Shown here: one piece after another, positions 1 to 64,000 of the stretch
How the letters are laid out: the number at the start of each line of letters is the position of its first letter
Numbering within the stretch: the first letter of the stretch is position 1
IMG/VR virus record: IMGVR_UViG_3300009527_000006
Location: 28,026-92,025 of that record
DNA length: 64,000 nt
Source of the DNA: a virus
Strand: one strand, 5' to 3'
Made by a program: the position numbers and the translations under genes
Notes under the pieces: generated by a model
The model's input: the letters and a program-made list of their open reading frames with translations, nothing else
Told to the model about the DNA's origin: nothing
The model's database searches: none

Positions 1-360
1 AATGCACCATTTTCAAAGGGAAGACAGAATTTTTCTAACTTACAAATAATGTTTTTAGATACTAATCAATCCTTTACTGATGGTGTTTTGCGTCCATGGA
101 CAATATTAGCAATGCATGAAGGTCTATTAGCTAGACCGAAAGATAAATCTATTAAGGCTGATATTCATGTATATCAATTAGCAAAAGCAGGAACCACTAC
201 TCCAAATGTAATTACTAAATCGTGGACTTATAGAAATTGTGTTCCTGTTGAAATATCCAAAGATGATCTTAAATATGATGGAACCTCTATAATAAAAAGA
301 CAGGCATATTTTACCTATACAACATATGACCTTAACCAAGAGCCTCAATCATCTTGTTAA
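1..360 (+). CDS. tail tube / baseplate tail-tube initiator (gp19/gp54-like), 5'-truncated by window
   Basis: Frame open from base 1; C-terminal 'WTYRNCVPVEISKDDLKYD...FTYTTY' tube-protein-like motif; precedes baseplate genes. Confidence 0.6.
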   Translation, partial: NAPFSKGRQNFSNLQIMFLDTNQSFTDGVLRPWTILAMHEGLLARPKDKSIKADIHVYQLAKAGTTTPNVITKSWTYRNCVPVEISKDDLKYDGTSIIKRQAYFTYTTYDLNQEPQSSC

Positions 361-1307
361 TGAAAAAAAGTAACTACCCTATATGGATACCTTCTCTTCA
401 AAAAGAACTCTATTTTAAAGAAGTAGATAGCGACCAACATAGACGCATTCTTAAAATAATAAATGATCTTAGAGACAACGAATTTTCAGACTTATTAAAC
501 GAAATAATAAAAGAAAATATAGAAGATGATAAATTCTATAAAAATTTGACAGTACTAGACCGATTTATCATAATTTTATATTCTAGAATGTATAGCTTTG
601 GAGATAAGATACGATTAGAAAAGACTTGTCAGAAATGTGGCGGAAAGCATGTCATTCAAATAGAACTTCCTAAAATAATAGATTCTCTTACACCATACAT
701 AGATCGTAAATTCAATAAAACCTTGTATATAGACGATTGTTATACTATAGAAGCAGACCTTCCTAATATACGTCATTCAGATACAATTAAGAAAGGTTTT
801 TCTAACATATCCCAACATATAGACGTTAACCAAAATAGATTTTACAGCTCATTTATCAAAAATATAAAAATTCATGATAAAATTTTTGAATCACTATCAT
901 TAAGATTGGATGAAATGACAGAAGTGATGAACTGCTTACCATCTGCTGTAGCGGATAATTTATATAAAAATTTTATAAAAGATATTACAAATTTATTTTC
1001 AGAATTGGTTATTGTTGATGCTGCATGTCCTACTACATCATGTGCCGAAAAATATCAAGTATCTATGAGATTGGACGATCTTAATACTGTATGTAGAATA
1101 CTTTTTTCGGACGATAATCTAGAAACCTTTTTCATGAATATCTACAACCTATCATCAGCAGCTCACATACCACCAAATTTTCTACTAAATCTATCTCCAT
1201 TAGAAGTCAGTATGTTTACTAATTTTCTGAGACAGGAAAATAAACAAAGACATAAGAATGCCGGACATGATAAGAATTTATTTGAAGGTCCGTCAGAATT
1301 TTCTTAA
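354..1307 (+). CDS. baseplate hub assembly protein (T4 gp26-like)
   Basis: 'IPSLQKELYFK', 'LTVLDRFIIILYSRMYSFGD..CQKCG' gp26-type pattern; synteny. Confidence 0.65.
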   Translation: MLMKKSNYPIWIPSLQKELYFKEVDSDQHRRILKIINDLRDNEFSDLLNEIIKENIEDDKFYKNLTVLDRFIIILYSRMYSFGDKIRLEKTCQKCGGKHVIQIELPKIIDSLTPYIDRKFNKTLYIDDCYTIEADLPNIRHSDTIKKGFSNISQHIDVNQNRFYSSFIKNIKIHDKIFESLSLRLDEMTEVMNCLPSAVADNLYKNFIKDITNLFSELVIVDAACPTTSCAEKYQVSMRLDDLNTVCRILFSDDNLETFFMNIYNLSSAAHIPPNFLLNLSPLEVSMFTNFLRQENKQRHKNAGHDKNLFEGPSEFS

Positions 1308-1316
1308 ATATCACAA

Positions 1317-2132
1317 ATGGACGAACCTATTACTAATATAAATGAAGTATTGAATTTAATTCATATAGCTAATAAAAAGCTAGAGCAAGAATTTACAGTT
1401 CCTAGCACCGGGGAAAAAATATTACTGAAACCATTAACTGCTCTTCACACCAAAGATATTACAAAAAGTTCGGTAGATGGGAATTTTATTCAAAATCAAT
1501 TTAATATAGAATTTTTCAAAATACTGCACAATATAATCGTAGGAGATAAAGAAGTAGTGCATAGAATTAATACTGTCGATAAGATTGCTTTGATCTTATT
1601 TTTGCGTATGCATAATATCAGTAAAAGAATAAAGGTAAGTTATAGTTCAGACAATTCTGACGAAAATCAAGAAACTTTTGAAATGGATATTGAGAAAATT
1701 CTTTCAAAATTCTATAAAAATAAAAAAGAGTTCAAATCAATACTAACCAATGATGATTATTCTATAGTATTAGATTTGCCTACAGTATCCGAAGAATATA
1801 TTTTTGATACTAGCTTACACGCTAACCATATTAGTAAATTTGATCGAAACAAGCAGGATAATGCAAAAAATATGATAGGAACATTATTTTTATACACATT
1901 AGCGTCTTATATCAAAGAATTACTTCTTCCCACTTCGCATGTTCCTCTTAAACAGATGTCGGTCGATTCTCGTATCAAAATAGTGGAGAATTTGAGTGCA
2001 GATAAAATAACTAAAGTATTAGAAACTATTGATAAAGATTATGGAGAGAGAATTTCTGAATTATTAACTGTTGAAACAAAGAATAAAAAAGGAAAAATAG
2101 AAATAACTCCTTTACTACTTCTTGCAAGTTAA
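1317..2132 (+). CDS. second gp26-like baseplate hub paralog
   Basis: 'VPSTGEKILLKPLT', 'DKIALILFLR', 'LDLPTV' resemble the upstream gene. Confidence 0.55.
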   Translation: MDEPITNINEVLNLIHIANKKLEQEFTVPSTGEKILLKPLTALHTKDITKSSVDGNFIQNQFNIEFFKILHNIIVGDKEVVHRINTVDKIALILFLRMHNISKRIKVSYSSDNSDENQETFEMDIEKILSKFYKNKKEFKSILTNDDYSIVLDLPTVSEEYIFDTSLHANHISKFDRNKQDNAKNMIGTLFLYTLASYIKELLLPTSHVPLKQMSVDSRIKIVENLSADKITKVLETIDKDYGERISELLTVETKNKKGKIEITPLLLLAS

Positions 2133-2142
2133 TTTGAAACAT

Positions 2143-2172
2143 AAAAAACCCGGATAATTATCCGGGTTTTTT
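2143..2172. terminator. bidirectional intrinsic terminator
   Basis: Palindrome AAAAAACCCGGATAATTATCCGGGTTTTTT between convergent genes. Confidence 0.85.
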
Positions 2173-2183
2173 ATAAAACATTG

Positions 2184-3086
2184 TTATCTAGTCATAATGT
2201 AAACTTTTGCTACAGAAGAATATAAATCGTCAATATCATTTGTACGAGAAGTATTATCACCGTCTAAATCTTCATTGTCTGACATAAACATTGCATTACC
2301 ATAACGTCCTTCAATTCTTTTGATAAAATGGTCTACTTTACGTTCTTCCTCATCAGTTAATCCACTATAATCACCATCTATTAAAGCAGATAGTGCCCAT
2401 GTAGGAACTGTGAAATCTACTGTCGAGGAATCAGTGTCCTCTGGTTCATGAGATTCTTGGACAGGCTGATTTTGTTGAGGTTGCTGCTGATTTTGTTGCG
2501 ACTGTTGAGCGGTATTAGCACTATTACCAGCCATATCATATATAAATTGTTTAATTTTTGCAGTAATATCTTGTGGATTGGCAAATGGCATACCCAACTT
2601 AGTAAAATCATTTACAATAGTTTGTGAAACAGAGTTAATGTAGCTCTCAATTTTAGCATTATTCGGCATTGTTTTAGCTTGTTGTATTTTTTGATTACCT
2701 TGCTGCTGTAATGCTTGGCCTCTTTGAGAGAGCGTATTGTTAGAGCCATCTATATTTGTTCCATATACAGAATTAGCCGCATTAGCAGCTTTATTTGCCA
2801 GATTACCAGCAGCATTATAAGCACTGCCTTTCAATTTATCTACCATTCCCCCGGCTGCTTGTTTTGCACCCTGATATGCCCCCTTTGCTTGGCCAAATCG
2901 GGATTTCATTCGATCAAACATTCCTTCCTCAACCAATCTTTTTTTAGTAATAGAGTCACAGCTCTCAAGCAATTTAAGCACTTCGGCAAAATCTCCGCGT
3001 TTTTCTGCAAGAGCTATTTTATCATAATTGGTAGAAAATTTAGCGGTACTTTCTACGCACAACATAGTTAATTCATCGTATCTCAT
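2184..3086 (-). CDS. hypothetical Q/A-rich protein, likely virion-associated
   Basis: 300-aa ORF; TAAATA box 6 nt upstream of ATG. Confidence 0.6.
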   Translation of the reverse strand: MRYDELTMLCVESTAKFSTNYDKIALAEKRGDFAEVLKLLESCDSITKKRLVEEGMFDRMKSRFGQAKGAYQGAKQAAGGMVDKLKGSAYNAAGNLANKAANAANSVYGTNIDGSNNTLSQRGQALQQQGNQKIQQAKTMPNNAKIESYINSVSQTIVNDFTKLGMPFANPQDITAKIKQFIYDMAGNSANTAQQSQQNQQQPQQNQPVQESHEPEDTDSSTVDFTVPTWALSALIDGDYSGLTDEEERKVDHFIKRIEGRYGNAMFMSDNEDLDGDNTSRTNDIDDLYSSVAKVYIMTR

Positions 3087-3092
3087 TTATAT

Positions 3093-3110
3093 TATTTAGC
3101 ATAATAAATA
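3093..3110. promoter_or_regulatory. back-to-back late-promoter-like TAAATA boxes
   Basis: TATTTA 3093-3098 (- strand box) and TAAATA 3105-3110, each 6 nt from a divergent ATG; resembles T4 gp55 TATAAATA. Confidence 0.65.
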
Positions 3111-3116
3111 ATATAA

Positions 3117-5450
3117 ATGGCTTCCTCATTCAAAGACTTCTTTATTGCAGTAGACAAATATCTTCAATCTAACGGAAAGGGAAGTGGAGGTAATACTATT
3201 GCACAGAAAATAAACAATCTTTTTGATAATACTAAATCACCTTTGTCTCTGAAAAGCGGCAGTGTTTTAGAAAAACTTTATCTTAATATGAATAGCTTTG
3301 CTGATAGCATAGCATTAAATGAAATAATAATAAATGATTTGGGAAAAGATATTATTAATACTGGAGTTTCTAAAAACTTCACAAAAATTAATACAGGAAT
3401 AGGTAAATTTATCAGGAGTATGGATGCCATGTCTTCTGCGGCAGGCAATGTTACTTCTAAATTATCAGCATTTAAAATAAAAGGTCTTAATACCAGACCT
3501 GCAATTTCTGGAGCAGGAATAGCAGATGCATTTTCTAGCAGATTTACATCAACCAGAATAGATACTAATACTCGTAATGGGGTTCGTTACAGTCGTGCAT
3601 TAGATGTAAATTTAAGTAAAAATAGCATAACAAACTTTCTTAATGAATGGACTATACGAAGCATCTATATCGGTAAAAATATTCCAATGCAAGTATCTAT
3701 TCATAATATAGATGAAATTATTGCTCGCTGGACTAATCGACTTTCAACAGAAAAACTGCAAACACAGAACCCTAATGGAACTTTAGATACTAAAAATCTT
3801 TTGAATGTAAGAATAATGGGATTGTCAGATGAAGTATCAAAATCAATCCGTCAATTATCTGGAAAATCTAACAAAGACTCTGAAAATTCAGGGGGATTGT
3901 TTGGCAGAATTTTCGGAACATTTGCTAGCGGAATCGCACTGTTTGGAACTCTGGCAGGATTAAATTATCTACTCAATAATACTCCAGTAGGAGGGATGAT
4001 TAAAAATTTCTTATGGGCAGGAATAGATTTGGTATGGGAAAATAGAGAACCTATTGGTGAATTTTTATATGAGCAAATAAATGGAGTATATAATTTAGTT
4101 ACAGGTTACTTCAAAAATCTTTTCAATTTATTAGGTCTTAAAGACAGATTAGGAAAAGAAGGTGAAGGAACTGCGGTTTTTTTGACTAGATTAGCCCATA
4201 AAATCATAGGATTCTTTGATACTAAATTTCTTGGAGGATTGGGAGGAAAAATAGCTAATTCTGTAAAAAGTATAGCAAAATTACCCGAAACTATTCTTCA
4301 GAAAATTGGAGGATTTTTAATGGGGGACCAGATTAAACAAGGTCTGGATACTGTAATGAAAGAATTTTCTAAATCTTGGAATGTTAAAAATTTAATAACA
4401 GGAACAAAAACTCTGTTCAAAGGCGCTGGACTCACCAAAATAGCCGGATATGCCCTATCTCTTGTGGGAAAAGTGACAAAGTTATTAAAATTTATACCCG
4501 GATTAGGAGCTATTATATCATTTTATTCAGCTTATCAAAGATTTTCAGCAGGTGATTATGTAGGAGGGCTTATTGAGCTTGGAGGAGCTATTCCGGTAGT
4601 CGGCTGGGGATTCATGGCTCTTAATATGTATCTTGATGCCGCAAAGAGTGAAGAAAAAAAATCTTGGAATGCTTCAATAGGCGATTTCTTAGGAAAGGCT
4701 GGTGATTGGATCATGAAAAACGTCAAAAATATTCCATTAATAGGGGGTTTAGTTGACATAGGAGTAGGAATTTATGATATAATTAAGGGAGATTATAAGA
4801 AAGGTTTTGAAGAAATTTTCAACGGACTTTTCAGAATAACTCCTTTTGGATGGATAGCAGAAGCATATTCTGCTATCACCGCTATTACAGAAAATTCCGA
4901 TGATTCTTCTTCAAAAAACATACTTCCTAACAAAGGAAATTCTATTCCTATAGTTCAATCTATTATGGAATTTTTTACAAAACCAATTGATGCCTTTGTA
5001 GGATTTATAAAAGAATTATCTAATTCGGTTATAGGAAAACTAGCATCTATGGGAAAATCTGGTATTTTAGATACTCTTTGGAATTTCTCTATGCCGGGAA
5101 TGGCATATAATGCGGTCAAAAAAAATTCTAATTCTACTTCTTTAGACGTAAAATCTAAAGAACTAATTAGAGGCGTTGCTGCTACTTCTGAAAAAACTGC
5201 TGCGGTTAAAGAGGATAGCAACAATATAATATATGCAGAACTAGAGAAAACAAGAAGTAGTATTGACGAAATGAAAGTTTTATTAGAGATGTATCTAAAA
5301 ACTTCTATAGAGGGGATAGCAGGCATGGTAGATGCGTCTCTCAGAGGCTCACAATTAGTATCAGATACAATAGTAAAGACTACCCAAAATAATCAAAGAC
5401 CTGTTGATACGAGCATATCAGAATTCCGTAGAAATATAGATCGTAAATAA
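3117..5450 (+). CDS. tape-measure-like / tail length determinant
   Basis: 777 aa with G/hydrophobic repeats ('KFIPGLGAIIS..AYQRFSAGDYVGGLIELGGAIP') in the baseplate cluster. Confidence 0.6.
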   Translation: MASSFKDFFIAVDKYLQSNGKGSGGNTIAQKINNLFDNTKSPLSLKSGSVLEKLYLNMNSFADSIALNEIIINDLGKDIINTGVSKNFTKINTGIGKFIRSMDAMSSAAGNVTSKLSAFKIKGLNTRPAISGAGIADAFSSRFTSTRIDTNTRNGVRYSRALDVNLSKNSITNFLNEWTIRSIYIGKNIPMQVSIHNIDEIIARWTNRLSTEKLQTQNPNGTLDTKNLLNVRIMGLSDEVSKSIRQLSGKSNKDSENSGGLFGRIFGTFASGIALFGTLAGLNYLLNNTPVGGMIKNFLWAGIDLVWENREPIGEFLYEQINGVYNLVTGYFKNLFNLLGLKDRLGKEGEGTAVFLTRLAHKIIGFFDTKFLGGLGGKIANSVKSIAKLPETILQKIGGFLMGDQIKQGLDTVMKEFSKSWNVKNLITGTKTLFKGAGLTKIAGYALSLVGKVTKLLKFIPGLGAIISFYSAYQRFSAGDYVGGLIELGGAIPVVGWGFMALNMYLDAAKSEEKKSWNASIGDFLGKAGDWIMKNVKNIPLIGGLVDIGVGIYDIIKGDYKKGFEEIFNGLFRITPFGWIAEAYSAITAITENSDDSSSKNILPNKGNSIPIVQSIMEFFTKPIDAFVGFIKELSNSVIGKLASMGKSGILDTLWNFSMPGMAYNAVKKNSNSTSLDVKSKELIRGVAATSEKTAAVKEDSNNIIYAELEKTRSSIDEMKVLLEMYLKTSIEGIAGMVDASLRGSQLVSDTIVKTTQNNQRPVDTSISEFRRNIDRK

Positions 5451-5455
5451 TATAA

Positions 5456-6526
5456 ATGACTGTTAGATATAAAATTTCGGACAAATCTTCTAAATTTCTA
5501 ATTCCTGATAGTAATGGAGGAAATATAGATGTCACTCAAATGGCATGGACTGTCACGCCAAAGAGCGGTAGAACTGAAATACCCAGCGCAACACTGATAG
5601 AGTATCAACAATCCGCAGGACAACTAATTTCATCTATAGCAAATTATACCAAAGCCGGAATAGACTTTTTTGCCGGAACATCTGAAGATAGTAGAAACAA
5701 TGCTTATCTACACAAATACTTCGCAAATCCTACTGGGTTTGTTTATAAAATTCCATTCTTTTCTGAAACAAAATATTCTAAAACAAATGATTTTGGTGGA
5801 GATGATAAAGATAGCATATCATCTATACTGAGTGGAATAACTGGCACAGGCGGTTCGTCTAATAAATATTCAAATATTTTATCTACTCTATCAGTTGCAA
5901 AAACAATAGTGCAGTCATCCATGGCTTCAAAATTAAATTTTGAAAATCCGCAACATTGGACATCATCATCAGTTCCATCAATAAAAATTACTTGGGATTT
6001 GCATAATACAGGTTCGGTGGAAGATATAGTCAATAACAGAAATCTAGCATATATTCTTAACTATCAAAATAGTCCGTCAAGAAAAAATGCCATTTTAATG
6101 GACCCTCCAGTAATATATACTCTTCACATTCCTGATTGCGTTCACATGCCTGCATGTTTTGTAGATTCATTGGAAATAACTAATTTAGGAAATACCTGGG
6201 AAAAGGTTCTTCCTAATTCTGGAAGTAATGAAAAAAGAATAATTCCCGAAGCATACCGTTTTAATATAAGTTTCAAGTCTTTACTAATGGATACTAGAAA
6301 TATGCAAACTGGCATGGATGATGGCAAATTTCCTTCAGCAATAACAGATTCAAAATTACTAGAAGATTTCGCAAATGTTTTATCCGAATTAGAAGCTACT
6401 AAGAACGAAGATATTAAAAATAGGGCACTATCTTTAGCAAATAGATTATCATCAGAATTAGGTTTTCCATTAACCCCTCTAATCAACACTGTCAATCAGA
6501 CCGCAGTAAATCAACCGACTCCATAA
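5456..6526 (+). CDS. baseplate tail-tube cap (gp48-like)
   Basis: 'ITWDLHNT..PPVIYTLHIP..ACFVDSLEI' tube-initiator-like fold; position before gp53. Confidence 0.5.
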   Translation: MTVRYKISDKSSKFLIPDSNGGNIDVTQMAWTVTPKSGRTEIPSATLIEYQQSAGQLISSIANYTKAGIDFFAGTSEDSRNNAYLHKYFANPTGFVYKIPFFSETKYSKTNDFGGDDKDSISSILSGITGTGGSSNKYSNILSTLSVAKTIVQSSMASKLNFENPQHWTSSSVPSIKITWDLHNTGSVEDIVNNRNLAYILNYQNSPSRKNAILMDPPVIYTLHIPDCVHMPACFVDSLEITNLGNTWEKVLPNSGSNEKRIIPEAYRFNISFKSLLMDTRNMQTGMDDGKFPSAITDSKLLEDFANVLSELEATKNEDIKNRALSLANRLSSELGFPLTPLINTVNQTAVNQPTP

Positions 6527-6530
6527 ATTT

Positions 6531-6845
6531 ATGCAAAAACTTCCAACAGATTACTCTAAATTATTTGATATTCATACTGATTCAAACGGATTAGGATTTT
6601 TGAATTTATATGATTCTATAATAATAGGTGATAATATTAATCCTGATTTTTACTCCGATTATTATTTTTCTGATGGTGATGATTTCTATTCTCTTGCTAA
6701 TAAATTCTACGAAAATCATAGATTGTGGTGGATAATTCTTCTAGTGAATAGAATAGACAATCCTTTTGAATTTACAGGTGGACTTATTAAAATTCCTAAC
6801 CAATCTCTCATAAACATCATATTAGATGCCTTAAATAATAAATAA
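6531..6845 (+). CDS. baseplate wedge LysM protein (gp53-like)
   Basis: 'DDFYSLANKFYENHRLWWIILLVNRIDNPF' signature. Confidence 0.85.
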   Translation: MQKLPTDYSKLFDIHTDSNGLGFLNLYDSIIIGDNINPDFYSDYYFSDGDDFYSLANKFYENHRLWWIILLVNRIDNPFEFTGGLIKIPNQSLINIILDALNNK

Positions 6846-8395
6846 TGTCAGATTTTCCATATAATTTTAATAGAACTGATTACATTTTTTCAATAAAACT
6901 ACTCAATGGAACGCATGAAGTTGAGCTGAAACCCGGAGTATGGGACTATCTAACATTACATGAAGATATTTTTCGTTGGTGGACAGTAGGTTCTATAGAA
7001 ATAAATTCATCCAATGAATCTTTAGAAAGAGGTTCAGATTATTTTGGCGTAGTTGGCATTGATGAGAAACAGGTAAATTATAAATTTAGAAATGATGGAA
7101 GAGACACTATTTTTATAAAAATACGGCCCAAAGATGAAAATTTATCAATTTCAGATGCTTCTTTTGATGAAAAAAGATGGCATATAGAATTAGATTGCGT
7201 AATATATCAAGTTGAGGATTTGGCTCATAGTTCTTTAGGCGACAAGAGAAAAAAATTATTCTTCCATGAAAAAACTTATCAGTTGATGCTAGAAAAAAAT
7301 ACAACTTTTTCGACATCTACAGTAGGCGAAAATGCTAAAAAGGAAAAGATATACAAACTCACTAATGAAGAAAGAAGTCTTCCTTCTGGAGAGGCTATTA
7401 AAGAACTGCTCAAAAATGACCCAGACTTTTCTAAACATGCCGAAAATACAGATAATACAGAATTATGGGACTTAGGTAGTAAGGATAACAAGATATTTTA
7501 TAATTCGCCTAGCAATTATAAATTTATAGATGACCTATATTATCTTTTAGAAAATCACATTTCTTCTGAAGAGAACAATTACATGCCCTGTTTGCTGAAG
7601 TTTGAACGAAATGGTGAAAACAAACCTAAACAATTTTCACTAATATCATTCAAAAAATTATTTGAAAAAGCTGGAAAATCGGTTCCCGGAGAATATCAAT
7701 TAGAACACATATTTTTAGAAGAAAATTCAGAAAATCATAATAAAGATCAAATCTTAATTAAAAAGGCACCTTTGAATAAAGATAGTTCTGTGAATGGAGA
7801 ATTAAAAGCAACGCACTTCACTGATGCACCTCGTTATCAATTAATTGATATGAGCGGAATGGACTATTCTACAAAATTGTTCAATAGAAATGTAGTGGCA
7901 TATAACAGTAAAGATGGGCAATGGAATATAGAAATGGAGGAAAATAAAGCAGAAAAATTCAAAGACTTTTTCAAAAACGCCATTTCTCAGAATGTGATGA
8001 CAAATCTTAAAGAAGATCGGTTGCCTATAACACGTTTCTTAAAAGACGGCTACAATACTGAAGACGTATATAGTATTCATCCAAGTGATAAATTGCGTTT
8101 AGCCGACGGAAGAAATGCTATTATTAAAAATTATCTCTTCCAAAATTTAGCAATAAGTTTAGATTTAAGAGGTCTTACACAAAGACAGCCCGGAAGATTT
8201 TTTGGATTATCTAAATCTACCGAAAATACTCAAGAACATGATAATAAACTCGAAGGTCAATACTTAACAGTAAACGTCATTCACCTTTTTAGCACGTCAT
8301 CTCATTCTTATTCCAATAAAATAATAGGAATAAAAACGCACACGTATCAAGAAAAATTTGCTCTTGTGGATGATGATGTAATAACGACTTCTTAA
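6845..8395 (+). CDS. baseplate hub protein (gp27-like)
   Basis: C-terminal 'RGLTQRQPGRF..LEGQYLTVNVIHLF' hub motif; synteny gp53-hub-gp5. Confidence 0.6.
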   Translation: MSDFPYNFNRTDYIFSIKLLNGTHEVELKPGVWDYLTLHEDIFRWWTVGSIEINSSNESLERGSDYFGVVGIDEKQVNYKFRNDGRDTIFIKIRPKDENLSISDASFDEKRWHIELDCVIYQVEDLAHSSLGDKRKKLFFHEKTYQLMLEKNTTFSTSTVGENAKKEKIYKLTNEERSLPSGEAIKELLKNDPDFSKHAENTDNTELWDLGSKDNKIFYNSPSNYKFIDDLYYLLENHISSEENNYMPCLLKFERNGENKPKQFSLISFKKLFEKAGKSVPGEYQLEHIFLEENSENHNKDQILIKKAPLNKDSSVNGELKATHFTDAPRYQLIDMSGMDYSTKLFNRNVVAYNSKDGQWNIEMEENKAEKFKDFFKNAISQNVMTNLKEDRLPITRFLKDGYNTEDVYSIHPSDKLRLADGRNAIIKNYLFQNLAISLDLRGLTQRQPGRFFGLSKSTENTQEHDNKLEGQYLTVNVIHLFSTSSHSYSNKIIGIKTHTYQEKFALVDDDVITTS

Positions 8396-8406
8396 ATAAT
8401 ATTATT

Positions 8407-9375
8407 ATGATAGTAACCGAAACATTTACAAAGAATCTTACTGCAAATCCTTCTGGTAAAAGAAAAGAGTCGCCTACTATTTTTGATGAACTCAGATGGG
8501 CAATGCAACATAGTGAGGATCCACTGAGACAAACTATGCAGTTGATTTCTGAAATACACGGTCCTTGGACTGGAATGACCGAAGACGTTTTAGGATTACT
8601 TAATTTAATACTATCATTATATAATAGCAAATCATCTAAAATAAACATCAATGCAAAGGCGGCAGTAGGAGCACTGGGTAAATTAGTTGCCCCTAGTAGT
8701 AATATTGGAAGGCTCTCTTCTATTACTGCAAATGATATGAACCCTGCCTTTCTTAGAGAATTTGTAAGGCGTTCTCAAAATATAAACCCAGCAGTATTCA
8801 CTTTTATCCAGCACAATATCGGAAAATATCCATATTTCCAACAAGTTTCTGAACAAGTAGGAAGCCTTGGCCAAGCAATATTGACCAAACGCGATGTTAA
8901 ATTAGAAGATCGCGTAAAAACTAATGGGAAAAATTCATGGCAAACCTCATATCCAGTAAGAAGAAATTCTGATATAAAGATATTTTCGCAAATATCATCT
9001 AATATAGATATAAGTGATGCTTTTTTAGATGTATGTTTTCTTAGATGTTTAAGCAGCAGCAATAATGGTGCAATACTAGAAAAATCTGATACTTCTATTT
9101 CGCATGGATTTGATTTATCACCTGATATTCTTAACAAAGACCGTGTTAAAAAATCATCTGCCCCGTGCTTAGCAGAAGCCGTTAATCGTTTCGGGCCGAC
9201 AATTAAATTATTAGATACTTTCTTTCCAGTAAAATATGAAGTTAAACCCGTTCCAGAGTTTAAAACTATAAAAACTGAAATTGGCTCGGTCATGGTAGAC
9301 CAATTAGCAAGACCTGTTAAAAACGATCCTGCATTACCTGTTGCTAAACAAGAATACAAGAAAAACAATTCTTAA
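8407..9375 (+). CDS. hypothetical late protein
   Basis: 322-aa ORF with TAAATA box upstream. Confidence 0.55.
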   Translation: MIVTETFTKNLTANPSGKRKESPTIFDELRWAMQHSEDPLRQTMQLISEIHGPWTGMTEDVLGLLNLILSLYNSKSSKININAKAAVGALGKLVAPSSNIGRLSSITANDMNPAFLREFVRRSQNINPAVFTFIQHNIGKYPYFQQVSEQVGSLGQAILTKRDVKLEDRVKTNGKNSWQTSYPVRRNSDIKIFSQISSNIDISDAFLDVCFLRCLSSSNNGAILEKSDTSISHGFDLSPDILNKDRVKKSSAPCLAEAVNRFGPTIKLLDTFFPVKYEVKPVPEFKTIKTEIGSVMVDQLARPVKNDPALPVAKQEYKKNNS

Positions 9376-9383
9376 ATAAACAT

Positions 9384-11021
9384 ATGGATTATAATAGAAA
9401 TTATCGCGGAATCATTGTGCAAAATGATGATCCTGAAGAAATGGGACGTGTCAAAGTTTTCGTTCCATCGGTAAACATGACTTTATATGAAAATTGGAAC
9501 AAAGAAAAGAAGGATAAAAAATTTACCAAATTTGGTGCAAATCTAAACGAAGAAGGAGACGGAATAACACCAGAAATTATGTCAAAGTTGGCAGATTCTC
9601 TTCCTTGGGCAATAGTTCAACAACCGATATTTGGAGGAGGTAATGCAGTTAATTTCCATAGAGATATTGATTATTCTGAAAAAAGCAATGATTCGGATAA
9701 TTCTATTCAGCACACTTTCACAAATAAAGAACTTCCTCCAAACAATAATACTGATAAACCTTCTTTAGAAGATAGATTAGCACATGAAAATGCCATTCCA
9801 TCAGAAAATTCTTCAGAAAAATCCGAAGATTCATCAAATGATTGGATAAAAAACATAGTTTCATCTGATGAAGCTACTAAAACGAGTAATAATGCTGCGG
9901 CAGAAGAAGAGGCAGAAACCTCTAATGTCGGAGGTATTACTATAACTCATATTTCAAAAAATATTCAAAATTTGAGAGGCCGAAAGTTTTTCTCAACTTC
10001 TAGTATAGAAACAGGAAACCAAAAATTCAACCAATACTATGATATTACCAACAATAGAATGAGAAATTCTTATATTGGCATTGATGGTAATATAGTAAAT
10101 GTTCCTCCTCTTTTGACATATTCAAATCCTAATCAAAGTAATGTACCAGACTTCACAGAGTTTGTTAGAATATCCCCTCAAGGAGTAGATCGTTATAAAA
10201 TAAACTCAGAGCTGCTCCTAATGAATAATGGTAAGATTGTGGCAAAAGACGAATTAGATGCTACTGGCAAAAAAAGAAGTAATAGCTTTTCTATAAATGT
10301 AGAGGACATAGTTGAAATAAATGTAGTCCCCACAAATAGTCTGCCTATAAATTTAATCAATGGCACGTTTAATTTTATAGCAAATTTAATACAGCCCGCA
10401 TTAGTTCCAATCACTCCATCTAAAAATCCTGTATTGCCGCCTTTTCCTGTGCCGTTCCCTATGCACAATGCGGGCGGTGGAGGTGCCGATATGAACACAC
10501 TCACATCTTCAGACCTACTTCCCACAAATGCCTTGAAAAACAGCCTCTCTGGAGGAAGTAACCCAAATTCAGTATCACGTCAAAATCAAGGAACCGAACC
10601 AGACAAACAGACCGATCCTAATAAAACTAAACATCCTAATACTAATCATCCAGATAAGAATAAACATCCATTGCGTTCAAGCACACAAGGAAATAAAGTT
10701 AAAGGAATGGTCAGTATTCCTGCGGTAGGAACAAATGTAAATGTATTTTTTGAACAGGGAAATATTAACTATCCTATAGTAACAGGCTACTATTTCACAA
10801 AAGAAGATTTAAGAGGTATTCATGATTCCAGCACTGAAAAAGAGAGAGAAAACAGTATTAGTGAAAAAGGAATGTTTGATAAAATAGTAGAAGCAGCGAC
10901 AGAGGCAAATACTGATATAGCGCATAGTATTACTACTAAATTATCAAAATTGATTTATGGAGATTGGACAAAACCATTTACAGAAGAACAATTAAAATCA
11001 TTTACACAGAAAGAGCCTTAA
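9384..11021 (+). CDS. gp5/VgrG N-terminal OB-fold protein with large internal insertion
   Basis: 'YRGIIVQNDDPEEMGRVKVFVP..LPWA' and, far downstream, 'IPAVGTNVNVFFEQGNINYPIVTG'. Confidence 0.75.
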   Translation: MDYNRNYRGIIVQNDDPEEMGRVKVFVPSVNMTLYENWNKEKKDKKFTKFGANLNEEGDGITPEIMSKLADSLPWAIVQQPIFGGGNAVNFHRDIDYSEKSNDSDNSIQHTFTNKELPPNNNTDKPSLEDRLAHENAIPSENSSEKSEDSSNDWIKNIVSSDEATKTSNNAAAEEEAETSNVGGITITHISKNIQNLRGRKFFSTSSIETGNQKFNQYYDITNNRMRNSYIGIDGNIVNVPPLLTYSNPNQSNVPDFTEFVRISPQGVDRYKINSELLLMNNGKIVAKDELDATGKKRSNSFSINVEDIVEINVVPTNSLPINLINGTFNFIANLIQPALVPITPSKNPVLPPFPVPFPMHNAGGGGADMNTLTSSDLLPTNALKNSLSGGSNPNSVSRQNQGTEPDKQTDPNKTKHPNTNHPDKNKHPLRSSTQGNKVKGMVSIPAVGTNVNVFFEQGNINYPIVTGYYFTKEDLRGIHDSSTEKERENSISEKGMFDKIVEAATEANTDIAHSITTKLSKLIYGDWTKPFTEEQLKSFTQKEP

Positions 11022-11032
11022 TATTATTGAAT

Positions 11033-11530
11033 TCAATCCCATAGATTACGAAAATATTTTCCTAGAAGAACAAATCCTTCATCAATCCGTGTCTCATGTT
11101 CTTTCACAGGTGTCCAATCAATAGATTTTTGCATTTCGTCGCTCATGGTATATTTTCCATCAGCAGTCTTAATCATATTGAAGAATGACATTTCATCATA
11201 ATTTTGCGGATAAATGGGTTTCACAAATTCTTCATGATGCTCCATAGACCATATAATTTTGTCCAAAATATCATTCCATTCTTGCTCTGTCAAAGTTGCA
11301 GGATGGCCACTTAAATTATTTCTATAATGTTTAAGCCTCGGAAGTATCCATGCACAGGTGTAACTATACAAATCCCAAGATTCTTTTTCATGAAAACCGT
11401 TTTTGATACGAAAAATACAACGCTTGACACTCTTACAAATATCATATTTGAATTCTTTGATCATAAATTTAAGGTGTGAAAATGACCAAAATCCTTCATC
11501 TAAATCATCATATATAGCAAATCTTCTCAT
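11033..11530 (-). CDS. hypothetical phage protein
   Basis: 165-aa ORF ending 'GKYFRNLWD'; own sigma70-like promoter. Confidence 0.65.
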   Translation of the reverse strand: MRRFAIYDDLDEGFWSFSHLKFMIKEFKYDICKSVKRCIFRIKNGFHEKESWDLYSYTCAWILPRLKHYRNNLSGHPATLTEQEWNDILDKIIWSMEHHEEFVKPIYPQNYDEMSFFNMIKTADGKYTMSDEMQKSIDWTPVKEHETRIDEGFVLLGKYFRNLWD

Positions 11531-11535
11531 TTCTC

Positions 11536-11564
11536 ACTATAACATAGACTCCTAATATTGTCAA
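11536..11564 (-). promoter_or_regulatory. sigma70-like early promoter
   Basis: TTGACA-17 nt-TATAGT, ending 5 nt before ATG 11530. Confidence 0.7.
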
Positions 11565-11577
11565 ATTAAATAAATAT

Positions 11578-13638
11578 ATGGCATCAACAACTTATCCCGG
11601 AGTCAGAGAAAATGACCCCGAAAGTAATCAATATCCTAGCAGAGATTTATCAGTTATAAATCAACCTGCTGGAGCAATAGAATTTATAAACACTAAAGAT
11701 GAAGAAGTGTTAATGATTTCTTATAAAGATGGTTCTTTTGAAAAATATAATAAGTTTTCTAAAGATGAGCTATGTGTAAATGATAGGAGATTATACGTTC
11801 AAGGCGATTCTATTTCACAATTTAATTCAAATAAAATTGAAGTGGTTGATGGTGATACTGATGAGGTGATTTACGGCGATTCGTTGAAAAAAATTGGTGA
11901 TGTTTCTAAATGGTTTCCGATATACCAAAAAATTAAAGCCAAATTACGTCCTTTACATGAGCTAAAAAGACTTTTTGAAATAAAGAGGACAAAAAAACAT
12001 AATTCTATAGATCAAGGAGGGCAACAAACTAAAATAGGTTCGTATGCAGAATCACCTGCTGACAGCCAAAGCAATAAAGTATTAATTTCCTCATCTGCAA
12101 CAAAATATATTCCTGCTACTAAAGGCGGACCCGGAAGAAAAATATTTGAAATAGAAGACCCTGAAGAATCTTATACTACTACATCTGCTGGAGAGGGCTC
12201 TTTCGGAGACTTCACATCATATGGAACCGGACATTCTCCGTCTACTCAAGATGGAATATGGGAACCTGAAAGTAAAAAATTAGATATAGAGAAAACAAGA
12301 ATATCTATTCAAAAGGATTTATTGGAACTAGAGAAAGAACTTGGTCAAAATAAACATCCTAGCGGCGGGTCAGAAATATCTACAATTTCTAAAGATAAAA
12401 TAGAAATTGTAGGTCTAGAGTTCAATGACATGGAATCTTACAGAAAAGACCCATTTGGAAAACTAGTTCCGGCAGGCGTGAAAATAGATCCTTCAGGTAA
12501 AAGTGTTTACACTCAATATAAACCTAGTGATCTGGTTGAGCTAGTATCTGTAGATTCTCTTCCGGGAGGAAAGTACGTGCTAAAGGTGGGCGATGAATAC
12601 AAATTACTAGTCGGAGCAAATGGCATAGACATGAAAACGGTAGGTCCAATAGAAATGTATGGTTCGACTATACAATCTGCTTCGCAATATATGGAATTTA
12701 ATTCTGCTACTGATTTTAATGTAAAGGCAAAAAGAATAGATCTCAATGCGGATATTATCAGCATCAGACCTAATGAACACACTGATGATTTAGGAGTAGA
12801 TAAAACTCTCCCTCTTAATAAAAAAGACAAAACTGAAATAGAAAAACAACTGCTATTAGATTGTAATGTAGGAATAACCGGGAACGCTATTATAAAAGGC
12901 GGTTTGCATACAGAAGGAAACATAACATATCATTCACAAACTGCTCCCGCTGAATATCATATTTCAGAGACAGATTTTGAATTTGTTAAAGAAAAATATT
13001 CTATTGAGCCTAGTAATGCAGGATGTGCAGGCAAAACCGATGAAATGGATGAGACTGTTGATAAAGATTATGTATGTGCGTCACCTGTTAAAGATGCAAC
13101 CCGCGCAGATTTATTGGGCGGTTATTTAATAGGCTACTGCCATGTATCCTGTGGTGAATGTGAAGGCTGCTTTCCAGTTTACTCTGTTCTTTCACCGAAC
13201 TGTATAATGGTTCATGCACACCATCATTATTATAAAATGCCTCCTACTAAATTTATAGAAACTGACACACCCTTCAATATTCAAGTAGGCGATAATATTC
13301 AAGGACTGCCTTTATCAACACATGATGCAATTCGTGCTATCGGAAGCCGAAACAACTACGTTGAACCAGTTCTTCCTTTTCCTACAGTGCATGATTTGAC
13401 TAATTATACCTCTGTTGAAAAATTTGGAGGAAGTACAATTATCAAAGATTGTGAACCTATTGAGATTGTAAATGGTAGTATGTTAGTTGAAAATCAAAAA
13501 GAAATTGTTCCTGATGGCAGTGGTATTCGCCAAAAGGAACAAGAACTTGATTTTTTAATTGAAAAAGCTAAAGATTGGGAATCTAAGATGGAAAAAGCAT
13601 ATCTAGAATTACAAGAAAAACTAAAAAATATTAAATAA
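11578..13638 (+). CDS. gp5 C-terminal beta-helix / central spike protein
   Basis: 'VQGDS..VDGDT..IYGDS' beta-helix repeats, 'VGITGNAIIKGGLHTEGNI', His cluster HAHHH. Confidence 0.6.
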   Translation: MASTTYPGVRENDPESNQYPSRDLSVINQPAGAIEFINTKDEEVLMISYKDGSFEKYNKFSKDELCVNDRRLYVQGDSISQFNSNKIEVVDGDTDEVIYGDSLKKIGDVSKWFPIYQKIKAKLRPLHELKRLFEIKRTKKHNSIDQGGQQTKIGSYAESPADSQSNKVLISSSATKYIPATKGGPGRKIFEIEDPEESYTTTSAGEGSFGDFTSYGTGHSPSTQDGIWEPESKKLDIEKTRISIQKDLLELEKELGQNKHPSGGSEISTISKDKIEIVGLEFNDMESYRKDPFGKLVPAGVKIDPSGKSVYTQYKPSDLVELVSVDSLPGGKYVLKVGDEYKLLVGANGIDMKTVGPIEMYGSTIQSASQYMEFNSATDFNVKAKRIDLNADIISIRPNEHTDDLGVDKTLPLNKKDKTEIEKQLLLDCNVGITGNAIIKGGLHTEGNITYHSQTAPAEYHISETDFEFVKEKYSIEPSNAGCAGKTDEMDETVDKDYVCASPVKDATRADLLGGYLIGYCHVSCGECEGCFPVYSVLSPNCIMVHAHHHYYKMPPTKFIETDTPFNIQVGDNIQGLPLSTHDAIRAIGSRNNYVEPVLPFPTVHDLTNYTSVEKFGGSTIIKDCEPIEIVNGSMLVENQKEIVPDGSGIRQKEQELDFLIEKAKDWESKMEKAYLELQEKLKNIK

Positions 13639-14305
13639 CGCTGCAACCATTATCAGTTTTTATAACACCTAATAAATCCCAATTATTATTATTGATGATT
13701 TTCAAATAAGATTGTGTTCTGTATGCAGAATTTCTGACTGCGCGGTTAGAATGTGTTTTGAGCCATTGTTGCCTTGCAATGATATATTCAGTAATCCATT
13801 TCTTTTCATCACCCCCATTTCTAGGAGTTTTTTCAGAAAATCGGTTTCTTAAAAAACCGAATATTTGACCTGATTGCAAAAACGAATCAAATATACATAA
13901 AATAGCTAGATTAGTCTTAAATCCTTCTGTATGAGCCCACTTCATAGCAGGAGTAAAATACTTCTCTTCAAAAATAGTATCCTGACAATCCATCATTATA
14001 CCATCTTTTTTAGAAGCAATCTTGAGAAGTTCAACGAAAGAAGCATCATTTACTAGTGGAATTTTTCCGATTTTATCAACAAAAGGAGACAATTTATCTG
14101 CATAAATTCCCTTTTTATTGACATACAACTGAACCACTTTCTTCAAATTTCCGCCAAATTCTGTGAAACCTACGCCAAGAGTTATTTGCCGAATTCCTTT
14201 AGGACCATCAGGCAGAATAGTTATCATATCATATTTCATGTAAGGCGTTCCAGTTTCCATACATGAAAGCAAATTCCACATTTTCTTTTTTATAGAATGA
14301 TTCAT
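13631..14305 (-). CDS. GH46 chitosanase-like endolysin
   Basis: 'METG..Y..I..LPDG..RQITLG.GFTE.GGNL', 'QD.IFEEKYFTPA', 'FDSFLQSG'. Confidence 0.75.
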   Translation of the reverse strand: MNHSIKKKMWNLLSCMETGTPYMKYDMITILPDGPKGIRQITLGVGFTEFGGNLKKVVQLYVNKKGIYADKLSPFVDKIGKIPLVNDASFVELLKIASKKDGIMMDCQDTIFEEKYFTPAMKWAHTEGFKTNLAILCIFDSFLQSGQIFGFLRNRFSEKTPRNGGDEKKWITEYIIARQQWLKTHSNRAVRNSAYRTQSYLKIINNNNWDLLGVIKTDNGCSVI

Positions 14306-14323
14306 GACATTATTTAATGTGTA

Positions 14324-14641
14324 TTATTCATTGTCCTCTGAACCAGAAGATTGTTCTGCATACAGTAGATTATTAGAAACCTTTTCTAAAAGCCGCATCG
14401 TCGCCTCATGTTGCATAGGAGATTCACTGTGCATAAATCCTACATGATTTTCATTAACATCATAACCTATAATGACGAAAGAAGACATATACTCTTTAAG
14501 AGTAGACGTTAAACTTTGCATAAATCGACTTCTTTGTGACTTGCTGCTGATTTTTCGCTTTTTAGGCATTTTTACAACATCAGGAACCTGACTTAAAAGT
14601 TCATCTGCTATTTCATCATCCGTCTTTTCTTTCTTAGCCAT
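14324..14641 (-). CDS. hypothetical protein
   Basis: ORF; start reassigned to MAKK, 5 nt after a TAAATA box. Confidence 0.55.
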   Translation of the reverse strand: MAKKEKTDDEIADELLSQVPDVVKMPKKRKISSKSQRSRFMQSLTSTLKEYMSSFVIIGYDVNENHVGFMHSESPMQHEATMRLLEKVSNNLLYAEQSSGSEDNE

Positions 14642-14760
14642 GCACATATTTATATTTTACTTGTCAAAGGTTATATTATTTCGGTTTGGTATAATTATAT
14701 AATAAAGAATCTATGCATAGATATGTCACATAACCATTACATAGATTCTTTATCAATTTA

Positions 14761-15078
14761 CTAGACAGACTCGTTAAACTGTTTTCCGTAACTCCAGTGT
14801 TTGCTGAAAATGTGATAGCTGTTAAGAATATCAACCAAGACTTCTACAGAATCTGCGGAATACCGCAGTTTATGAAATGATTTACCTCCATCGTTAAAGT
14901 GAAAGTATCCATCCTTATAGCATGTTATAATAATAGAATGATAACCGTTATCCATTAAAATAGAGTATTTTCTCTTATCTTCGGGAGAATATTTAATATC
15001 TAATTTATCTACAGTATAACCGCTATCTTTAAGTCGTTTTACTAAATAAGAGCGTGTTGTAATATTATTGGTGGCCAT
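14761..15078 (-). CDS. hypothetical protein (paralog of next gene)
   Basis: 'VDKLDIKYSPEDKRKYSILMD' matches neighbour 'VNKLEIKYAKYDSRVWTAVVN'. Confidence 0.6.
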   Translation of the reverse strand: MATNNITTRSYLVKRLKDSGYTVDKLDIKYSPEDKRKYSILMDNGYHSIIITCYKDGYFHFNDGGKSFHKLRYSADSVEVLVDILNSYHIFSKHWSYGKQFNESV

Positions 15079-15080
15079 AA

Positions 15081-15428
15081 TTATATAATTTTCTGATTAA
15101 GTTCTAAGAGTGATTCTAAATCCACTTTCTCTGGAGATGCTATTGCAACTATAGTATCTATAACAGAATCTAAATCCAAATCATATACTATTCTATTAGA
15201 AGCAAAAACATCAAAGGTTTCTTGATCTAGTTCCTCTTTATTGATATGATAATTAATTATAATATTATCCATATTAGGATTAACTACCGCAGTCCATACT
15301 CTAGAATCATATTTTGCATATTTAATTTCTAGTTTATTAACTATAATAGAAGCATCATCTAGTTTTTTACTAAATTCTTCCACAGTCATTGCCCATTTTT
15401 TAGGCTTTTTGTTTATATATTTTTTCAT
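15081..15428 (-). CDS. hypothetical protein (paralog of previous gene)
   Basis: Tight operon spacing; shared motif. Confidence 0.6.
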   Translation of the reverse strand: MKKYINKKPKKWAMTVEEFSKKLDDASIIVNKLEIKYAKYDSRVWTAVVNPNMDNIIINYHINKEELDQETFDVFASNRIVYDLDLDSVIDTIVAIASPEKVDLESLLELNQKII

Positions 15429-15430
15429 TA

Positions 15431-16159
15431 TTACTTGTTTTTTGAAGTACAGTAAATGGTTGTGTTTGTTTTGTTAGATGCTATTATTGAGCCTATATCT
15501 AGAATTTTTATATTGACTCCTTCTTTAACGGAAAGAATTCTATCTAAAAAATCTAACCGATATACATGTTCTTTGATAGCAAAAGAGTTATTGGACGAAA
15601 TTAAAATTTTCATTCCATCTAGATGATTTTGTTTTTTATCACCGAAGAATAGATATAAATTAGAATTTTCAGTCTCTAAACCAAATTTCTTATGCTCGGA
15701 TGAAAAGGAAAGTCCTTTTTTAAGTATCTGATACTGTTTCTCGTCAAGAGAAAACTCAGCTTGAATCTTTTTATACGCAAGTAAAGAAAAGGGATTGAAT
15801 GCTGGAGGAGCAACACTTGCATCAGTCAATAATCTTATTCTAAAAGAGTGATCTGCCCCACAATAAGTCAAAAATGAAAAATTGTTAATAGTTTCTACTC
15901 GAAGAACTACCAAATCATCTGCTATACATTCCAGTGCCTGACGAAGTTTAGAAATATCTAAATTTATTTTTTCCAGACCATCTGCAAATTCTTCTAATGT
16001 GAACGTAGAGTAAAAATGAACTTCATCTATTACAGATGAATAAATGGTATATACTTGATCATTTTTGAAGAAAAGTGTTCCCATTCCGTTTCTATTGATG
16101 GCTAATAGGGGATTTATAAACTCTGTAATAGCGCGTTTTCTATTGATCTTGAATGTCAT
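15431..16159 (-). CDS. putative sliding clamp (gp45-like)
   Basis: 242 aa, two-domain alpha/beta pattern, near gp32; no diagnostic motif. Confidence 0.5.
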   Translation of the reverse strand: MTFKINRKRAITEFINPLLAINRNGMGTLFFKNDQVYTIYSSVIDEVHFYSTFTLEEFADGLEKINLDISKLRQALECIADDLVVLRVETINNFSFLTYCGADHSFRIRLLTDASVAPPAFNPFSLLAYKKIQAEFSLDEKQYQILKKGLSFSSEHKKFGLETENSNLYLFFGDKKQNHLDGMKILISSNNSFAIKEHVYRLDFLDRILSVKEGVNIKILDIGSIIASNKTNTTIYCTSKNK

Positions 16160-16727
16160 TTTCGCTGTTGGTAGAAGGTTCTACTTCTTTAGTTAGTTTA
16201 GCATCTCTCACTTCCTCAAGCAACTCTTTAATCATCTTTTTTATTGCCCTAAGCTCAGACAGCATACTTTTTTCATAATCAGTGTTTTTTTCCTTTTTAG
16301 TAGAAGATGACTTATCTTGGGATGCCTCAAATCTATTATATTGAGGCATTGTGAAAGTAGCACCGCCTGAAGGAATATTAGGATTTTGTAAAGGATTATT
16401 ATACTGAGGAGGAGCATAATTCACCGGAGCATTATGATCTACAATCATATTTCCTTTTTCATCTATTCCTACTGGAACGGGAATAAAAGTTGGGGGGGTT
16501 TGCTCAATATTAACATTAAAATTTCCTACAGGATGTGACTGTATTTGCGGAATATGTGCCTGTTGAGGAATATTTCTATTAGAGCTTATAAATTTTTTCG
16601 GTGACACGTCATGGGTTCCCATAATATTATTAAGTTCACTTCTACGACTATTACTAAACAGTCTTTTCATTTCTTGTGAAGTAGAATGTGCTAATTTAGC
16701 CAAATCCATCATATCATCAGTTTGCAT
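16140..16727 (-). CDS. hypothetical P/Q-rich protein
   Basis: 195-aa ORF with TAAATA box 6 nt upstream. Confidence 0.55.
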   Translation of the reverse strand: MQTDDMMDLAKLAHSTSQEMKRLFSNSRRSELNNIMGTHDVSPKKFISSNRNIPQQAHIPQIQSHPVGNFNVNIEQTPPTFIPVPVGIDEKGNMIVDHNAPVNYAPPQYNNPLQNPNIPSGGATFTMPQYNRFEASQDKSSSTKKEKNTDYEKSMLSELRAIKKMIKELLEEVRDAKLTKEVEPSTNSENDIQDQ

Positions 16728-16756
16728 GGAGATTATTTATAAGTTAATATTAATAT

Positions 16757-16790
16757 AAAAAGGGGGAAGACGTAGGTCTTCCCCCTTTTT
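16757..16790. terminator. intrinsic terminator
   Basis: AAAAAGGGGGAAGAC-GTAG-GTCTTCCCCCTTTTT downstream of gp32. Confidence 0.85.
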
Positions 16791-16800
16791 TAATATCTAA

Positions 16801-17754
16801 TTAGATATTAACATCGTCATCATCATCATCATCCAAAATAAAGTCATTAAGACCATCGTCATCACCATCATCATTATCAACAACTCTATTCTGTGTTTGA
16901 GAGCGAGAATTTGTCGAGCTATTAACAGATTCATTGGCAATAGGACCATCCTCCCCAAACCAATACTGGTCAATGAGAGATTTGAGTTCGTCTTCAGACT
17001 TTACCGCAGGAACTAATTCCAAAAGATTGTGAACTGAATTTTCAATCCTCTCGTAATCAGAAGGTGACAAATTATCAACTGCTTTACTGTCAGCAAATTT
17101 TGAAGTAGAATAATTATTCCAATCAGCCTTTGTAGTAACACGGACAATCAGCGACCTTCCTTTAGGTGAAAGATCAAATGCCTTAATTCCTACATCATCT
17201 CCACCTAAAACTTCTTCATCAATAAGTTTCGCTAAATCACTCTTAATTTCACCAGTTTTCTTGTCTATACCAGCAGAATATTTAAGGACAACTACTGTTC
17301 CTATTTTTTGTTGTGCATCAGGATCATCGCCTTCCACTTTGTGCAAGAAGGCATTTACCAATTCATGACGCTGTGGAATCAATTTGTAACTACGCTTCAT
17401 AGCATCTTCATCACCACTCTTTTTGGCTTCACTAAAAAGCTTCCATTGTAGTTTGTTGATGTAATCATTTTTTGCTTGAGTAGGATCTGCATCTGATAGA
17501 GATCTTCCTAGATAAATGTATTCAGAAGGAGTTGTCAACGTCTCAAACCCAATATCTTTATAGTTTACAAAAGTTTGATCATTTCCATCTGAATCTGTGG
17601 AACGCAAAAGTCTTACATAGTATTTGCAATTTTTCTTGAATTTCAAGATTCTTGGATCAGAATTTCCAGACCCTCCACTTTTTTCCTTTTTAAGCTTTTC
17701 TGCTTTTGAATTTCTAATTTTTTCTAATGTTTCTTCTAATGTTGGTTTTCTCAT
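16801..17754 (-). CDS. single-stranded DNA-binding protein (gp32-like)
   Basis: 'DPRILKF..VRLL', 'AFDLSPKG', 'WNNYSTSKF', very acidic C-terminal tail. Confidence 0.8.
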   Translation of the reverse strand: MRKPTLEETLEKIRNSKAEKLKKEKSGGSGNSDPRILKFKKNCKYYVRLLRSTDSDGNDQTFVNYKDIGFETLTTPSEYIYLGRSLSDADPTQAKNDYINKLQWKLFSEAKKSGDEDAMKRSYKLIPQRHELVNAFLHKVEGDDPDAQQKIGTVVVLKYSAGIDKKTGEIKSDLAKLIDEEVLGGDDVGIKAFDLSPKGRSLIVRVTTKADWNNYSTSKFADSKAVDNLSPSDYERIENSVHNLLELVPAVKSEDELKSLIDQYWFGEDGPIANESVNSSTNSRSQTQNRVVDNDDGDDDGLNDFILDDDDDDDVNI

Positions 17755-17810
17755 AATATATTATTGTTCTTATTGTTCTTATTCTAGATAGAATATCTAT
17801 CCGAAAGTAT

Positions 17811-18434
17811 TTATAGTTTATTTGCCAGTATAACCTGATTTATAGTTTTTTTAAGCAATTTACTGGCAGAATATTTTGTATGTAAAAAATTTAATTGATC
17901 TTTCGTATCACCAAGATAAAGCTCATATTCTTCTGGTGGAAGATTAAGAAGTTTGGCAAAACCCTCTAGATAGAAAACGGTATATAGGTTAGTGCTTTTA
18001 TTTTTAAGATGAAGAAGATAATCTGGCTGATGAACAGTAGCATAGTTTAGGTAGTCTGTCAACTTTATTTTCTTTTCTTTACAGAAATCCAGCACAAATT
18101 TTACGCATTCTGTAGTATATCTAATATTATCAGGATGATCGGTATTTTCAGATACTAGTAAGTTTACATAGCTAGAACATACTAGCATACACTTAACTGT
18201 AGAAAAATAATTCAAAGAAAAAAACTTTTTATCTTTATAAATTTTATAGGGTGCGATAAAATATGTTCTTGACATTAGGTGAGGATGTTTTTGAAAAAAC
18301 TTTTCAAGTTTTTCAAGAGCACCCTTTTTAGAATCATCTAATTTTTCATATTTTAGCAAACTTTTACATGGGCGATCATTTGCTTCAGCAAGAGCCTCTA
18401 GGAAAAGATTGTAAATTTTTAATTTATTGTCCAT
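17811..18434 (-). CDS. hypothetical protein (helicase-loader gp59 position)
   Basis: ORF from MDNKLK, overlapping the upstream gene's stop; function by synteny only. Confidence 0.45.
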   Translation of the reverse strand: MDNKLKIYNLFLEALAEANDRPCKSLLKYEKLDDSKKGALEKLEKFFQKHPHLMSRTYFIAPYKIYKDKKFFSLNYFSTVKCMLVCSSYVNLLVSENTDHPDNIRYTTECVKFVLDFCKEKKIKLTDYLNYATVHQPDYLLHLKNKSTNLYTVFYLEGFAKLLNLPPEEYELYLGDTKDQLNFLHTKYSASKLLKKTINQVILANKL

Positions 18435-18888
18435 TGTTGCGACTATACAGAAATTTATCAATATTATCAAGACTTTCAGGACCAACTAGTTCTCCACTTA
18501 TAGCGATAGAATGGCCGTCTTTGAGCAAAGTTACTAATGACTCAACCACATCACTTGATAAAAAATCAAATTTAGCTCCTAGAAAAAATAAATATATTTG
18601 TTCTAAAGTTACAAGACCGTCTTTCCATTTAATATAATAAGAACAGAAATCAGTATATTTTACGAGAATATCTAGATAAGAATAAGCATTACTGTCGTTG
18701 TCTAAAATATTACTACAATCTATATGATCCTGATTTAAAAATTTTTCTTTACTAGAAAGGTAAGTTCCGCAATAATAAACAATTTCAGTATCTTTTGACA
18801 CCGTATTTGTAAAAAATTGTAGCGTTAGTGCAAATGATTCTAACCAAGTATCAAAATCGTAGTCAGGGCAGAGAGTTTTAATTTTCAT
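18424..18888 (-). CDS. hypothetical protein
   Basis: ORF from MKIKTL, just after a TTGACT..TATTCT promoter (18895-18922). Confidence 0.55.
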   Translation of the reverse strand: MKIKTLCPDYDFDTWLESFALTLQFFTNTVSKDTEIVYYCGTYLSSKEKFLNQDHIDCSNILDNDSNAYSYLDILVKYTDFCSYYIKWKDGLVTLEQIYLFFLGAKFDFLSSDVVESLVTLLKDGHSIAISGELVGPESLDNIDKFLYSRNNGQ

Positions 18889-18973
18889 AATAATAGAATA
18901 CAGCACATAATTCAGAAGTCAAGCGCTAAATTCAATCATTTAGATATTTTGAAGACACTACTAAATCACAAGA

Positions 18974-19062
18974 GGCGAACAAAACGGATGCAGACAACGC
19001 TCTATAAGTTGTTTGTCACATTCATAGTCTTTTATTCGCGTGTCTGATCCGAAGCGTTCGGG
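18974..19062 (+). repeat. attC site 1 (type A)
   Basis: GGCGAAC AAAA CGGAT(G)CAGACA(A)CGC...GCG TGTCTG ATCCG AAGC GTTCGGG; two extrahelical bases 6 bp apart. Confidence 0.88.
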
Positions 19063-19088
19063 CAATACGCATCCACACAAAATCACGC

Positions 19089-19529
19089 ATGTATAATAGA
19101 CCGTCTAATTCTGAAGTTGCGGAAATTACTGGATACAATCTTCCTATAGAAGAAATCTCAGAATTTCCCACAGCTAAACAGCAACAAGAAGGAGGTTATA
19201 TTTTGAAGTATATTGGCCGCATCTCAGATACTTGTGATACCTTCTTGAAAACTGCACATGGTAAGGTAGTTGCTATAATATTGCTTATCCATGGAATCAT
19301 CGGATTTGCTAGAGATGCATTTGATGGTGCAACATACATCTATAATGCATCTGCTCCTATGCTTGAAAGGATTGAGACTTTTGTATTTTCTCATAAGAAC
19401 CAAGAAGTCTCTCCCGAATACCTAGTATTGATCCCAAAAGAAACGCACCTGACACTGCCCGTAAAAGATTGGGCTGATTTTCCGGCAGGAACCCAATTTG
19501 CGCCAGCCAGTAGCATAGATTACACATAG
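19089..19529 (+). CDS. cassette 1 forward ORF, membrane-anchored hypothetical
   Basis: Starts ~30 nt after the GTT core; hydrophobic 'VVAIILLIHGIIGF'. Confidence 0.6.
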   Translation: MYNRPSNSEVAEITGYNLPIEEISEFPTAKQQQEGGYILKYIGRISDTCDTFLKTAHGKVVAIILLIHGIIGFARDAFDGATYIYNASAPMLERIETFVFSHKNQEVSPEYLVLIPKETHLTLPVKDWADFPAGTQFAPASSIDYT

Positions 19530-19608
19530 CCAACGATCCAAAATATATAAATGCAAATATTTCACAACAAACCCATACTTTATTCAAATAATTATATTTA
19601 TTAGACAT
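19357..19608 (-). CDS. cassette 1 reverse ORF, small 2-TM protein
   Basis: TATAAATA (19615-19622) 6 nt before ATG; two hydrophobic segments; overlaps the forward ORF. Confidence 0.45.
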   Translation of the reverse strand: MSNKYNYLNKVWVCCEIFAFIYFGSLAMCNLCYWLAQIGFLPENQPNLLRAVSGAFLLGSILGIRERLLGSYEKIQKSQSFQA

Positions 19609-19644
19609 TTTACCTATTTATAAAGACTTTAGACTAAAACAAGA

Positions 19645-19734
19645 CCCGAACAAAGAAACTGGAGACAACAGCTCAGCATAGTTATTCTCCTATATTAGTT
19701 CTGTGTTCGCTGTGTCTCAGTTTAGACGTTCGCC
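19645..19734 (+). repeat. attC site 2 (type B)
   Basis: CCCGAAC AAAG AAACT(G)GAGACA(A)CAGC...GCTG TGTCTC AGTTT AGAC GTTCGCC. Confidence 0.88.
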
Positions 19735-19758
19735 TAACAACACACAGCCTCTACTACA

Positions 19759-20031
19759 ATGTATAAAACTCAGCCTAAATATCGGGCCATCATTCGTTTC
19801 TCCTTGGATAAGGATGAGAGTTCAAAGTTTCGCAACTCTGTTATTAGAAAACTTAGAAAAGCTAAATTCACCAACACAAATAAGACTGGTTCTTGGGAGA
19901 CTCCATCCGCAGATTTATCTATTATTCAGTCATTAGTCTGCACCGTTATGAACGAACTAGGTAAAGTAACGAATGACGACGGAAAGCCCGTAACATTGGA
20001 CCATATGTGGATGTGCATAGATAAAGTTTAA
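19759..20031 (+). CDS. cassette 2 forward ORF, basic 90-aa hypothetical
   Basis: Starts ~30 nt after GTT; stop overlaps the reverse-gene stop (TTAA). Confidence 0.6.
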   Translation: MYKTQPKYRAIIRFSLDKDESSKFRNSVIRKLRKAKFTNTNKTGSWETPSADLSIIQSLVCTVMNELGKVTNDDGKPVTLDHMWMCIDKV

Positions 20032-20198
20032 TCTTCTTCGTTCCACCTAGGGTCATCATCTGACCATTCATTCCATCCAGATTCGATTTCGTCTGAGTCT
20101 GAATTGATAACTATTTTTGTTTTAGATTCAGTATGACACCCACAGTTGCCACATACGCCGCTAATAACGACTTCTATAGGTTGAGAATTATTTTTCAT
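20028..20198 (-). CDS. cassette 2 reverse ORF, 56-aa acidic CxxC peptide (not in ORF track)
   Basis: MKNNSQPIEVVISGVCGNCGCHTES...; ATAAATA at 20206-20212 upstream. Confidence 0.55.
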   Translation of the reverse strand: MKNNSQPIEVVISGVCGNCGCHTESKTKIVINSDSDEIESGWNEWSDDDPRWNEED

Positions 20199-20236
20199 AA
20201 TCAGCTATTTATTGGCAGCTCTTGCTATAAACAAGA

Positions 20237-20325
20237 GGCGAACAAAACGGATGCAGACAACGCTCTATAAGTTTTATGTCACATTCAGAGTTTAGTATTC
20301 GCGTGTCTGATCCGAGACGTTCGTC
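20237..20325 (+). repeat. attC site 3 (type A)
   Basis: Arms near-identical to attC1; ends GTTCGTC. Confidence 0.88.
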
Positions 20326-20912
20326 TTATGAAATGCCACCCAGTGAGTCTGCGCTTTCTTGCCGCTACGGTGGCCGTAGAGCGGGCGTTCTGGCGTGAGT
20401 GCCAGCACTTCGCGGAGCGGGATTTCAGCCTCGCACCATTTGAAGATCATCGTTCCATTCACTTTCAGGACACGGAAGCATTCAGCGAATCCCGCCCGCA
20501 GGTCGTCGCGCCATGTCGCATCCAGAAGCCCGAAGTCGAAGGCGATGCGTCCCGTTGCCCCGGCTCCTTTATGGAAGTGCGGCGGATCGAATACCACATG
20601 CCAGAACGACTCATCAGGGAACGGCATGTTTCGGAAGTCCACCACCATATCAGGCGCGACGGTTTTCGGGGTGCGCCCGATGGTTCCCGGCGTTCCCACG
20701 TCGATGATTCGCGTGCCTTGGCGTTTGTCCACATACAGGGCGCGGTCATCCTGTTTATCGAACCAGAACATTCTGGTTGAGCAGCACGCATCCAATACCG
20801 GAGGCAAAGACGAACAAGTCGCTGCATGCAACCCGCTTTCTGCGTGCTGTTGGCGCGTTAATGTGAAGAGGTCATCCATAGGTGTATCGGTGTATTGTGT
20901 CAGCGGGTGCAT
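20292..20912 (-). CDS. cassette 3: class I SAM-dependent (probably DNA adenine) methyltransferase, GC-rich
   Basis: 'VLDACCSTRMFWFDK', 'DFRNMPFPDESF..VVFDPPH', 'ECFRVLK..FKW'; start lies inside attC4 and stop inside attC3. Confidence 0.85.
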   Translation of the reverse strand: MHPLTQYTDTPMDDLFTLTRQQHAESGLHAATCSSLPPVLDACCSTRMFWFDKQDDRALYVDKRQGTRIIDVGTPGTIGRTPKTVAPDMVVDFRNMPFPDESFWHVVFDPPHFHKGAGATGRIAFDFGLLDATWRDDLRAGFAECFRVLKVNGTMIFKWCEAEIPLREVLALTPERPLYGHRSGKKAQTHWVAFHKTNVSDQTREY

Positions 20913-20928
20913 GAGCTAGGCGTTCGCC
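20809..20928 (+). repeat. attC site 4 (type C, canonical geometry)
   Basis: GACGAAC AAGTC GCT(G)CATGCA(A)CCCGCT...AGCGGG TGCATG AGC TAGGC GTTCGCC. Confidence 0.92.
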
Positions 20929-20937
20929 TAAAAACCA

Positions 20938-21192
20938 ATGCACTCATCACAAACTAATTCGCAGATGATAATCGCGCACATGCTAGCCAATGATAACGGA
21001 GCCATTTTTCATTTTGAGGACTATAGATTCAATGTTCGTCCTGAAGATCGAGTCACTTCCAGCAATTGGCCTAGTGGTATAACATTGCACATTAGACTTT
21101 CTAGCACAGGGCTGAGCGCAGCTTCTTACGAGAACGAGACAGTGCTCGGTGAATATGTGGATGAAAGAGGAACTCCCATTTTGCCTTATTAG
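20938..21192 (+). CDS. cassette 4 forward ORF, 84-aa hypothetical
   Basis: Starts ~10 nt after the R' box; stop overlaps the reverse-gene stop. Confidence 0.55.
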   Translation: MHSSQTNSQMIIAHMLANDNGAIFHFEDYRFNVRPEDRVTSSNWPSGITLHIRLSSTGLSAASYENETVLGEYVDERGTPILPY

Positions 21193-21428
21193 GAATTATT
21201 ACTTGGATCATTCGGAATTGCATGGCCGAATCTCAGCACTTCACCATTGTCATATAGATAGGCCATTCCACGAATTCCAAAAGGACCATTATACTTACCT
21301 TTCTCATTCTGTATTTTTATGTTCTCGTGCATAGTCCATCTTCGCCAGATTCCAATAGCTTCATCATACGGAAGTGCCTCTGGATCTGGGTATTTGGTTA
21401 AGTCTATTGGGTTGTCTAAATTTAACAT
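21189..21428 (-). CDS. cassette 4 reverse ORF, ~79-aa hypothetical
   Basis: TAAGTA box (21438-21443) upstream of ATG 21428. Confidence 0.6.
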   Translation of the reverse strand: MLNLDNPIDLTKYPDPEALPYDEAIGIWRRWTMHENIKIQNEKGKYNGPFGIRGMAYLYDNGEVLRFGHAIPNDPSNNS

Positions 21429-21468
21429 ATTCAAAGCTACTTATTCGTAGTCAAATGCTAAAACAAGA

Positions 21469-21558
21469 GGCGAACAAAGAAACTGGAGACAACAGCTCAG
21501 CATAGCTATTCTCCTATATTAGTTCTGTGTTCGCTGTGTCTCAGTTTAGATGTTCGCC
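21469..21558 (+). repeat. attC site 5 (type B)
   Basis: Nearly identical to attC2; GGCGAAC...GTTCGCC. Confidence 0.88.
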
Positions 21559-21573
21559 CAACCTCACCACACC

Positions 21574-21759
21574 ATGTCTATTATAAAGAAACCTAGTTCG
21601 TGCGTATTTTGCAGATCTGCACTGATTAAAGGTCCGATTAAGAGAGATCGTAATTTAAATGAAACTATTGAAATGAAGAGTGTCGTTTATATTTGTGAGC
21701 AATGTAATTTTGTTCACGAATTTAATATTCATACTACTAAAAAATCTAAGATGAAGTAG
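21574..21759 (+). CDS. cassette 5 forward ORF, zinc-ribbon protein
   Basis: CVFC...CEQC motif pair; AC-rich leader. Confidence 0.65.
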   Translation: MSIIKKPSSCVFCRSALIKGPIKRDRNLNETIEMKSVVYICEQCNFVHEFNIHTTKKSKMK

Positions 21760-21910
21760 TAGACACGAAACATGCAAGCCCATCACATTGAGCATTCCAC
21801 ATTTCATCCAGAATTCTATCATTATTTTCCTGTTCTTCTTTGGAAAGTCTCATCCAATGACACTGCTCCACTTCTAACCATTCACGTATCTTTGCTTTTA
21901 TCCATTGCAT
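21746..21910 (-). CDS. cassette 5 reverse ORF, 54 aa (not in ORF track)
   Basis: MQWIKAKIREWLEVEQCHW...; TAAGTA box 21920-21925 upstream. Confidence 0.55.
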   Translation of the reverse strand: MQWIKAKIREWLEVEQCHWMRLSKEEQENNDRILDEMWNAQCDGLACFVSTTSS

Positions 21911-21949
21911 AGTAGTCAATACTTATGAAGCTAATAAACAGAAACAAGA

Positions 21950-22038
21950 GGCGAACAAAACGGATGCAGACAACGCTCTATAAGTTTTATGTCACATTCA
22001 TAATTTTATATTCGCGTGTCTGATCCGAGACGTTCGGG
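21950..22038 (+). repeat. attC site 6 (type A)
   Basis: Arms identical to attC3; ends GTTCGGG. Confidence 0.88.
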
Positions 22039-22194
22039 TAAAACAGAACATAAACACCACAATGAATGAATCTACGTTAGTTGATTGCGCTAAATGGTTA
22101 TATGAAAAGCAGCAAGAGAACCTAAAAGCCGGAAAGAATCTACTTTGGCAGCCACATATAATAACCGTTCTTTTAAACTTACAAAAATCTAAAG

Positions 22195-23421
22195 TCATAC
22201 TTTTAAGATATAAACTCTCGATTTTTTGTTAAATTCCTGCTTCACAGACGGGCTAACCAAAGTCGTTTCCGACAATGGTGAACTCCCATCTCCACAGGCT
22301 TGAATTCCCGAAGAACTTTCGGTATAAATTTGTTTCAGATTCAAACTCGCATTTAAATCTCTATCTATTTTCATATCACACATTTTACATTCAAATACTC
22401 GGTCTGTCAACTTCAAATCTGAATTTTTCCATCCGCAACATGAACATAATTTAGAACTGGCGTAGAAAGTATCTGCGAAGACAACTTTTCTATTATTCCA
22501 TTTCGCTTTATATTCAATTTGGCGACGAAATTCATAAAGTCCTACGTCACTGATAGCCTGAGCCAAACAGTGATTTTTCAACATATTGCTTACTTTCAAA
22601 TCTTCCAACACAATTACATTGTTTTTCTGTATTATGTTAGAAGTGATTCTATGTAAGCAATCTTTACGAATATTTGATATGTGATAATGTAATTTTGCTA
22701 ACTTTTGTTTTGCTTTTCCATAATTTTTACTTCCTTTTTTCTTTCTTGATAATTGTTTTTGTTTGCGTTTTAGTCTCTTGAGATTTTTCTTTAATGCTTT
22801 TGGATTTTCATAAGTTGTCCCATCTGAGCAAGTAGCTAAAGTTTTAATACCTAAATCAATTCCTACTACCTCATTCTTGGCGTTAGAATGCTCTCTGTCA
22901 GGTGTCTCTACTTGAACTGATACAAACCACTTACCCGCACGTTTCGAGACTGTAGCAGACAGTATTTTACAATCTGTTGGGATGTAATCTTTCTCGGATA
23001 ATTTGAGTTTGTCGATTCGTGGTAGCTTAATGTAATCAGATTCAACTGAAATCGCGCCGTCTAGTCTGAAGGATTGCTTTTCGTTTTTCTTAGATTTAAA
23101 TTTTGGAAATCCTTTCTTACCTTTAACTTTCTTTTTACAACGAGTGAAGAAATTTTGAAATGCTTTATCACAATCTCTTAACGCATTTTGTGGAGAAGTC
23201 TTGCTTGAATTATACATCCAAGGAACATCTGTCTGTTTTAGCTTGTTTAATTCTCTATGAATCTCAATAGCATTTTGAATTTTCTCTTTCTTATCAAATT
23301 GTTCTTTCTTTTTAGCTAATGCCCAATTATATGCCCATCTAGCGCAACCAATATGCTGTAATAACAAGGTTTGTTGCTTGTTATTTACATCTAGCTGAAC
23401 TTTATAGGCGCGGAGAATCAT
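22195..23421 (-). CDS. tnpB: RNA-guided endonuclease TnpB
   Basis: HTH_OrfB N-terminus, RuvC GIDLG / VLEDL / DRDLNAS, zinc finger CSCC..CKMC; all catalytic residues present. Confidence 0.95.
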   Translation of the reverse strand: MILRAYKVQLDVNNKQQTLLLQHIGCARWAYNWALAKKKEQFDKKEKIQNAIEIHRELNKLKQTDVPWMYNSSKTSPQNALRDCDKAFQNFFTRCKKKVKGKKGFPKFKSKKNEKQSFRLDGAISVESDYIKLPRIDKLKLSEKDYIPTDCKILSATVSKRAGKWFVSVQVETPDREHSNAKNEVVGIDLGIKTLATCSDGTTYENPKALKKNLKRLKRKQKQLSRKKKGSKNYGKAKQKLAKLHYHISNIRKDCLHRITSNIIQKNNVIVLEDLKVSNMLKNHCLAQAISDVGLYEFRRQIEYKAKWNNRKVVFADTFYASSKLCSCCGWKNSDLKLTDRVFECKMCDMKIDRDLNASLNLKQIYTESSSGIQACGDGSSPLSETTLVSPSVKQEFNKKSRVYILKV

Positions 23422-24283
23422 TTTAATCTTTCTAAACAAATATCATAATACTCTTTTTCTTTTTCGATGCCGATAAACTGACGATTGAGATTTTTGGCGG
23501 CAACCAGAGTTGTTCCCGAACCAGCAAAAGGATCGAACACCAAATCCTCTTTATTTGAGATAGACTTCACCAAGTCTTCCATCATATTCAACGGTTTTTC
23601 ACATGGATGTTTGTCTTTTCTTTGCGAGACTATTTCATATTCAATTACATCTTCAAATGAAGATAGCGATAACGAATCAAATTTTCGTTTGGATAATTTA
23701 ATACCTAAATCTCCTCTAATTTGGGAAGAAATTTTGGAGATGGAAAGCATCTACCACATTCCCAATTTGATACTTGACCACCATTATTAACGTTTCCATA
23801 AGCACCCAATATTTCAGTAAGCTCTTTTACCGATACCCCCTTAGAAATGCGGGCATTCTTAATGTCATTTGGATAAGAATCTTGTGAAAAATAAATTATT
23901 CTTTCTGATGCTGGATATGGTCGTCTAAGGGAATTTTTATTACACTTATTTTTCCAACCCTCACTCCCCTTATTTGGAAAAGTTTTCTTCCACACAATTT
24001 CAGATTGGAAATTGAAATATTGATTTATCAGGACGGCTAAAAATGGAGCCAATGATGGCTTACAAAAAACGTAACCACTACAAGTATTTTTCATCTTCGG
24101 TTTAAGAATTTTGAAAAAATAATCAAACCATTTTAAAAATTCAGTATCGTTATCATGTTCATTGTCCCAAGTGTGCTTTTTAACATTGTGATAAGGTGGA
24201 TCGGTGACAAGGATATCCACGCTTCCATCTGGAATGTCCTTCATCAATTCTAAACAGTCGCCATGCCAAATTTCTTGTTTCAT
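23418..24283 (-). pseudogene. N6/N4 DNA methyltransferase (beta class) with inserted XRE HTH, frameshifted
   Basis: 'GDCLELMKDIPDGSVD..TDPPY' in 23705-24283; 'HPCEKP..DPFAGSGTT..IGIE' in 23418-23750; one extra T at 23707-23709 joins them (EEILGIKL). Confidence 0.85.
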
Positions 24284-25311
24284 TCCATCGCCTCCTTTTC
24301 TTTCTTTTTACGATTCTGTGAGCTAATCATACCCAATCCTTCTCTAATTAGATACAGGCGACCAGTCGAAGTTTTTAACTCTTTTGCTACGCCTCTCCAA
24401 GTTTGATGTTTATCAAACAAATCGTGCAGTTGTTTTACTGTAATATCTGAACGCTTTTTCCGTAAAATTTGCTGAGATAGACACTCTAAATATAATTCAT
24501 ACTTTCTATCCAAATACACTTTAGCGTTTGAGTATATTGGTCTTAATATGTTTTGAACTAACTCGACCCCCGCCGAAGATATGCAGCAAGTTTCTGAATC
24601 TCCCTCTCCATATTTTGATAGGATTTTTGCGCGACATTTGCTATACGAAAGAATATACTCTTGAAATTTCTCAATAACAAGCCTATTTCCAACAAGATTA
24701 ATTGTCCACACCCAAGATTTTTTATATTTGGGTTCAAGCGTTTTAGAAATGCAGCCATCACCGTCAAATATGCCTCGCCAAAAATGACAGTGTAAATCCT
24801 TTGGAATTAAATTTAACGGAGGAATAAAGCTAAAAGATTTTCTCGGTAAAATACCAAATTTAGCCAAATCATTGCATATTTTTCTGTTACCAATTACAAT
24901 TCGACACGACTCAAATATTTTACTATTATCACCCCCTTCAAAAGAGGGCGAACTTCTACATATTTTAATTGGATGCGCCGAACGGCAAAATTTCTTAAAT
25001 TTTTCTAAGTGCAACAAATCTGACTTTTTTAAACCTATATTCAATCCTCCATAATCGGTTACGTTGCCGTCGGCGGCAATGAATCCAAGCCAATAAGCCT
25101 TATCTTCTGTGTCAATTTTTTCAAAAATAGAATCGTCAATAGTATATTTAGAGTTATTTTTAATTTTGATACCCCTTTTTTTGGCTTCTCTGGTGCAGCA
25201 TTCGCTACTTAATCCGTAAACAGCCGCCGCCCTTTGTGCAGAATCCCCGTTTACATATAGATTAATCATTCCGTCCTTTTCTTCTTGTGTAATAGTGCGT
25301 CTCATATACAT
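24280..25311 (-). CDS. free-standing LAGLIDADG homing endonuclease
   Basis: 'KAYWLGFIAADG' and 'HFWRGIFDGDG' motifs; HTH-like termini. Confidence 0.9.
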   Translation of the reverse strand: MYMRRTITQEEKDGMINLYVNGDSAQRAAAVYGLSSECCTREAKKRGIKIKNNSKYTIDDSIFEKIDTEDKAYWLGFIAADGNVTDYGGLNIGLKKSDLLHLEKFKKFCRSAHPIKICRSSPSFEGGDNSKIFESCRIVIGNRKICNDLAKFGILPRKSFSFIPPLNLIPKDLHCHFWRGIFDGDGCISKTLEPKYKKSWVWTINLVGNRLVIEKFQEYILSYSKCRAKILSKYGEGDSETCCISSAGVELVQNILRPIYSNAKVYLDRKYELYLECLSQQILRKKRSDITVKQLHDLFDKHQTWRGVAKELKTSTGRLYLIREGLGMISSQNRKKKEKEAME

Positions 25312-25327
25312 ATATTTACACTAAAAA

Positions 25328-25888
25328 TCACTCTTTTTCACAAAAATCTGATAAAACTTCATCATCGGGATAGATTTCTGTAGTCACCTCTTCCACCTTT
25401 TCAATTCTAACTCCATAGGAATTAAAATAAGACAAAAGATAATTAAAACAAAATCTTGATAATCTATCTTTATGCTCAATTAAGACTACATCAATTTCTT
25501 TCTTTTCTACTAACTCAAAAAGTTTCTGCAATTTCTTGCGATTGTCGTTCATTCCTGAACCAACTTCATCAAAAACAGCAACAATAGAATAACCACGCTT
25601 CAATGCCTCTGTAGTCATTCTGCCGACTTGTCTTTCTAAATCACCTTTAGTCTTCTGTTCATGTGAACTAACGCGACAATAGATAGCCACACGCTTACCA
25701 TCTGTTACTTTAACAGGTTCTACATAGATTCCCGCCAATTTCTCAATATCGGCTCTGTAATAGCGTCTATGACCACCTTTTGTATGGAATGGCGTTAATT
25801 TGCCTTCTCGCTCCCAATTTCTAAGAGTTTCGTCGGAAACGCCTAAAATGGACGCAGCATCACTAATTGATAGAATCTTTTTATCCAT
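25328..25888 (-). CDS. tnpA: IS607 transposase TnpA (MerR HTH + serine resolvase), C-terminally disrupted
   Basis: 'TLRNWEREG..TKGGHRRY', 'IYCRVSS..DLERQ', 'EHKDRLSRF'; usual C-terminal helix missing. Confidence 0.9.
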   Translation of the reverse strand: MDKKILSISDAASILGVSDETLRNWEREGKLTPFHTKGGHRRYYRADIEKLAGIYVEPVKVTDGKRVAIYCRVSSHEQKTKGDLERQVGRMTTEALKRGYSIVAVFDEVGSGMNDNRKKLQKLFELVEKKEIDVVLIEHKDRLSRFCFNYLLSYFNSYGVRIEKVEEVTTEIYPDDEVLSDFCEKE

Positions 25889-26057
25889 TTTTGTCTATCA
25901 ATCCTTTCTGTTGAAACAACCTAAACCATTCGTCATAGATTCGTTGAAATTCCTCTACGGTTGGAACTTCATCTAATTCAAACGGAATATCATGGATAAC
26001 TCCATCATCGGTTTCAAATTCTGTTGCTGTAACTCTTGTAATCATTTTTGGCTTCAT
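25881..26057 (-). CDS. 58-aa ORF at IS left end (not in ORF track)
   Basis: MKPKMITRVTATEFETDDG...VPTVEEFQRIYDEW; overlaps the tnpA start; TAAATA box upstream. Confidence 0.6.
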   Translation of the reverse strand: MKPKMITRVTATEFETDDGVIHDIPFELDEVPTVEEFQRIYDEWFRLFQQKGLIDKNG

Positions 26058-26248
26058 ATATATTTACACTAAAAGTTTAGATTTTCTACGAAAAAAGTGA
26101 AAATATTTTAACTTTCTTTAGATATTTTAGATTATCGGGCAACTGTTGTCAACCCTCGGAAAGTTGTGGTTACTATTTGTTTCCTGTTTTGCGATATTAT
26201 CCACTGCTCTGATCACCGAGTTTATAAAACAAGATGGGTATAAGTTGT

Positions 26249-26503
26249 TTAAGTCCAGCCTAAATAATGAACACACAAAAGCATCGGAACCACCCCCATC
26301 ACAAACAACAAAACACATAAAATAATCAACCATCCTAATGCCATGAAGAGGCATTCTACAAAAGCCTTAAACTCACCATCAAACCCGAACAAAACGGATG
26401 CAGGCAACACCTCTGGGCTGTCTGTCGTATTATTCATAGTATTTTCGTTCGGTGTGCCTGATCCGAGACGTTCGCCTTCTGCTAATTTAGTTTGTTTTTT
26501 CAT
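26249..26503 (-). CDS. cassette 6 reverse ORF, membrane peptide read through attC7
   Basis: ATAAATA 26511-26517 before ATG 26503; second in-frame ATG (26437) inside attC7; hydrophobic C-half. Confidence 0.5.
   Translation of the reverse strand: MKKQTKLAEGERLGSGTPNENTMNNTTDSPEVLPASVLFGFDGEFKAFVECLFMALGWLIILCVLLFVMGVVPMLLCVHYLGWT
26384..26476 (+). repeat. attC site 7 (type A variant)
   Basis: CCCGAAC AAAA CGGAT(G)CAGGCA(A)CACC...GGTG TGCCTG ATCCG AGAC GTTCGCC; compensatory changes relative to attC1. Confidence 0.88.
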
Positions 26504-26671
26504 CAAAAGCTATTTATGAAATAATATTATTAATTCAACCAGCATAATAATAACCATGTTTAACTACCTAAAGACTAGCTTGTGTCAATTTTGTAAAGGA
26601 ACCACTGACCCATCCACAAAGAAAGAGATTTAAACTCTTCATTTGAGATAAAGTGTGTTATTTATATTTTT

Positions 26672-26763
26672 GAGGCTCTATAAGTTTTATGTCACATTCA
26701 TAGCTTAGAACTCACTATGTCTCAGCGTAAACTTACCATTCATGTCTGCGCTAGGCGTTTGCC
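26672..26763 (+). repeat. decayed attC site 8
   Basis: Type A loop 'GCTCTATAAGTTTTATGTCACATTCATA' with left arm deleted; right arm TGTCTGCGCTAGGCGTTTGCC. Confidence 0.65.
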
Positions 26764-26782
26764 TTAACTGCATAATGTTCAA

Positions 26783-27064
26783 CTACAGTGGAACCAAATC
26801 TTCAAATTTTATTTTCTTACTTTTATGAAGAATTGGATATTTATTAGAAAGAATTTCTACTATCTCAAACCAAGAAAGATTTGTCATATCTATGAAAATA
26901 TCACGTAAATTTTGGCTTTTTTCAAGAGTTAAATATAAATGAATACATGATACAGGTTTATCATATACAGTCGTCAAAAACCCTCCTAAACACCTAAATT
27001 GATGGTCTAGTTCTTCTCGGTCAATGAGTTCAAATGCAGTAGGCTGCTCAAGATTTTTAATCAT
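26783..27064 (-). CDS. hypothetical protein
   Basis: 93-aa ORF following the helicase. Confidence 0.5.
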   Translation of the reverse strand: MIKNLEQPTAFELIDREELDHQFRCLGGFLTTVYDKPVSCIHLYLTLEKSQNLRDIFIDMTNLSWFEIVEILSNKYPILHKSKKIKFEDLVPL

Positions 27065-27109
27065 ATTTTTACTTAAAAAAATAAAAATCTATTGCAATAA
27101 TTTACTGTT

Positions 27110-28465
27110 TTAGGTTGTCATAAATTCTTCCATCGAGAATTTCTTTTTCAATATACTTGACCTAGAATCTTCATATGATTGCTCAGTATCTTCTTCTTCA
27201 AAAAATCTCAGTGTGCTATAATCAATATTCAAGTATCCCCCGCCATTGAGAGCACCGTCTCTAGATTTCTTACCCTTAACTAATACTCTGTTAAGTTCAC
27301 GGTCTTCATCTGTTTGTGACATGACTGTAAGATTATCAAAATCGCCTAGCATTGAATATGAACCAGCCATATTATCCAAGTCAGCAGAATTATTTCGATG
27401 TCCGTCTCTATTGAGTTGTGCAGGAGTTAATAGAGGGCATTCAAAAATATAACTGAGCCCTCTTACTTCTTGAGTAATATACTGAAATTCGTCGTGCTTA
27501 GGAACATTGCTTTTTGTAGATTTACATAGAGTAATATAATCCAGTATTATCACCGATGGTTTGAAATTTTTCTTTCTTTCTAATTTTTTAATAAAGGATT
27601 TAATGTTAGTAGGAGTCACTGATTTAGCCGCGAACTCTTTGATTACTAATCTAGAAGTTTTATCAGAAATAAAATCATCCACATACTCTCTATACTCTAA
27701 TAGCCTGTCTCCTATTTCTCCTAGAGCAATACCCGTTAACATACCAGAAATTCTACGAGCATATCTTTTTTCACTCATTTCTAAAGTTATAATTACTACA
27801 TCCTCATTCTGTCTGAGAATGTTAGTTCCAATGTTTCCCACCAAAAGTGATTTTCCGACATTAGTGGAGCCAGCTACGCCATATATTGCTCGCCCTTCTT
27901 TAAACATTCCTCCACCAAATGCTTCATCCACTATCTTATATCCGGTGCTTAGAAAAACATCCTTTTCAGTTAAAATAGATTCTACCCTACTTCTTTCGGC
28001 AAAATATTCCAACCCTAGATTATCTACTAATGAAATATTAGATATAGTTTCTTGTTCAGTTTGAAAATCATCTAAATCTATTTCTTGTTTTTCTGTCTTA
28101 TCATCAATAGCCTTTTCTAGAAGATTTTCTGTTTTTCTCTGCTTTATAAAATACTCTGCATTAGCAAGCAATTCGTCTTCATTACATTCATCCGCAATAT
28201 TTTCATTTTTTATAAGATCAATCGCTTTTTTAAGATGTTCTTTATTTTTAGTAGTATTAAACCGGGTTTTTAATTCTGTAAAATTAGGAACTGCGGACCT
28301 TTCTACATAAAAATCTTTAATAGTCTGTGCTATTGCAGAGAAGTTTTCGTTTTTGAAAATATCTGCTCCAATATATTCTATGCAAGAACCTAGTAATATT
28401 CCATCTTTTTTGAGAAGATTCTTCATAAGAATCTTCTCAAAAAAATCTAAATCAATTTTGCTCAT
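27110..28465 (-). CDS. DnaB-like replicative helicase (gp41)
   Basis: Walker A 'GSTNVGKS', 'ITLEMSE', 'IILDYI', 'AQLNR', 'KSRDG'. Confidence 0.92.
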   Translation of the reverse strand: MSKIDLDFFEKILMKNLLKKDGILLGSCIEYIGADIFKNENFSAIAQTIKDFYVERSAVPNFTELKTRFNTTKNKEHLKKAIDLIKNENIADECNEDELLANAEYFIKQRKTENLLEKAIDDKTEKQEIDLDDFQTEQETISNISLVDNLGLEYFAERSRVESILTEKDVFLSTGYKIVDEAFGGGMFKEGRAIYGVAGSTNVGKSLLVGNIGTNILRQNEDVVIITLEMSEKRYARRISGMLTGIALGEIGDRLLEYREYVDDFISDKTSRLVIKEFAAKSVTPTNIKSFIKKLERKKNFKPSVIILDYITLCKSTKSNVPKHDEFQYITQEVRGLSYIFECPLLTPAQLNRDGHRNNSADLDNMAGSYSMLGDFDNLTVMSQTDEDRELNRVLVKGKKSRDGALNGGGYLNIDYSTLRFFEEEDTEQSYEDSRSSILKKKFSMEEFMTT

Positions 28466-28474
28466 ATGTATTTG

Positions 28475-28768
28475 CTAGACTATAGCATATGTAACCTCTA
28501 ACAGTCTAGAAGAATCTTTAGATAGGTATTTCATTTCTACCCATTTTTCAAAATAATCTCCGGTAACTTGATCTTCCAGTTCGGTAGGCTGGTCAGTATA
28601 AAAATTACCGCTTTTATATAATTTATATAATTGTCCAGCAGTGACTACTAATTTTGCCCCATTAGCATCTACTGTTTCTATAGCAGGGGTAGATTCATCA
28701 ATATGAAAATATTGAATCTTAGGTTTGTCTACAAACATCGAAGTCTTTTTTATTGTGACACGAATCAT
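28475..28768 (-). CDS. hypothetical protein
   Basis: 97-aa ORF coupled to uvsX (4-nt overlap). Confidence 0.55.
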   Translation of the reverse strand: MIRVTIKKTSMFVDKPKIQYFHIDESTPAIETVDANGAKLVVTAGQLYKLYKSGNFYTDQPTELEDQVTGDYFEKWVEMKYLSKDSSRLLEVTYAIV

Positions 28769-29784
28769 ACGTTATCTGGATTTAATGCAAACATCTTATT
28801 GCACATAGTTTTGAAAGACGCATCTTCTACTAGTGATTGCATAAGATTATCAGTTTCTTCTAGCTCTTTGCGTCTAAAAACTTTGTCATTGCCAATGAGT
28901 TTATACCATCCTTGCTTTTCTGAATAGATATGTTTAGTTTCAAGTGCAAGGTCAAATATTCCAGAGTATTTAGAAATTCCATCATCAAAACTAACGGTTA
29001 CTGGAAAATCGGATTTTTCTCTGACATATCTAGAAAATTTTGATTTCAATACAAAATCAAATCCAGTCAATTCAGAATCAACCTTCTTTTGTCGTTTTCC
29101 AATATTCCACAACGTATGTCCAGCATATTCTGCCCCTCTTCCTCCAGAAGCCTTTTCTTCAGGAAACATGTCCATTGTTTGGTAGCTATGATTAATTACT
29201 ATACAAGTAATGCCCTTGAAATTTATCTGTCCATTAGCAATTCGGAATACAGATTTCAACGCCTTTGCTCTAGTGAAATCAGCTTTATCATTTTCGTTCT
29301 TTGCATCCTCTACTTCTTTCGCACTGGCTAACATACCAATACTATCGACGCAAATAAGAACCTTATCACCGACTTCTATATCAGTAACTAAATTAGCCAA
29401 ATCACTCTTCCACTGTTCTACAGTAAAAATAGGTCTTCTGTCAAAATTTTCACCCGGACGAATATCTATTCCTACTCCTTCAAAATATGAATTAGGTGAG
29501 CCGAACTCCGAATCATAAAAAATGATGAGATTATCTTGGTCCTTATACTTCCTTTGGAACGACTTCATTGCTTGAATCATTAGATTAGTTTTGAAGTGCT
29601 TTGGTGGAGCAGCAATCATAACTATCCCAGCCGGAAGACCTTTATCGAAAGATCCTGATATTGCTAAATTAAGAATAGGAACATCAAAAGGTATAAAATT
29701 TTCAGATTCCCAATAATTAGATTTCTCTAATATTTTTTTATCAATTACAGTATTGGCACGAAGTTTATCAAAAAGTTTTGACAT
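28765..29784 (-). CDS. uvsX: RecA-like recombinase
   Basis: 'AAPPKHFKT', 'FYDSEFG', 'DSIGMLAS.KEVEDA..ADFTRAK', 'SGGRG'. Confidence 0.93.
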   Translation of the reverse strand: MSKLFDKLRANTVIDKKILEKSNYWESENFIPFDVPILNLAISGSFDKGLPAGIVMIAAPPKHFKTNLMIQAMKSFQRKYKDQDNLIIFYDSEFGSPNSYFEGVGIDIRPGENFDRRPIFTVEQWKSDLANLVTDIEVGDKVLICVDSIGMLASAKEVEDAKNENDKADFTRAKALKSVFRIANGQINFKGITCIVINHSYQTMDMFPEEKASGGRGAEYAGHTLWNIGKRQKKVDSELTGFDFVLKSKFSRYVREKSDFPVTVSFDDGISKYSGIFDLALETKHIYSEKQGWYKLIGNDKVFRRKELEETDNLMQSLVEDASFKTMCNKMFALNPDNV

Positions 29785-29822
29785 ATATTAACTATAGCAC
29801 ATCAAATTGACAGTTTCAAGTT

Positions 29823-30188
29823 TTAGTATAAATTAAATTCTGGAACATCTTCTTTAGGAAGAAATCTTTTCACAAATTTTTCATTTTTATAACCATTTAT
29901 TAATTCAGGAGAAAGTTGTAAATTGTCCATGAGAAGACTTTTTTTATGAAGTTTAATATAGTATTCATTAAAATCTGTATCTGGACTTAAAATAGCCTTC
30001 AGAGAAACTGGAACAGGTTCTAATGAAAGTAAATCAATTGGAGGAAATTGAACTTGATAATCTCCGGGCTTAGATGATTTAACCGACACCACTGCGGCTG
30101 CTTTTAAGTAGATAAATTCTTCATCTTCTTTATAAAGTAATCCTATAATTGTTTCTGAAATGTTTCTATAAACTGCTCTAACTTCCAT
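29823..30188 (-). CDS. hypothetical (possible Sm-like fold)
   Basis: 'ETIIGLL..EDEEFIYLK'; ATCAATA box upstream. Confidence 0.45.
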   Translation of the reverse strand: MEVRAVYRNISETIIGLLYKEDEEFIYLKAAAVVSVKSSKPGDYQVQFPPIDLLSLEPVPVSLKAILSPDTDFNEYYIKLHKKSLLMDNLQLSPELINGYKNEKFVKRFLPKEDVPEFNLY

Positions 30189-30214
30189 TATATTATTGAT
30201 AACGAATATTACGT

Positions 30215-30520
30215 TTATGCAAGAAAATAATCTTCTTTCTTTAGAGAATCTTGTCTATCATACTCTTGCCTAACACCTATTTTGAAATTCATTACTAAAT
30301 TATCTTTTTCAAATTGCTCTCTTTGAACTGCTTTTATAAGTTTAGTAACATCATTAGAATACAATCTATACAATTCTTGCTTAGAAATCCACCGACCCTC
30401 AGAAAAATCATCAGATATAATTTCTATATCACGATTTTCAAAAACACTCTGATACGATCTATATAATTCAGCAGAGTATTTGTTTTTAATACTTAAAAAT
30501 TTCTGATATAGGTGCTTCAT
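30215..30520 (-). CDS. hypothetical protein
   Basis: 101-aa ORF overlapping the polymerase end. Confidence 0.45.
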   Translation of the reverse strand: MKHLYQKFLSIKNKYSAELYRSYQSVFENRDIEIISDDFSEGRWISKQELYRLYSNDVTKLIKAVQREQFEKDNLVMNFKIGVRQEYDRQDSLKKEDYFLA

Positions 30521-33044
30521 ATTGAAAATCTGGATCTGGTAATTCCCAATTTATTGCTTCATAAATAGGCTTCAGACAGCTATTTACAGATTTATCAAAC
30601 ATAGTTCTATAATCTATAGATAAATTAAATTCTACTGGAAATTTGTCAATAAAAGCAATACCTTCAATACCATATCCATTCTTCTCAACATGAATAAGTT
30701 TTATTTTTTGCCCGTCCTCAATTTTTGCATAAACATTCTGTAAACCATTTTTATCAATAAGAGCATTATAATGCAGTGACCATTTTGCATGTCTTTGGCA
30801 TCCTAATTCAGTATATATACCATCAGAATGTTTCCATTTATGTAAAATTTTCATACTGCTCCTAAGAGCAATTTTATCTATGGCCATACTTTGATAATTA
30901 TTATAAGCATCTACATAAAGCATATCACATTCATTTTTAGAATATCCTGACATGATATTCTTAACAATATTCTTTGCAATGTCCTTAACTTCATCAGAAT
31001 ATATAGATTTGACCAAAGCTATTCCAGAGTATTTTATTTTATTAGTCTTTTTCCCTTCGTTGTTTATTACGTTCAATATATAATGTTTCTTTTTAAGCCA
31101 TATCGCTCTTGTGCAGATGGCCTCTCTCTTAAACTCAATTCTAGGATCTTTGGAATTGAGTTTATTGCGCATCAACTCGCTCAAACGTCCATTCACTGTA
31201 GTAACAATTTGTTTTTCGAATTTAGAAAAATCTTCTGTAAGATTTCCTTCAGAATCAGCTATTTTTAAGTTAGTCAATTTAATAACTTTATCTAAAGAGA
31301 TATACTGGCTATCAGTATCTCCAGCAATAATATGGTCATCATTAGAATTGCAATATTGATTAAGAACCTCATTTATTATTCGTTCACTATTCTTTATGAT
31401 AAACTGACCTGTGGTAGTTATAGAACTGGCACAATCAATATCATACAAGCAGAAAAATCTATTAGCAAAAACACCATAGGTAGAATTTAATAGAATTTTA
31501 TACAAATACTGTTCAGTGTCTAATCTAGCAATAAGGTCATATTCTTTACTTCCACTAGTTTCTAGCTCTAACATTGTGCCCTTAACAAATTTTCTCTTTT
31601 GGTATAAGTCATCAATAAATTTAGAACAAATACTTTTTTCTTTCTGATCAAAAAGAACTCCGCACGATGATATAGACCACCCCTTTTTCGATACGTATTC
31701 TAACAACTGGTCATCTTCCAATTTAATAGTCCTTTCAGAACCATGTAAAAGATGAACTATAGAATGTCCATCATCTGTTTTAGTGACCTGTCCGCGTTTA
31801 CTCTCTGGAGATATATTAAGGGTGATAATAATATTAGGATATAGGCTGTTAATGTCTAAGCTCATGACATTGTCATACATGCCCGGAACAGGGACTTTCA
31901 CATAACCTCCTGCTATTTTTTCTTTTTCAACATCATCGTCAAATCTTGTTAAAAGTATTTTATTTTCTAGATATGCTTGTTTAGCCAATACTCCTGTAAT
32001 AATAGGAACTTTGCTCATTGCTCGGTCAACATTACAGAAACCATAAAATGCAGAGAATTTGGCCACGTCTAAGTATCTTCTTTTATTATCTATAAGAAGC
32101 AGCAGGTGCGTATCCCAAATGTTATAATTAATAAACTTGTTCCAGTTTTTTTCCGAAAGAGATTGCAGAGATTCACCAGAATAGTCTAATTTTCCTTGAC
32201 CTACTTCTAACTTAGAAATAAAATCAAGTGCAAAGCTCTCTTTTTCACCCGGATTATATGTCTTATACAATTGCATATAATCAATGTGTGAAAATCCGCC
32301 AAAAGTGTATTCTTTATACCTTTTCTGAAAGCTGTCCACTACATCTCTTGCATATATGTTATCTACTGGGGATAGTTTTGCAGAAAGACCTTCTTTGAGT
32401 TTTTCCAATCTTCCTACAATATAAGGAACATCAAAGCTAGCAGAGTTCCATCCAACTAAAACATCTGGATAGTTTCGTCTCCAGAACTTGACGAAACTTT
32501 TCAGCAACAACAATTCAGTAGGACAGTAATAGTATTCTATCTTCTCAGAATCTACACCTTTAATATCATCAAATGCGGTCCATTTATCATAAGGTTTTAT
32601 TCCCCATACATAATATTTTTCAGTTTTTGAATCATATATAGTAATGGATGTTATCGGAAATTTACTAGTAATAGGGTCTGGAAATTCATCTGCAATGACC
32701 TCTATGTCAAAATAGAATATACGAAGTTTGTTTTTGGTCAATTCATCTATGCTAGAAGAATGGTATTTCTCTAATAAAAATTGCTGTGTTGGAGGAAGAT
32801 TTAGATAAACCTCCCCACGATAAGATTTTACAAAATTTTTACGCTCTTTTTCGTTGAAGAATTCTCTACGCACCAAACCCTGACCATCAATGCCAAATGC
32901 TTCATCATTTTTACCTTTAGGTGTCTTAATATACAAGAAAGGTCTGAAATTATATTCATATTTTGCAGATTCCTCATTTTCATCATATGCCCATAGATGA
33001 ATTTTGCTATTTTTATGATCGTAGTAACAATTACGGTAAGCCAT
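30486..33044 (-). CDS. family B DNA polymerase (gp43)
   Basis: Exo 'FDIEV', 'GWNSASFDVPY', 'YNIWD'; pol 'SLDINSLYP', 'KILLNSTYG', 'AGDTDS'. Confidence 0.97.
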   Translation of the reverse strand: MAYRNCYYDHKNSKIHLWAYDENEESAKYEYNFRPFLYIKTPKGKNDEAFGIDGQGLVRREFFNEKERKNFVKSYRGEVYLNLPPTQQFLLEKYHSSSIDELTKNKLRIFYFDIEVIADEFPDPITSKFPITSITIYDSKTEKYYVWGIKPYDKWTAFDDIKGVDSEKIEYYYCPTELLLLKSFVKFWRRNYPDVLVGWNSASFDVPYIVGRLEKLKEGLSAKLSPVDNIYARDVVDSFQKRYKEYTFGGFSHIDYMQLYKTYNPGEKESFALDFISKLEVGQGKLDYSGESLQSLSEKNWNKFINYNIWDTHLLLLIDNKRRYLDVAKFSAFYGFCNVDRAMSKVPIITGVLAKQAYLENKILLTRFDDDVEKEKIAGGYVKVPVPGMYDNVMSLDINSLYPNIIITLNISPESKRGQVTKTDDGHSIVHLLHGSERTIKLEDDQLLEYVSKKGWSISSCGVLFDQKEKSICSKFIDDLYQKRKFVKGTMLELETSGSKEYDLIARLDTEQYLYKILLNSTYGVFANRFFCLYDIDCASSITTTGQFIIKNSERIINEVLNQYCNSNDDHIIAGDTDSQYISLDKVIKLTNLKIADSEGNLTEDFSKFEKQIVTTVNGRLSELMRNKLNSKDPRIEFKREAICTRAIWLKKKHYILNVINNEGKKTNKIKYSGIALVKSIYSDEVKDIAKNIVKNIMSGYSKNECDMLYVDAYNNYQSMAIDKIALRSSMKILHKWKHSDGIYTELGCQRHAKWSLHYNALIDKNGLQNVYAKIEDGQKIKLIHVEKNGYGIEGIAFIDKFPVEFNLSIDYRTMFDKSVNSCLKPIYEAINWELPDPDFQYEAPISEIFKY

Positions 33045-33077
33045 TTATATCTAACATAACACTGCTACAGTCTGCTA

Positions 33078-34427
33078 TCAAGCAAACTGTTTTTCATTTC
33101 GTGAATAAAAATCTGAGAAAGATTTTCTAGAAGAGTCTCCATAAGGAGTAAGATAAACAGACAGATATTCATCAATATGGTCTTCAAGCCAATATCTTGA
33201 TACATAACTAGCAGCATTTTCAAGTGACTGTCTATAAGATTTGGTAGAAGATGTTATGTTTGCTAGATGCTCCATCATCTGTTCACCCGTATCAAATAAA
33301 TAATTCCATCCATCACTATTATAACAGGATAAATTCTGTGCAATGCATGGTATTCCCATAGCAGCAGCTTCTGTAATTTTTATGTTAGCCTTTGCATGAT
33401 TAAACGGATTATCTGCAAGAGGAGCAATAGCAACATCAGCCCCTATAGAACTGTAGACCGAAGCATAATTAAGAATATCGGTCCAAGGATAATATTCTAC
33501 CAAACCCTTTTCCACATATTTGGCCAGCTCAACAGGATGTCCTCCAAAAAAACACCATTGGTATTTCTTATCCTTTTCAATATCATTTACTATATGCTGA
33601 ATAACATGAGTAAAGTCATCTCTTCTATTATTTAGATTTGCCATGTCAATATGAGTAGCACTCCCGGCAAATAAAACTCTTGGTTTTTTATTTTTAGACA
33701 TGCTACTAATTCTTCCCTCTATATCACATCTGAAGTCGAATAAGTAACGAGGAACATAATTGGGTATGATTGAAATTCTGGGCATACCTAAATACTTTGA
33801 ATAATGATCAGCCATATATTGGCTAGGGACAATCATCTCATCTATGTTGCGCATTATACTTCTCATATTAGTTTCAATGCTAGGATCTAGGAAGCCGCTT
33901 TTTGCCACATTATAATTGTTTATAAAACTGGATGGAGCGATAATATCATCAATTTCATATAAAATCTTAAATCCACTTTCACCTTTGGTTTTTTGAACAT
34001 CTGAAACATTTTTCAGAAATTCAACATAGCGTTTTTGCTCATCCGAACATTGTCTCTGGAGTTTGATCGCATTAACTCCGTTAAAGGTATCAGGATGAGT
34101 AGTTATTCTATACATTCCATCAACCATTGCCTTTTTCTTAGACATTATTATTTGTTGTGGAAAGTGCATACGCCAAAAAGAACAACCTCCTTGATCTGCA
34201 TATTGATGTATCAAACGAGGCATATCACTAGGATTCTGTTTTACAGAAACTCTTCTAGACCTAGCCTCGTCCATTTTTTTAGCAATATTATTATCAACAA
34301 AAGAATTTTTTGACCACGGACTCTTAAAAGAATTTTTCAGATTATAATTTTTTTCAAGTATGCCATTATCAGTTCGATAATTATTAGTTCGATAAGTTTG
34401 GTTTCCTCTGCTAGAAGAATTGTGCAT
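33078..34427 (-). CDS. GT-B glycosyltransferase
   Basis: 'GGCSFWRMHFP', 'YEIDD', 'DVAIAPLADNPFNHAKANIKITEAAAMGIP'. Confidence 0.8.
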   Translation of the reverse strand: MHNSSSRGNQTYRTNNYRTDNGILEKNYNLKNSFKSPWSKNSFVDNNIAKKMDEARSRRVSVKQNPSDMPRLIHQYADQGGCSFWRMHFPQQIIMSKKKAMVDGMYRITTHPDTFNGVNAIKLQRQCSDEQKRYVEFLKNVSDVQKTKGESGFKILYEIDDIIAPSSFINNYNVAKSGFLDPSIETNMRSIMRNIDEMIVPSQYMADHYSKYLGMPRISIIPNYVPRYLFDFRCDIEGRISSMSKNKKPRVLFAGSATHIDMANLNNRRDDFTHVIQHIVNDIEKDKKYQWCFFGGHPVELAKYVEKGLVEYYPWTDILNYASVYSSIGADVAIAPLADNPFNHAKANIKITEAAAMGIPCIAQNLSCYNSDGWNYLFDTGEQMMEHLANITSSTKSYRQSLENAASYVSRYWLEDHIDEYLSVYLTPYGDSSRKSFSDFYSRNEKQFA

Positions 34428-34456
34428 CTATTATTGATACATATTCAGTTATAATA

Positions 34457-36199
34457 TCAAATAGTATTTTCTATAAAAGTTACATCATCCTTTTTACGCA
34501 ATTTTAAGTAAGTCGCATCTGAAGGAATTGCATCTGGTCTGTGAGTCACAATATAAAAACAATCGTCATTTTCTTCCGCCATCTCTTTGAGCATACTTTG
34601 TATTTCTTCTTGACCTTTAGAGTCTATGGCAGAATCAAATAGTTCATCAAATACAGATATATTAAGAGAAATTCCACTTTGCATTTTCCTAATATCTCTG
34701 AATGCAAACATAAGAGCAAAATCTATCCTAACCGCTTCTCCTCCTGAAGCATTTCCATAAGACACTTCATCACCCCTAGAATCTGTGATTTTTTCTTCAA
34801 AAAATTCATCAAAAATACAAGAATACGGAGATTCTAACCTATTAAGATAATATGCTAATCTGTCATTCAATGTGCCCAGTATCTTATCAACTATAACAGT
34901 TTTAACTCCTTGTGAAGATGCTACAAATTTAACAGCTTCACAAATTAAATCTTCTTCAACTGCTGCATCAAATGATATTTTATACTCGTCTATATCATTT
35001 TTGTGTTTCTCAATTTTGCCAAAGAACGTATTAGGTTTATTCAAACATTGTTCATATTCTTCTTGTTTTAAACGTAGGATTTGCTGTTGTAAATTAGCAT
35101 CGGATAAATCTGCTTCTAATTTCTTTAGTTTTGATTCATCAGTCTTTATATCTGAGGAGTGGCGAGACAATTTAGTTTCTGCCTTTCTAATTTTAGAAAT
35201 GAATAAATCGTATTCATTTTTCTTCTCTAATAGTTCTTGCTTAACTATATTTTTTTCATTCTCTATCTCAGCCTTATCATGTTCGTTTAGAGGACGTTTA
35301 CAAGAAGGACATATTTTATTTTTCTCAGTCAAATCTTTTAATTTATTCTCTAAAGAAAGCACTATAGATTGAAATTTGACCTTCTTATTATTGGCCTTTA
35401 TGATTTTATCAGATAACTCTCTTTGCTCAGTGATTCTATTTTTAATAGAATCTTTAATCTTAGTCATCTCATCTAAAATATCAGAAACTATAAATGTAGA
35501 ATTTCTTCTATTATCTATATCTCGTTGAATTTTATTCAATTCTATTTTACGAGCCTGTTCTTCTTCATCAGCATAATTCTGCAAATTCTGCAAATTTTTA
35601 ATAGCACTATTGTAAATTGTTTCTTTTTTAACTAAATCCTTAGATGCCGAAGATGCTTGTTCTTTAGCGGATGAAAATATATCTGAAAAACATTCTAGTG
35701 ACAATATTCCCTCAATAAATTTGGTCTTTAAATCTTTGCTCTGTGAGATAAAAGAATTTTTAGAATTATTTGTCATTACTAAAGTATGATTAAAAATACT
35801 CTGAGACACCCCTAATACCTTTTGTATTTCTTTTTCGGTTTCATTTATAGTTTTAGACAAATCTTCGTTATTTTTATAAAATAACAACTTATTAGGTTTC
35901 AGAGTTCTAATTACTTTATAGTAATCTTTTTCTATAGAAAATTCCAATTCTACTTCACATGGCCCTTTGCTGCGTTTATGAATTATTTTGCTTTGTTTTA
36001 TTTTTCTATGAGTATCGCCAAATAAGGCAAAGCTTATGCTTTCTACAAGCAGAGTAGTTTTGCCAACTCCGTTATTGGATTGTTTATCTTCATTATATCC
36101 TGATACAAAAGTTAAGCCGGGAGAATAACACAATTCTCCCGGCTTTTCACCAAATGATAAGAAATTTTTAACTTTAACTTTGTTGAAGACTACTCTCAT
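34457..36199 (-). CDS. recombination endonuclease ATPase subunit (gp46/SbcC)
   Basis: 'NFLSFG', 'NGVGKTT', zinc hook CPSC, 'ASGGE', 'FDELFD', 'VTH'. Confidence 0.95.
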   Translation of the reverse strand: MRVVFNKVKVKNFLSFGEKPGELCYSPGLTFVSGYNEDKQSNNGVGKTTLLVESISFALFGDTHRKIKQSKIIHKRSKGPCEVELEFSIEKDYYKVIRTLKPNKLLFYKNNEDLSKTINETEKEIQKVLGVSQSIFNHTLVMTNNSKNSFISQSKDLKTKFIEGILSLECFSDIFSSAKEQASSASKDLVKKETIYNSAIKNLQNLQNYADEEEQARKIELNKIQRDIDNRRNSTFIVSDILDEMTKIKDSIKNRITEQRELSDKIIKANNKKVKFQSIVLSLENKLKDLTEKNKICPSCKRPLNEHDKAEIENEKNIVKQELLEKKNEYDLFISKIRKAETKLSRHSSDIKTDESKLKKLEADLSDANLQQQILRLKQEEYEQCLNKPNTFFGKIEKHKNDIDEYKISFDAAVEEDLICEAVKFVASSQGVKTVIVDKILGTLNDRLAYYLNRLESPYSCIFDEFFEEKITDSRGDEVSYGNASGGEAVRIDFALMFAFRDIRKMQSGISLNISVFDELFDSAIDSKGQEEIQSMLKEMAEENDDCFYIVTHRPDAIPSDATYLKLRKKDDVTFIENTI

Positions 36200-36398
36200 A
36201 ATTACTTTTAGCCTGCTTCAACTGATTAAGAGAAGCATTTCCAATTATAACATCATCTATAGTCTTGAGCAAGTCTGAAAATACCGGATTATGAATATAT
36301 TCAATCTTGACAGTTTCTTCTTTTTTTCTAGGTTGTTCATAATTAAACCTAGAAGTATTATTTCCGCTCATAAAAACGCTCTTGTAGTTATTGCTCAT
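36174..36398 (-). CDS. hypothetical protein
   Basis: 74-aa ORF; ATCAATA box upstream. Confidence 0.5.
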   Translation of the reverse strand: MSNNYKSVFMSGNNTSRFNYEQPRKKEETVKIEYIHNPVFSDLLKTIDDVIIGNASLNQLKQAKSNYESSLQQS

Positions 36399-36462
36399 AC
36401 TATTAATTATTGATTAATAGTATGAGCATCAACATAAATTTATAATCAAATAAATAAATAAA

Positions 36463-37740
36463 ATGACAAATTTCAGAGAGCATTTCCAAAATATTTTAGA
36501 ACATAACGAATCAAGAATGCCTAAATTGTTTTCAATTCTGAAAAATTACAGTAATCCTTATGTAGGGGTCCATTTTTCAAAAATTTCACAGGTATCCTTA
36601 AATCCTAAACCTTTTCACAGAGATCCTATAGGCGTTTATACCTTTCCTAGACAATATATCATAGACGGGAAATTAAAAAATAACACAGGGTTTTCAAAAT
36701 ATCCATTTATTTTCGTTATAGCGCCTACTGATAGTGCCAAAATTCTAAATCTTGACATGAGCGCTGCCACTGCTAAGAAATTATTAGATTCTATGGAAAT
36801 TCCTACAGATATATATGATAAAACAATTGCCCACTACAACTACCGAGAATCACATCTTCCGGGAGAAGTATTATGGGACTCTATAGAAAGATGGATAGAG
36901 GACAATAAATTGCCACGAAATTCAGCCTTTAATAAATTGATTAAAAAGACTGGATATAATGTCATATATGATCCCGGATTGAAAATTATCCATTATAATG
37001 AGTCTTCCCAAATAGTTTTTTTAGAGCCGGGAACATATAAAGTTTTAGACATTATTACTAATAATCTTGCAGGAATTATTCCTCTTTTACGAAAAGAATT
37101 TTATGATTTTAAGATAACCAACAAAACTAATAAATTTGCCGAATCATACTACTACTATTTTGAATGTCCTGAATCGAAAAAATACTTTTCTATAGAACTC
37201 AGCAAATTGAACAATGATATTACAGTATCTACCTATGATAGTTTAAAAACTTATAGTGAAGAAAATAATTTCTCAGAAATTGTTGATTACATCAAGCATA
37301 CACTAGCAACTAGTAATTCTATTAGACATGAAGAATTAGATTACTCTAAGTCTCCTATTGCAGAAATAGCCAAATTATATGGCTTTTCTTTTGACGAAAG
37401 AACGCATAAAATAGATAGAAATTATAAATCAAAAAGCGCTAAAATAAATCTAAATATCAATTACTATCCGGCAACATCTTATTCTCCAGATTCTTCTCTT
37501 AATATTATATTAAAAAAAGATGGCCCTTTTAGTTCGTTTGATAATTATTACTATTATGACGGAATAAAAAATCCAATAGGAAGTCCAGAAGAAATGGTGA
37601 AAAAACTGTTAGATTCTATAGAAGAATCCGCAAAAGAAGACTCACAACTTACAAATTTTGATAGTTCGTATAAAGGTCAAATAGCATTAAAAGATATTGC
37701 CTTTTTAAGGAATCGAGTTTTCATAAAAAGAAGAAAATAA
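36463..37740 (+). CDS. hypothetical late protein
   Basis: 425 aa; TAAATA 6 nt upstream. Confidence 0.6.
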   Translation: MTNFREHFQNILEHNESRMPKLFSILKNYSNPYVGVHFSKISQVSLNPKPFHRDPIGVYTFPRQYIIDGKLKNNTGFSKYPFIFVIAPTDSAKILNLDMSAATAKKLLDSMEIPTDIYDKTIAHYNYRESHLPGEVLWDSIERWIEDNKLPRNSAFNKLIKKTGYNVIYDPGLKIIHYNESSQIVFLEPGTYKVLDIITNNLAGIIPLLRKEFYDFKITNKTNKFAESYYYYFECPESKKYFSIELSKLNNDITVSTYDSLKTYSEENNFSEIVDYIKHTLATSNSIRHEELDYSKSPIAEIAKLYGFSFDERTHKIDRNYKSKSAKINLNINYYPATSYSPDSSLNIILKKDGPFSSFDNYYYYDGIKNPIGSPEEMVKKLLDSIEESAKEDSQLTNFDSSYKGQIALKDIAFLRNRVFIKRRK

Positions 37741-37756
37741 CTATATTGAACAATGA

Positions 37757-37845
37757 CGGTTAGTGAAAGAATTGAACTTTCGGCGGTTTATTAGACCGCG
37801 CTTGTTTAGCAAACAAGTCGGAAATACCAACATTCCAAACTAACC
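37757..37845 (-). tRNA. tRNA-Ser(GCT)
   Basis: CTTGT-TTGCTAA-ACAAG arm, long variable arm, GTTCAA T-loop. Confidence 0.85.
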
Positions 37846-37855
37846 AAAAAATTAA

Positions 37856-37940
37856 CGGACCATGATCGCATCGAACAATTAGCCTTTTACAGCTACCACT
37901 GTTTTCAAGACAGTTTGAGGAGCCAACCTCGGCATAGTCC
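37856..37940 (-). tRNA. tRNA-Ser(TGA)
   Basis: ACTGT-CTTGAAA-ACAGT arm, long variable arm. Confidence 0.8.
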
Positions 37941-37955
37941 TTTTCAAATTATCAA

Positions 37956-38026
37956 AGTCTATTATAAGAATCGAACTTATATAGGAAGTTTTGCAGACTT
38001 CTGCCTAACCACTCGGCCAAATAGAC
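37956..38026 (-). tRNA. tRNA-Cys(GCA)
   Basis: GAAGT-CTGCAAA-ACTTC; canonical cloverleaf. Confidence 0.9.
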
Positions 38027-38036
38027 GATTAAAAAA

Positions 38037-38110
38037 TTCTCTAGTCCAGAGTCGCACTGGAATTTTTTGATTCACAATCAAAGGTTTTTACTATTAAACT
38101 ACGTAGAGAA
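38037..38110 (-). tRNA. tRNA-His(GTG), atypical
   Basis: TTTGA-TTGTGAA-TCAAA; T-loop TGCGACT; bulged acceptor stem. Confidence 0.65.
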
Positions 38111-38116
38111 TAAAAA

Positions 38117-38187
38117 CAGGCAGATTGAGAATCGAACTCAAACTAATCATTTTGGAGACGATTTTGCTACCACTACAACATCTGCCT
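38117..38187 (-). tRNA. tRNA-Trp(CCA)
   Basis: ATCGT-CTCCAAA-ATGAT; GTTCGA. Confidence 0.88.
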
Positions 38188-38191
38188 TTAA

Positions 38192-38264
38192 ACATCGACT
38201 GACAGACTTGAACTGTCACAAACAAAATCAAAATTTGGTATGCTACCATTACATCAAATCGACA
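38192..38264 (-). tRNA. tRNA-Gln(TTG)
   Basis: CAAA-TTTTGAT-TTTG; GTTCAA. Confidence 0.75.
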
Positions 38265-38280
38265 GTATTACTTATTAAAC

Positions 38281-38868
38281 TTAACCAAAAACATACTTTT
38301 CCCATTCAGGACGCATAAAATCTAATACTCTACCATTTTTAGGTTGATATGGCTGATTTATCAGATTCAATCCACATTCTTCAGGAGTTCTATCCGCTTT
38401 CCACACATTCAAAGATTTAGAACACGTTACCAAATTTGTCCAAGTATTTTTCCCACCTTTTGAAATAGGAATTATATGATCGGTACTCACAGTTTCTTTA
38501 GTTAATAGTTCTCCCGTATATTGACAAATATAATTATCTCTCTTCCAGATATTTTGCTTGGACGGAAATTGAAGAGTCTTATACGGAATTTTATCATATG
38601 AATTGCAAACTATTATTGCGGGTAGCTTATATTTTCTACCTCCTGCTCCACTAATAAACTCATCATTATTATTAATTTCCAATTTTGACCAACTTTCCCA
38701 ACTATCCACAATATGAAAGTATTCTATCTCATTATCAGAACTCATTGAAATATCAATAGGTTTTACTGAACCGGATAAAATATCCGTAAAAGCTCTCTGC
38801 CATGTAGATACACTTATAGGAAAGAGATTTTTATTAAGTTTCAAAATTTCAGATTTCTTAGATGACAT
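38281..38868 (-). CDS. HNH endonuclease within tRNA array
   Basis: 'RDNYICQYTG..TDHIIPISKGG..WTNLVTC...N..K'. Confidence 0.9.
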   Translation of the reverse strand: MSSKKSEILKLNKNLFPISVSTWQRAFTDILSGSVKPIDISMSSDNEIEYFHIVDSWESWSKLEINNNDEFISGAGGRKYKLPAIIVCNSYDKIPYKTLQFPSKQNIWKRDNYICQYTGELLTKETVSTDHIIPISKGGKNTWTNLVTCSKSLNVWKADRTPEECGLNLINQPYQPKNGRVLDFMRPEWEKYVFG

Positions 38869-38968
38869 ATACTATAAACATTATCCACAACACTACTCAA
38901 GTCAAGAAGAAACATCTAAAATTGTGCATGTTTACAGGACAAATCAGAGGCATTAGATGTATAAAACA

Positions 38969-39039
38969 TGCGAAATATCAGAATCGAACTGATGTCTTAT
39001 CTTTGGAAGAGATCGGTTCTACCATTAAACTAATTTCGC
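38969..39039 (-). tRNA. tRNA-Gly(TCC)
   Basis: ATCT-CTTCCAA-AGAT; GCG acceptor. Confidence 0.88.
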
Positions 39040-39053
39040 TTATAAAATTATAA

Positions 39054-39125
39054 TAACCTGTGCCAGAATCGAACTGGCGTCATTTCTTAGAAAGAGAAAT
39101 GTGCTAACCACTGCACCAACAGGTC
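39054..39125 (-). tRNA. tRNA-Glu(TTC)
   Basis: TTTCT-CTTTCTA-AGAAA; GTTCGA. Confidence 0.88.
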
Positions 39126-39132
39126 TTTTAAA

Positions 39133-39205
39133 TCTACTACTTGAGGATCGCACTCAACAATTCATGTTCCCAAAACATGCGCGTTCACTAGCTCGCTCGT
39201 AGAAG
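39133..39205 (-). tRNA. tRNA-Pro(TGG)
   Basis: CATGT-TTTGGGA-ACATG; T-loop TGCGATC. Confidence 0.75.
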
Positions 39206-39226
39206 TATGTTTTACTAAGCACTTAA

Positions 39227-39297
39227 TCGGAAAACCAAGAGTTGCACTTGGACAAAAAGGATATGAGCCTTTTATGCTACTATTACATCATTTTCCA
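39227..39297 (-). tRNA. tRNA-Met(CAT), possibly initiator type
   Basis: AAAGG-CTCATAT-CCTTT; weak 1:72 pair; T-loop TGCAACT. Confidence 0.75.
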
Positions 39298-39305
39298 TTA
39301 TACAA

Positions 39306-39376
39306 AGCCTCGCAACCGTAATGCTCGGTTTTCTTCAGTTTGCAAGACTGATGTATCACTTTAATACTTGTGAGGA
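39306..39376 (-). tRNA. degenerate tRNA, anticodon TGC on a Thr-like body
   Basis: TCAGT-CTTGCAA-ACTGA; acceptor mismatches; no G3:U70. Confidence 0.5.
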
Positions 39377-39388
39377 AGTTATCTAAAA

Positions 39389-39461
39389 CTCCCAAGGTAG
39401 GGCACGATCCTACGACATCCAAATTAACAGTTTGGCGCTCTACCAATTGAGCTACTTGGGA
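39389..39461 (-). tRNA. tRNA-Asn(GTT)
   Basis: CCAAA-CTGTTAA-TTTGG; TCCCAAG/CTTGGGA acceptor. Confidence 0.88.
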
Positions 39462-39465
39462 TTAT

Positions 39466-39538
39466 GTTAATTGTGCAAGATTTGGTCTTGCATTTCACTT
39501 TACTACAAAGTGGTCTTACTAATTAGATGAACAATTAA
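39466..39538 (-). ncRNA. tRNA-like cloverleaf with aberrant loops
   Basis: Paired acceptor, anticodon and T stems, but loops TGTAGTA and ACCAAAT. Confidence 0.5.
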
Positions 39539-39548
39539 ATTATCAAAA

Positions 39549-39621
39549 TACTCCTCGCCAGACTTGCACTGGCCTATCCAGATTAAAAGTCTGGCACATC
39601 AGCTATCAATGTTTGAGGAGC
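39549..39621 (-). tRNA. tRNA-Lys(TTT)
   Basis: CCAGA-CTTTTAA-TCTGG; T-loop TGCAAGT. Confidence 0.82.
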
Positions 39622-39635
39622 CTCTGTTAAACACA

Positions 39636-39720
39636 TGAAAAATGGTGGTATTGCGCCACTCGCTCACTTCCATTCTTATAAAAGCAACGGTTTTACAGAC
39701 CGCCGAACGGGACATTTTTC
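39636..39720 (-). tRNA. tRNA-Tyr(GTA)-like, D-arm absent, long variable region
   Basis: GCGGT-CTGTAAA-ACCGT; GAAAAAT/ATTTTTC acceptor. Confidence 0.6.
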
Positions 39721-39748
39721 AAAAAACATATTATAACACTACATAAAA

Positions 39749-39819
39749 TTGACCTTGCAGGTATTGCACCTGCTACTCAGACTTATCAAGTCTGTGTTAT
39801 GCTTTTTAACTAAAGGTCA
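39749..39819 (-). tRNA. tRNA-Ile(GAT)
   Basis: CAGAC-TTGATAA-GTCTG; T-loop TGCAATA. Confidence 0.8.
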
Positions 39820-39899
39820 TTAAAGAACTACTTCGGTTTTAACCCGATTTTTTACTTATCTAAGTTTACACCACTTTTATCTCTTGTCAAACACTTTTA

Positions 39900-40631
39900 T
39901 TAATTTTTATTCATCAATATCCAATTCATGCGTAATTTAGGATGACCTCTCAATCTTCCGTCCTCTAGAGCTGTCATGCCCAAAGGAGTATTCATTAGAT
40001 ATTTTTCAGCAGTTTTAATATTCATCTGATCTACTAAATTCATAAAACAACTTTCAATTAAAACATGTTTATCAGCTTTTTCAAGAATTTTGAGCCAGTC
40101 AAAAACTGAATAACCTATTATAGGCTCAATTTTAACCGTGTCAAGTTCTGTTTTTATAGGAGCTTTTATATGACAAACCGAAGACTGTTCTTGTAAAACA
40201 ATATATTTTCCAGAATGATTTACTAACTTATTATAGAGTTCTTCCTCTTTATTTTTATTTCTAGTTATTTGCAAATTCCACTTTTCAGAAAAATCTACAT
40301 CTGCCAAAAAATACTTGTATTCATCAAAAGAAAATTTAGTATTATTTCTCATATATTCATGAGAACTATGTGGATTTGCTCCCGGTATAGAAAATGATAA
40401 ATCTATTATACGAGCACAATGCGCGGCATAGCACTCACGATATGAGTGCCTACAGTCAAAATCCACAGGTATAAAAGTAACATAATCTACATACCCCACA
40501 AAATTACCGATAATTCTTCTATCAACTGGCCAAATTACAGTCCAACCACGATCATAGTAATATTTTGCTATAGGTAAACATATAATAATATCTCCTATTT
40601 TACCGGGTTGTATTATTCCTAATTTTCTCAT
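39900..40631 (-). CDS. glycosyltransferase-like (GT9-like N-terminus)
   Basis: 'IIQPGKIGDIIICLP..YY', 'DWLKILEKA..IESCF'. Confidence 0.55.
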   Translation of the reverse strand: MRKLGIIQPGKIGDIIICLPIAKYYYDRGWTVIWPVDRRIIGNFVGYVDYVTFIPVDFDCRHSYRECYAAHCARIIDLSFSIPGANPHSSHEYMRNNTKFSFDEYKYFLADVDFSEKWNLQITRNKNKEEELYNKLVNHSGKYIVLQEQSSVCHIKAPIKTELDTVKIEPIIGYSVFDWLKILEKADKHVLIESCFMNLVDQMNIKTAEKYLMNTPLGMTALEDGRLRGHPKLRMNWILMNKN

Positions 40632-41479
40632 TTATAGTTTTTAATTTTATTGAACATTTCGACCAAAGACAGTTTAGGAATGTGCGGAACTATTATACTA
40701 TACTTTTTATAAAAAATTTCCAAATCATTAGATACGGCGGCTGTGCGCTTTCCTCCAGCATCTATTCTAGAAGATATTTCTAAATTATTTGTCACATATT
40801 CATCGCCATTTGCCAAATCTGGAAAATACCAAAAACACGGACCTTCTGGAAGCAATGATGAACGATATACACTATCAACATCAAACATACTGTAGTATTC
40901 AGTAGAATAATTTCCCAATTTTTCCCATAAATTCCTAGTTCTTACAGAAAATTCATTAGTCATATTAGGATAACAACTTATGACACAATTAGAATAATTA
41001 ATACGAGCATTAGGAGTTCTATTGCCGACTATGCCACTTTCTTGAGAGAATGAAGCATAGCACAAATACTGATGTTTTGAATTTATCAATGCATCAACAT
41101 ACGCTTGGAATGTATTTGGTTTGAGTATCAGCATATCATCTTCAACACAGAAGAGATAATCGCACCCTTGCTCATACAAATAATTCATGCCATCGTTTCT
41201 TGCTCTAGCCGGACCTAAATTGGTCGAATGCTGTATCCAATGACAATCATTTGAATAATCTTCTTTATAAGCATGGCCACCATTGACTACTACAATAGTA
41301 TAATCTAAATTTTTAGGTATAGTTTTCCATAATGCAGAAAAAGCGTGTTCTGTATTATATGTTGTTATACATATTCCTATTTTAATTTTATTCATTTTTT
41401 CCATAGAATAATTCCATTGCCTTTTCCGAACAATAAGACTGAAACTGTGCAAATGAGCCGTTTTTATAAATACTATCAA
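40628..41479 (-). CDS. family 2 glycosyltransferase (true start probably near MNKIK)
   Basis: 'ICITTYN', 'VVNGG', 'NLGPARARN', 'VEDD'. Confidence 0.8.
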   Translation of the reverse strand: MIVFIKTAHLHSFSLIVRKRQWNYSMEKMNKIKIGICITTYNTEHAFSALWKTIPKNLDYTIVVVNGGHAYKEDYSNDCHWIQHSTNLGPARARNDGMNYLYEQGCDYLFCVEDDMLILKPNTFQAYVDALINSKHQYLCYASFSQESGIVGNRTPNARINYSNCVISCYPNMTNEFSVRTRNLWEKLGNYSTEYYSMFDVDSVYRSSLLPEGPCFWYFPDLANGDEYVTNNLEISSRIDAGGKRTAAVSNDLEIFYKKYSIIVPHIPKLSLVEMFNKIKNYK

Positions 41480-42686
41480 AATCAGAAATAGTCTTTTCTT
41501 TCAGTTCTGGCCAGTCTCTGAGTATATTGCAGTATACATAATCTTTTGCTTCTGGAGAAAGAACATCCATATGTATTTTCTTATTCATTCTACCTGCTCG
41601 AATAAGAGCAGAGTCTAATTTCTCTGGATGATTAGCAGTCATTATAGTAAAGACTTTATCATTTTTTTCAGTATCACTGAGAGCATTCAATAAAGTATTA
41701 AACGTGAGCAATTGCTTAGTATGGCACGAATCCGCTAAAACATTAATTCTTTCATTGAATACAGTATCTATATCTTCTATAAGAAGAATAGTGCCGCTAC
41801 TTGAAATAGATTTGTAATACTTTATAAATTCAGTATCACTCATGTTTGCTAAGTTTATGACCACTACTGGAATGTCCAATTCACGCGCAGCTTCTATAAC
41901 CATTCTAGATTTACCTGTTCCGGGAGAACCTGTGATGAATGCAGAGTCATGCCAGATTAGTTTTCTTTCAGCAAACCATTTAGAAGAATTTAACCAAAAA
42001 CTGATACTCTGTTTAAGTTTTATATATTCTTTAGAATAGAAATATTTAGCATTATTTTTAGATTTTTCTAAAAATTCAAAATAATTAGAATAATCATAAC
42101 CATATATCTTTGCCTTGCTTTGTAATACCGAAATATCAAATCCCTCCGCGAAATTACCATCATCACCAACTATATCAGGAGCACCGCGATCTTCTTTATT
42201 GCTATCATCATTGTCTATGTCTTTTTTATCTCCGCCAGATCTTTGGATAATTCTGAAACGGGTGCCGTCTCTTTTCTCTTCAGGCACGGCATGTAAAGGA
42301 TCGAGTTTTCTAATATATTCAGAATATATCTTATCAAAATTAAATGTTCCAAAAAGATATGTAATCATATACACGCCCCAATAAGGATCTTTTTTAACTA
42401 TTAAAGGAGTCAGTCCTTTATAAAGTAAAATAATTTGCTTTTCATCTAAAATAGGCATCTGCCCTTCTCCTACTCTACAAAATATTATCTTTCTTTTTCC
42501 CCATCTAATTACCTTAGAATCTTTCAAGATATAATCTTTGACAAATACGTCAGACATTGACGCAGGGATAATATCAGTTCTTATAAAGATATTAGTCACC
42601 TCAATAACATAGCTCTTCAATTGTGTCCAAAAAGCTATTATTCCAGTAGCAAATGCTGCAATAGTTAAATGTGATAATTCAGGCAT
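41388..42686 (-). CDS. BCS1-like membrane-anchored AAA+ ATPase
   Basis: N-terminal TM segment, 'GSPGTGKS', 'LLIEDID', 'LLNAL', 'TANHPEKLDSALIRAGR'. Confidence 0.85.
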   Translation of the reverse strand: MPELSHLTIAAFATGIIAFWTQLKSYVIEVTNIFIRTDIIPASMSDVFVKDYILKDSKVIRWGKRKIIFCRVGEGQMPILDEKQIILLYKGLTPLIVKKDPYWGVYMITYLFGTFNFDKIYSEYIRKLDPLHAVPEEKRDGTRFRIIQRSGGDKKDIDNDDSNKEDRGAPDIVGDDGNFAEGFDISVLQSKAKIYGYDYSNYFEFLEKSKNNAKYFYSKEYIKLKQSISFWLNSSKWFAERKLIWHDSAFITGSPGTGKSRMVIEAARELDIPVVVINLANMSDTEFIKYYKSISSSGTILLIEDIDTVFNERINVLADSCHTKQLLTFNTLLNALSDTEKNDKVFTIMTANHPEKLDSALIRAGRMNKKIHMDVLSPEAKDYVYCNILRDWPELKEKTISDFDSIYKNGSFAQFQSYCSEKAMELFYGKNE

Positions 42687-42693
42687 ATAAATT

Positions 42694-43728
42694 TTAGTAA
42701 TTTCTATGCAGAGAATACAATACTTTCATACGCTCTGCAACTTTTTTCTTCATCTCTTCATCAAGTTTCCAGTCATCATTAGAAAGTTCTTTACAATACT
42801 TTTCTATAGATTCTACAACATCGACTAATTTAAAATCTTCAACACTTTTATCTTCTACATTTTTAGCAATATCTTTTGTAACTAACCGTGTTTTATGCAT
42901 TGCGGGATTGGAAGATTCTATCTTACTGAGCAATTCTTTGGTCGGATTTACTGCTAATATATAGTTTCCTTTAATATCATATAAATCATTTTCATCATAT
43001 ACGTATTTGAATTTAGGTGATTCTTTATTTTCTATCTTTTCTACAGTATTAGCGCTAGCGTCTAATAAAAAAACATATTTAGATTCTCCTGCATCATTAA
43101 AATCTAATGAATATGCACTGCCTGTATATATAAACGGCTTGCTATCATAAAGACGTTCTTGATATAAATGATAATGTCCAGAAAAGCAAGCCTTACCAAC
43201 CTTTTTCATAAGATCACCAGCCTTAAAACCGTGCTGCGAAAGATGGCCCTTAACTACTTCAAAAGAAACAGTATCAAAATGCCCCATCAAATAATCACAA
43301 TCAGGAATATCTTCTAGTTTAACCGCCCACGGGCAAAAGGCTATACCATCTTTAACACATACTTGATCATGCACATTTATATTAGAATAATTTTTGAAAG
43401 CACATAATGAATGAACTTTAGGTGAATTGTCATATACACAATCATGATTGCCTACACATATATCTATAGAATATTCTGCCAATTCATCAAAAAAAGCAGT
43501 TACTGCATTCATAACTTCTACTTTAATATGAAATCTATGATCGAAAATATCTCCAAGAAATATTATATTTTTAATATTTCTAGATTTACAAATATCCTTC
43601 AACCAAAAACCATAATTTTTCAATATACTGAGAAATTTTTCATCACCCTTATATTTTCCGGCATGTATGTCTCCTACAATCAAATAATAATTATTCTTCA
43701 TTATTTTCACAAGAAACATCATCATCAT
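42694..43728 (-). CDS. recombination endonuclease nuclease subunit (gp47/SbcD)
   Basis: 'GDIH', 'LGDIFD', 'GNHD', 'GH', 'SGHYH', 'YTGS'. Confidence 0.9.
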   Translation of the reverse strand: MMMMFLVKIMKNNYYLIVGDIHAGKYKGDEKFLSILKNYGFWLKDICKSRNIKNIIFLGDIFDHRFHIKVEVMNAVTAFFDELAEYSIDICVGNHDCVYDNSPKVHSLCAFKNYSNINVHDQVCVKDGIAFCPWAVKLEDIPDCDYLMGHFDTVSFEVVKGHLSQHGFKAGDLMKKVGKACFSGHYHLYQERLYDSKPFIYTGSAYSLDFNDAGESKYVFLLDASANTVEKIENKESPKFKYVYDENDLYDIKGNYILAVNPTKELLSKIESSNPAMHKTRLVTKDIAKNVEDKSVEDFKLVDVVESIEKYCKELSNDDWKLDEEMKKKVAERMKVLYSLHRNY

Positions 43729-44428
43729 ACATTATCTTCTGTCTCCTCACGTTCTTCCATGATTCTGAAGCATAAACTTTTTCATACATTTCTTCCTGAA
43801 AACGCTTATGAGTATCAGTTCTTTTATTTTCATCTTTAATTCTGTTAATAAAACAATTCCAGCATATTCTAGAATAAAAACCGAAAGGATTGTTTTTGAA
43901 CACCACTAGTTCATTTCCATCTTCATCAAATTCTAATGAATCTTCTTCTCCAAGAATTTTAATTACAGATACTAATTTTTTATTTCGCATCTTTTCAAAT
44001 TTAACAGTTGTCCTGCCATCCGATTCATCCACGTGCTTCAACAGAACCTTTCCTCTAGTATTAAGAGAGAACAACTGTTCTTTAACAGCCTTGAACATTT
44101 TAATCTTAGCATCTCCAACCATTTCTTCTAGCCACGAATACTGATTGAAATTTCCCAATCTTTTCATATTTTCAGGAATATCACTTATCATTTTTGCTAA
44201 TTTTTCAGTAATATAAGAATCTGGATTTTTTTCACATAAATCATAGTATTCCTTAAAGGCCAACCACATATCATCTTTATTGATATATTCATTGGTCTTT
44301 TTATCTTTTTTTTCTTTTCTTTTTCTAGTCGGTCTTTCAGAAAGATCAAGAAGTTCTTCTATAGATTCATCACTATCTATTATACTTTCATCTAAGTCAA
44401 TATATTCGGGTTCAAAGTCGTCTTTCAT
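43691..44428 (-). CDS. late-transcription sigma factor (gp55-like)
   Basis: 'YINKDD', 'NFNQYSWLEEMVGDA', 'NPFGFYSRICWNCFINRIKDENK'; adjacent to gp47. Confidence 0.85.
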   Translation of the reverse strand: MKDDFEPEYIDLDESIIDSDESIEELLDLSERPTRKRKEKKDKKTNEYINKDDMWLAFKEYYDLCEKNPDSYITEKLAKMISDIPENMKRLGNFNQYSWLEEMVGDAKIKMFKAVKEQLFSLNTRGKVLLKHVDESDGRTTVKFEKMRNKKLVSVIKILGEEDSLEFDEDGNELVVFKNNPFGFYSRICWNCFINRIKDENKRTDTHKRFQEEMYEKVYASESWKNVRRQKIMYDDDVSCENNEE

Positions 44429-45915
44429 AGTTTTATTTTTTTAATTGTGTATTTTATCTTTTCCTTATCATATAATTCCAACCTCTCTAAAAAATGCTTT
44501 TTAGAGTATTCTGTATTATCAGAAATATCAAAAATATACGATTTCTTTTTGGAAGAATGTTTTCTCATAGTTCTACCTATAGACTGCATAATTTTGACCA
44601 CACTTTTTCCTACAAAAGGCAATACCAACCTATGTAAGTTTTTAATGTTTATTCCGGTAGAAAAACACTTACTCATAGCAACACATACAATACCGACTCT
44701 GTCTTCCATAGCATCAATAATGGCTTGGCGTTCAGATGTGGGCATTTCTCCAGTAACGAAATAGCATTCCTTTTTCGCAGAAATATTATCAAATAATATT
44801 TGACCTTGCTCAAGACTATCTACCAAAATCATAGTATTAATAGAACTATCGTCACAGATTTTGTATATTACTTCATTTCTTGCCTGATTCTTGTATAAAA
44901 ATTGTTTTTCTTTTTCATATTTTGCTGTCGGAAAAGGGTCTTCTACCCATTCACCATCTACCTCTATCATTGGTGCATCAGGAAATTCTTGGTGTATAAA
45001 GTATATTGCCTTGATATGAATGTCTGTTGCTGTTCCTTTTTCTCTGACATCTGAATTAGATAATACACTTAAAATAGGCCCGATTTTTCCTATAATGTTC
45101 CAACTACTCAACAAATTATTGGGAAGAGTTCCTGTAAGACCGAATCTATATTTTGAAGGCAAATTTTTAAGTATTTTACTGAGAAGATGAGATTCTACTA
45201 TTTTACCATTAACAGGTTTTCTGGATTCTTGCGCACCCACTGTATGAGCTTCATCAATAATTATGTAGTCATAGCATGAAACATTTTCCAGTGTAAACTC
45301 TATATCAGTGTATAGGCTTTTCATAGAAGCCACTAAAATACTTTTTGTAAAAGAAGGCGTCTCTCCATCACCCCATATTTCTACTGAGGGTATGTTGAAA
45401 TTATCAACAAATTCAGAATATGTCTGTCTTAGTAGAGAAACTCCCGGAACAATAATAAGAATCTTTTTATTAGAGTCATTATCTAGCAGAGTTTTCGCCA
45501 ATCCTCCCATGACTAATGTTTTACCCGCAGAAGTAGCGGCTAGACAAATTCCTCTTCCGTTTTTTATAAAATGATTTATCATTTCTTCTTGATAATCGTA
45601 GTAATTGAAATTTTCTATTTTAGAAATTTCTTTTATATCAAGAGATGGACGATATGCTAGCTTGAATTCAGAAGATATATCCCACCTGACTCGCACTTGT
45701 AATTTTTTGACATATTGAACAATTTCTTCAAAAATGCCCACCTCAAATACTCCTGAAAGTGTGATAACATAGGTTCTATTATCATATTGCCTTTTAGCAT
45801 AATTAGGAGTAGATACACTAAAATGTTCTCTGATAATTTTGAATAAATTTTTGTCAGAGCAAGTCAGCTTGCCCATAGAATCTTTATGAAGAATCACTTT
45901 TATGACAGGTATCAT
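44425..45915 (-). CDS. uvsW: SF2 helicase UvsW
   Basis: 'ATSAGKT', 'IIDEAH', 'GLTGT', 'QSIGR.MR'. Confidence 0.9.
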   Translation of the reverse strand: MIPVIKVILHKDSMGKLTCSDKNLFKIIREHFSVSTPNYAKRQYDNRTYVITLSGVFEVGIFEEIVQYVKKLQVRVRWDISSEFKLAYRPSLDIKEISKIENFNYYDYQEEMINHFIKNGRGICLAATSAGKTLVMGGLAKTLLDNDSNKKILIIVPGVSLLRQTYSEFVDNFNIPSVEIWGDGETPSFTKSILVASMKSLYTDIEFTLENVSCYDYIIIDEAHTVGAQESRKPVNGKIVESHLLSKILKNLPSKYRFGLTGTLPNNLLSSWNIIGKIGPILSVLSNSDVREKGTATDIHIKAIYFIHQEFPDAPMIEVDGEWVEDPFPTAKYEKEKQFLYKNQARNEVIYKICDDSSINTMILVDSLEQGQILFDNISAKKECYFVTGEMPTSERQAIIDAMEDRVGIVCVAMSKCFSTGINIKNLHRLVLPFVGKSVVKIMQSIGRTMRKHSSKKKSYIFDISDNTEYSKKHFLERLELYDKEKIKYTIKKIKL

Positions 45916-46310
45916 AGTTGTTCAAACTTCATAAGATCAATAAGATTTTTAATATCATATCCCATTTGATATAAGTTCTTATTAACTGCAACTTCAAGAT
46001 ATTCTATAAGAATGAGATATTCTTTAATAGAAGTTTGTAAAACTCTGTAATTAGAGTCATTTTCTGCCTTTTTTGCTGCCTTGGCTTTGGATAAATCTAC
46101 GGGGCAGTCACTTAATACTTTATTAAGAAAATCTTTTTCGGCTTCTTCTAATTTGAGCAAATCTCTTTTGGCATTCATAAGACGAAATTGCCATTTATGT
46201 CGAATATTAGGCAAACGTCTTTGTTTATCCAAAACGTCTAAAATATCAATATCAGTATCTTGCTCTAATTCTTTAGAATAAAGATCTATTAGTTCATCCG
46301 CACTCTTCAC
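45912..46310 (-). CDS. uvsY: recombination mediator UvsY-like
   Basis: Helical 132 aa ending 'GYDIKNLIDLMKFE'; next to uvsW. Confidence 0.7.
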   Translation of the reverse strand: MKSADELIDLYSKELEQDTDIDILDVLDKQRRLPNIRHKWQFRLMNAKRDLLKLEEAEKDFLNKVLSDCPVDLSKAKAAKKAENDSNYRVLQTSIKEYLILIEYLEVAVNKNLYQMGYDIKNLIDLMKFEQL

Positions 46311-46386
46311 TAATAAGTATAACTCTACTCTGACTCTATTTCAAGAAATAAGTTGAACTAATTAAAGAAAAGACGTATATTCCTGT

Positions 46387-46848
46387 ATGAAGTTCTCATT
46401 TATAGATCTCTATAGTATCTTCAAAAACTGTCAAAAACCTATTATAGATTTTTTATATGACTATGATATGTTGAATAAATGGTCCAATGATGTTAAAAAG
46501 ACTGTCATTTATTTTCTTCTCATAGAAATTGATAAAGTTCTAAAAGATAAAAATGTATTAATTTTTATAGGAGATTTTTATGATTACGTATTTGAAATTA
46601 CAGAATACTATAGCACTGATAGCATTAAAAAATTATTAAATGACGTATTCAAGAAAATAGGAAAATTGACAAAGAGAACTGTGGTTCTTAAAAAGAAAGT
46701 GCCTTCTACACAGTCATTACTGAGCGAACTAGACGGAGAGCTAATAGATCAGATACTATTATTAAAACATGCTCCAATAAATCAAGCAGAGCTTAAAAAA
46801 TATCTGCACAGCAACAGACTAAAGTCTATATTCAATACAATTTATTGA
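46387..46848 (+). CDS. hypothetical protein
   Basis: 153-aa ORF. Confidence 0.5.
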   Translation: MKFSFIDLYSIFKNCQKPIIDFLYDYDMLNKWSNDVKKTVIYFLLIEIDKVLKDKNVLIFIGDFYDYVFEITEYYSTDSIKKLLNDVFKKIGKLTKRTVVLKKKVPSTQSLLSELDGELIDQILLLKHAPINQAELKKYLHSNRLKSIFNTIY

Positions 46849-47492
46849 AACTTGTCAAATAATTTATAAATATGCTTCCAATTACCATTTAATTCTTCTT
46901 TGGTAAGCAGTCTATTTGGAAGAAGTTCTTTAATATCTTCTATTGCAAAATTTTCTGGAAAAGCATAGTAACTTCCTTCTATGCCTCTTTTATATAGATA
47001 ATCATAAACTAGAATATATGCATTAGTTTCTCTGCAATAATTATCTTCATCAATCCCTAAACCCAATTGATTGTTATATTGAAGAACTCTCCTATCTGCA
47101 TCTAATTCTAATTGTTGTATAACTCTCACATTTTTTTTAGATATTTTAGATACAACGCATTCTCTCCAGTCCCAAAACAACTGATGGTTTTTTATGACAT
47201 TATTCCATTTCCTTTTACCAAATTCTTTCCACTGTTCATAATGACAATATTCATGTATAAAAATGTCAAAATGAAATAACCTATCAAAAACATTCATTGT
47301 AAACTCTGGTTTTTGATAAAGTTCATCACATGCAAAATAATTCATATCATTCTTGCTTTTATTTACACGATATACAAAATTTACAGAAACGCCATCAGAA
47401 ATCATTTCTTTTATTTTTTCACCTATAAAAATATTTTGATTATCATTCATTGAATTGTATATATTACTATTTTTCATAAGAAGACTGCTCAA
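46842..47492 (-). CDS. HExxH zinc-metallopeptidase-like protein
   Basis: 'FIHEYCHYEQW...ELDAD'; start uncertain. Confidence 0.55.
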   Translation of the reverse strand: MSSLLMKNSNIYNSMNDNQNIFIGEKIKEMISDGVSVNFVYRVNKSKNDMNYFACDELYQKPEFTMNVFDRLFHFDIFIHEYCHYEQWKEFGKRKWNNVIKNHQLFWDWRECVVSKISKKNVRVIQQLELDADRRVLQYNNQLGLGIDEDNYCRETNAYILVYDYLYKRGIEGSYYAFPENFAIEDIKELLPNRLLTKEELNGNWKHIYKLFDKFQ

Positions 47493-47532
47493 CTGAGATA
47501 ACTTGTGGTTATTTATCTCAGTTGAGCAGTCT
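47482..47532. repeat. 20-bp perfect inverted repeat
   Basis: AGACTGCTCAACTGAGATAA / TTATCTCAGTTGAGCAGTCT with an 11-nt loop. Confidence 0.85.
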
Positions 47533-47558
47533 GGATTTGGGTCAGATTATCTAATTTT

Positions 47559-47843
47559 TCACGCAATAAATGCATTTATACGAGATTGCAGAATGTCAGA
47601 GTATTCCTTCATTACTTCGCACTGTCTTTTTAATAGTGCCTGCTCATCTTTAGGAAGGTTATGAAAAATTAAAGAACCTTTAATAAAGCCATCTAAAGCA
47701 TTTATTTTGATATTGAGATCATCACGTTCAGTGACAACTCGTTGCTGATGTGGTTGCAGTTCAACAGAAGATTTTATAGTATCCATATTATATATTATTT
47801 TCAGCGCTATAAACCTATTCAGTATGACAAGCAAGTTTGTCAT
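47559..47843 (-). CDS. small coiled-coil phage protein
   Basis: 'HQQRVVTERDDL..KINAL..F..EQALL..Q..VM..YSDIL..RI' widespread phage motif. Confidence 0.65.
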   Translation of the reverse strand: MTNLLVILNRFIALKIIYNMDTIKSSVELQPHQQRVVTERDDLNIKINALDGFIKGSLIFHNLPKDEQALLKRQCEVMKEYSDILQSRINAFIA

Positions 47844-48243
47844 GATCTGAAACTACTGAAGATTCAAACGAAAATGAAAAAGGTTTAAGCTGCTTGAAGA
47901 GATTTTTACTACCTTTAATAAAACTATTATGAATAGATTTGCACTTAGAATTTAGTGCAAATTCACGCATAACATCATTGCATGTTGTGTAAAACGCAGT
48001 ATCATTATTAATTTGTCCACATGGTGTTACATAACCCACAGTTGCAAAACGATGAAGTTTCCGTTTCATTGCAATAGCAATGGGAGAACTATCTCCTAAG
48101 AATAGTTGTTTTTCAGTTCCTTTGATAGCCGCATCTTCAATCATAGAGCGCCGTTTAATCGAGTGCAAAATATCTTTTTCAGTTACATTGACAGTTACTC
48201 TATTTGTTGTCGTTTTTTTGTTTTTTTGTTTTGTGTTTTTCAT
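47815..48243 (-). CDS. hypothetical early protein
   Basis: 142 aa; TTGACA-17-TATAGT at 48300-48328. Confidence 0.55.
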   Translation of the reverse strand: MKNTKQKNKKTTTNRVTVNVTEKDILHSIKRRSMIEDAAIKGTEKQLFLGDSSPIAIAMKRKLHRFATVGYVTPCGQINNDTAFYTTCNDVMREFALNSKCKSIHNSFIKGSKNLFKQLKPFSFSFESSVVSDHDKLACHTE

Positions 48244-48380
48244 AAGAAAAAATGTTTTTGTGATTTATGAGATTTAAGTGTCGCTTGATATTGAGATGAA
48301 CTATAGCATGTAGTGTCTGATCTGTCAACCATAAATTTAACAGATATATCTATTTCAATACTCAATTAAATTATTTTATT

Positions 48381-49278
48381 TTAATTTTTATTGTATTTTT
48401 TAGCAATATTTTCAATTTCTTCAAAAAATTGTTCAAATGATAATTCTACAAAAATCATTCTATTTTCACCTCTTTTAGAAAAAATAGAAATTTTACCATC
48501 TTCTTCTATGCGTATTTGAGTGTCAAGATCTTTATGTCCAATATCTCTGCCACTCCATACATCAAGTTTATTATACTTGTGTTGAATAAACAACTGTTCG
48601 GTTTGTGAAGTATATCAAGTCATAAAATCATAACAAATAAAATTTAACTAATACCAAAGCTGAGACAGCGTGATATAGCACAGAAAATAGATATAACCTA
48701 GCATTTAGCGCATCAGATAAATATTCCTCATCATACCAAATTACAAGAAAAAATTCGGCTAATATTCCTATAAAAGGAACCCAACACAAGATTTTTAATA
48801 AAATTTGAAAATTTCTAAAAAGTTCTGATTTATTAGTTTTTTTTTGACATTTTCTGTAATAAATGTTTCTGCTGTATCTACAATTTTTTGATATCGTAGT
48901 AATATTGGGCACGGTTCATTATAATTGTGTCTATCCTTTTTAGGATGATGAAAATCTGAACAATGTCCCGTAGGAAGATGCTTTAGCAATGATATAATAA
49001 CATTACAAGCATCTGATAATTTTTTATCCGCAGCATTAGTTTTCATCTGATGCAGCTTTCTCAGCTTCATTCTTTGAACTGTATAGATAATTAGTATGAT
49101 GTTCTATTGTAAACAGCCTCATATTTACTAGTCCTCCTACTGAAATCAGTAGAAGAACCATTGTTCCAAAAAAATTAGTGTTACTTGATAGTATTAGTTC
49201 TAGTGTTTCTTTCATATTATTAACTTCCGGTTGAGCCAAATCCTCCAGTATTACGAGATTCATTAGCAACCACAACAC
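48381..49278 (-). other. run of four small hypothetical ORFs (48381-48593, 48628-48912, 48795-49070, 49036-49278)
   Basis: ORF track; tightly packed, starts uncertain. Confidence 0.4.
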
Positions 49279-49642
49279 CTTCAGTGAATGTAGCGTGAAT
49301 GCACTCTTGTAAAACTAGCTGAGCAATTCGTTGTCCTTTATTGACTAGATAGTATAAGTCTTCTCCGGCATATGTCAAGATGATTTTAATTGGTCCTGTG
49401 TATGATGGGTCAATAACTCCGCCAGAGACACTAATATTTCTTGATGCAAGAGAAGAGCGGTCTTTAATAATTCCTCCAATATTTTTATCAAATTGTAGAC
49501 ATAATCCAGTATCCACAACATTTAATCCACGATATAAAACAGTATCAACAGGAACATATAAATCCCAACCAAGGTCATCTTCATGTGCTTTGGTAGGAAT
49601 AATAGCATCTGGGTGTATTTTTTGAACAGTTATGTTTTTCAT
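49220..49642 (-). CDS. dut: trimeric dUTPase
   Basis: 'GWDL', 'RSSLA', 'GVIDPSYTG', 'RIAQL', 'RNTGGFGSTG'. Confidence 0.96.
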   Translation of the reverse strand: MKNITVQKIHPDAIIPTKAHEDDLGWDLYVPVDTVLYRGLNVVDTGLCLQFDKNIGGIIKDRSSLASRNISVSGGVIDPSYTGPIKIILTYAGEDLYYLVNKGQRIAQLVLQECIHATFTEGVVVANESRNTGGFGSTGS

Positions 49643-50436
49643 TTTAGGTATTTTTTAATGAGGTCTTTGTTTGTCTTAGCAAAATCAGGAATCATGTCTA
49701 TGTAATGTGCTTTTTTCTTAAAAAGCACAAATGGAGAATGACTCACCATAATGACTTGGAAGTATTTGGCCAAATTTTCAATAGTATCAAAAAGCTCTAG
49801 TTGTTTAGCAAGGCTCAGTGCTTTTTCAGGTTCATCAAGAAGAACAGTCGGTGCTCCGTTTCTAGGCAGGCTTTTGATATATTCTACTTCTGCCATTGCT
49901 GCTTTTTGCGTCTCGGTAGAGAGACTTTTGAAAAATAAAGGCAATCCCTGAGTCAGATCAGGAACACTCTTTAGCATTTCCATAATTTTATTGATTTTAG
50001 AAATACGATACTGCCCACTGCTAGGATGATTTGTCATAATTTCTAATTGCTCTTGTTCAGTAGTTATTCCATCAAGAGAATGTTTTGGATTCAAAAACCA
50101 AGACAAGTCATTTTTCGCAAGCATATCAGAATCATTATAAAAACTTGCAGTGCCATCCCATTCTACTGCTGCATGTGTTTTTCCCGGTGCATAACGATGG
50201 TATACATAAGGAAAATGTCCTATGCTAGCAGAACCTAATTTTGCAGGGTCAGAAATTTCAGAAAAACCACCTTTTTCAATACCGCAGTATGCAGCAATTG
50301 TTTTAAGAAGTGATGATTTGAAACTGCCATTATCACCTACAATAATATTAAGTCCCGGCTTAAATTCAATCACCTTACCTGCAATACAAGGTGATTGTAG
50401 CATAAATCCTGTTTTGATTTGAACTTTAGTAATCAT
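49639..50436 (-). CDS. ABC-type ATPase
   Basis: 'GDNGSFKS', 'SSGQ', 'LLDEPE', 'VSHSP'. Confidence 0.85.
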   Translation of the reverse strand: MITKVQIKTGFMLQSPCIAGKVIEFKPGLNIIVGDNGSFKSSLLKTIAAYCGIEKGGFSEISDPAKLGSASIGHFPYVYHRYAPGKTHAAVEWDGTASFYNDSDMLAKNDLSWFLNPKHSLDGITTEQEQLEIMTNHPSSGQYRISKINKIMEMLKSVPDLTQGLPLFFKSLSTETQKAAMAEVEYIKSLPRNGAPTVLLDEPEKALSLAKQLELFDTIENLAKYFQVIMVSHSPFVLFKKKAHYIDMIPDFAKTNKDLIKKYLK

Positions 50437-50443
50437 AATAAGA

Positions 50444-51067
50444 TTAGTTTATAAAATCACTATTTGAATCAATTCCATTAGCAAATTCCTCAAGATTCAT
50501 AGAAATTTGATCTAAAAGATCATTTGGAATAGGTTTAGGTTGCGTCTTTTTAGAAAACAAGAATTGCAAATCATAAACAGTGACAAAAAGCATAGAAGAG
50601 ACTAATTCTTCAGTATTTCTTTTAGAGACAAATCCCGGATGATTAGTCACATACTGAAGTTCTTCTTTATATACGTCTCGGTCTGCATTGATAATTACGG
50701 TATAGTTCATATCATCAACCAAAACATCATAATATTCTAAATTTTGTAATGGTCCAGAATCAACAGGAACTTCTATAAGTTTAGGAGGTGCAGAATCTTT
50801 TACACTATTAATAATGCTGTTAATTTCATCATTATTTTCAAATACCCCATTGTGCATAGCTTCATATGCTTTTTTGTAATCATCTACTTCATTATCAATA
50901 TAATCTTTGGCAGAAATTTCGATACCTTCTGATTTTACTGGAGAAAAAAGATTCAACATAATTTCTGAAAGTTCTTCATCAGAAACATTTGATAATCCTA
51001 AATCTGCTTTTATAGTTTGACGCAGACGACTTTCGTCAAACTGAGGAGCATTGTTTGTAGTTAACAT
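50444..51067 (-). CDS. hypothetical protein
   Basis: 207-aa ORF with sigma70-like promoter upstream. Confidence 0.55.
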   Translation of the reverse strand: MLTTNNAPQFDESRLRQTIKADLGLSNVSDEELSEIMLNLFSPVKSEGIEISAKDYIDNEVDDYKKAYEAMHNGVFENNDEINSIINSVKDSAPPKLIEVPVDSGPLQNLEYYDVLVDDMNYTVIINADRDVYKEELQYVTNHPGFVSKRNTEELVSSMLFVTVYDLQFLFSKKTQPKPIPNDLLDQISMNLEEFANGIDSNSDFIN

Positions 51068-51113
51068 AATTGACTAATACTATACTACACTGCACAAGTC
51101 TTTTCAAGAAAGA

Positions 51114-52454
51114 TTACAACAAAAATAAATTTTCTTTTGGTCTTGTAACGGCTGTATAAAGAATACGCTTCATTTCTTCATCATTCTGATTCAGAGTAAT
51201 ATCACTATAAACTACAAAAGCATTAGTGTAAGTGCTTCCTTGAGAACAGTGGCATGTTACTGCATAATTATAATTAACATAATCGAAATGATCTTTATAC
51301 TCAAAATATGCAATCCAATTTTGACTTTTCTGATAAGAAGTAGTTTGTGCTTTTGCATGTTCTTCCATAACTTTAAGTTTATGTGAAAACATTCCCTGAG
51401 AACTCTCATGCAAAATTTTAATAGTATCAGTTCTTTCAATACCTTCGACTAAACATTCATAGTATTGATATGTGTCATCTCCAATTTTAACAGTTTTAAT
51501 TTCTATTTTCTTAACATTCAATTCATCATTTATACTGAAAATGACAGCATCTCCTCTTTTAATAGGTCGGTCTACAATAAGTTTTTCTTGTAGAACAATT
51601 TTAGGTGCAGAATTGCCATATTTCATTTTTCTGATAACTTTATTAAATTTATCTACAGTAGCATTTCTCCATGCCAATACTTTACAGTAATCTGCATTTT
51701 TATCAAATTCATCAGAACAAAAATAGTGATCTAAAAGAGAATTTACTACTTCTGGTTGGTGTTTGTTCAATACTGCTAAACCTCTTCCATCAACAAAATT
51801 CTTTTGTCCCGGTGTTAGTTCTATATTATCAAAATTATATAATATATCTTGTGAAAATTCAATAATAGGATTTCCTTTTGCCTGACGAACAACTTCTGTA
51901 AGAGAAGTAATTTCGATATTATATTTTTTACGAGATTCTTCTATCATAGGAATAGAGTGCTCATGATTCACGGGATTTATCTGATTAGGATCGCCTACAA
52001 AAATAACTTTTATTCCTGTTTTATTTTGATTTTGTAATTCATGAAACACTTCGTCACTTATCATAGATGATTCATCAATAATAAGAAGATCAAACATAGA
52101 TACTTTACTACGTTCTTTAGGGTCTTTTTCAAAAACCTCTTTACCATTTGCAGTAATCTTATGTTTTAGACCTAAAATAGAATGTAGTGTAGAAAATTTA
52201 ACTTTGTCTCTGTATTTTGCCGGAAGCATGTCTTTTACAACTTTAGTAGCTTTGTTAGTAGTAGCAGTAACAGCTACTCTATTAAATTTAGCTTCATCTA
52301 CAAATTTACAAATAAGTTGAATAATACTAGTAGATTTACCACTACCAGCACAACCTGTAAAAAGATAATAATTGCTATCTGCTGAAGATTCTATAAAATT
52401 CCACAATTTGTCAAAACTTTCTTGTTGATGATCTGTTAATGTAACTGCTTTCAT
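51114..52454 (-). CDS. dda: Dda-like SF1B DNA helicase
   Basis: 'GCAGSGKS', 'IIDESSM', 'VGDPNQINPV', 'LAWRN', 'TCHCSQGST', 'YTAVTR'. Confidence 0.9.
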   Translation of the reverse strand: MKAVTLTDHQQESFDKLWNFIESSADSNYYLFTGCAGSGKSTSIIQLICKFVDEAKFNRVAVTATTNKATKVVKDMLPAKYRDKVKFSTLHSILGLKHKITANGKEVFEKDPKERSKVSMFDLLIIDESSMISDEVFHELQNQNKTGIKVIFVGDPNQINPVNHEHSIPMIEESRKKYNIEITSLTEVVRQAKGNPIIEFSQDILYNFDNIELTPGQKNFVDGRGLAVLNKHQPEVVNSLLDHYFCSDEFDKNADYCKVLAWRNATVDKFNKVIRKMKYGNSAPKIVLQEKLIVDRPIKRGDAVIFSINDELNVKKIEIKTVKIGDDTYQYYECLVEGIERTDTIKILHESSQGMFSHKLKVMEEHAKAQTTSYQKSQNWIAYFEYKDHFDYVNYNYAVTCHCSQGSTYTNAFVVYSDITLNQNDEEMKRILYTAVTRPKENLFLL

Positions 52455-52962
52455 TGTATGTTATATGTATACCAATAATATACCACAAAAACCAAAGGCT
52501 TGCAAGCCTTTTATGAGGCATTTAATTTTTTTTTGCATTAATATTAAAAATTTTACGCATTAATATTAAGAATGTTGAGAATATTAGAAAGATTGGATAT
52601 TATTATGGATAATTTGGCGAGTGTTTTTTTCTTCTTTGTTTGAAATTAGCTATAAATCACCCCCCTACCCCCCATAAGAATTTTGAGAAGTAGTTGTGTG
52701 ATTTATCGCGGTAGAATACTTCTCAAACAAATTTAGAAAAAATCACTCTAAGTGCCCTTTTCTTCTTCGTCCCGAAACCAGCTACCTCTTACCGTTTTAT
52801 TCGCAGAAGCACCAAAACTGCACGGCTCGAAGATAAAATTCCCATTTCCCCTAAAATGGGATACTTTTTATGTGAAATTACTTAACCACACAGTTTAGTT
52901 CATTGCAAGTTTTTATTTTCATTTTTGAAATAAAGTTTTTCTGTCTTAAATAGTAAAGACTT

Positions 52963-53436
52963 ATGACACCTAAATTTGAAAAACTTGTAAATGAATATCT
53001 GACAGATTCCTATATAGATGATGTAGTAGAAGAAGCAGGCATGGATTTATCTCAACAAGGAACTGGAGGTATATCAAAAATGGCCGCAGGAGCCTCTCCA
53101 AAGCCTCAGCCTAGCAATCCTATATCAAGTCCCAAACCTGCTGCAAAACCTCCTGTAACAGCCCCTAAAGTGGCAACTACCCCTCAACAAGGAAATGTTG
53201 ATAGAATGGCCAATCTTAATAATGCGATTACTGGTAATGATTATGATTCAGCGGCTGCTGCATTAGCAGATATTACCGTGGATGATCCTGATTTTTTCGA
53301 TAAACCAGAGTCTGAGGTAGTTCAAAAATGGGCAAGTGATCCTAATGTGTTAAAATCTTTACAGACTGCACAAGCAAATCGTATTAAAAAAATGGCACAA
53401 ACTGCATCTAGCTTAGAGAATGATTTTGTAGAATAA
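52963..53436 (+). CDS. hypothetical late protein
   Basis: 'KFEKLVNEYL' N-terminus; TAAATA upstream. Confidence 0.55.
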   Translation: MTPKFEKLVNEYLTDSYIDDVVEEAGMDLSQQGTGGISKMAAGASPKPQPSNPISSPKPAAKPPVTAPKVATTPQQGNVDRMANLNNAITGNDYDSAAAALADITVDDPDFFDKPESEVVQKWASDPNVLKSLQTAQANRIKKMAQTASSLENDFVE

Positions 53437-53458
53437 TAAAAAAGAATAAATAATAATA

Positions 53459-54163
53459 GTGACTTCTAAATTTGACATTTCTATAAATTCTATATTGAAT
53501 GAGGCATCTGGAGATGATTCAGATCTTCCTGATTTTGGACAGTCTCCAGATAGAGCATCAAGCATGATTCCACCAGATTCTACTCTTGATGGTGGAGGGG
53601 GTGCTTCAGATGATATTCCTGAAGAAGGTGAAGAAGAGCAGCAGCCTGATAATAGTCAATTAAAAGGGACTAATGAAGAACTTGAATATGCTAATATGGC
53701 AGTGCGTGCATTAAATTTTAATACTACAGAATATTATTTACTAAATCATTCTCTTATGGTAAATGGTGAGTCTTTTTCTGTAGCATCACTGTCTGATTTC
53801 TTTGAAAGAACTAAACAGTGGAAAGCAGTTATACAATTTATAGATTGGATTATCAATAAATTTGAAGGGGGTAATACCCAATGGGTGATGGATCAAGAAC
53901 TTGCTGGTGCTCCTATAATTACTAGATTAAAGGCAGCTAAGACAAAGGACGAAAAAGGCAGCAATGCTATAGATAATCCTAAAAGAGTGTTATGGACTAG
54001 AATAATATTAAATTGTTTCTTAAATAACGATCATTCATTTAACCTGAATTCTACAGACGTGACATTGCAGTCTATACCTGATATTTTGAATTTGCTCAAA
54101 CAACATTTCAATAGAAATACCAGAGGATTGTTTTCTATAAATCTCAGAGGTCCGGGACAATAA
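53459..54163 (+). CDS. hypothetical late protein
   Basis: GTG start 6 nt after TAAATA; acidic N-terminus. Confidence 0.55.
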   Translation: MTSKFDISINSILNEASGDDSDLPDFGQSPDRASSMIPPDSTLDGGGGASDDIPEEGEEEQQPDNSQLKGTNEELEYANMAVRALNFNTTEYYLLNHSLMVNGESFSVASLSDFFERTKQWKAVIQFIDWIINKFEGGNTQWVMDQELAGAPIITRLKAAKTKDEKGSNAIDNPKRVLWTRIILNCFLNNDHSFNLNSTDVTLQSIPDILNLLKQHFNRNTRGLFSINLRGPGQ

Positions 54164-54214
54164 ATTTGAAATTTTTCTTGACAGTTTAGGTATGTCGTTC
54201 TATATTCAAGTCAT

Positions 54215-54742
54215 ATGAATAAACAAAAAATGACAGAGTTGAGGAATGCACTAATTAAGGAAGGATTGGAGGTTTCTGAAAAGAATTTAAAATTATTTTC
54301 TCCAAGAAAAGGACAGGTAGTATTTAGAAATAATTTATGGGCCAAGCGTCTTGAAGAAAATAAAAGAAAGGCACGAAACACGATGATTGATAAGAACGGT
54401 GGAAGATGTTGTTTGCGAGTTGCAGAAGATATTATGGTAAATGAATTTGGTGTGAAATTGTCTTCCAGAGAATTCCTTCTTCCTACAAAATTAGCCCATC
54501 ATTTTTTTGGTTGGGAAAGTGATAATATGTGCGTTCCTAAATTAATTATTAATAAATCTAACGATTCTTTAACTGCATCTAATATCAACGATACATATAA
54601 CCTTAATAAATCTGACGAATCTTTAACTGCATCTGATATCAATGATAAATATAAACAATGGACCGGAACTGGAACTTCACATAAAAAAATTGCTAAATAT
54701 GTGAGGAATACTTATGTTCATCCTAAGAATATGAGATTTTGA
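54215..54742 (+). CDS. hypothetical early protein with internal 18-aa duplication
   Basis: TTGACA-17-TATATT at 54178-54206; 54-bp tandem repeat at 54550-54654. Confidence 0.6.
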   Translation: MNKQKMTELRNALIKEGLEVSEKNLKLFSPRKGQVVFRNNLWAKRLEENKRKARNTMIDKNGGRCCLRVAEDIMVNEFGVKLSSREFLLPTKLAHHFFGWESDNMCVPKLIINKSNDSLTASNINDTYNLNKSDESLTASDINDKYKQWTGTGTSHKKIAKYVRNTYVHPKNMRF

Positions 54743-54803
54743 TAGTGAAACCGAGTGATTGAGTTCTAGATACGTTAGAAACCGCGCATAAATATCATTA
54801 CAT

Positions 54804-56072
54804 ATGTCATTCGTTGATTGGTATAAAACAGACACTCATTACGTTTTCGTCAGAGAAAATGAATCAGAATATTTGATAGAATATAATAAACTTAAAAAGA
54901 TATTAGAAAGTTATTCTGATTTTAATGGGTTCCCGGTCACTACTTCGAGAATAGCAATGAGAGTAGGAGTCTCTAAGTCTATTATTGCAAGTATGTTGAA
55001 ATTGTTGAAGTTCACTCATAGCTCACTTCCAGTTCTTCCTTCTAAAATTATAGACTTAAATGAAGACGAAACTCTTGAAGAATTAAAAATTGCATCAGAG
55101 TCATCTTTTGAGTATAAATTTCAACAATTCAAAGTTAAAGATGAACAATCTTGTGCTAAAAATTGGAAAATGTTAAAGGCTGGAATGCTAGATCCTGCGG
55201 AAAACTTTTTCAAAAAAAATCCAGTAGTTTCTAAAAAACCAGTCATCTCTAAAGTAGTAGCTAAGTCTTTAGATAAAAAGAAGCATGTAATAGCTAGCTT
55301 GCAAGATATTCATTTAGGAGAGAAAACATTAAAGGAACATTTATTTCATGGTAAAGATTATAATTCTGATATTGCTATTGAATTAGTGGAGAAATATATC
55401 AAAGATTTATGTCAAAAAAACAAAGGCATCAACAGTATAACTTTGATTATAAACGGTGATTTTTTACATACATGTTTTAATGGGACAACAGCTCAAGGAA
55501 CTAAGCTAACTAGTGATAGTTTGAATGAAGATTTGTTTGAACGGGCACTAGAGATTCTAACATGGGCGATAGATGAATTGAATGAGAATTTTGCCAATGT
55601 AGAAGTAGTTTTCTTGAAGGGAAACCATGATAGTGTTGTTGCTTCATATTTGGGGTATGCTATACAGTCATATTACAGAACTATTAAAGAGGTAAAAATC
55701 TTTATAATTAAAACATGGGCTACTATGTTTAGAGTAGGCAGTTTGGCAGTTATTGCTACTCATGGAGGAAGCGATTCTCTGAAATTCGCAAATATTCCTA
55801 AAAATGATTTACAATTACGAACTTATGTTCAAGAAATGATGCTTGCTAAGAGAGATCAAATTGTAGGCTGTAAAAATACTATTGTTATAAGCGGTCATTT
55901 GCATTCTTTTGAACATCGTGATATGGGAGCTTTTGATCATTATGTAATGGGAACTACTGTGTTAGGTGACAAGTATGCAGATGCTATGAATTTTCCTAGG
56001 TCTAAGCCTAGACTGAATGCTCTTATTGTAGAAGATGGTGCGGTCATAGAAACTCAACATTATTATTTTTAA
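54804..56072 (+). CDS. calcineurin-like metallophosphoesterase
   Basis: 'QDIHLG', 'NGDFLH', 'GNHD', 'THG', 'GHLH'. Confidence 0.85.
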   Translation: MSFVDWYKTDTHYVFVRENESEYLIEYNKLKKILESYSDFNGFPVTTSRIAMRVGVSKSIIASMLKLLKFTHSSLPVLPSKIIDLNEDETLEELKIASESSFEYKFQQFKVKDEQSCAKNWKMLKAGMLDPAENFFKKNPVVSKKPVISKVVAKSLDKKKHVIASLQDIHLGEKTLKEHLFHGKDYNSDIAIELVEKYIKDLCQKNKGINSITLIINGDFLHTCFNGTTAQGTKLTSDSLNEDLFERALEILTWAIDELNENFANVEVVFLKGNHDSVVASYLGYAIQSYYRTIKEVKIFIIKTWATMFRVGSLAVIATHGGSDSLKFANIPKNDLQLRTYVQEMMLAKRDQIVGCKNTIVISGHLHSFEHRDMGAFDHYVMGTTVLGDKYADAMNFPRSKPRLNALIVEDGAVIETQHYYF

Positions 56073-56100
56073 TTTGATTTAGTTAGTTTCATAGGCTAAC

Positions 56101-56607
56101 TTGTCACATAGCAGTATGAAAAATTCAGAAACCCCAACTATTGAACAAGATATTAGTGATTGGATCGTTGCGAATTATCCAGAACTAGTATATGATGATA
56201 TTAATGAAATGTACTGGGATTGCCCGAATGGATGGCGTGAAGTGGTAGAATCAACTATCCAAACATTAGCATTATTGAATAAAGTGACTACAGGTGCCCG
56301 TGTAGGAATATGTCAAATAAAACAGAAGTTTGGCGAACTTAGAATTTATGTAGATTTTTCAGATACCGAAAATGACCCAAATTATAATGACTTTAGGAAA
56401 TTAATCTATAATATTATTACATATGCCGAACATCAATGCGAAAAAACTTGTGAATCTACTGGCAAATACGGAGTCCTATGCAGTAGAGGAGGATGGCTGC
56501 GAACGCTACATCCAAGGGTCGCCAAAGAAACTGGATATATTCCTCTATCAAGAAATAGAGAATTATATTCCGAGCTTTCTGAGGAAATTCCAACAGAAGA
56601 TTTGTAG
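56101..56607 (+). CDS. conserved hypothetical phage protein
   Basis: 'CPNGW..', 'QIKQKFGELRIY', 'TCESTG..GWLRTL'. Confidence 0.65.
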   Translation: MSHSSMKNSETPTIEQDISDWIVANYPELVYDDINEMYWDCPNGWREVVESTIQTLALLNKVTTGARVGICQIKQKFGELRIYVDFSDTENDPNYNDFRKLIYNIITYAEHQCEKTCESTGKYGVLCSRGGWLRTLHPRVAKETGYIPLSRNRELYSELSEEIPTEDL

Positions 56608-56763
56608 TCATGAATGGAAAGAGGCTGATGAAGTTGTTCTTTCTGATGATTATTTTGAGATTGATGGGAATGTGCCCATAATTTATGGATTTGAAACCTA
56701 TATACAAAATTATTGTTGTTCTAAGTGCGGCAATGAAAAAAGTATAGAAAAAAATAGACCAAA

Positions 56764-57252
56764 ATGAAAATTTACCCAAATGCCATCTCAAATACTGATA
56801 AAATTGTAAATTCTTTGAATATAGATTATAGTCACCTGTTCTTTCCGAGAACAGGTAATGATCAACATACTGGAATAATAAATGGAGTGTATTCTAAATT
56901 CAGCACTCTTAAAAATACAGACATGAGTGATATTTTTATTGACTACATATTCGATAATATTCATTTACCGGATGATAGTCAGGATACTCTTAGATTTGTC
57001 TATTCATTTATACAAATACAAAGATACTATCCGGGCGATTTTATAGTCCCACATTTTGATTTATATGATATTACTAAGTTGTATCTTTTTAATTTGACAA
57101 GTTCAGATGTCGATGCTTTAATAATTGAAGATGAAGGAACATTGGTAAGAGTTCCTGATGTGGCTGGACAGTATATTGATTTTGATGGGAAAAATGTTCA
57201 TTGGGTAAACCCTGTAAAAGATATAAGATATTCATTAGTAATAGGAAATTAA
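56764..57252 (+). CDS. 2OG-Fe(II) oxygenase
   Basis: 'IQRYYPGDFIVPHFD' (HxD), 'HWVNPV..RYSLV'. Confidence 0.8.
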   Translation: MKIYPNAISNTDKIVNSLNIDYSHLFFPRTGNDQHTGIINGVYSKFSTLKNTDMSDIFIDYIFDNIHLPDDSQDTLRFVYSFIQIQRYYPGDFIVPHFDLYDITKLYLFNLTSSDVDALIIEDEGTLVRVPDVAGQYIDFDGKNVHWVNPVKDIRYSLVIGN

Positions 57253-57264
57253 AATTTATAAGTT

Positions 57265-58209
57265 ATGCAAAAGGTAATAATGACATGCGGTATTTCTGGT
57301 AGCGGAAAATCTACTTGGGCTACAGAATTTGTCTCTACTAATTCTAATTGGGTCAGATTTAATAGGGATGATATGCGTAAAAGTTTATATCCAGATATGA
57401 GTAATTACTATACTAGTAGTAATAAAAATCTTATGGAAGAAACTGTTACGGCTATGGCAGATAGCGGATTTTTGACTGCTCTTTCTAATGGACTTAACAT
57501 AGTTATTGATAATACACATCTCAATAAAACTTATGTAGATAGTATTAAAAAATTGATTGAAAAAAATAGTAAAGTTAGTGTTCTTTTTTCTGTAAAAATA
57601 TTTGATGTAGATGTAGAGACTGCAATTCTAAGAGACTTGACTAGACAGTTTCCAGTAGGAAAAACGGTCATTAACAAGCAATTTTATCAATTCCTTAAAA
57701 TCAAAGGAAAGTTTGCTATCAATTATAATGACTTGATTATAAATCCTGTATTTTTTGATAAGTTAGAAATAGACACATCTCTCCCCAAAGCAGTTATTTT
57801 TGATATTGACGGGACTCTTGCGCATCGTGGAGACAGAGGACCGTTCGATCTTAGAAAGGTTTACCAAGACACTTGTGATGAACACGTTCTAGACATGCTT
57901 CGATCAATGTCATATGACAGTAAATATTCTGCCACACTAATAGTTTCTGGTCGTTCGGATGAATGTAGAGGTGAAACTGAAAGATGGTTATTTGACAAAT
58001 GTGGTATTGAACTAGGAACTTCATTCAAACTTTTTATGCGAAAGTCTGATGATAATAGATCAGATGATATTATCAAAAGAGAAATAATTGAAAAAGATAT
58101 AATTCCATACTACTATCCGTATACATGGTTTGATGATCGTGACCGTGTGGTTAAAATGGTCAGGCAGTCTGGTATTAAGTGTTTCCAAGTTGAATATGGT
58201 GATTTTTAG
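57265..58209 (+). CDS. pseT: polynucleotide kinase / 3'-phosphatase
   Basis: 'GISGSGKST', 'NRDDMR', HAD 'FDIDGTLA', 'SGR', 'FDDR..VV'. Confidence 0.93.
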   Translation: MQKVIMTCGISGSGKSTWATEFVSTNSNWVRFNRDDMRKSLYPDMSNYYTSSNKNLMEETVTAMADSGFLTALSNGLNIVIDNTHLNKTYVDSIKKLIEKNSKVSVLFSVKIFDVDVETAILRDLTRQFPVGKTVINKQFYQFLKIKGKFAINYNDLIINPVFFDKLEIDTSLPKAVIFDIDGTLAHRGDRGPFDLRKVYQDTCDEHVLDMLRSMSYDSKYSATLIVSGRSDECRGETERWLFDKCGIELGTSFKLFMRKSDDNRSDDIIKREIIEKDIIPYYYPYTWFDDRDRVVKMVRQSGIKCFQVEYGDF

Positions 58210-58250
58210 TAGAAACGTGAATAAGATGATTATAATTAAATTGAAATTGT

Positions 58251-58757
58251 ATGCTAAGTGGTTCACCAGTTAATACTAACAAAATATATGCCGTCTTTAA
58301 TATTAAGACTAGACAGTTGATATGTCTAATAGATGAAGAAAATAAGCAATATTTTCCTGAAGAGAGATTCTTGATAAAATGTCTAGAAATTGTCGGTGAT
58401 GTTTTTGAATTATCAAAATTTCATTATGTAGGTGATTATGATTCAGGCGATTTCTTAGATCTTGCTTCATCTAAAACTGCGGTTGTTTATGAGCGAGAAA
58501 TTGATCGTAAGTATGAATTAATATTTGATAGAAAATATCCTTCTATCAAAGAAGTTGTATTAGCTATTTTAGATGGTTCTGAAAAATTGACAGAGATTAG
58601 AGAATTTTATAAAAAAATTCAGAAATTAAAAGCTAAAAATAAAGAACATATTTCAAATTCTTCAAATCATATATATGTATCTTTAGAACAAGAAATGGCT
58701 AGACAAAATTTAAGTTTTTCTACTGAACCACTTGAAAGTAGAGTTGATTTAGATTAA
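58251..58757 (+). CDS. hypothetical protein
   Basis: 168-aa ORF. Confidence 0.5.
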   Translation: MLSGSPVNTNKIYAVFNIKTRQLICLIDEENKQYFPEERFLIKCLEIVGDVFELSKFHYVGDYDSGDFLDLASSKTAVVYEREIDRKYELIFDRKYPSIKEVVLAILDGSEKLTEIREFYKKIQKLKAKNKEHISNSSNHIYVSLEQEMARQNLSFSTEPLESRVDLD

Positions 58758-58767
58758 CTTAATCTAA

Positions 58768-59475
58768 ATGAGAATCGCAATTTGTTCTGTCCAATGTAAC
58801 GGTAAAACTACTTTAATTAATGCTATTAAAGAAAAATGGCCCATGTATAAGACTTTAGATTATACATACCGTGATGAAATTAGAGAAAATAAAATACCAG
58901 TAAATCTTCAAACAACTAGAGAATCTCAAAGACTAATTAGAGATGCTCTTTTTATGCAAGACACCGTAACCAAATCTCAAAAATATATTATTACTGATAG
59001 ATGTATATTAGATAATATAGTTTATTCTATGAGACTATTGGAAAATTCTCCTGAAGAAGACGGAGACGTAGATTTTATTTCCGAAAGTATTTTTCTTTGC
59101 AGAGAGGCAATAAAAAATTATGATGTTATATTTTGGTTGCCGTGGAATGATATGATAGATAGAACTGATTCTGAAAGAGAAATGCGAGAATTGGATGGAA
59201 TATTTGTTAAAGAAATTGAATCTCTTTATAAGAGCGTATACAACTCTTATGTTAGTGGACAGTGTATATTAGTAGACCCAGATGAACATCCGCCAATAAT
59301 TAAATTAAGCAGTAGAACTGTTGATGGAAAGATTGAAGAAATAGCACGTATAATAGATGATAAAGGAAATTTGAGAGGAACTTCTGGAGTTTTAGATAAT
59401 ATCGAAGAAGCCTATAAATCTCATACACTTCTTCAAGAATTCGGTCTTGTAAAAGAAGATAATACTGATAAATAA
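58768..59475 (+). CDS. NadR/thymidylate-kinase-like P-loop kinase
   Basis: 'SVQCNGKTT', 'ITDRCILD..VY', 'YDVIFWLP'. Confidence 0.75.
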   Translation: MRIAICSVQCNGKTTLINAIKEKWPMYKTLDYTYRDEIRENKIPVNLQTTRESQRLIRDALFMQDTVTKSQKYIITDRCILDNIVYSMRLLENSPEEDGDVDFISESIFLCREAIKNYDVIFWLPWNDMIDRTDSEREMRELDGIFVKEIESLYKSVYNSYVSGQCILVDPDEHPPIIKLSSRTVDGKIEEIARIIDDKGNLRGTSGVLDNIEEAYKSHTLLQEFGLVKEDNTDK

Positions 59476-59483
59476 ATCTAACT

Positions 59484-59681
59484 ATGAAATTTGATGGTGA
59501 TAGTAAAGTAATTTGGTGCAGTCGGAATAAAAAAGGTTGTAATTGTCCTACAATTGTTAAAAATTCTGAAGAAGAGTTTGTGATTACAGATGATTTTGGT
59601 GGGAGTATTAAACTAACACGCGATGATGTTAAGTATATGAAAGATACGTTCAAGGACGCAGTGGAGTCGCTGGGAGTGTAG
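59484..59681 (+). CDS. small hypothetical protein
   Basis: 'C..CNCP..ITDDFGGSIKL'. Confidence 0.55.
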   Translation: MKFDGDSKVIWCSRNKKGCNCPTIVKNSEEEFVITDDFGGSIKLTRDDVKYMKDTFKDAVESLGV

Positions 59682-59687
59682 TGTGAG

Positions 59688-59724
59688 AAAAAAAAAGGGC
59701 GGATAAAAATTATCCGCCCTTTTT
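59688..59724. terminator. bidirectional intrinsic terminator
   Basis: A-tract GGGCGGATAA-AAA-TTATCCGCCC T-tract between convergent genes. Confidence 0.85.
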
Positions 59725-59728
59725 TGTT

Positions 59729-60499
59729 TTATTTTATAATGCCTGCTTTTTCCATGACGTATTTTATAATACCGCTACGAACAATATCATTTTTATCTGC
59801 CATAGTAAAGTTATATATTCCATGCCCCCTAGATTCATCATCATTCATAAGATCAAAAAATTTAATGAATCCGCTTTTTTTACCAATGTCATTTTGAAAT
59901 GAATCACCCACAAGAAACATTTTACAATTTTCACCCATTCTAGTTACTAAAAGAAGAATGTCCTCAAATGAAAAATTAGAGGCTTCATCACAGATCATTA
60001 CGCAATTTGTTAAATTTCTGCCTCTAATAAACGCAGGTGCTAAAAATTCTACAGCTTTTTCATCTACTAGTCTTTTACTAACAGCACTATCTAAAAATTC
60101 ATCCAATTTTTCCAGCATAACAATGTTGAACATAGCAGTTTTACTTTCTACGTCTCCGGGAAGATAGCCTAATTTAGAAGTATTCGTTGACTCACACGGG
60201 GTTCTGATGTAATAGATTTTATCCGCACTTTCCGATTGGTAAAGTTTGAGAGCAGCCAATACTGCAAGATAGCTTTTGCCCGTTCCCCAGCGTCCATCTA
60301 CCATTACTATTTTGCTAGTAGAATCTACCATTTTTTCCATTATATTTCTCTGTTTTTCATTTAATTTATGAGGAGATTTTATGTGAAAATTAGAGACGCT
60401 TTTACTTAACGTATCACAAGAATATTCTTGTATATTATATTCAACCTCGAAACGATTTTTTCTTTTCGAGCCTTTTTTTGAGGATTGTTTTTTGGCCAT
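59729..60499 (-). CDS. phoH: PhoH-like ATPase
   Basis: 'GRWGTGKS', 'LGYLPGD', 'FIRGR', 'DEASN', 'TRMG', 'GD..Q.D', 'DIVRSG'. Confidence 0.93.
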   Translation of the reverse strand: MAKKQSSKKGSKRKNRFEVEYNIQEYSCDTLSKSVSNFHIKSPHKLNEKQRNIMEKMVDSTSKIVMVDGRWGTGKSYLAVLAALKLYQSESADKIYYIRTPCESTNTSKLGYLPGDVESKTAMFNIVMLEKLDEFLDSAVSKRLVDEKAVEFLAPAFIRGRNLTNCVMICDEASNFSFEDILLLVTRMGENCKMFLVGDSFQNDIGKKSGFIKFFDLMNDDESRGHGIYNFTMADKNDIVRSGIIKYVMEKAGIIK

Positions 60500-60535
60500 C
60501 CTATACTATATTTAATGATTTGTAAGTAAAGATAC

Positions 60536-61126
60536 ATGCGTTCATTTTCAAGTTATTTCAGACAATTATTAATAGAGATGCCAGCAAGAATAAGTTCATT
60601 TGGAACTAATAGATCATCAGAAAAACGTGCAGCTTTTGTTAATAATTCTTCAGCAGAAGCTAAAATGAAAGACTCGGAATTAGTTGATAAATTTTATATA
60701 GGCCAGAATGAGATAGATGTGCTAGAAAAAAGAATGACTGAAGAATGGGTAAGATATTTCTTTTTATCTGGCAAAGAAAAAATAGCATATTATGCAGGCT
60801 TTGTAAATGATGGACGCATTTTAACACAAATAATAGAGGCTAAAAAGGGATTTCTTCCGGGAAAGTCTTTGATGGCAGAAATCTATAAAAATTTTATTCT
60901 AAAAAGATATAATACAGTCATTTCTGATAGTGGATTGACCGCTAGCGGTTTACACTTTTGGAAAAATAATTTTCAGAATTTCAAAAATGCCGGATACTCT
61001 GTGGGTGCTTGTAAAATTGACAGTATTAATAATCTCAATATGCAAGACATGATTTTATTCAGTGATGTTTCACAATTTGACAAGTATTATGGACATAAAG
61101 AATGGCACTACTTTATAAGAAGATAG
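60536..61126 (+). CDS. hypothetical late protein
   Basis: 196 aa; TAAGTA 7 nt upstream. Confidence 0.55.
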   Translation: MRSFSSYFRQLLIEMPARISSFGTNRSSEKRAAFVNNSSAEAKMKDSELVDKFYIGQNEIDVLEKRMTEEWVRYFFLSGKEKIAYYAGFVNDGRILTQIIEAKKGFLPGKSLMAEIYKNFILKRYNTVISDSGLTASGLHFWKNNFQNFKNAGYSVGACKIDSINNLNMQDMILFSDVSQFDKYYGHKEWHYFIRR

Positions 61127-61907
61127 GTTGAAGAGCTGCTAATGATTTGTCAAGAGCCTCTTGTTTTTTGAGTTCATCATACAATTCCGGGAATTGGTTT
61201 GAAAATATCTCTACATTAAAATCTGCTTTAGGATACATTGTTTTTTCTCTTATTTCAAAAAAATTATTTAATTTAGAACTAGGATTTAGTTGTCCGACAT
61301 TTACAAAATCAAAATCATCTAGTATGACTACCTTTTGCTCGATATAATCACCATAAACATAGTAACAAGAAGTCTGTCCAACTACTTCTGTAAATAGAGC
61401 GCCTGCTGCGGGCGTATTTGGACCCAATGTTTTTAAGTGTCTATTATATGCTGCATATTCTCCTCTGGCACTAAAAGGATGTTTACCGTAGTAATGAGCA
61501 ATAATATCATGCACCCACCTAAGTTTTACATTAAAATCATTGTCGAATAGAGGATGGCCTTGTTTTTCGTAGTTTCCTTCTGGTCCGGGAAGTTCCGCAA
61601 ACACACTTACTTTAGGTTTCTTTTTGCCTGATTTTTTCTGATCATCTATAGATTTTACTAGATGTTTCATTGAGGTATAAGGATCTTTATGAACTGGGTC
61701 AAATTCAAATTTAGAGGATACGAAATCATACTGTCTGCTAAATTTTTTAATTAAATCGTTGAATGCTGGTATAGCTTTGAGGTCAAAACTTTCTGCTAAG
61801 ACATAATTAGCGGCAACTAATCTTTGATATACGCCGCCTTTATAATTTCCTTTAAGGGATAGTTTTTCATAAAGGATATTATTGAAATGTTCAGAGAAAG
61901 ATAGCAT
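61113..61907 (-). CDS. hypothetical late protein
   Basis: 'LRWVHDIIAH..FSARGEYAA..ALFTEVVGQ'; TAAATA 5 nt upstream. Confidence 0.6.
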   Translation of the reverse strand: MLSFSEHFNNILYEKLSLKGNYKGGVYQRLVAANYVLAESFDLKAIPAFNDLIKKFSRQYDFVSSKFEFDPVHKDPYTSMKHLVKSIDDQKKSGKKKPKVSVFAELPGPEGNYEKQGHPLFDNDFNVKLRWVHDIIAHYYGKHPFSARGEYAAYNRHLKTLGPNTPAAGALFTEVVGQTSCYYVYGDYIEQKVVILDDFDFVNVGQLNPSSKLNNFFEIREKTMYPKADFNVEIFSNQFPELYDELKKQEALDKSLAALQPIFL

Positions 61908-61915
61908 GAATTTAT

Positions 61916-62377
61916 TTATAAAATAGATTGTATATTTTTCTCAGTTAATAACTTGAATATATATCCTTTCTTATCGGCATAATTTTTAGCAGCTTCCCAT
62001 TTATCCTGATTAATAGACCACATCTGCTGTTCGTAAATTACGGTGCTTCTTTTTTTATTGCCTGTATTAGAACTAGGAGCTTTGCATTGCTTCTCTGGTT
62101 TGACCTCAAGAAGCCATGTTTCTAATTTACCATTTATTTCTACTATTACTGTGAAGTCCATAAAATAACGAGCATATCTTTTTTCTACAGATTTATAGTA
62201 AGGAATAATAGTATGTTCGCTTCCCCATTTCTTAACTATACTAGACTTGTCAAGAACTAGCATTACAGAAAGTTCTAATCCGCTACGATATATTATAGGT
62301 TTTTTACTCAGTAATTTATTTCCATTAACAGGTTTATATATTCCTTGTTTGAATTCTTTATACTGGGTTTTTTTCAT
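61916..62377 (-). CDS. head completion nuclease (gp4, TnsA-like)
   Basis: 'IYRSGLE', 'WGSE..IPY', 'YFMDF', 'EVKP.KQ', 'NQDKWEAA', 'LLTEK'. Confidence 0.9.
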   Translation of the reverse strand: MKKTQYKEFKQGIYKPVNGNKLLSKKPIIYRSGLELSVMLVLDKSSIVKKWGSEHTIIPYYKSVEKRYARYFMDFTVIVEINGKLETWLLEVKPEKQCKAPSSNTGNKKRSTVIYEQQMWSINQDKWEAAKNYADKKGYIFKLLTEKNIQSIL

Positions 62378-62606
62378 TACTAGAAAGAATACTTATTTGT
62401 GTCTCTTTTTCTTGAAGTTTGTCTTCTAATTTACTAATAGTATTATGGTTAAAATAATACGTTATTGCGCTAGATGCCACGGCCATAAAGGTAGGCGTAT
62501 CTATTAATTTCATGAAGAAACCTATTACTACTGCTAGAGAGAAAATAAAAGATATAATTGCTCTAGTTGTTATTTGAGTTAAGAATGTATTATTCTTTGC
62601 CATCAC
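62358..62606 (-). CDS. small 2-TM membrane protein (holin-like)
   Basis: Two hydrophobic helices and a charged tail. Confidence 0.45.
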   Translation of the reverse strand: MMAKNNTFLTQITTRAIISFIFSLAVVIGFFMKLIDTPTFMAVASSAITYYFNHNTISKLEDKLQEKETQISILSSNEKNPV

Positions 62607-62958
62607 TGTCTAATACTGCATGTAGTTCTTTTATTGCTTTTTCTAATTCTATATCTAAAGGCGAATTAGAAAGAAGATAAACAGTTTGCTCTGCTCCTAG
62701 TAGAGGTGAATATTTTTGGATAGTTTTCTTAACAGCATTAACTGCGTCTTTTACTAGAGGAAGATATTTCGTGAACACTTCTGATTTATTATTTTCCCCA
62801 AAGCTATCTTCTAAAAAATCTATTACATATAATGTTTTCAAGCAAACACCATAGGTTGCTTCAATAACCATGCGTATATTTTTAATATTGGATGCAATTT
62901 TATAAGCTATTTTAAGTTTATCTAGCATAACACTATTATTTACCAAAGATTTTAGCAA
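62590..62958 (-). CDS. hypothetical protein
   Basis: ~120-aa ORF in operon. Confidence 0.45.
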   Translation of the reverse strand: MLKSLVNNSVMLDKLKIAYKIASNIKNIRMVIEATYGVCLKTLYVIDFLEDSFGENNKSEVFTKYLPLVKDAVNAVKKTIQKYSPLLGAEQTVYLLSNSPLDIELEKAIKELHAVLDSDGKE

Positions 62959-63781
62959 GAGCTTCTTTTTTTATAAGTCTTATTTGCTTAACGTCTATGT
63001 GTTTAGAAAATTCTTTTTCTATTTCGTCTAATTTGGGATGGTCTGGTGTCCCATAAATTTCAGCCCATCCTAGATAGTAATTCCATACACGGTCATTAAG
63101 GCTGTTTATGTAAGGAGTTCCTGACGGTCTGCCGAAACGATGCAGCCATTTTAATTGAGGAATTGATATGCATTTTCCTCCGTTCATTCTGAATCTTTGA
63201 TGGATATACCATTCTTCGCCACCAAATCCTTTGAAATTTTCATTTATTTTAGGAAAATTGCTCTTTTTACATGCAAAAAGCCCCATACCAATCATAGGTA
63301 TCTCATAAGGATCTTTGATATTGACTTTATCAGTGTCAGTATGCCATTTTCCATACATGCACCCGCTCCATTCTTCTCTCCATTGAGTAGAAATATGGTC
63401 TAGAGAATCATAAATTAACGGTCCTTGAATGATATTATTGGTATTAGGATTTTTTTTGAAATAGTCAATTAAATGGCTCATTGCCCCGTCTGATAACAAT
63501 ACATGACAATCTACTCCTAAATAATAATCTCCTTTAGCATGTTTTAATATTTCATATTTGCTAAATGAACTAGTTTTTTCAGTGTAAGGCATATAGGTGC
63601 CTTTGATAGATTTTATATATTTCTCTACGGCCCTTCCGTATTTTGAAGTAGGATTATTGTCTAGAACAAAAAATTCAATATCGTGTTCTTTTAATATTGG
63701 ATGGTGCATCCTGAGAGATTGTATTGTAAAATACACTCCATCATAATCATCATATGTTGACATTCCTATAGTTAATTTCAT
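62936..63781 (-). CDS. family 2 glycosyltransferase
   Basis: 'IGMSTYDD', 'VLDNNP', 'VDCHV', 'GFGGEE'. Confidence 0.8.
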   Translation of the reverse strand: MKLTIGMSTYDDYDGVYFTIQSLRMHHPILKEHDIEFFVLDNNPTSKYGRAVEKYIKSIKGTYMPYTEKTSSFSKYEILKHAKGDYYLGVDCHVLLSDGAMSHLIDYFKKNPNTNNIIQGPLIYDSLDHISTQWREEWSGCMYGKWHTDTDKVNIKDPYEIPMIGMGLFACKKSNFPKINENFKGFGGEEWYIHQRFRMNGGKCISIPQLKWLHRFGRPSGTPYINSLNDRVWNYYLGWAEIYGTPDHPKLDEIEKEFSKHIDVKQIRLIKKEALAKIFGK

Positions 63782-63817
63782 AATTATTTTTTATTGATTT
63801 CTGCACCTTATTTTAAA

Positions 63818-64000
63818 TTACATAGGAGGTGGTTCCTCTGTTGTAGGAGGTGGTTCTGTTGTAGGAGGTGGTTCTGTTGTAGGTTCCTCTGTTGTAGTTG
63901 TAGTTGTAGGTTCCTCTGTTGTAGTTGTAGTTGTAGGTTCCTCTGTTGTAGTTGTAGTTGTAGGTTCCTCTGTTGTAGTTGTAGTAGGTTCCTCTGTTGT
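63818..64000 (-). CDS. 3' end of a Thr-rich repeat protein (TTEEP/TTTTT), truncated by window
   Basis: ~27-bp tandem repeats GGTTCCTCTGTTGTAGTTGTAGTTGTA; stop at 63818. Confidence 0.7.
   Translation of the reverse strand, partial: TTEEPTTTTTEEPTTTTTTEEPTTTTTTEEPTTTTTTEEPTTEPPPTTEPPPTTEEPPPM

Follow-up and report, generated by a model that had tools for sequence, protein, structure and literature searches.

A late-type promoter-like box beside Verrucomicrobiota-family attC sites in the cassette array of a T4-like phage

Integron cassettes are usually seen as promoterless bacterial cargo that is, at most, carried by phages, and how they come about is still a question. In T4, late promoters read TATAAATA, depend on gp55, gp33 and gp45, have an A/T-rich -10 element but no -35 element and lie before structural genes. 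Three described systems come close to the locus analyzed here. Several attC sites have been reported in a lytic-type phage, and no integrase was found, according to the section of that 2023 article considered here (PMC9892861). The cmlA, qac, qnrVC and toxin-antitoxin cassettes have promoters of their own, and their expression is independent of the distance from Pc (PMC8876359). In the variable region of T4-type phages, small orphan genes are accompanied by PeSL, repeats of ~100 nt that combine a promoter with a stem-loop, and indels between related phages end in these repeats (Arbiol et al. 2010, PMC2839356). Taken separately, clusters of attC sites in virulent phages are thus already published, and so are promoters carried by cassettes.

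In the 64-kb window examined here (the whole stretch of DNA analyzed, 64,000 nucleotides), we found seven attC sites and one remnant with no integrase nearby, an arrangement of the CALIN type. All lie on the plus (top) strand. Sites attC1 (18976-19062), attC3 (20239-20325) and attC6 (21952-22038) are of type A, and attC2 (19647-19734) and attC5 (21471-21558) of type B, each identified by structural scan and fold; the attC2 stems depart from type A by compensatory changes. The attC of cassette 3 (20811-20926), recognized from its fold (5-bp R box, spacer, 3 bp, bulge, 6 bp, bulge), belongs to a different subtype with the same geometry. Site attC7 (26386-26476) is near the bacterial consensus, and the right end of the array is formed by a decayed attC, read directly, that keeps a type-A loop and an R'-like end and has lost its 5' arm (26650-26765). 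All seven attC sites contain GGCGAAC...GTTCGCC, in agreement with the R''/R' core (RYYYAAC / GTTRRRY), except that the fourth R' position is C and not the purine of the consensus, as it also is in bacterial members of the family. The folds comprise a 5-bp R box, a 4-5 nt spacer, 3-5 bp, a bulge, 6 bp, a second bulge and 3-6 bp, and thereby show the imperfect L''/L' stem, two extrahelical bases, unpaired spacer and variable loop of an attC. The structural scan gave 103 matches, with 16 paired stem combinations, versus 0 in the reversed control. A reading with the minus strand as the attC top strand was rejected because long ORFs and IntI set the orientation in bacterial arrays; the orientation adopted agrees with the arm that bears the extra bases. 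No match to PF00589 was obtained in the 92-kb record, which is estimated to be 35% complete, so that an integrase may lie elsewhere in the phage. The array at 18976-26765 is best explained as an integrase-less attC cluster in the replication module of an uncultured T4-like phage of 33% GC, whose host is likewise uncultured. The phage is present at groundwater and freshwater sites.

The attC family itself has a bacterial home. Structurally validated attCs in bacterial genome contigs were all in Verrucomicrobiota records, and IntI (TIGR02249) scored above the family cut-off in three of the four Verrucomicrobiota genomes that carry the family. At two loci (L181 and L182), IntI on the minus strand adjoins attCs that follow on the plus strand; a further bacterial locus (L195) has an arrangement equivalent to the cassette 3 attC, and of 145 Verrucomicrobiaceae genomes, 76 have attCs that match attC3. 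As in the phage of PMC9892861, there are a methyltransferase cassette, some multi-ORF cassettes and implied exchange with bacterial integrons; unlike what the section of that article considered here describes, the attC family of the present array can be traced to chromosomal integrons of a single host phylum.

Related contigs differ at the level of whole cassettes. In a related contig from another metagenome (run-X2), cassette 3 is missing exactly at CG|TTCG, and a type-A attC is joined straight to cassette 4 with CGTTCG alone shared. The joint falls at the expected crossover, its attC half possibly being another type-A site, and is consistent with IntI recombination at G|TT of R'. In other-metagenome contigs, cassette 2 directly abuts cassette 6. 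Two further joints, 19723 to 26466 (with a 21-letter side) and 22990 to 26093 (in a diverged TnpB copy), were set aside as too weak or unrelated to cassette exchange.

The cassettes differ in content. Cassette 1 carries a top-strand ORF in bacterial-cassette layout (19089-19529, plus strand, 146 aa, codon score 0.27) with a single distant homologue (E 1.8e-10). The opposing ORF (19357-19608, minus strand) is doubtful: its codon score is like those of spurious ORFs, it overlaps the better-supported top-strand gene, and neither a homologue nor a called product in the protein collection was found for it. In cassette 2, a top-strand ORF (19759-20031, plus strand, 90 aa, one homologue at 75% identity) converges with a bottom-strand ORF (20028-20198, minus strand, 56 aa) whose codon score of 0.45 exceeds that of every one of 56 spurious control ORFs. 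Cassette 4 likewise has convergent ORFs at 20938-21192 (plus strand, 84 aa, codon score 0.16) and 21189-21428 (minus strand, 79 aa, codon score 0.29); the latter was called as a protein on 4 contigs, and besides itself no homologue of it was found. In cassette 5, an ORF of 61-69 aa with CxxC...CxxC (21550-21759, plus strand) converges with one of 54 aa (21746-21910, minus strand, codon score 0.30). The codon scores of these three bottom-strand ORFs (0.29-0.45) are phage-like, and because they have no homologues, it is codon usage, tiling and gene calls that speak for their being genes. The ORF of cassette 3 (20292-20912, minus strand) is methyltransferase-like, with 57% GC, a DPPH motif and a match to Pfam Methyltransf_11 under the cut-off. 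Cassette 6 contains an IS607-like insertion recognized from Pfam matches (22165-26125, minus strand), which comprises TnpB, a split N6_N4 DNA methylase, a LAGLIDADG protein and a serine recombinase; in other contigs it has loose ends at 22164 and 26098.

A common module stands at the attC-proximal end of cassettes 1, 2, 4 and 5. The pattern TCTTGTTT-N{16,17}-TAARTA-N{6,9}-ATG has exactly four matches in the 64-kb window, all on the minus strand, and none in 100 dinucleotide-preserving shuffles. The search returned the same box coordinates as had been reported in the initial annotation. Module 1 (19606-19644) consists of the TCTTGTTT flank, a 16-nt spacer and TATAAATA, with the box at 19615-19620 followed by 6 nt and the ATG at 19608-19606; it opens the doubtful ORF 19357-19608 and is the only one of the four modules with the full T4-type octamer. 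Module 2 (20196-20236) has a 17-nt spacer, AATAAATA, the box at 20206-20211 and 7 nt before the ATG of ORF 20028-20198; module 3 (21426-21468) a 17-nt spacer, AATAAGTA, the box at 21438-21443 and 9 nt before the ATG of ORF 21189-21428; and module 4 (21908-21949) a 16-nt spacer, CATAAGTA, the box at 21920-21925 and 9 nt before the ATG of ORF 21746-21910. The fourth box position is G in two of the four modules. In every module TCTTGTTT adjoins the R'' end of an attC-like hairpin; the distance between TAARTA and the CGAAC core of R'' is 26-27 nt. The longer TAARTAGCT is common to three module boxes, those of modules 2 and 3 included, and to a fifth box (26511-26516, minus strand), where CATAAATAGCT and 7 nt precede an ATG (26501-26516 in all) and no attC flank adjoins. 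The ORF behind this fifth box (26249-26503) runs back through attC7, its tblastn matches are translated attC only, and it is probably not a gene; in the 5' flank of attC7 there is no box. A decayed copy of the module had also been claimed before attC1. Its flank is present (TCTTGTGA, 18966-18973), but the box is not found at a distance of 16/17 nt, the nearest box-like sequence being a TAAATG 23 nt off without an ORF behind it; the gene to the left of attC1 (18424-18888) has a sigma-70-type promoter, TTGACT-N16-TATTCT.

The TAARTA box is a signal of the phage as a whole. In the last 20 nt 5' of start codons, TAAATA is 38-fold and TAAGTA 24-fold enriched, and 41 TAARTA boxes stand 4-10 nt ahead of a start codon, against 0.67 expected for the 120 predicted starts; the invariance of the TAA[A/G]TA core follows from the selection of boxes by that core. 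The box occurs upstream of the major head protein, tail sheath and head-closure genes, which bears out the earlier observation that it precedes structural genes, and 35 of 73 genes in structural regions carry it versus 2 of 31 replication-region genes (Fisher p = 3e-5). Most box-bearing genes stayed without a name in PHROG searches. As the PhoH-like and exonuclease genes are likewise preceded by the box, the label "late" expresses an association only. In the 37 non-cassette boxes, the 35 nt upstream hold no information. A gp55-like late sigma factor, as had been proposed, is encoded at 43691-44428 (minus strand; PHROG 234, E 3.2e-16). Like T4 late promoters, the phage signal is a candidate -10 element with no -35 element that is found before virion genes rather than early replication genes, in a phage that encodes a gp55 homologue; unlike them, it has a core of six bases only, TAA[A/G]TA, and this core is so close to the ATG (4-10 nt) that the mRNAs would be leaderless or nearly so. 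These features support the view that TAARTA behaves as a T4-late-like promoter element of the -10-only kind, as far as sequence can tell.

Taken together, this is a phage array with Verrucomicrobiota-family attCs in which four AT-rich cassettes end in a phage late-type box, all of the evidence coming from one phage lineage. We consider it reasonably probable that TAA[A/G]TA at the R'' side of these cassettes serves as a -10-only late-type promoter, presumably read by host RNA polymerase carrying the gp55-like factor of the phage, on which the boxes would depend. The modules would then be active promoters from which the small bottom-strand genes are made late in infection, whatever their position in the array, and the placement of the box 6-9 nt before the ATG would give leaderless or near-leaderless mRNA. 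Host IntI might be used in trans to recombine the phage attCs, and the four cassettes may have been shaped inside phages. The -10-only reading does not account for the 16/17-nt spacing between flank and box.

That spacing, fixed in four cassettes with unrelated spacers, is what a two-part sigma-70-type promoter would explain, with TTGTTT in the flank as -35 element and TAARTA as -10 element 16-17 nt away, read by host polymerase alone, either early or both early and late. The flank in addition shares CTTG with the early promoters of the phage, which read CTTGAC-N17-TAtagT at 5-11 nt before the ATG. We nevertheless regard this alternative as improbable. The -10 element of sigma-70 promoters has A as its second and T as its sixth base, whereas TAAATA and TAAGTA end in A, and a sigma-70 consensus scan for this reason did not call the four modules; the identical hexamer also precedes 37 other genes without any -35 element. 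The flank itself has another source. Of 85 copies that are bacterial or GC-rich, 32 have CAAG ahead of CGAAC at a distance of 1-3 nt, versus ~2 expected, AACAAGAGG-CGAAC is present in a GC-rich metagenome array, and a metagenome scan for the phage-type flank joined to an attC gave a single match, in a GC-rich array of bacterial type (L179). The CTTG stems from bacterial attC flanks, where no -10 partner accompanies it, and TCTTGTTT, on sequence comparison, is the inherited 5' flank of the Verrucomicrobiota attC family and not a -35 element; its assignment to the phage promoter module in the initial annotation had to be abandoned. T4 middle promoters require a TAnnnT -10 element; a reading of the flank as a MotA box, suggested by its resemblance to TGCTTtA, was set aside, the boxes being without such a -10 element.

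The late-type promoter reading was also weighed against one in which TAARTA is a translation-start or mRNA-processing signal of an organism without Shine-Dalgarno sites, present at the cassette ORFs for no other reason than that they are translated in the phage. The box is indeed just 4-10 nt from the starts, and almost no gene of this phage has a Shine-Dalgarno motif, none being found at the cassette boxes. Replication genes, however, should then have the box too, but it was found in 2 of 31 of them as against 35 of 73 elsewhere; early genes have sigma-70-type -10 boxes at the same ATG distance at which TAARTA sits in other genes, and the box is like the T4 late octamer in a phage encoding a gp55 homologue. 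We consider this explanation quite improbable.

It is highly unlikely that all four modules go back to a single ancestral cassette end that was copied with its attC, which would make them relics, similar through repeat homology and not selection and without bearing on expression or origin. The flanking attCs are close repeats, and TAARTAGCT is shared by modules 2 and 3 and the box at 26511, with G as the next base in just 1 of 37 other boxes. Against this, the module occurs on attCs of both types, A and B, and the open frame after each box tiles exactly against a convergent ORF. Neither the flank-to-box spacers nor the ORFs behind the boxes can be aligned, and the modules are therefore not simple duplicates.

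Passive capture of all cassettes from a host integron, with boxes arising by chance in AT-rich sequence, has very little probability: the attC family is bacterial and IntI-associated and the top-strand ORFs have the layout of bacterial cassettes, but by chance ~0 sets of four boxes with a single fixed offset are expected, no TAARTA box occurs in the flanks of 81 same-family attCs from beyond the window, and the cassettes have 37-44% GC, whereas the 60 nt upstream of foreign attCs average 54%. The absence of the box from these foreign flanks also bears on a check proposed earlier, namely whether bacterial cassettes lack it. No DNA match to the AT-rich cassettes was found in 145 Verrucomicrobiaceae genomes, nor were the proteins of ORFs 19759-20031 and 21189-21428. 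The protein of cassette 3, in contrast, has relatives in 3 of the same 145 genomes and at two further loci (L044 and L037), and the cassette, which also favors the passive-capture view, clearly appears to derive from the host pool. The cassettes had been suggested to be phage-native; for the four AT-rich ones this is partly supported by their box, by phage-like codons in bottom-strand ORFs and by their absence from the 145 Verrucomicrobiaceae genomes, but it does not hold for cassette 3, with its 57% GC, lack of a box and bacterial relatives, and the attC sites themselves are host-type, contrary to such a label for the whole array. Since cassette 3 has bacterial relatives while the AT-rich cassettes have the box and are absent there, the evidence supports "phage-adapted" as a term for four cassettes and not for the array. 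Megablast of 18400-23500 against the phage collection gave no match, and no relatives were found in IMG/VR through the top-strand ORF of cassette 2 or the gp41-like helicase.

Compared with the described systems, the arrangement would, by analogy, work like PeSL without being a member. PeSL combine an early sigma-70 promoter, a GC-rich stem-loop and a Shine-Dalgarno site before each orphan gene, and their recombination is homologous (PMC2839356). Here, an attC with R/L boxes and extrahelical bases forms the stem-loop, the box is of the late type, a Shine-Dalgarno site is lacking, and one indel lies at the integron crossover. The cassette promoters of PMC8876359 are of host sigma-70 type and mostly in the 5' UTR of top-strand genes; the element predicted here is a phage late-type, -10-only box at the attC-proximal end that serves a bottom-strand gene. 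Four cassettes with a phage late-type box at a fixed attC offset are also undescribed in the section of PMC9892861 considered here. The cassettes of this array have host-type attCs and carry a signal meaningful just in phage, which suggests that phages shape and express cassettes and swap accessory genes via the host recombination system. A broader generalization is doubtful, and we offer it tentatively: T4-like Verrucomicrobiota phages might keep their own pool of "two-faced" cassettes, each with a top-strand gene in bacterial layout and a bottom-strand gene behind a phage late promoter at a fixed attC distance, readable in both hosts, built or remodelled in phages and shuffled by host IntI. 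The GC-rich methyltransferase cassette beside four phage-adapted ones indicates traffic from the host pool. Cassette proteins were also observed on other contigs, one of which is 126 kb long.

The window covers the right-hand 64 kb of an IMG/VR virus record of 92 kb (32.7% GC; estimated completeness of the record, 35%), and the source genome is a T4-like phage. It encodes a gp32-like SSB (16801-17754), a gp41-type helicase (27110-28465), UvsX, a gp43 polymerase and an SbcC/gp46-like protein, together with the gp55-like late sigma factor that the initial annotation had placed at 43691-44428 and that is present there on the minus strand; the major head protein, tail sheath, large terminase and RNA ligase are encoded left of the window in the same record. 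No tyrosine recombinase was found across the 92-kb record. Six plus-strand attC repeats (18976-19062, 19647-19734, 20239-20325, 21471-21558, 21952-22038, and 26386-26476) share one architecture, in which a CGAAC/GTTCG R box is followed by a 4-5 nt unpaired spacer, an L stem, and then a variable loop; a seventh attC of a different subtype (20811-20926) and an attC remnant at the end of the array (26650-26765) were also observed. On the plus-strand 5' arm, the L stem carries two extra bases separated by 6 bp, and the differences between type A and type B stems are compensatory. A structural attC scan of 1.45 Mb of fetched DNA gave 103 matches with 16 stem combinations, compared with 0 in the reversed control, and within the phage it matched only these attC sites, all on the plus strand.

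We searched for the family with a degenerate pattern derived from the attC 5' arm, which matched many contigs of bacterial origin and approximately 30 GC-rich ones in IMG/VR. The structurally validated attCs in bacterial genome contigs were all in Verrucomicrobiota records (e.g., Verrucomicrobiaceae, Prosthecobacter, Luteolibacter, Akkermansiaceae, and Chthoniobacteraceae), with up to 13 copies per 8 kb in the largest arrays. Cassettes of these arrays have a single long top-strand ORF that starts 10-25 nt past R' and stops about 25 nt short of R''; the IntI profile TIGR02249 scored above cut-off in three of four Verrucomicrobiota genomes carrying the family, and two fetched loci (L181 and L182) showed the canonical integron layout, with IntI on the minus strand and then attCs on the plus strand. 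Moreover, type-A attCs of the window were matched in 76/145 Verrucomicrobiaceae genomes. Thus, the phage repeats belong to a Verrucomicrobiota family of integron attC sites, and the array they form is an attC cluster without an integrase. Same-family attCs, one or two per contig, are present in about 30 GC-rich (49-61%) viral contigs (L006, L010, L014, L033, L051, and others), and phages presumably infecting Verrucomicrobiota therefore often carry such sites; the genes surrounding these attCs run on the attC bottom strand.

The pattern TCTTGTTT-N16/17-TAARTA-N6-9-ATG was found exactly four times in the window, every time on the minus strand (module 1, 19606-19644; module 2, 20196-20236; module 3, 21426-21468; module 4, 21908-21949), and in none of 100 shuffles; the box positions were the same as those reported initially. 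The flank-to-box spacers of the four modules are not alignable to one another. The extension TAARTAGCT occurs in two of the four module boxes and in a fifth box at 26511-26516, and a G directly follows only 1/37 other boxes genome-wide. Of a decayed copy proposed before attC1, the flank TCTTGTGA remains (18966-18973), but a box at the correct distance is missing; a promoter of sigma-70 type precedes the gene beside attC1 (18424-18888).

Across the 92-kb genome, the 20-nt stretches ahead of predicted starts were enriched 38-fold for TAAATA and 24-fold for TAAGTA, and 41 boxes lay 4-10 nt before starts among 120 starts, compared with 0.67 expected. The element is shared with the structural genes, as the initial annotation had claimed: the genes of the major head protein, tail sheath, and head-closure protein are all behind boxes, and 35 of the 73 genes in two structural regions carry a box versus 2 of 31 in the replication/transcription region (p = 3e-5). 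Early genes instead have CTTGAC-N17-TAtagT promoters 5-11 nt from the ATG, and a sigma-70 scan did not call the four modules. Since a box also precedes a PhoH-like gene and an exonuclease gene, the label "late" denotes an association and not a measurement. In 37 non-cassette cases, no information content was seen in the 35 nt preceding the box; thus the TAARTA element is -10-only, as T4 late promoters are. We proposed that the boxes most likely serve as gp55-type late promoters that would drive the bottom-strand genes regardless of array position, and that host IntI would move the cassettes in trans. Early sigma-70-type promoters and late boxes both end 4-11 nt before the ATG (e.g., 28765-29784, 30486-33044, and 50444-51067), and a Shine-Dalgarno-like motif was found in only 4/120 genes of the 92-kb genome, which suggests that the phage mRNAs are leaderless or near-leaderless throughout.

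A -10-only promoter does not account for the 16/17-nt spacing between flank and box. This spacing may be a fixed boundary separating the cargo from an attC unit with a flank of about 25 nt, since the stops of bacterial cassette ORFs likewise have a modal distance of 24 nt to the CGAAC that follows; alternatively, the flank may make a weak -35 contribution. The view that TCTTGTTT is a phage promoter part did not hold. Read on the top strand it is AAACAAGA, directly before the R'' box; the flank consensus of 85 non-window attCs is CAACCAAGG(G/C), with CAAG 1-3 nt before CGAAC in 32/85 (approximately two in shuffles), and a GC-rich metagenome array has AACAAGAGG-CGAAC. By these comparisons, the TCTTGTTT half of the module is the inherited attC flank and not a phage addition.

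Cassettes 2, 4, and 5 each contain one convergent ORF pair that tiles the space exactly, with a top-strand ORF of bacterial-style layout and, on the bottom strand, an ORF preceded by the box. By a codon score derived from the long genes of the phage, these bottom-strand ORFs reached 0.45, 0.29, and 0.30, at least as high as the top 2% among spurious ORFs, and their top-strand partners scored 0.14-0.18; a relative (75% identical) was found for the cassette 2 top-strand ORF. For the top-strand ORF of cassette 1, a codon score of 0.27 and a distant homologue give support; the boxed ORF (19357-19608) overlaps it by 173 nt, has a noise-like score, and was not found in the protein collection. Neither a box nor a sigma-70 match was found before the top-strand cassette ORFs.

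The claim that the cassettes are phage-native was borne out in part. The box (as TAYTTA) was found within 60 nt in 0/81 foreign attC flanks; given that only about 1.6 were expected in these GC-rich flanks by a rough composition estimate, this shows that the module is absent there, not that it is avoided. Neither the DNA of the AT-rich cassettes (37-44% GC) nor two of their proteins had a match among 145 Verrucomicrobiaceae genomes. As a control, the cassette 3 protein (57% GC, without a box, DPPH motif) was found in 3/145 of these genomes; its further relatives adjoin attCs in GC-rich viral contigs, and the relative in the bacterial locus L195 has the same reversed layout and overlaps an attC. 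In contigs from other freshwater metagenomes, cassette 4 directly follows a type-A attC with only CGTTCG shared, and thus cassette 3 is absent at the integron crossover point; in another contig, cassette 2 is joined to cassette 6 via a 59-nt shared attC. In the probable source run, every module shared one contig with the start of its attC, as did cassettes 3 and 4 with each other; therefore, the adjacencies are not assembly artefacts. On this evidence from foreign flanks, genome searches, and contig junctions, the array is mixed: four of its cassettes look phage-adapted, at least one is a recent host-type cassette, and one is interrupted by an IS607-like element.

Virulent phages with attC clusters and methyltransferase cassettes, sometimes with several ORFs between sites, are described in Qi et al. 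2023 (PMC9892861), and promoters carried by cassettes are well documented for bacterial integrons (PMC8876359). In T4-type phages, PeSL promoter-plus-stem-loop cassettes were likened to integrons by their authors (PMC2839356). Our literature search found no paper on a late-type phage box at a fixed position next to attC sites. Thus, attC clusters in virulent phages and cassette promoters are already known, and the new feature, as judged from sequence data of one phage lineage, is the late-type box fixed beside attC.

The methyltransferase ORF of the GC-rich cassette 3 (20292-20926 region) begins (ATG, 20912-20910) within the 3' arm of the attC of that cassette and terminates (20292-20294) within attC3; its relatives in bacterial L195 and viral L044 show the same kind of attC overlap. 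Read-through from the cassette 4 late box could provide expression of this boxless ORF.

The IS607-like element in cassette 6 (22165-26125) carries minus-strand genes for TnpB (22195-23421), an N6_N4 DNA methylase split over two frames (23418-23750 and 23705-24283), a LAGLIDADG-type protein (24280-25311), a MerR-type serine recombinase (25328-25888), and a 58-aa ORF. In three runs, contigs either terminate or diverge from the window at 22164 and 26098; therefore, there are IS607-like copies in other contexts and relatives without the element. The LAGLIDADG gene and the 58-aa ORF each stand behind an identical AGTGTAAATATAT box (minus strand, 25313-25318 and 26061-26066), and thus the IS607-like cargo also has the phage late-type box. 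A near-consensus sigma-70 promoter, TTGACA-17-TAAAAT (11/12; 22382-22410, minus strand), lies in the 3' part of tnpB, is oriented towards the end of the element, and might drive the TnpB guide RNA.

In the Verrucomicrobiota arrays (L167, L060, L062, L179, and others), the modal distance from ATGA to the CGAAC that follows is 24 nt, and the position of ATGA shows a 3-nt periodicity (18, 21, 24, 27, and 30). Two top-strand frames are open end to end in the 91-nt attC, and in the array L179 one frame runs from this ATG across the attC to a TAATG overlapping the start of the next cassette, which hints that the attC may be translated as a small coupling ORF in Verrucomicrobiota arrays.
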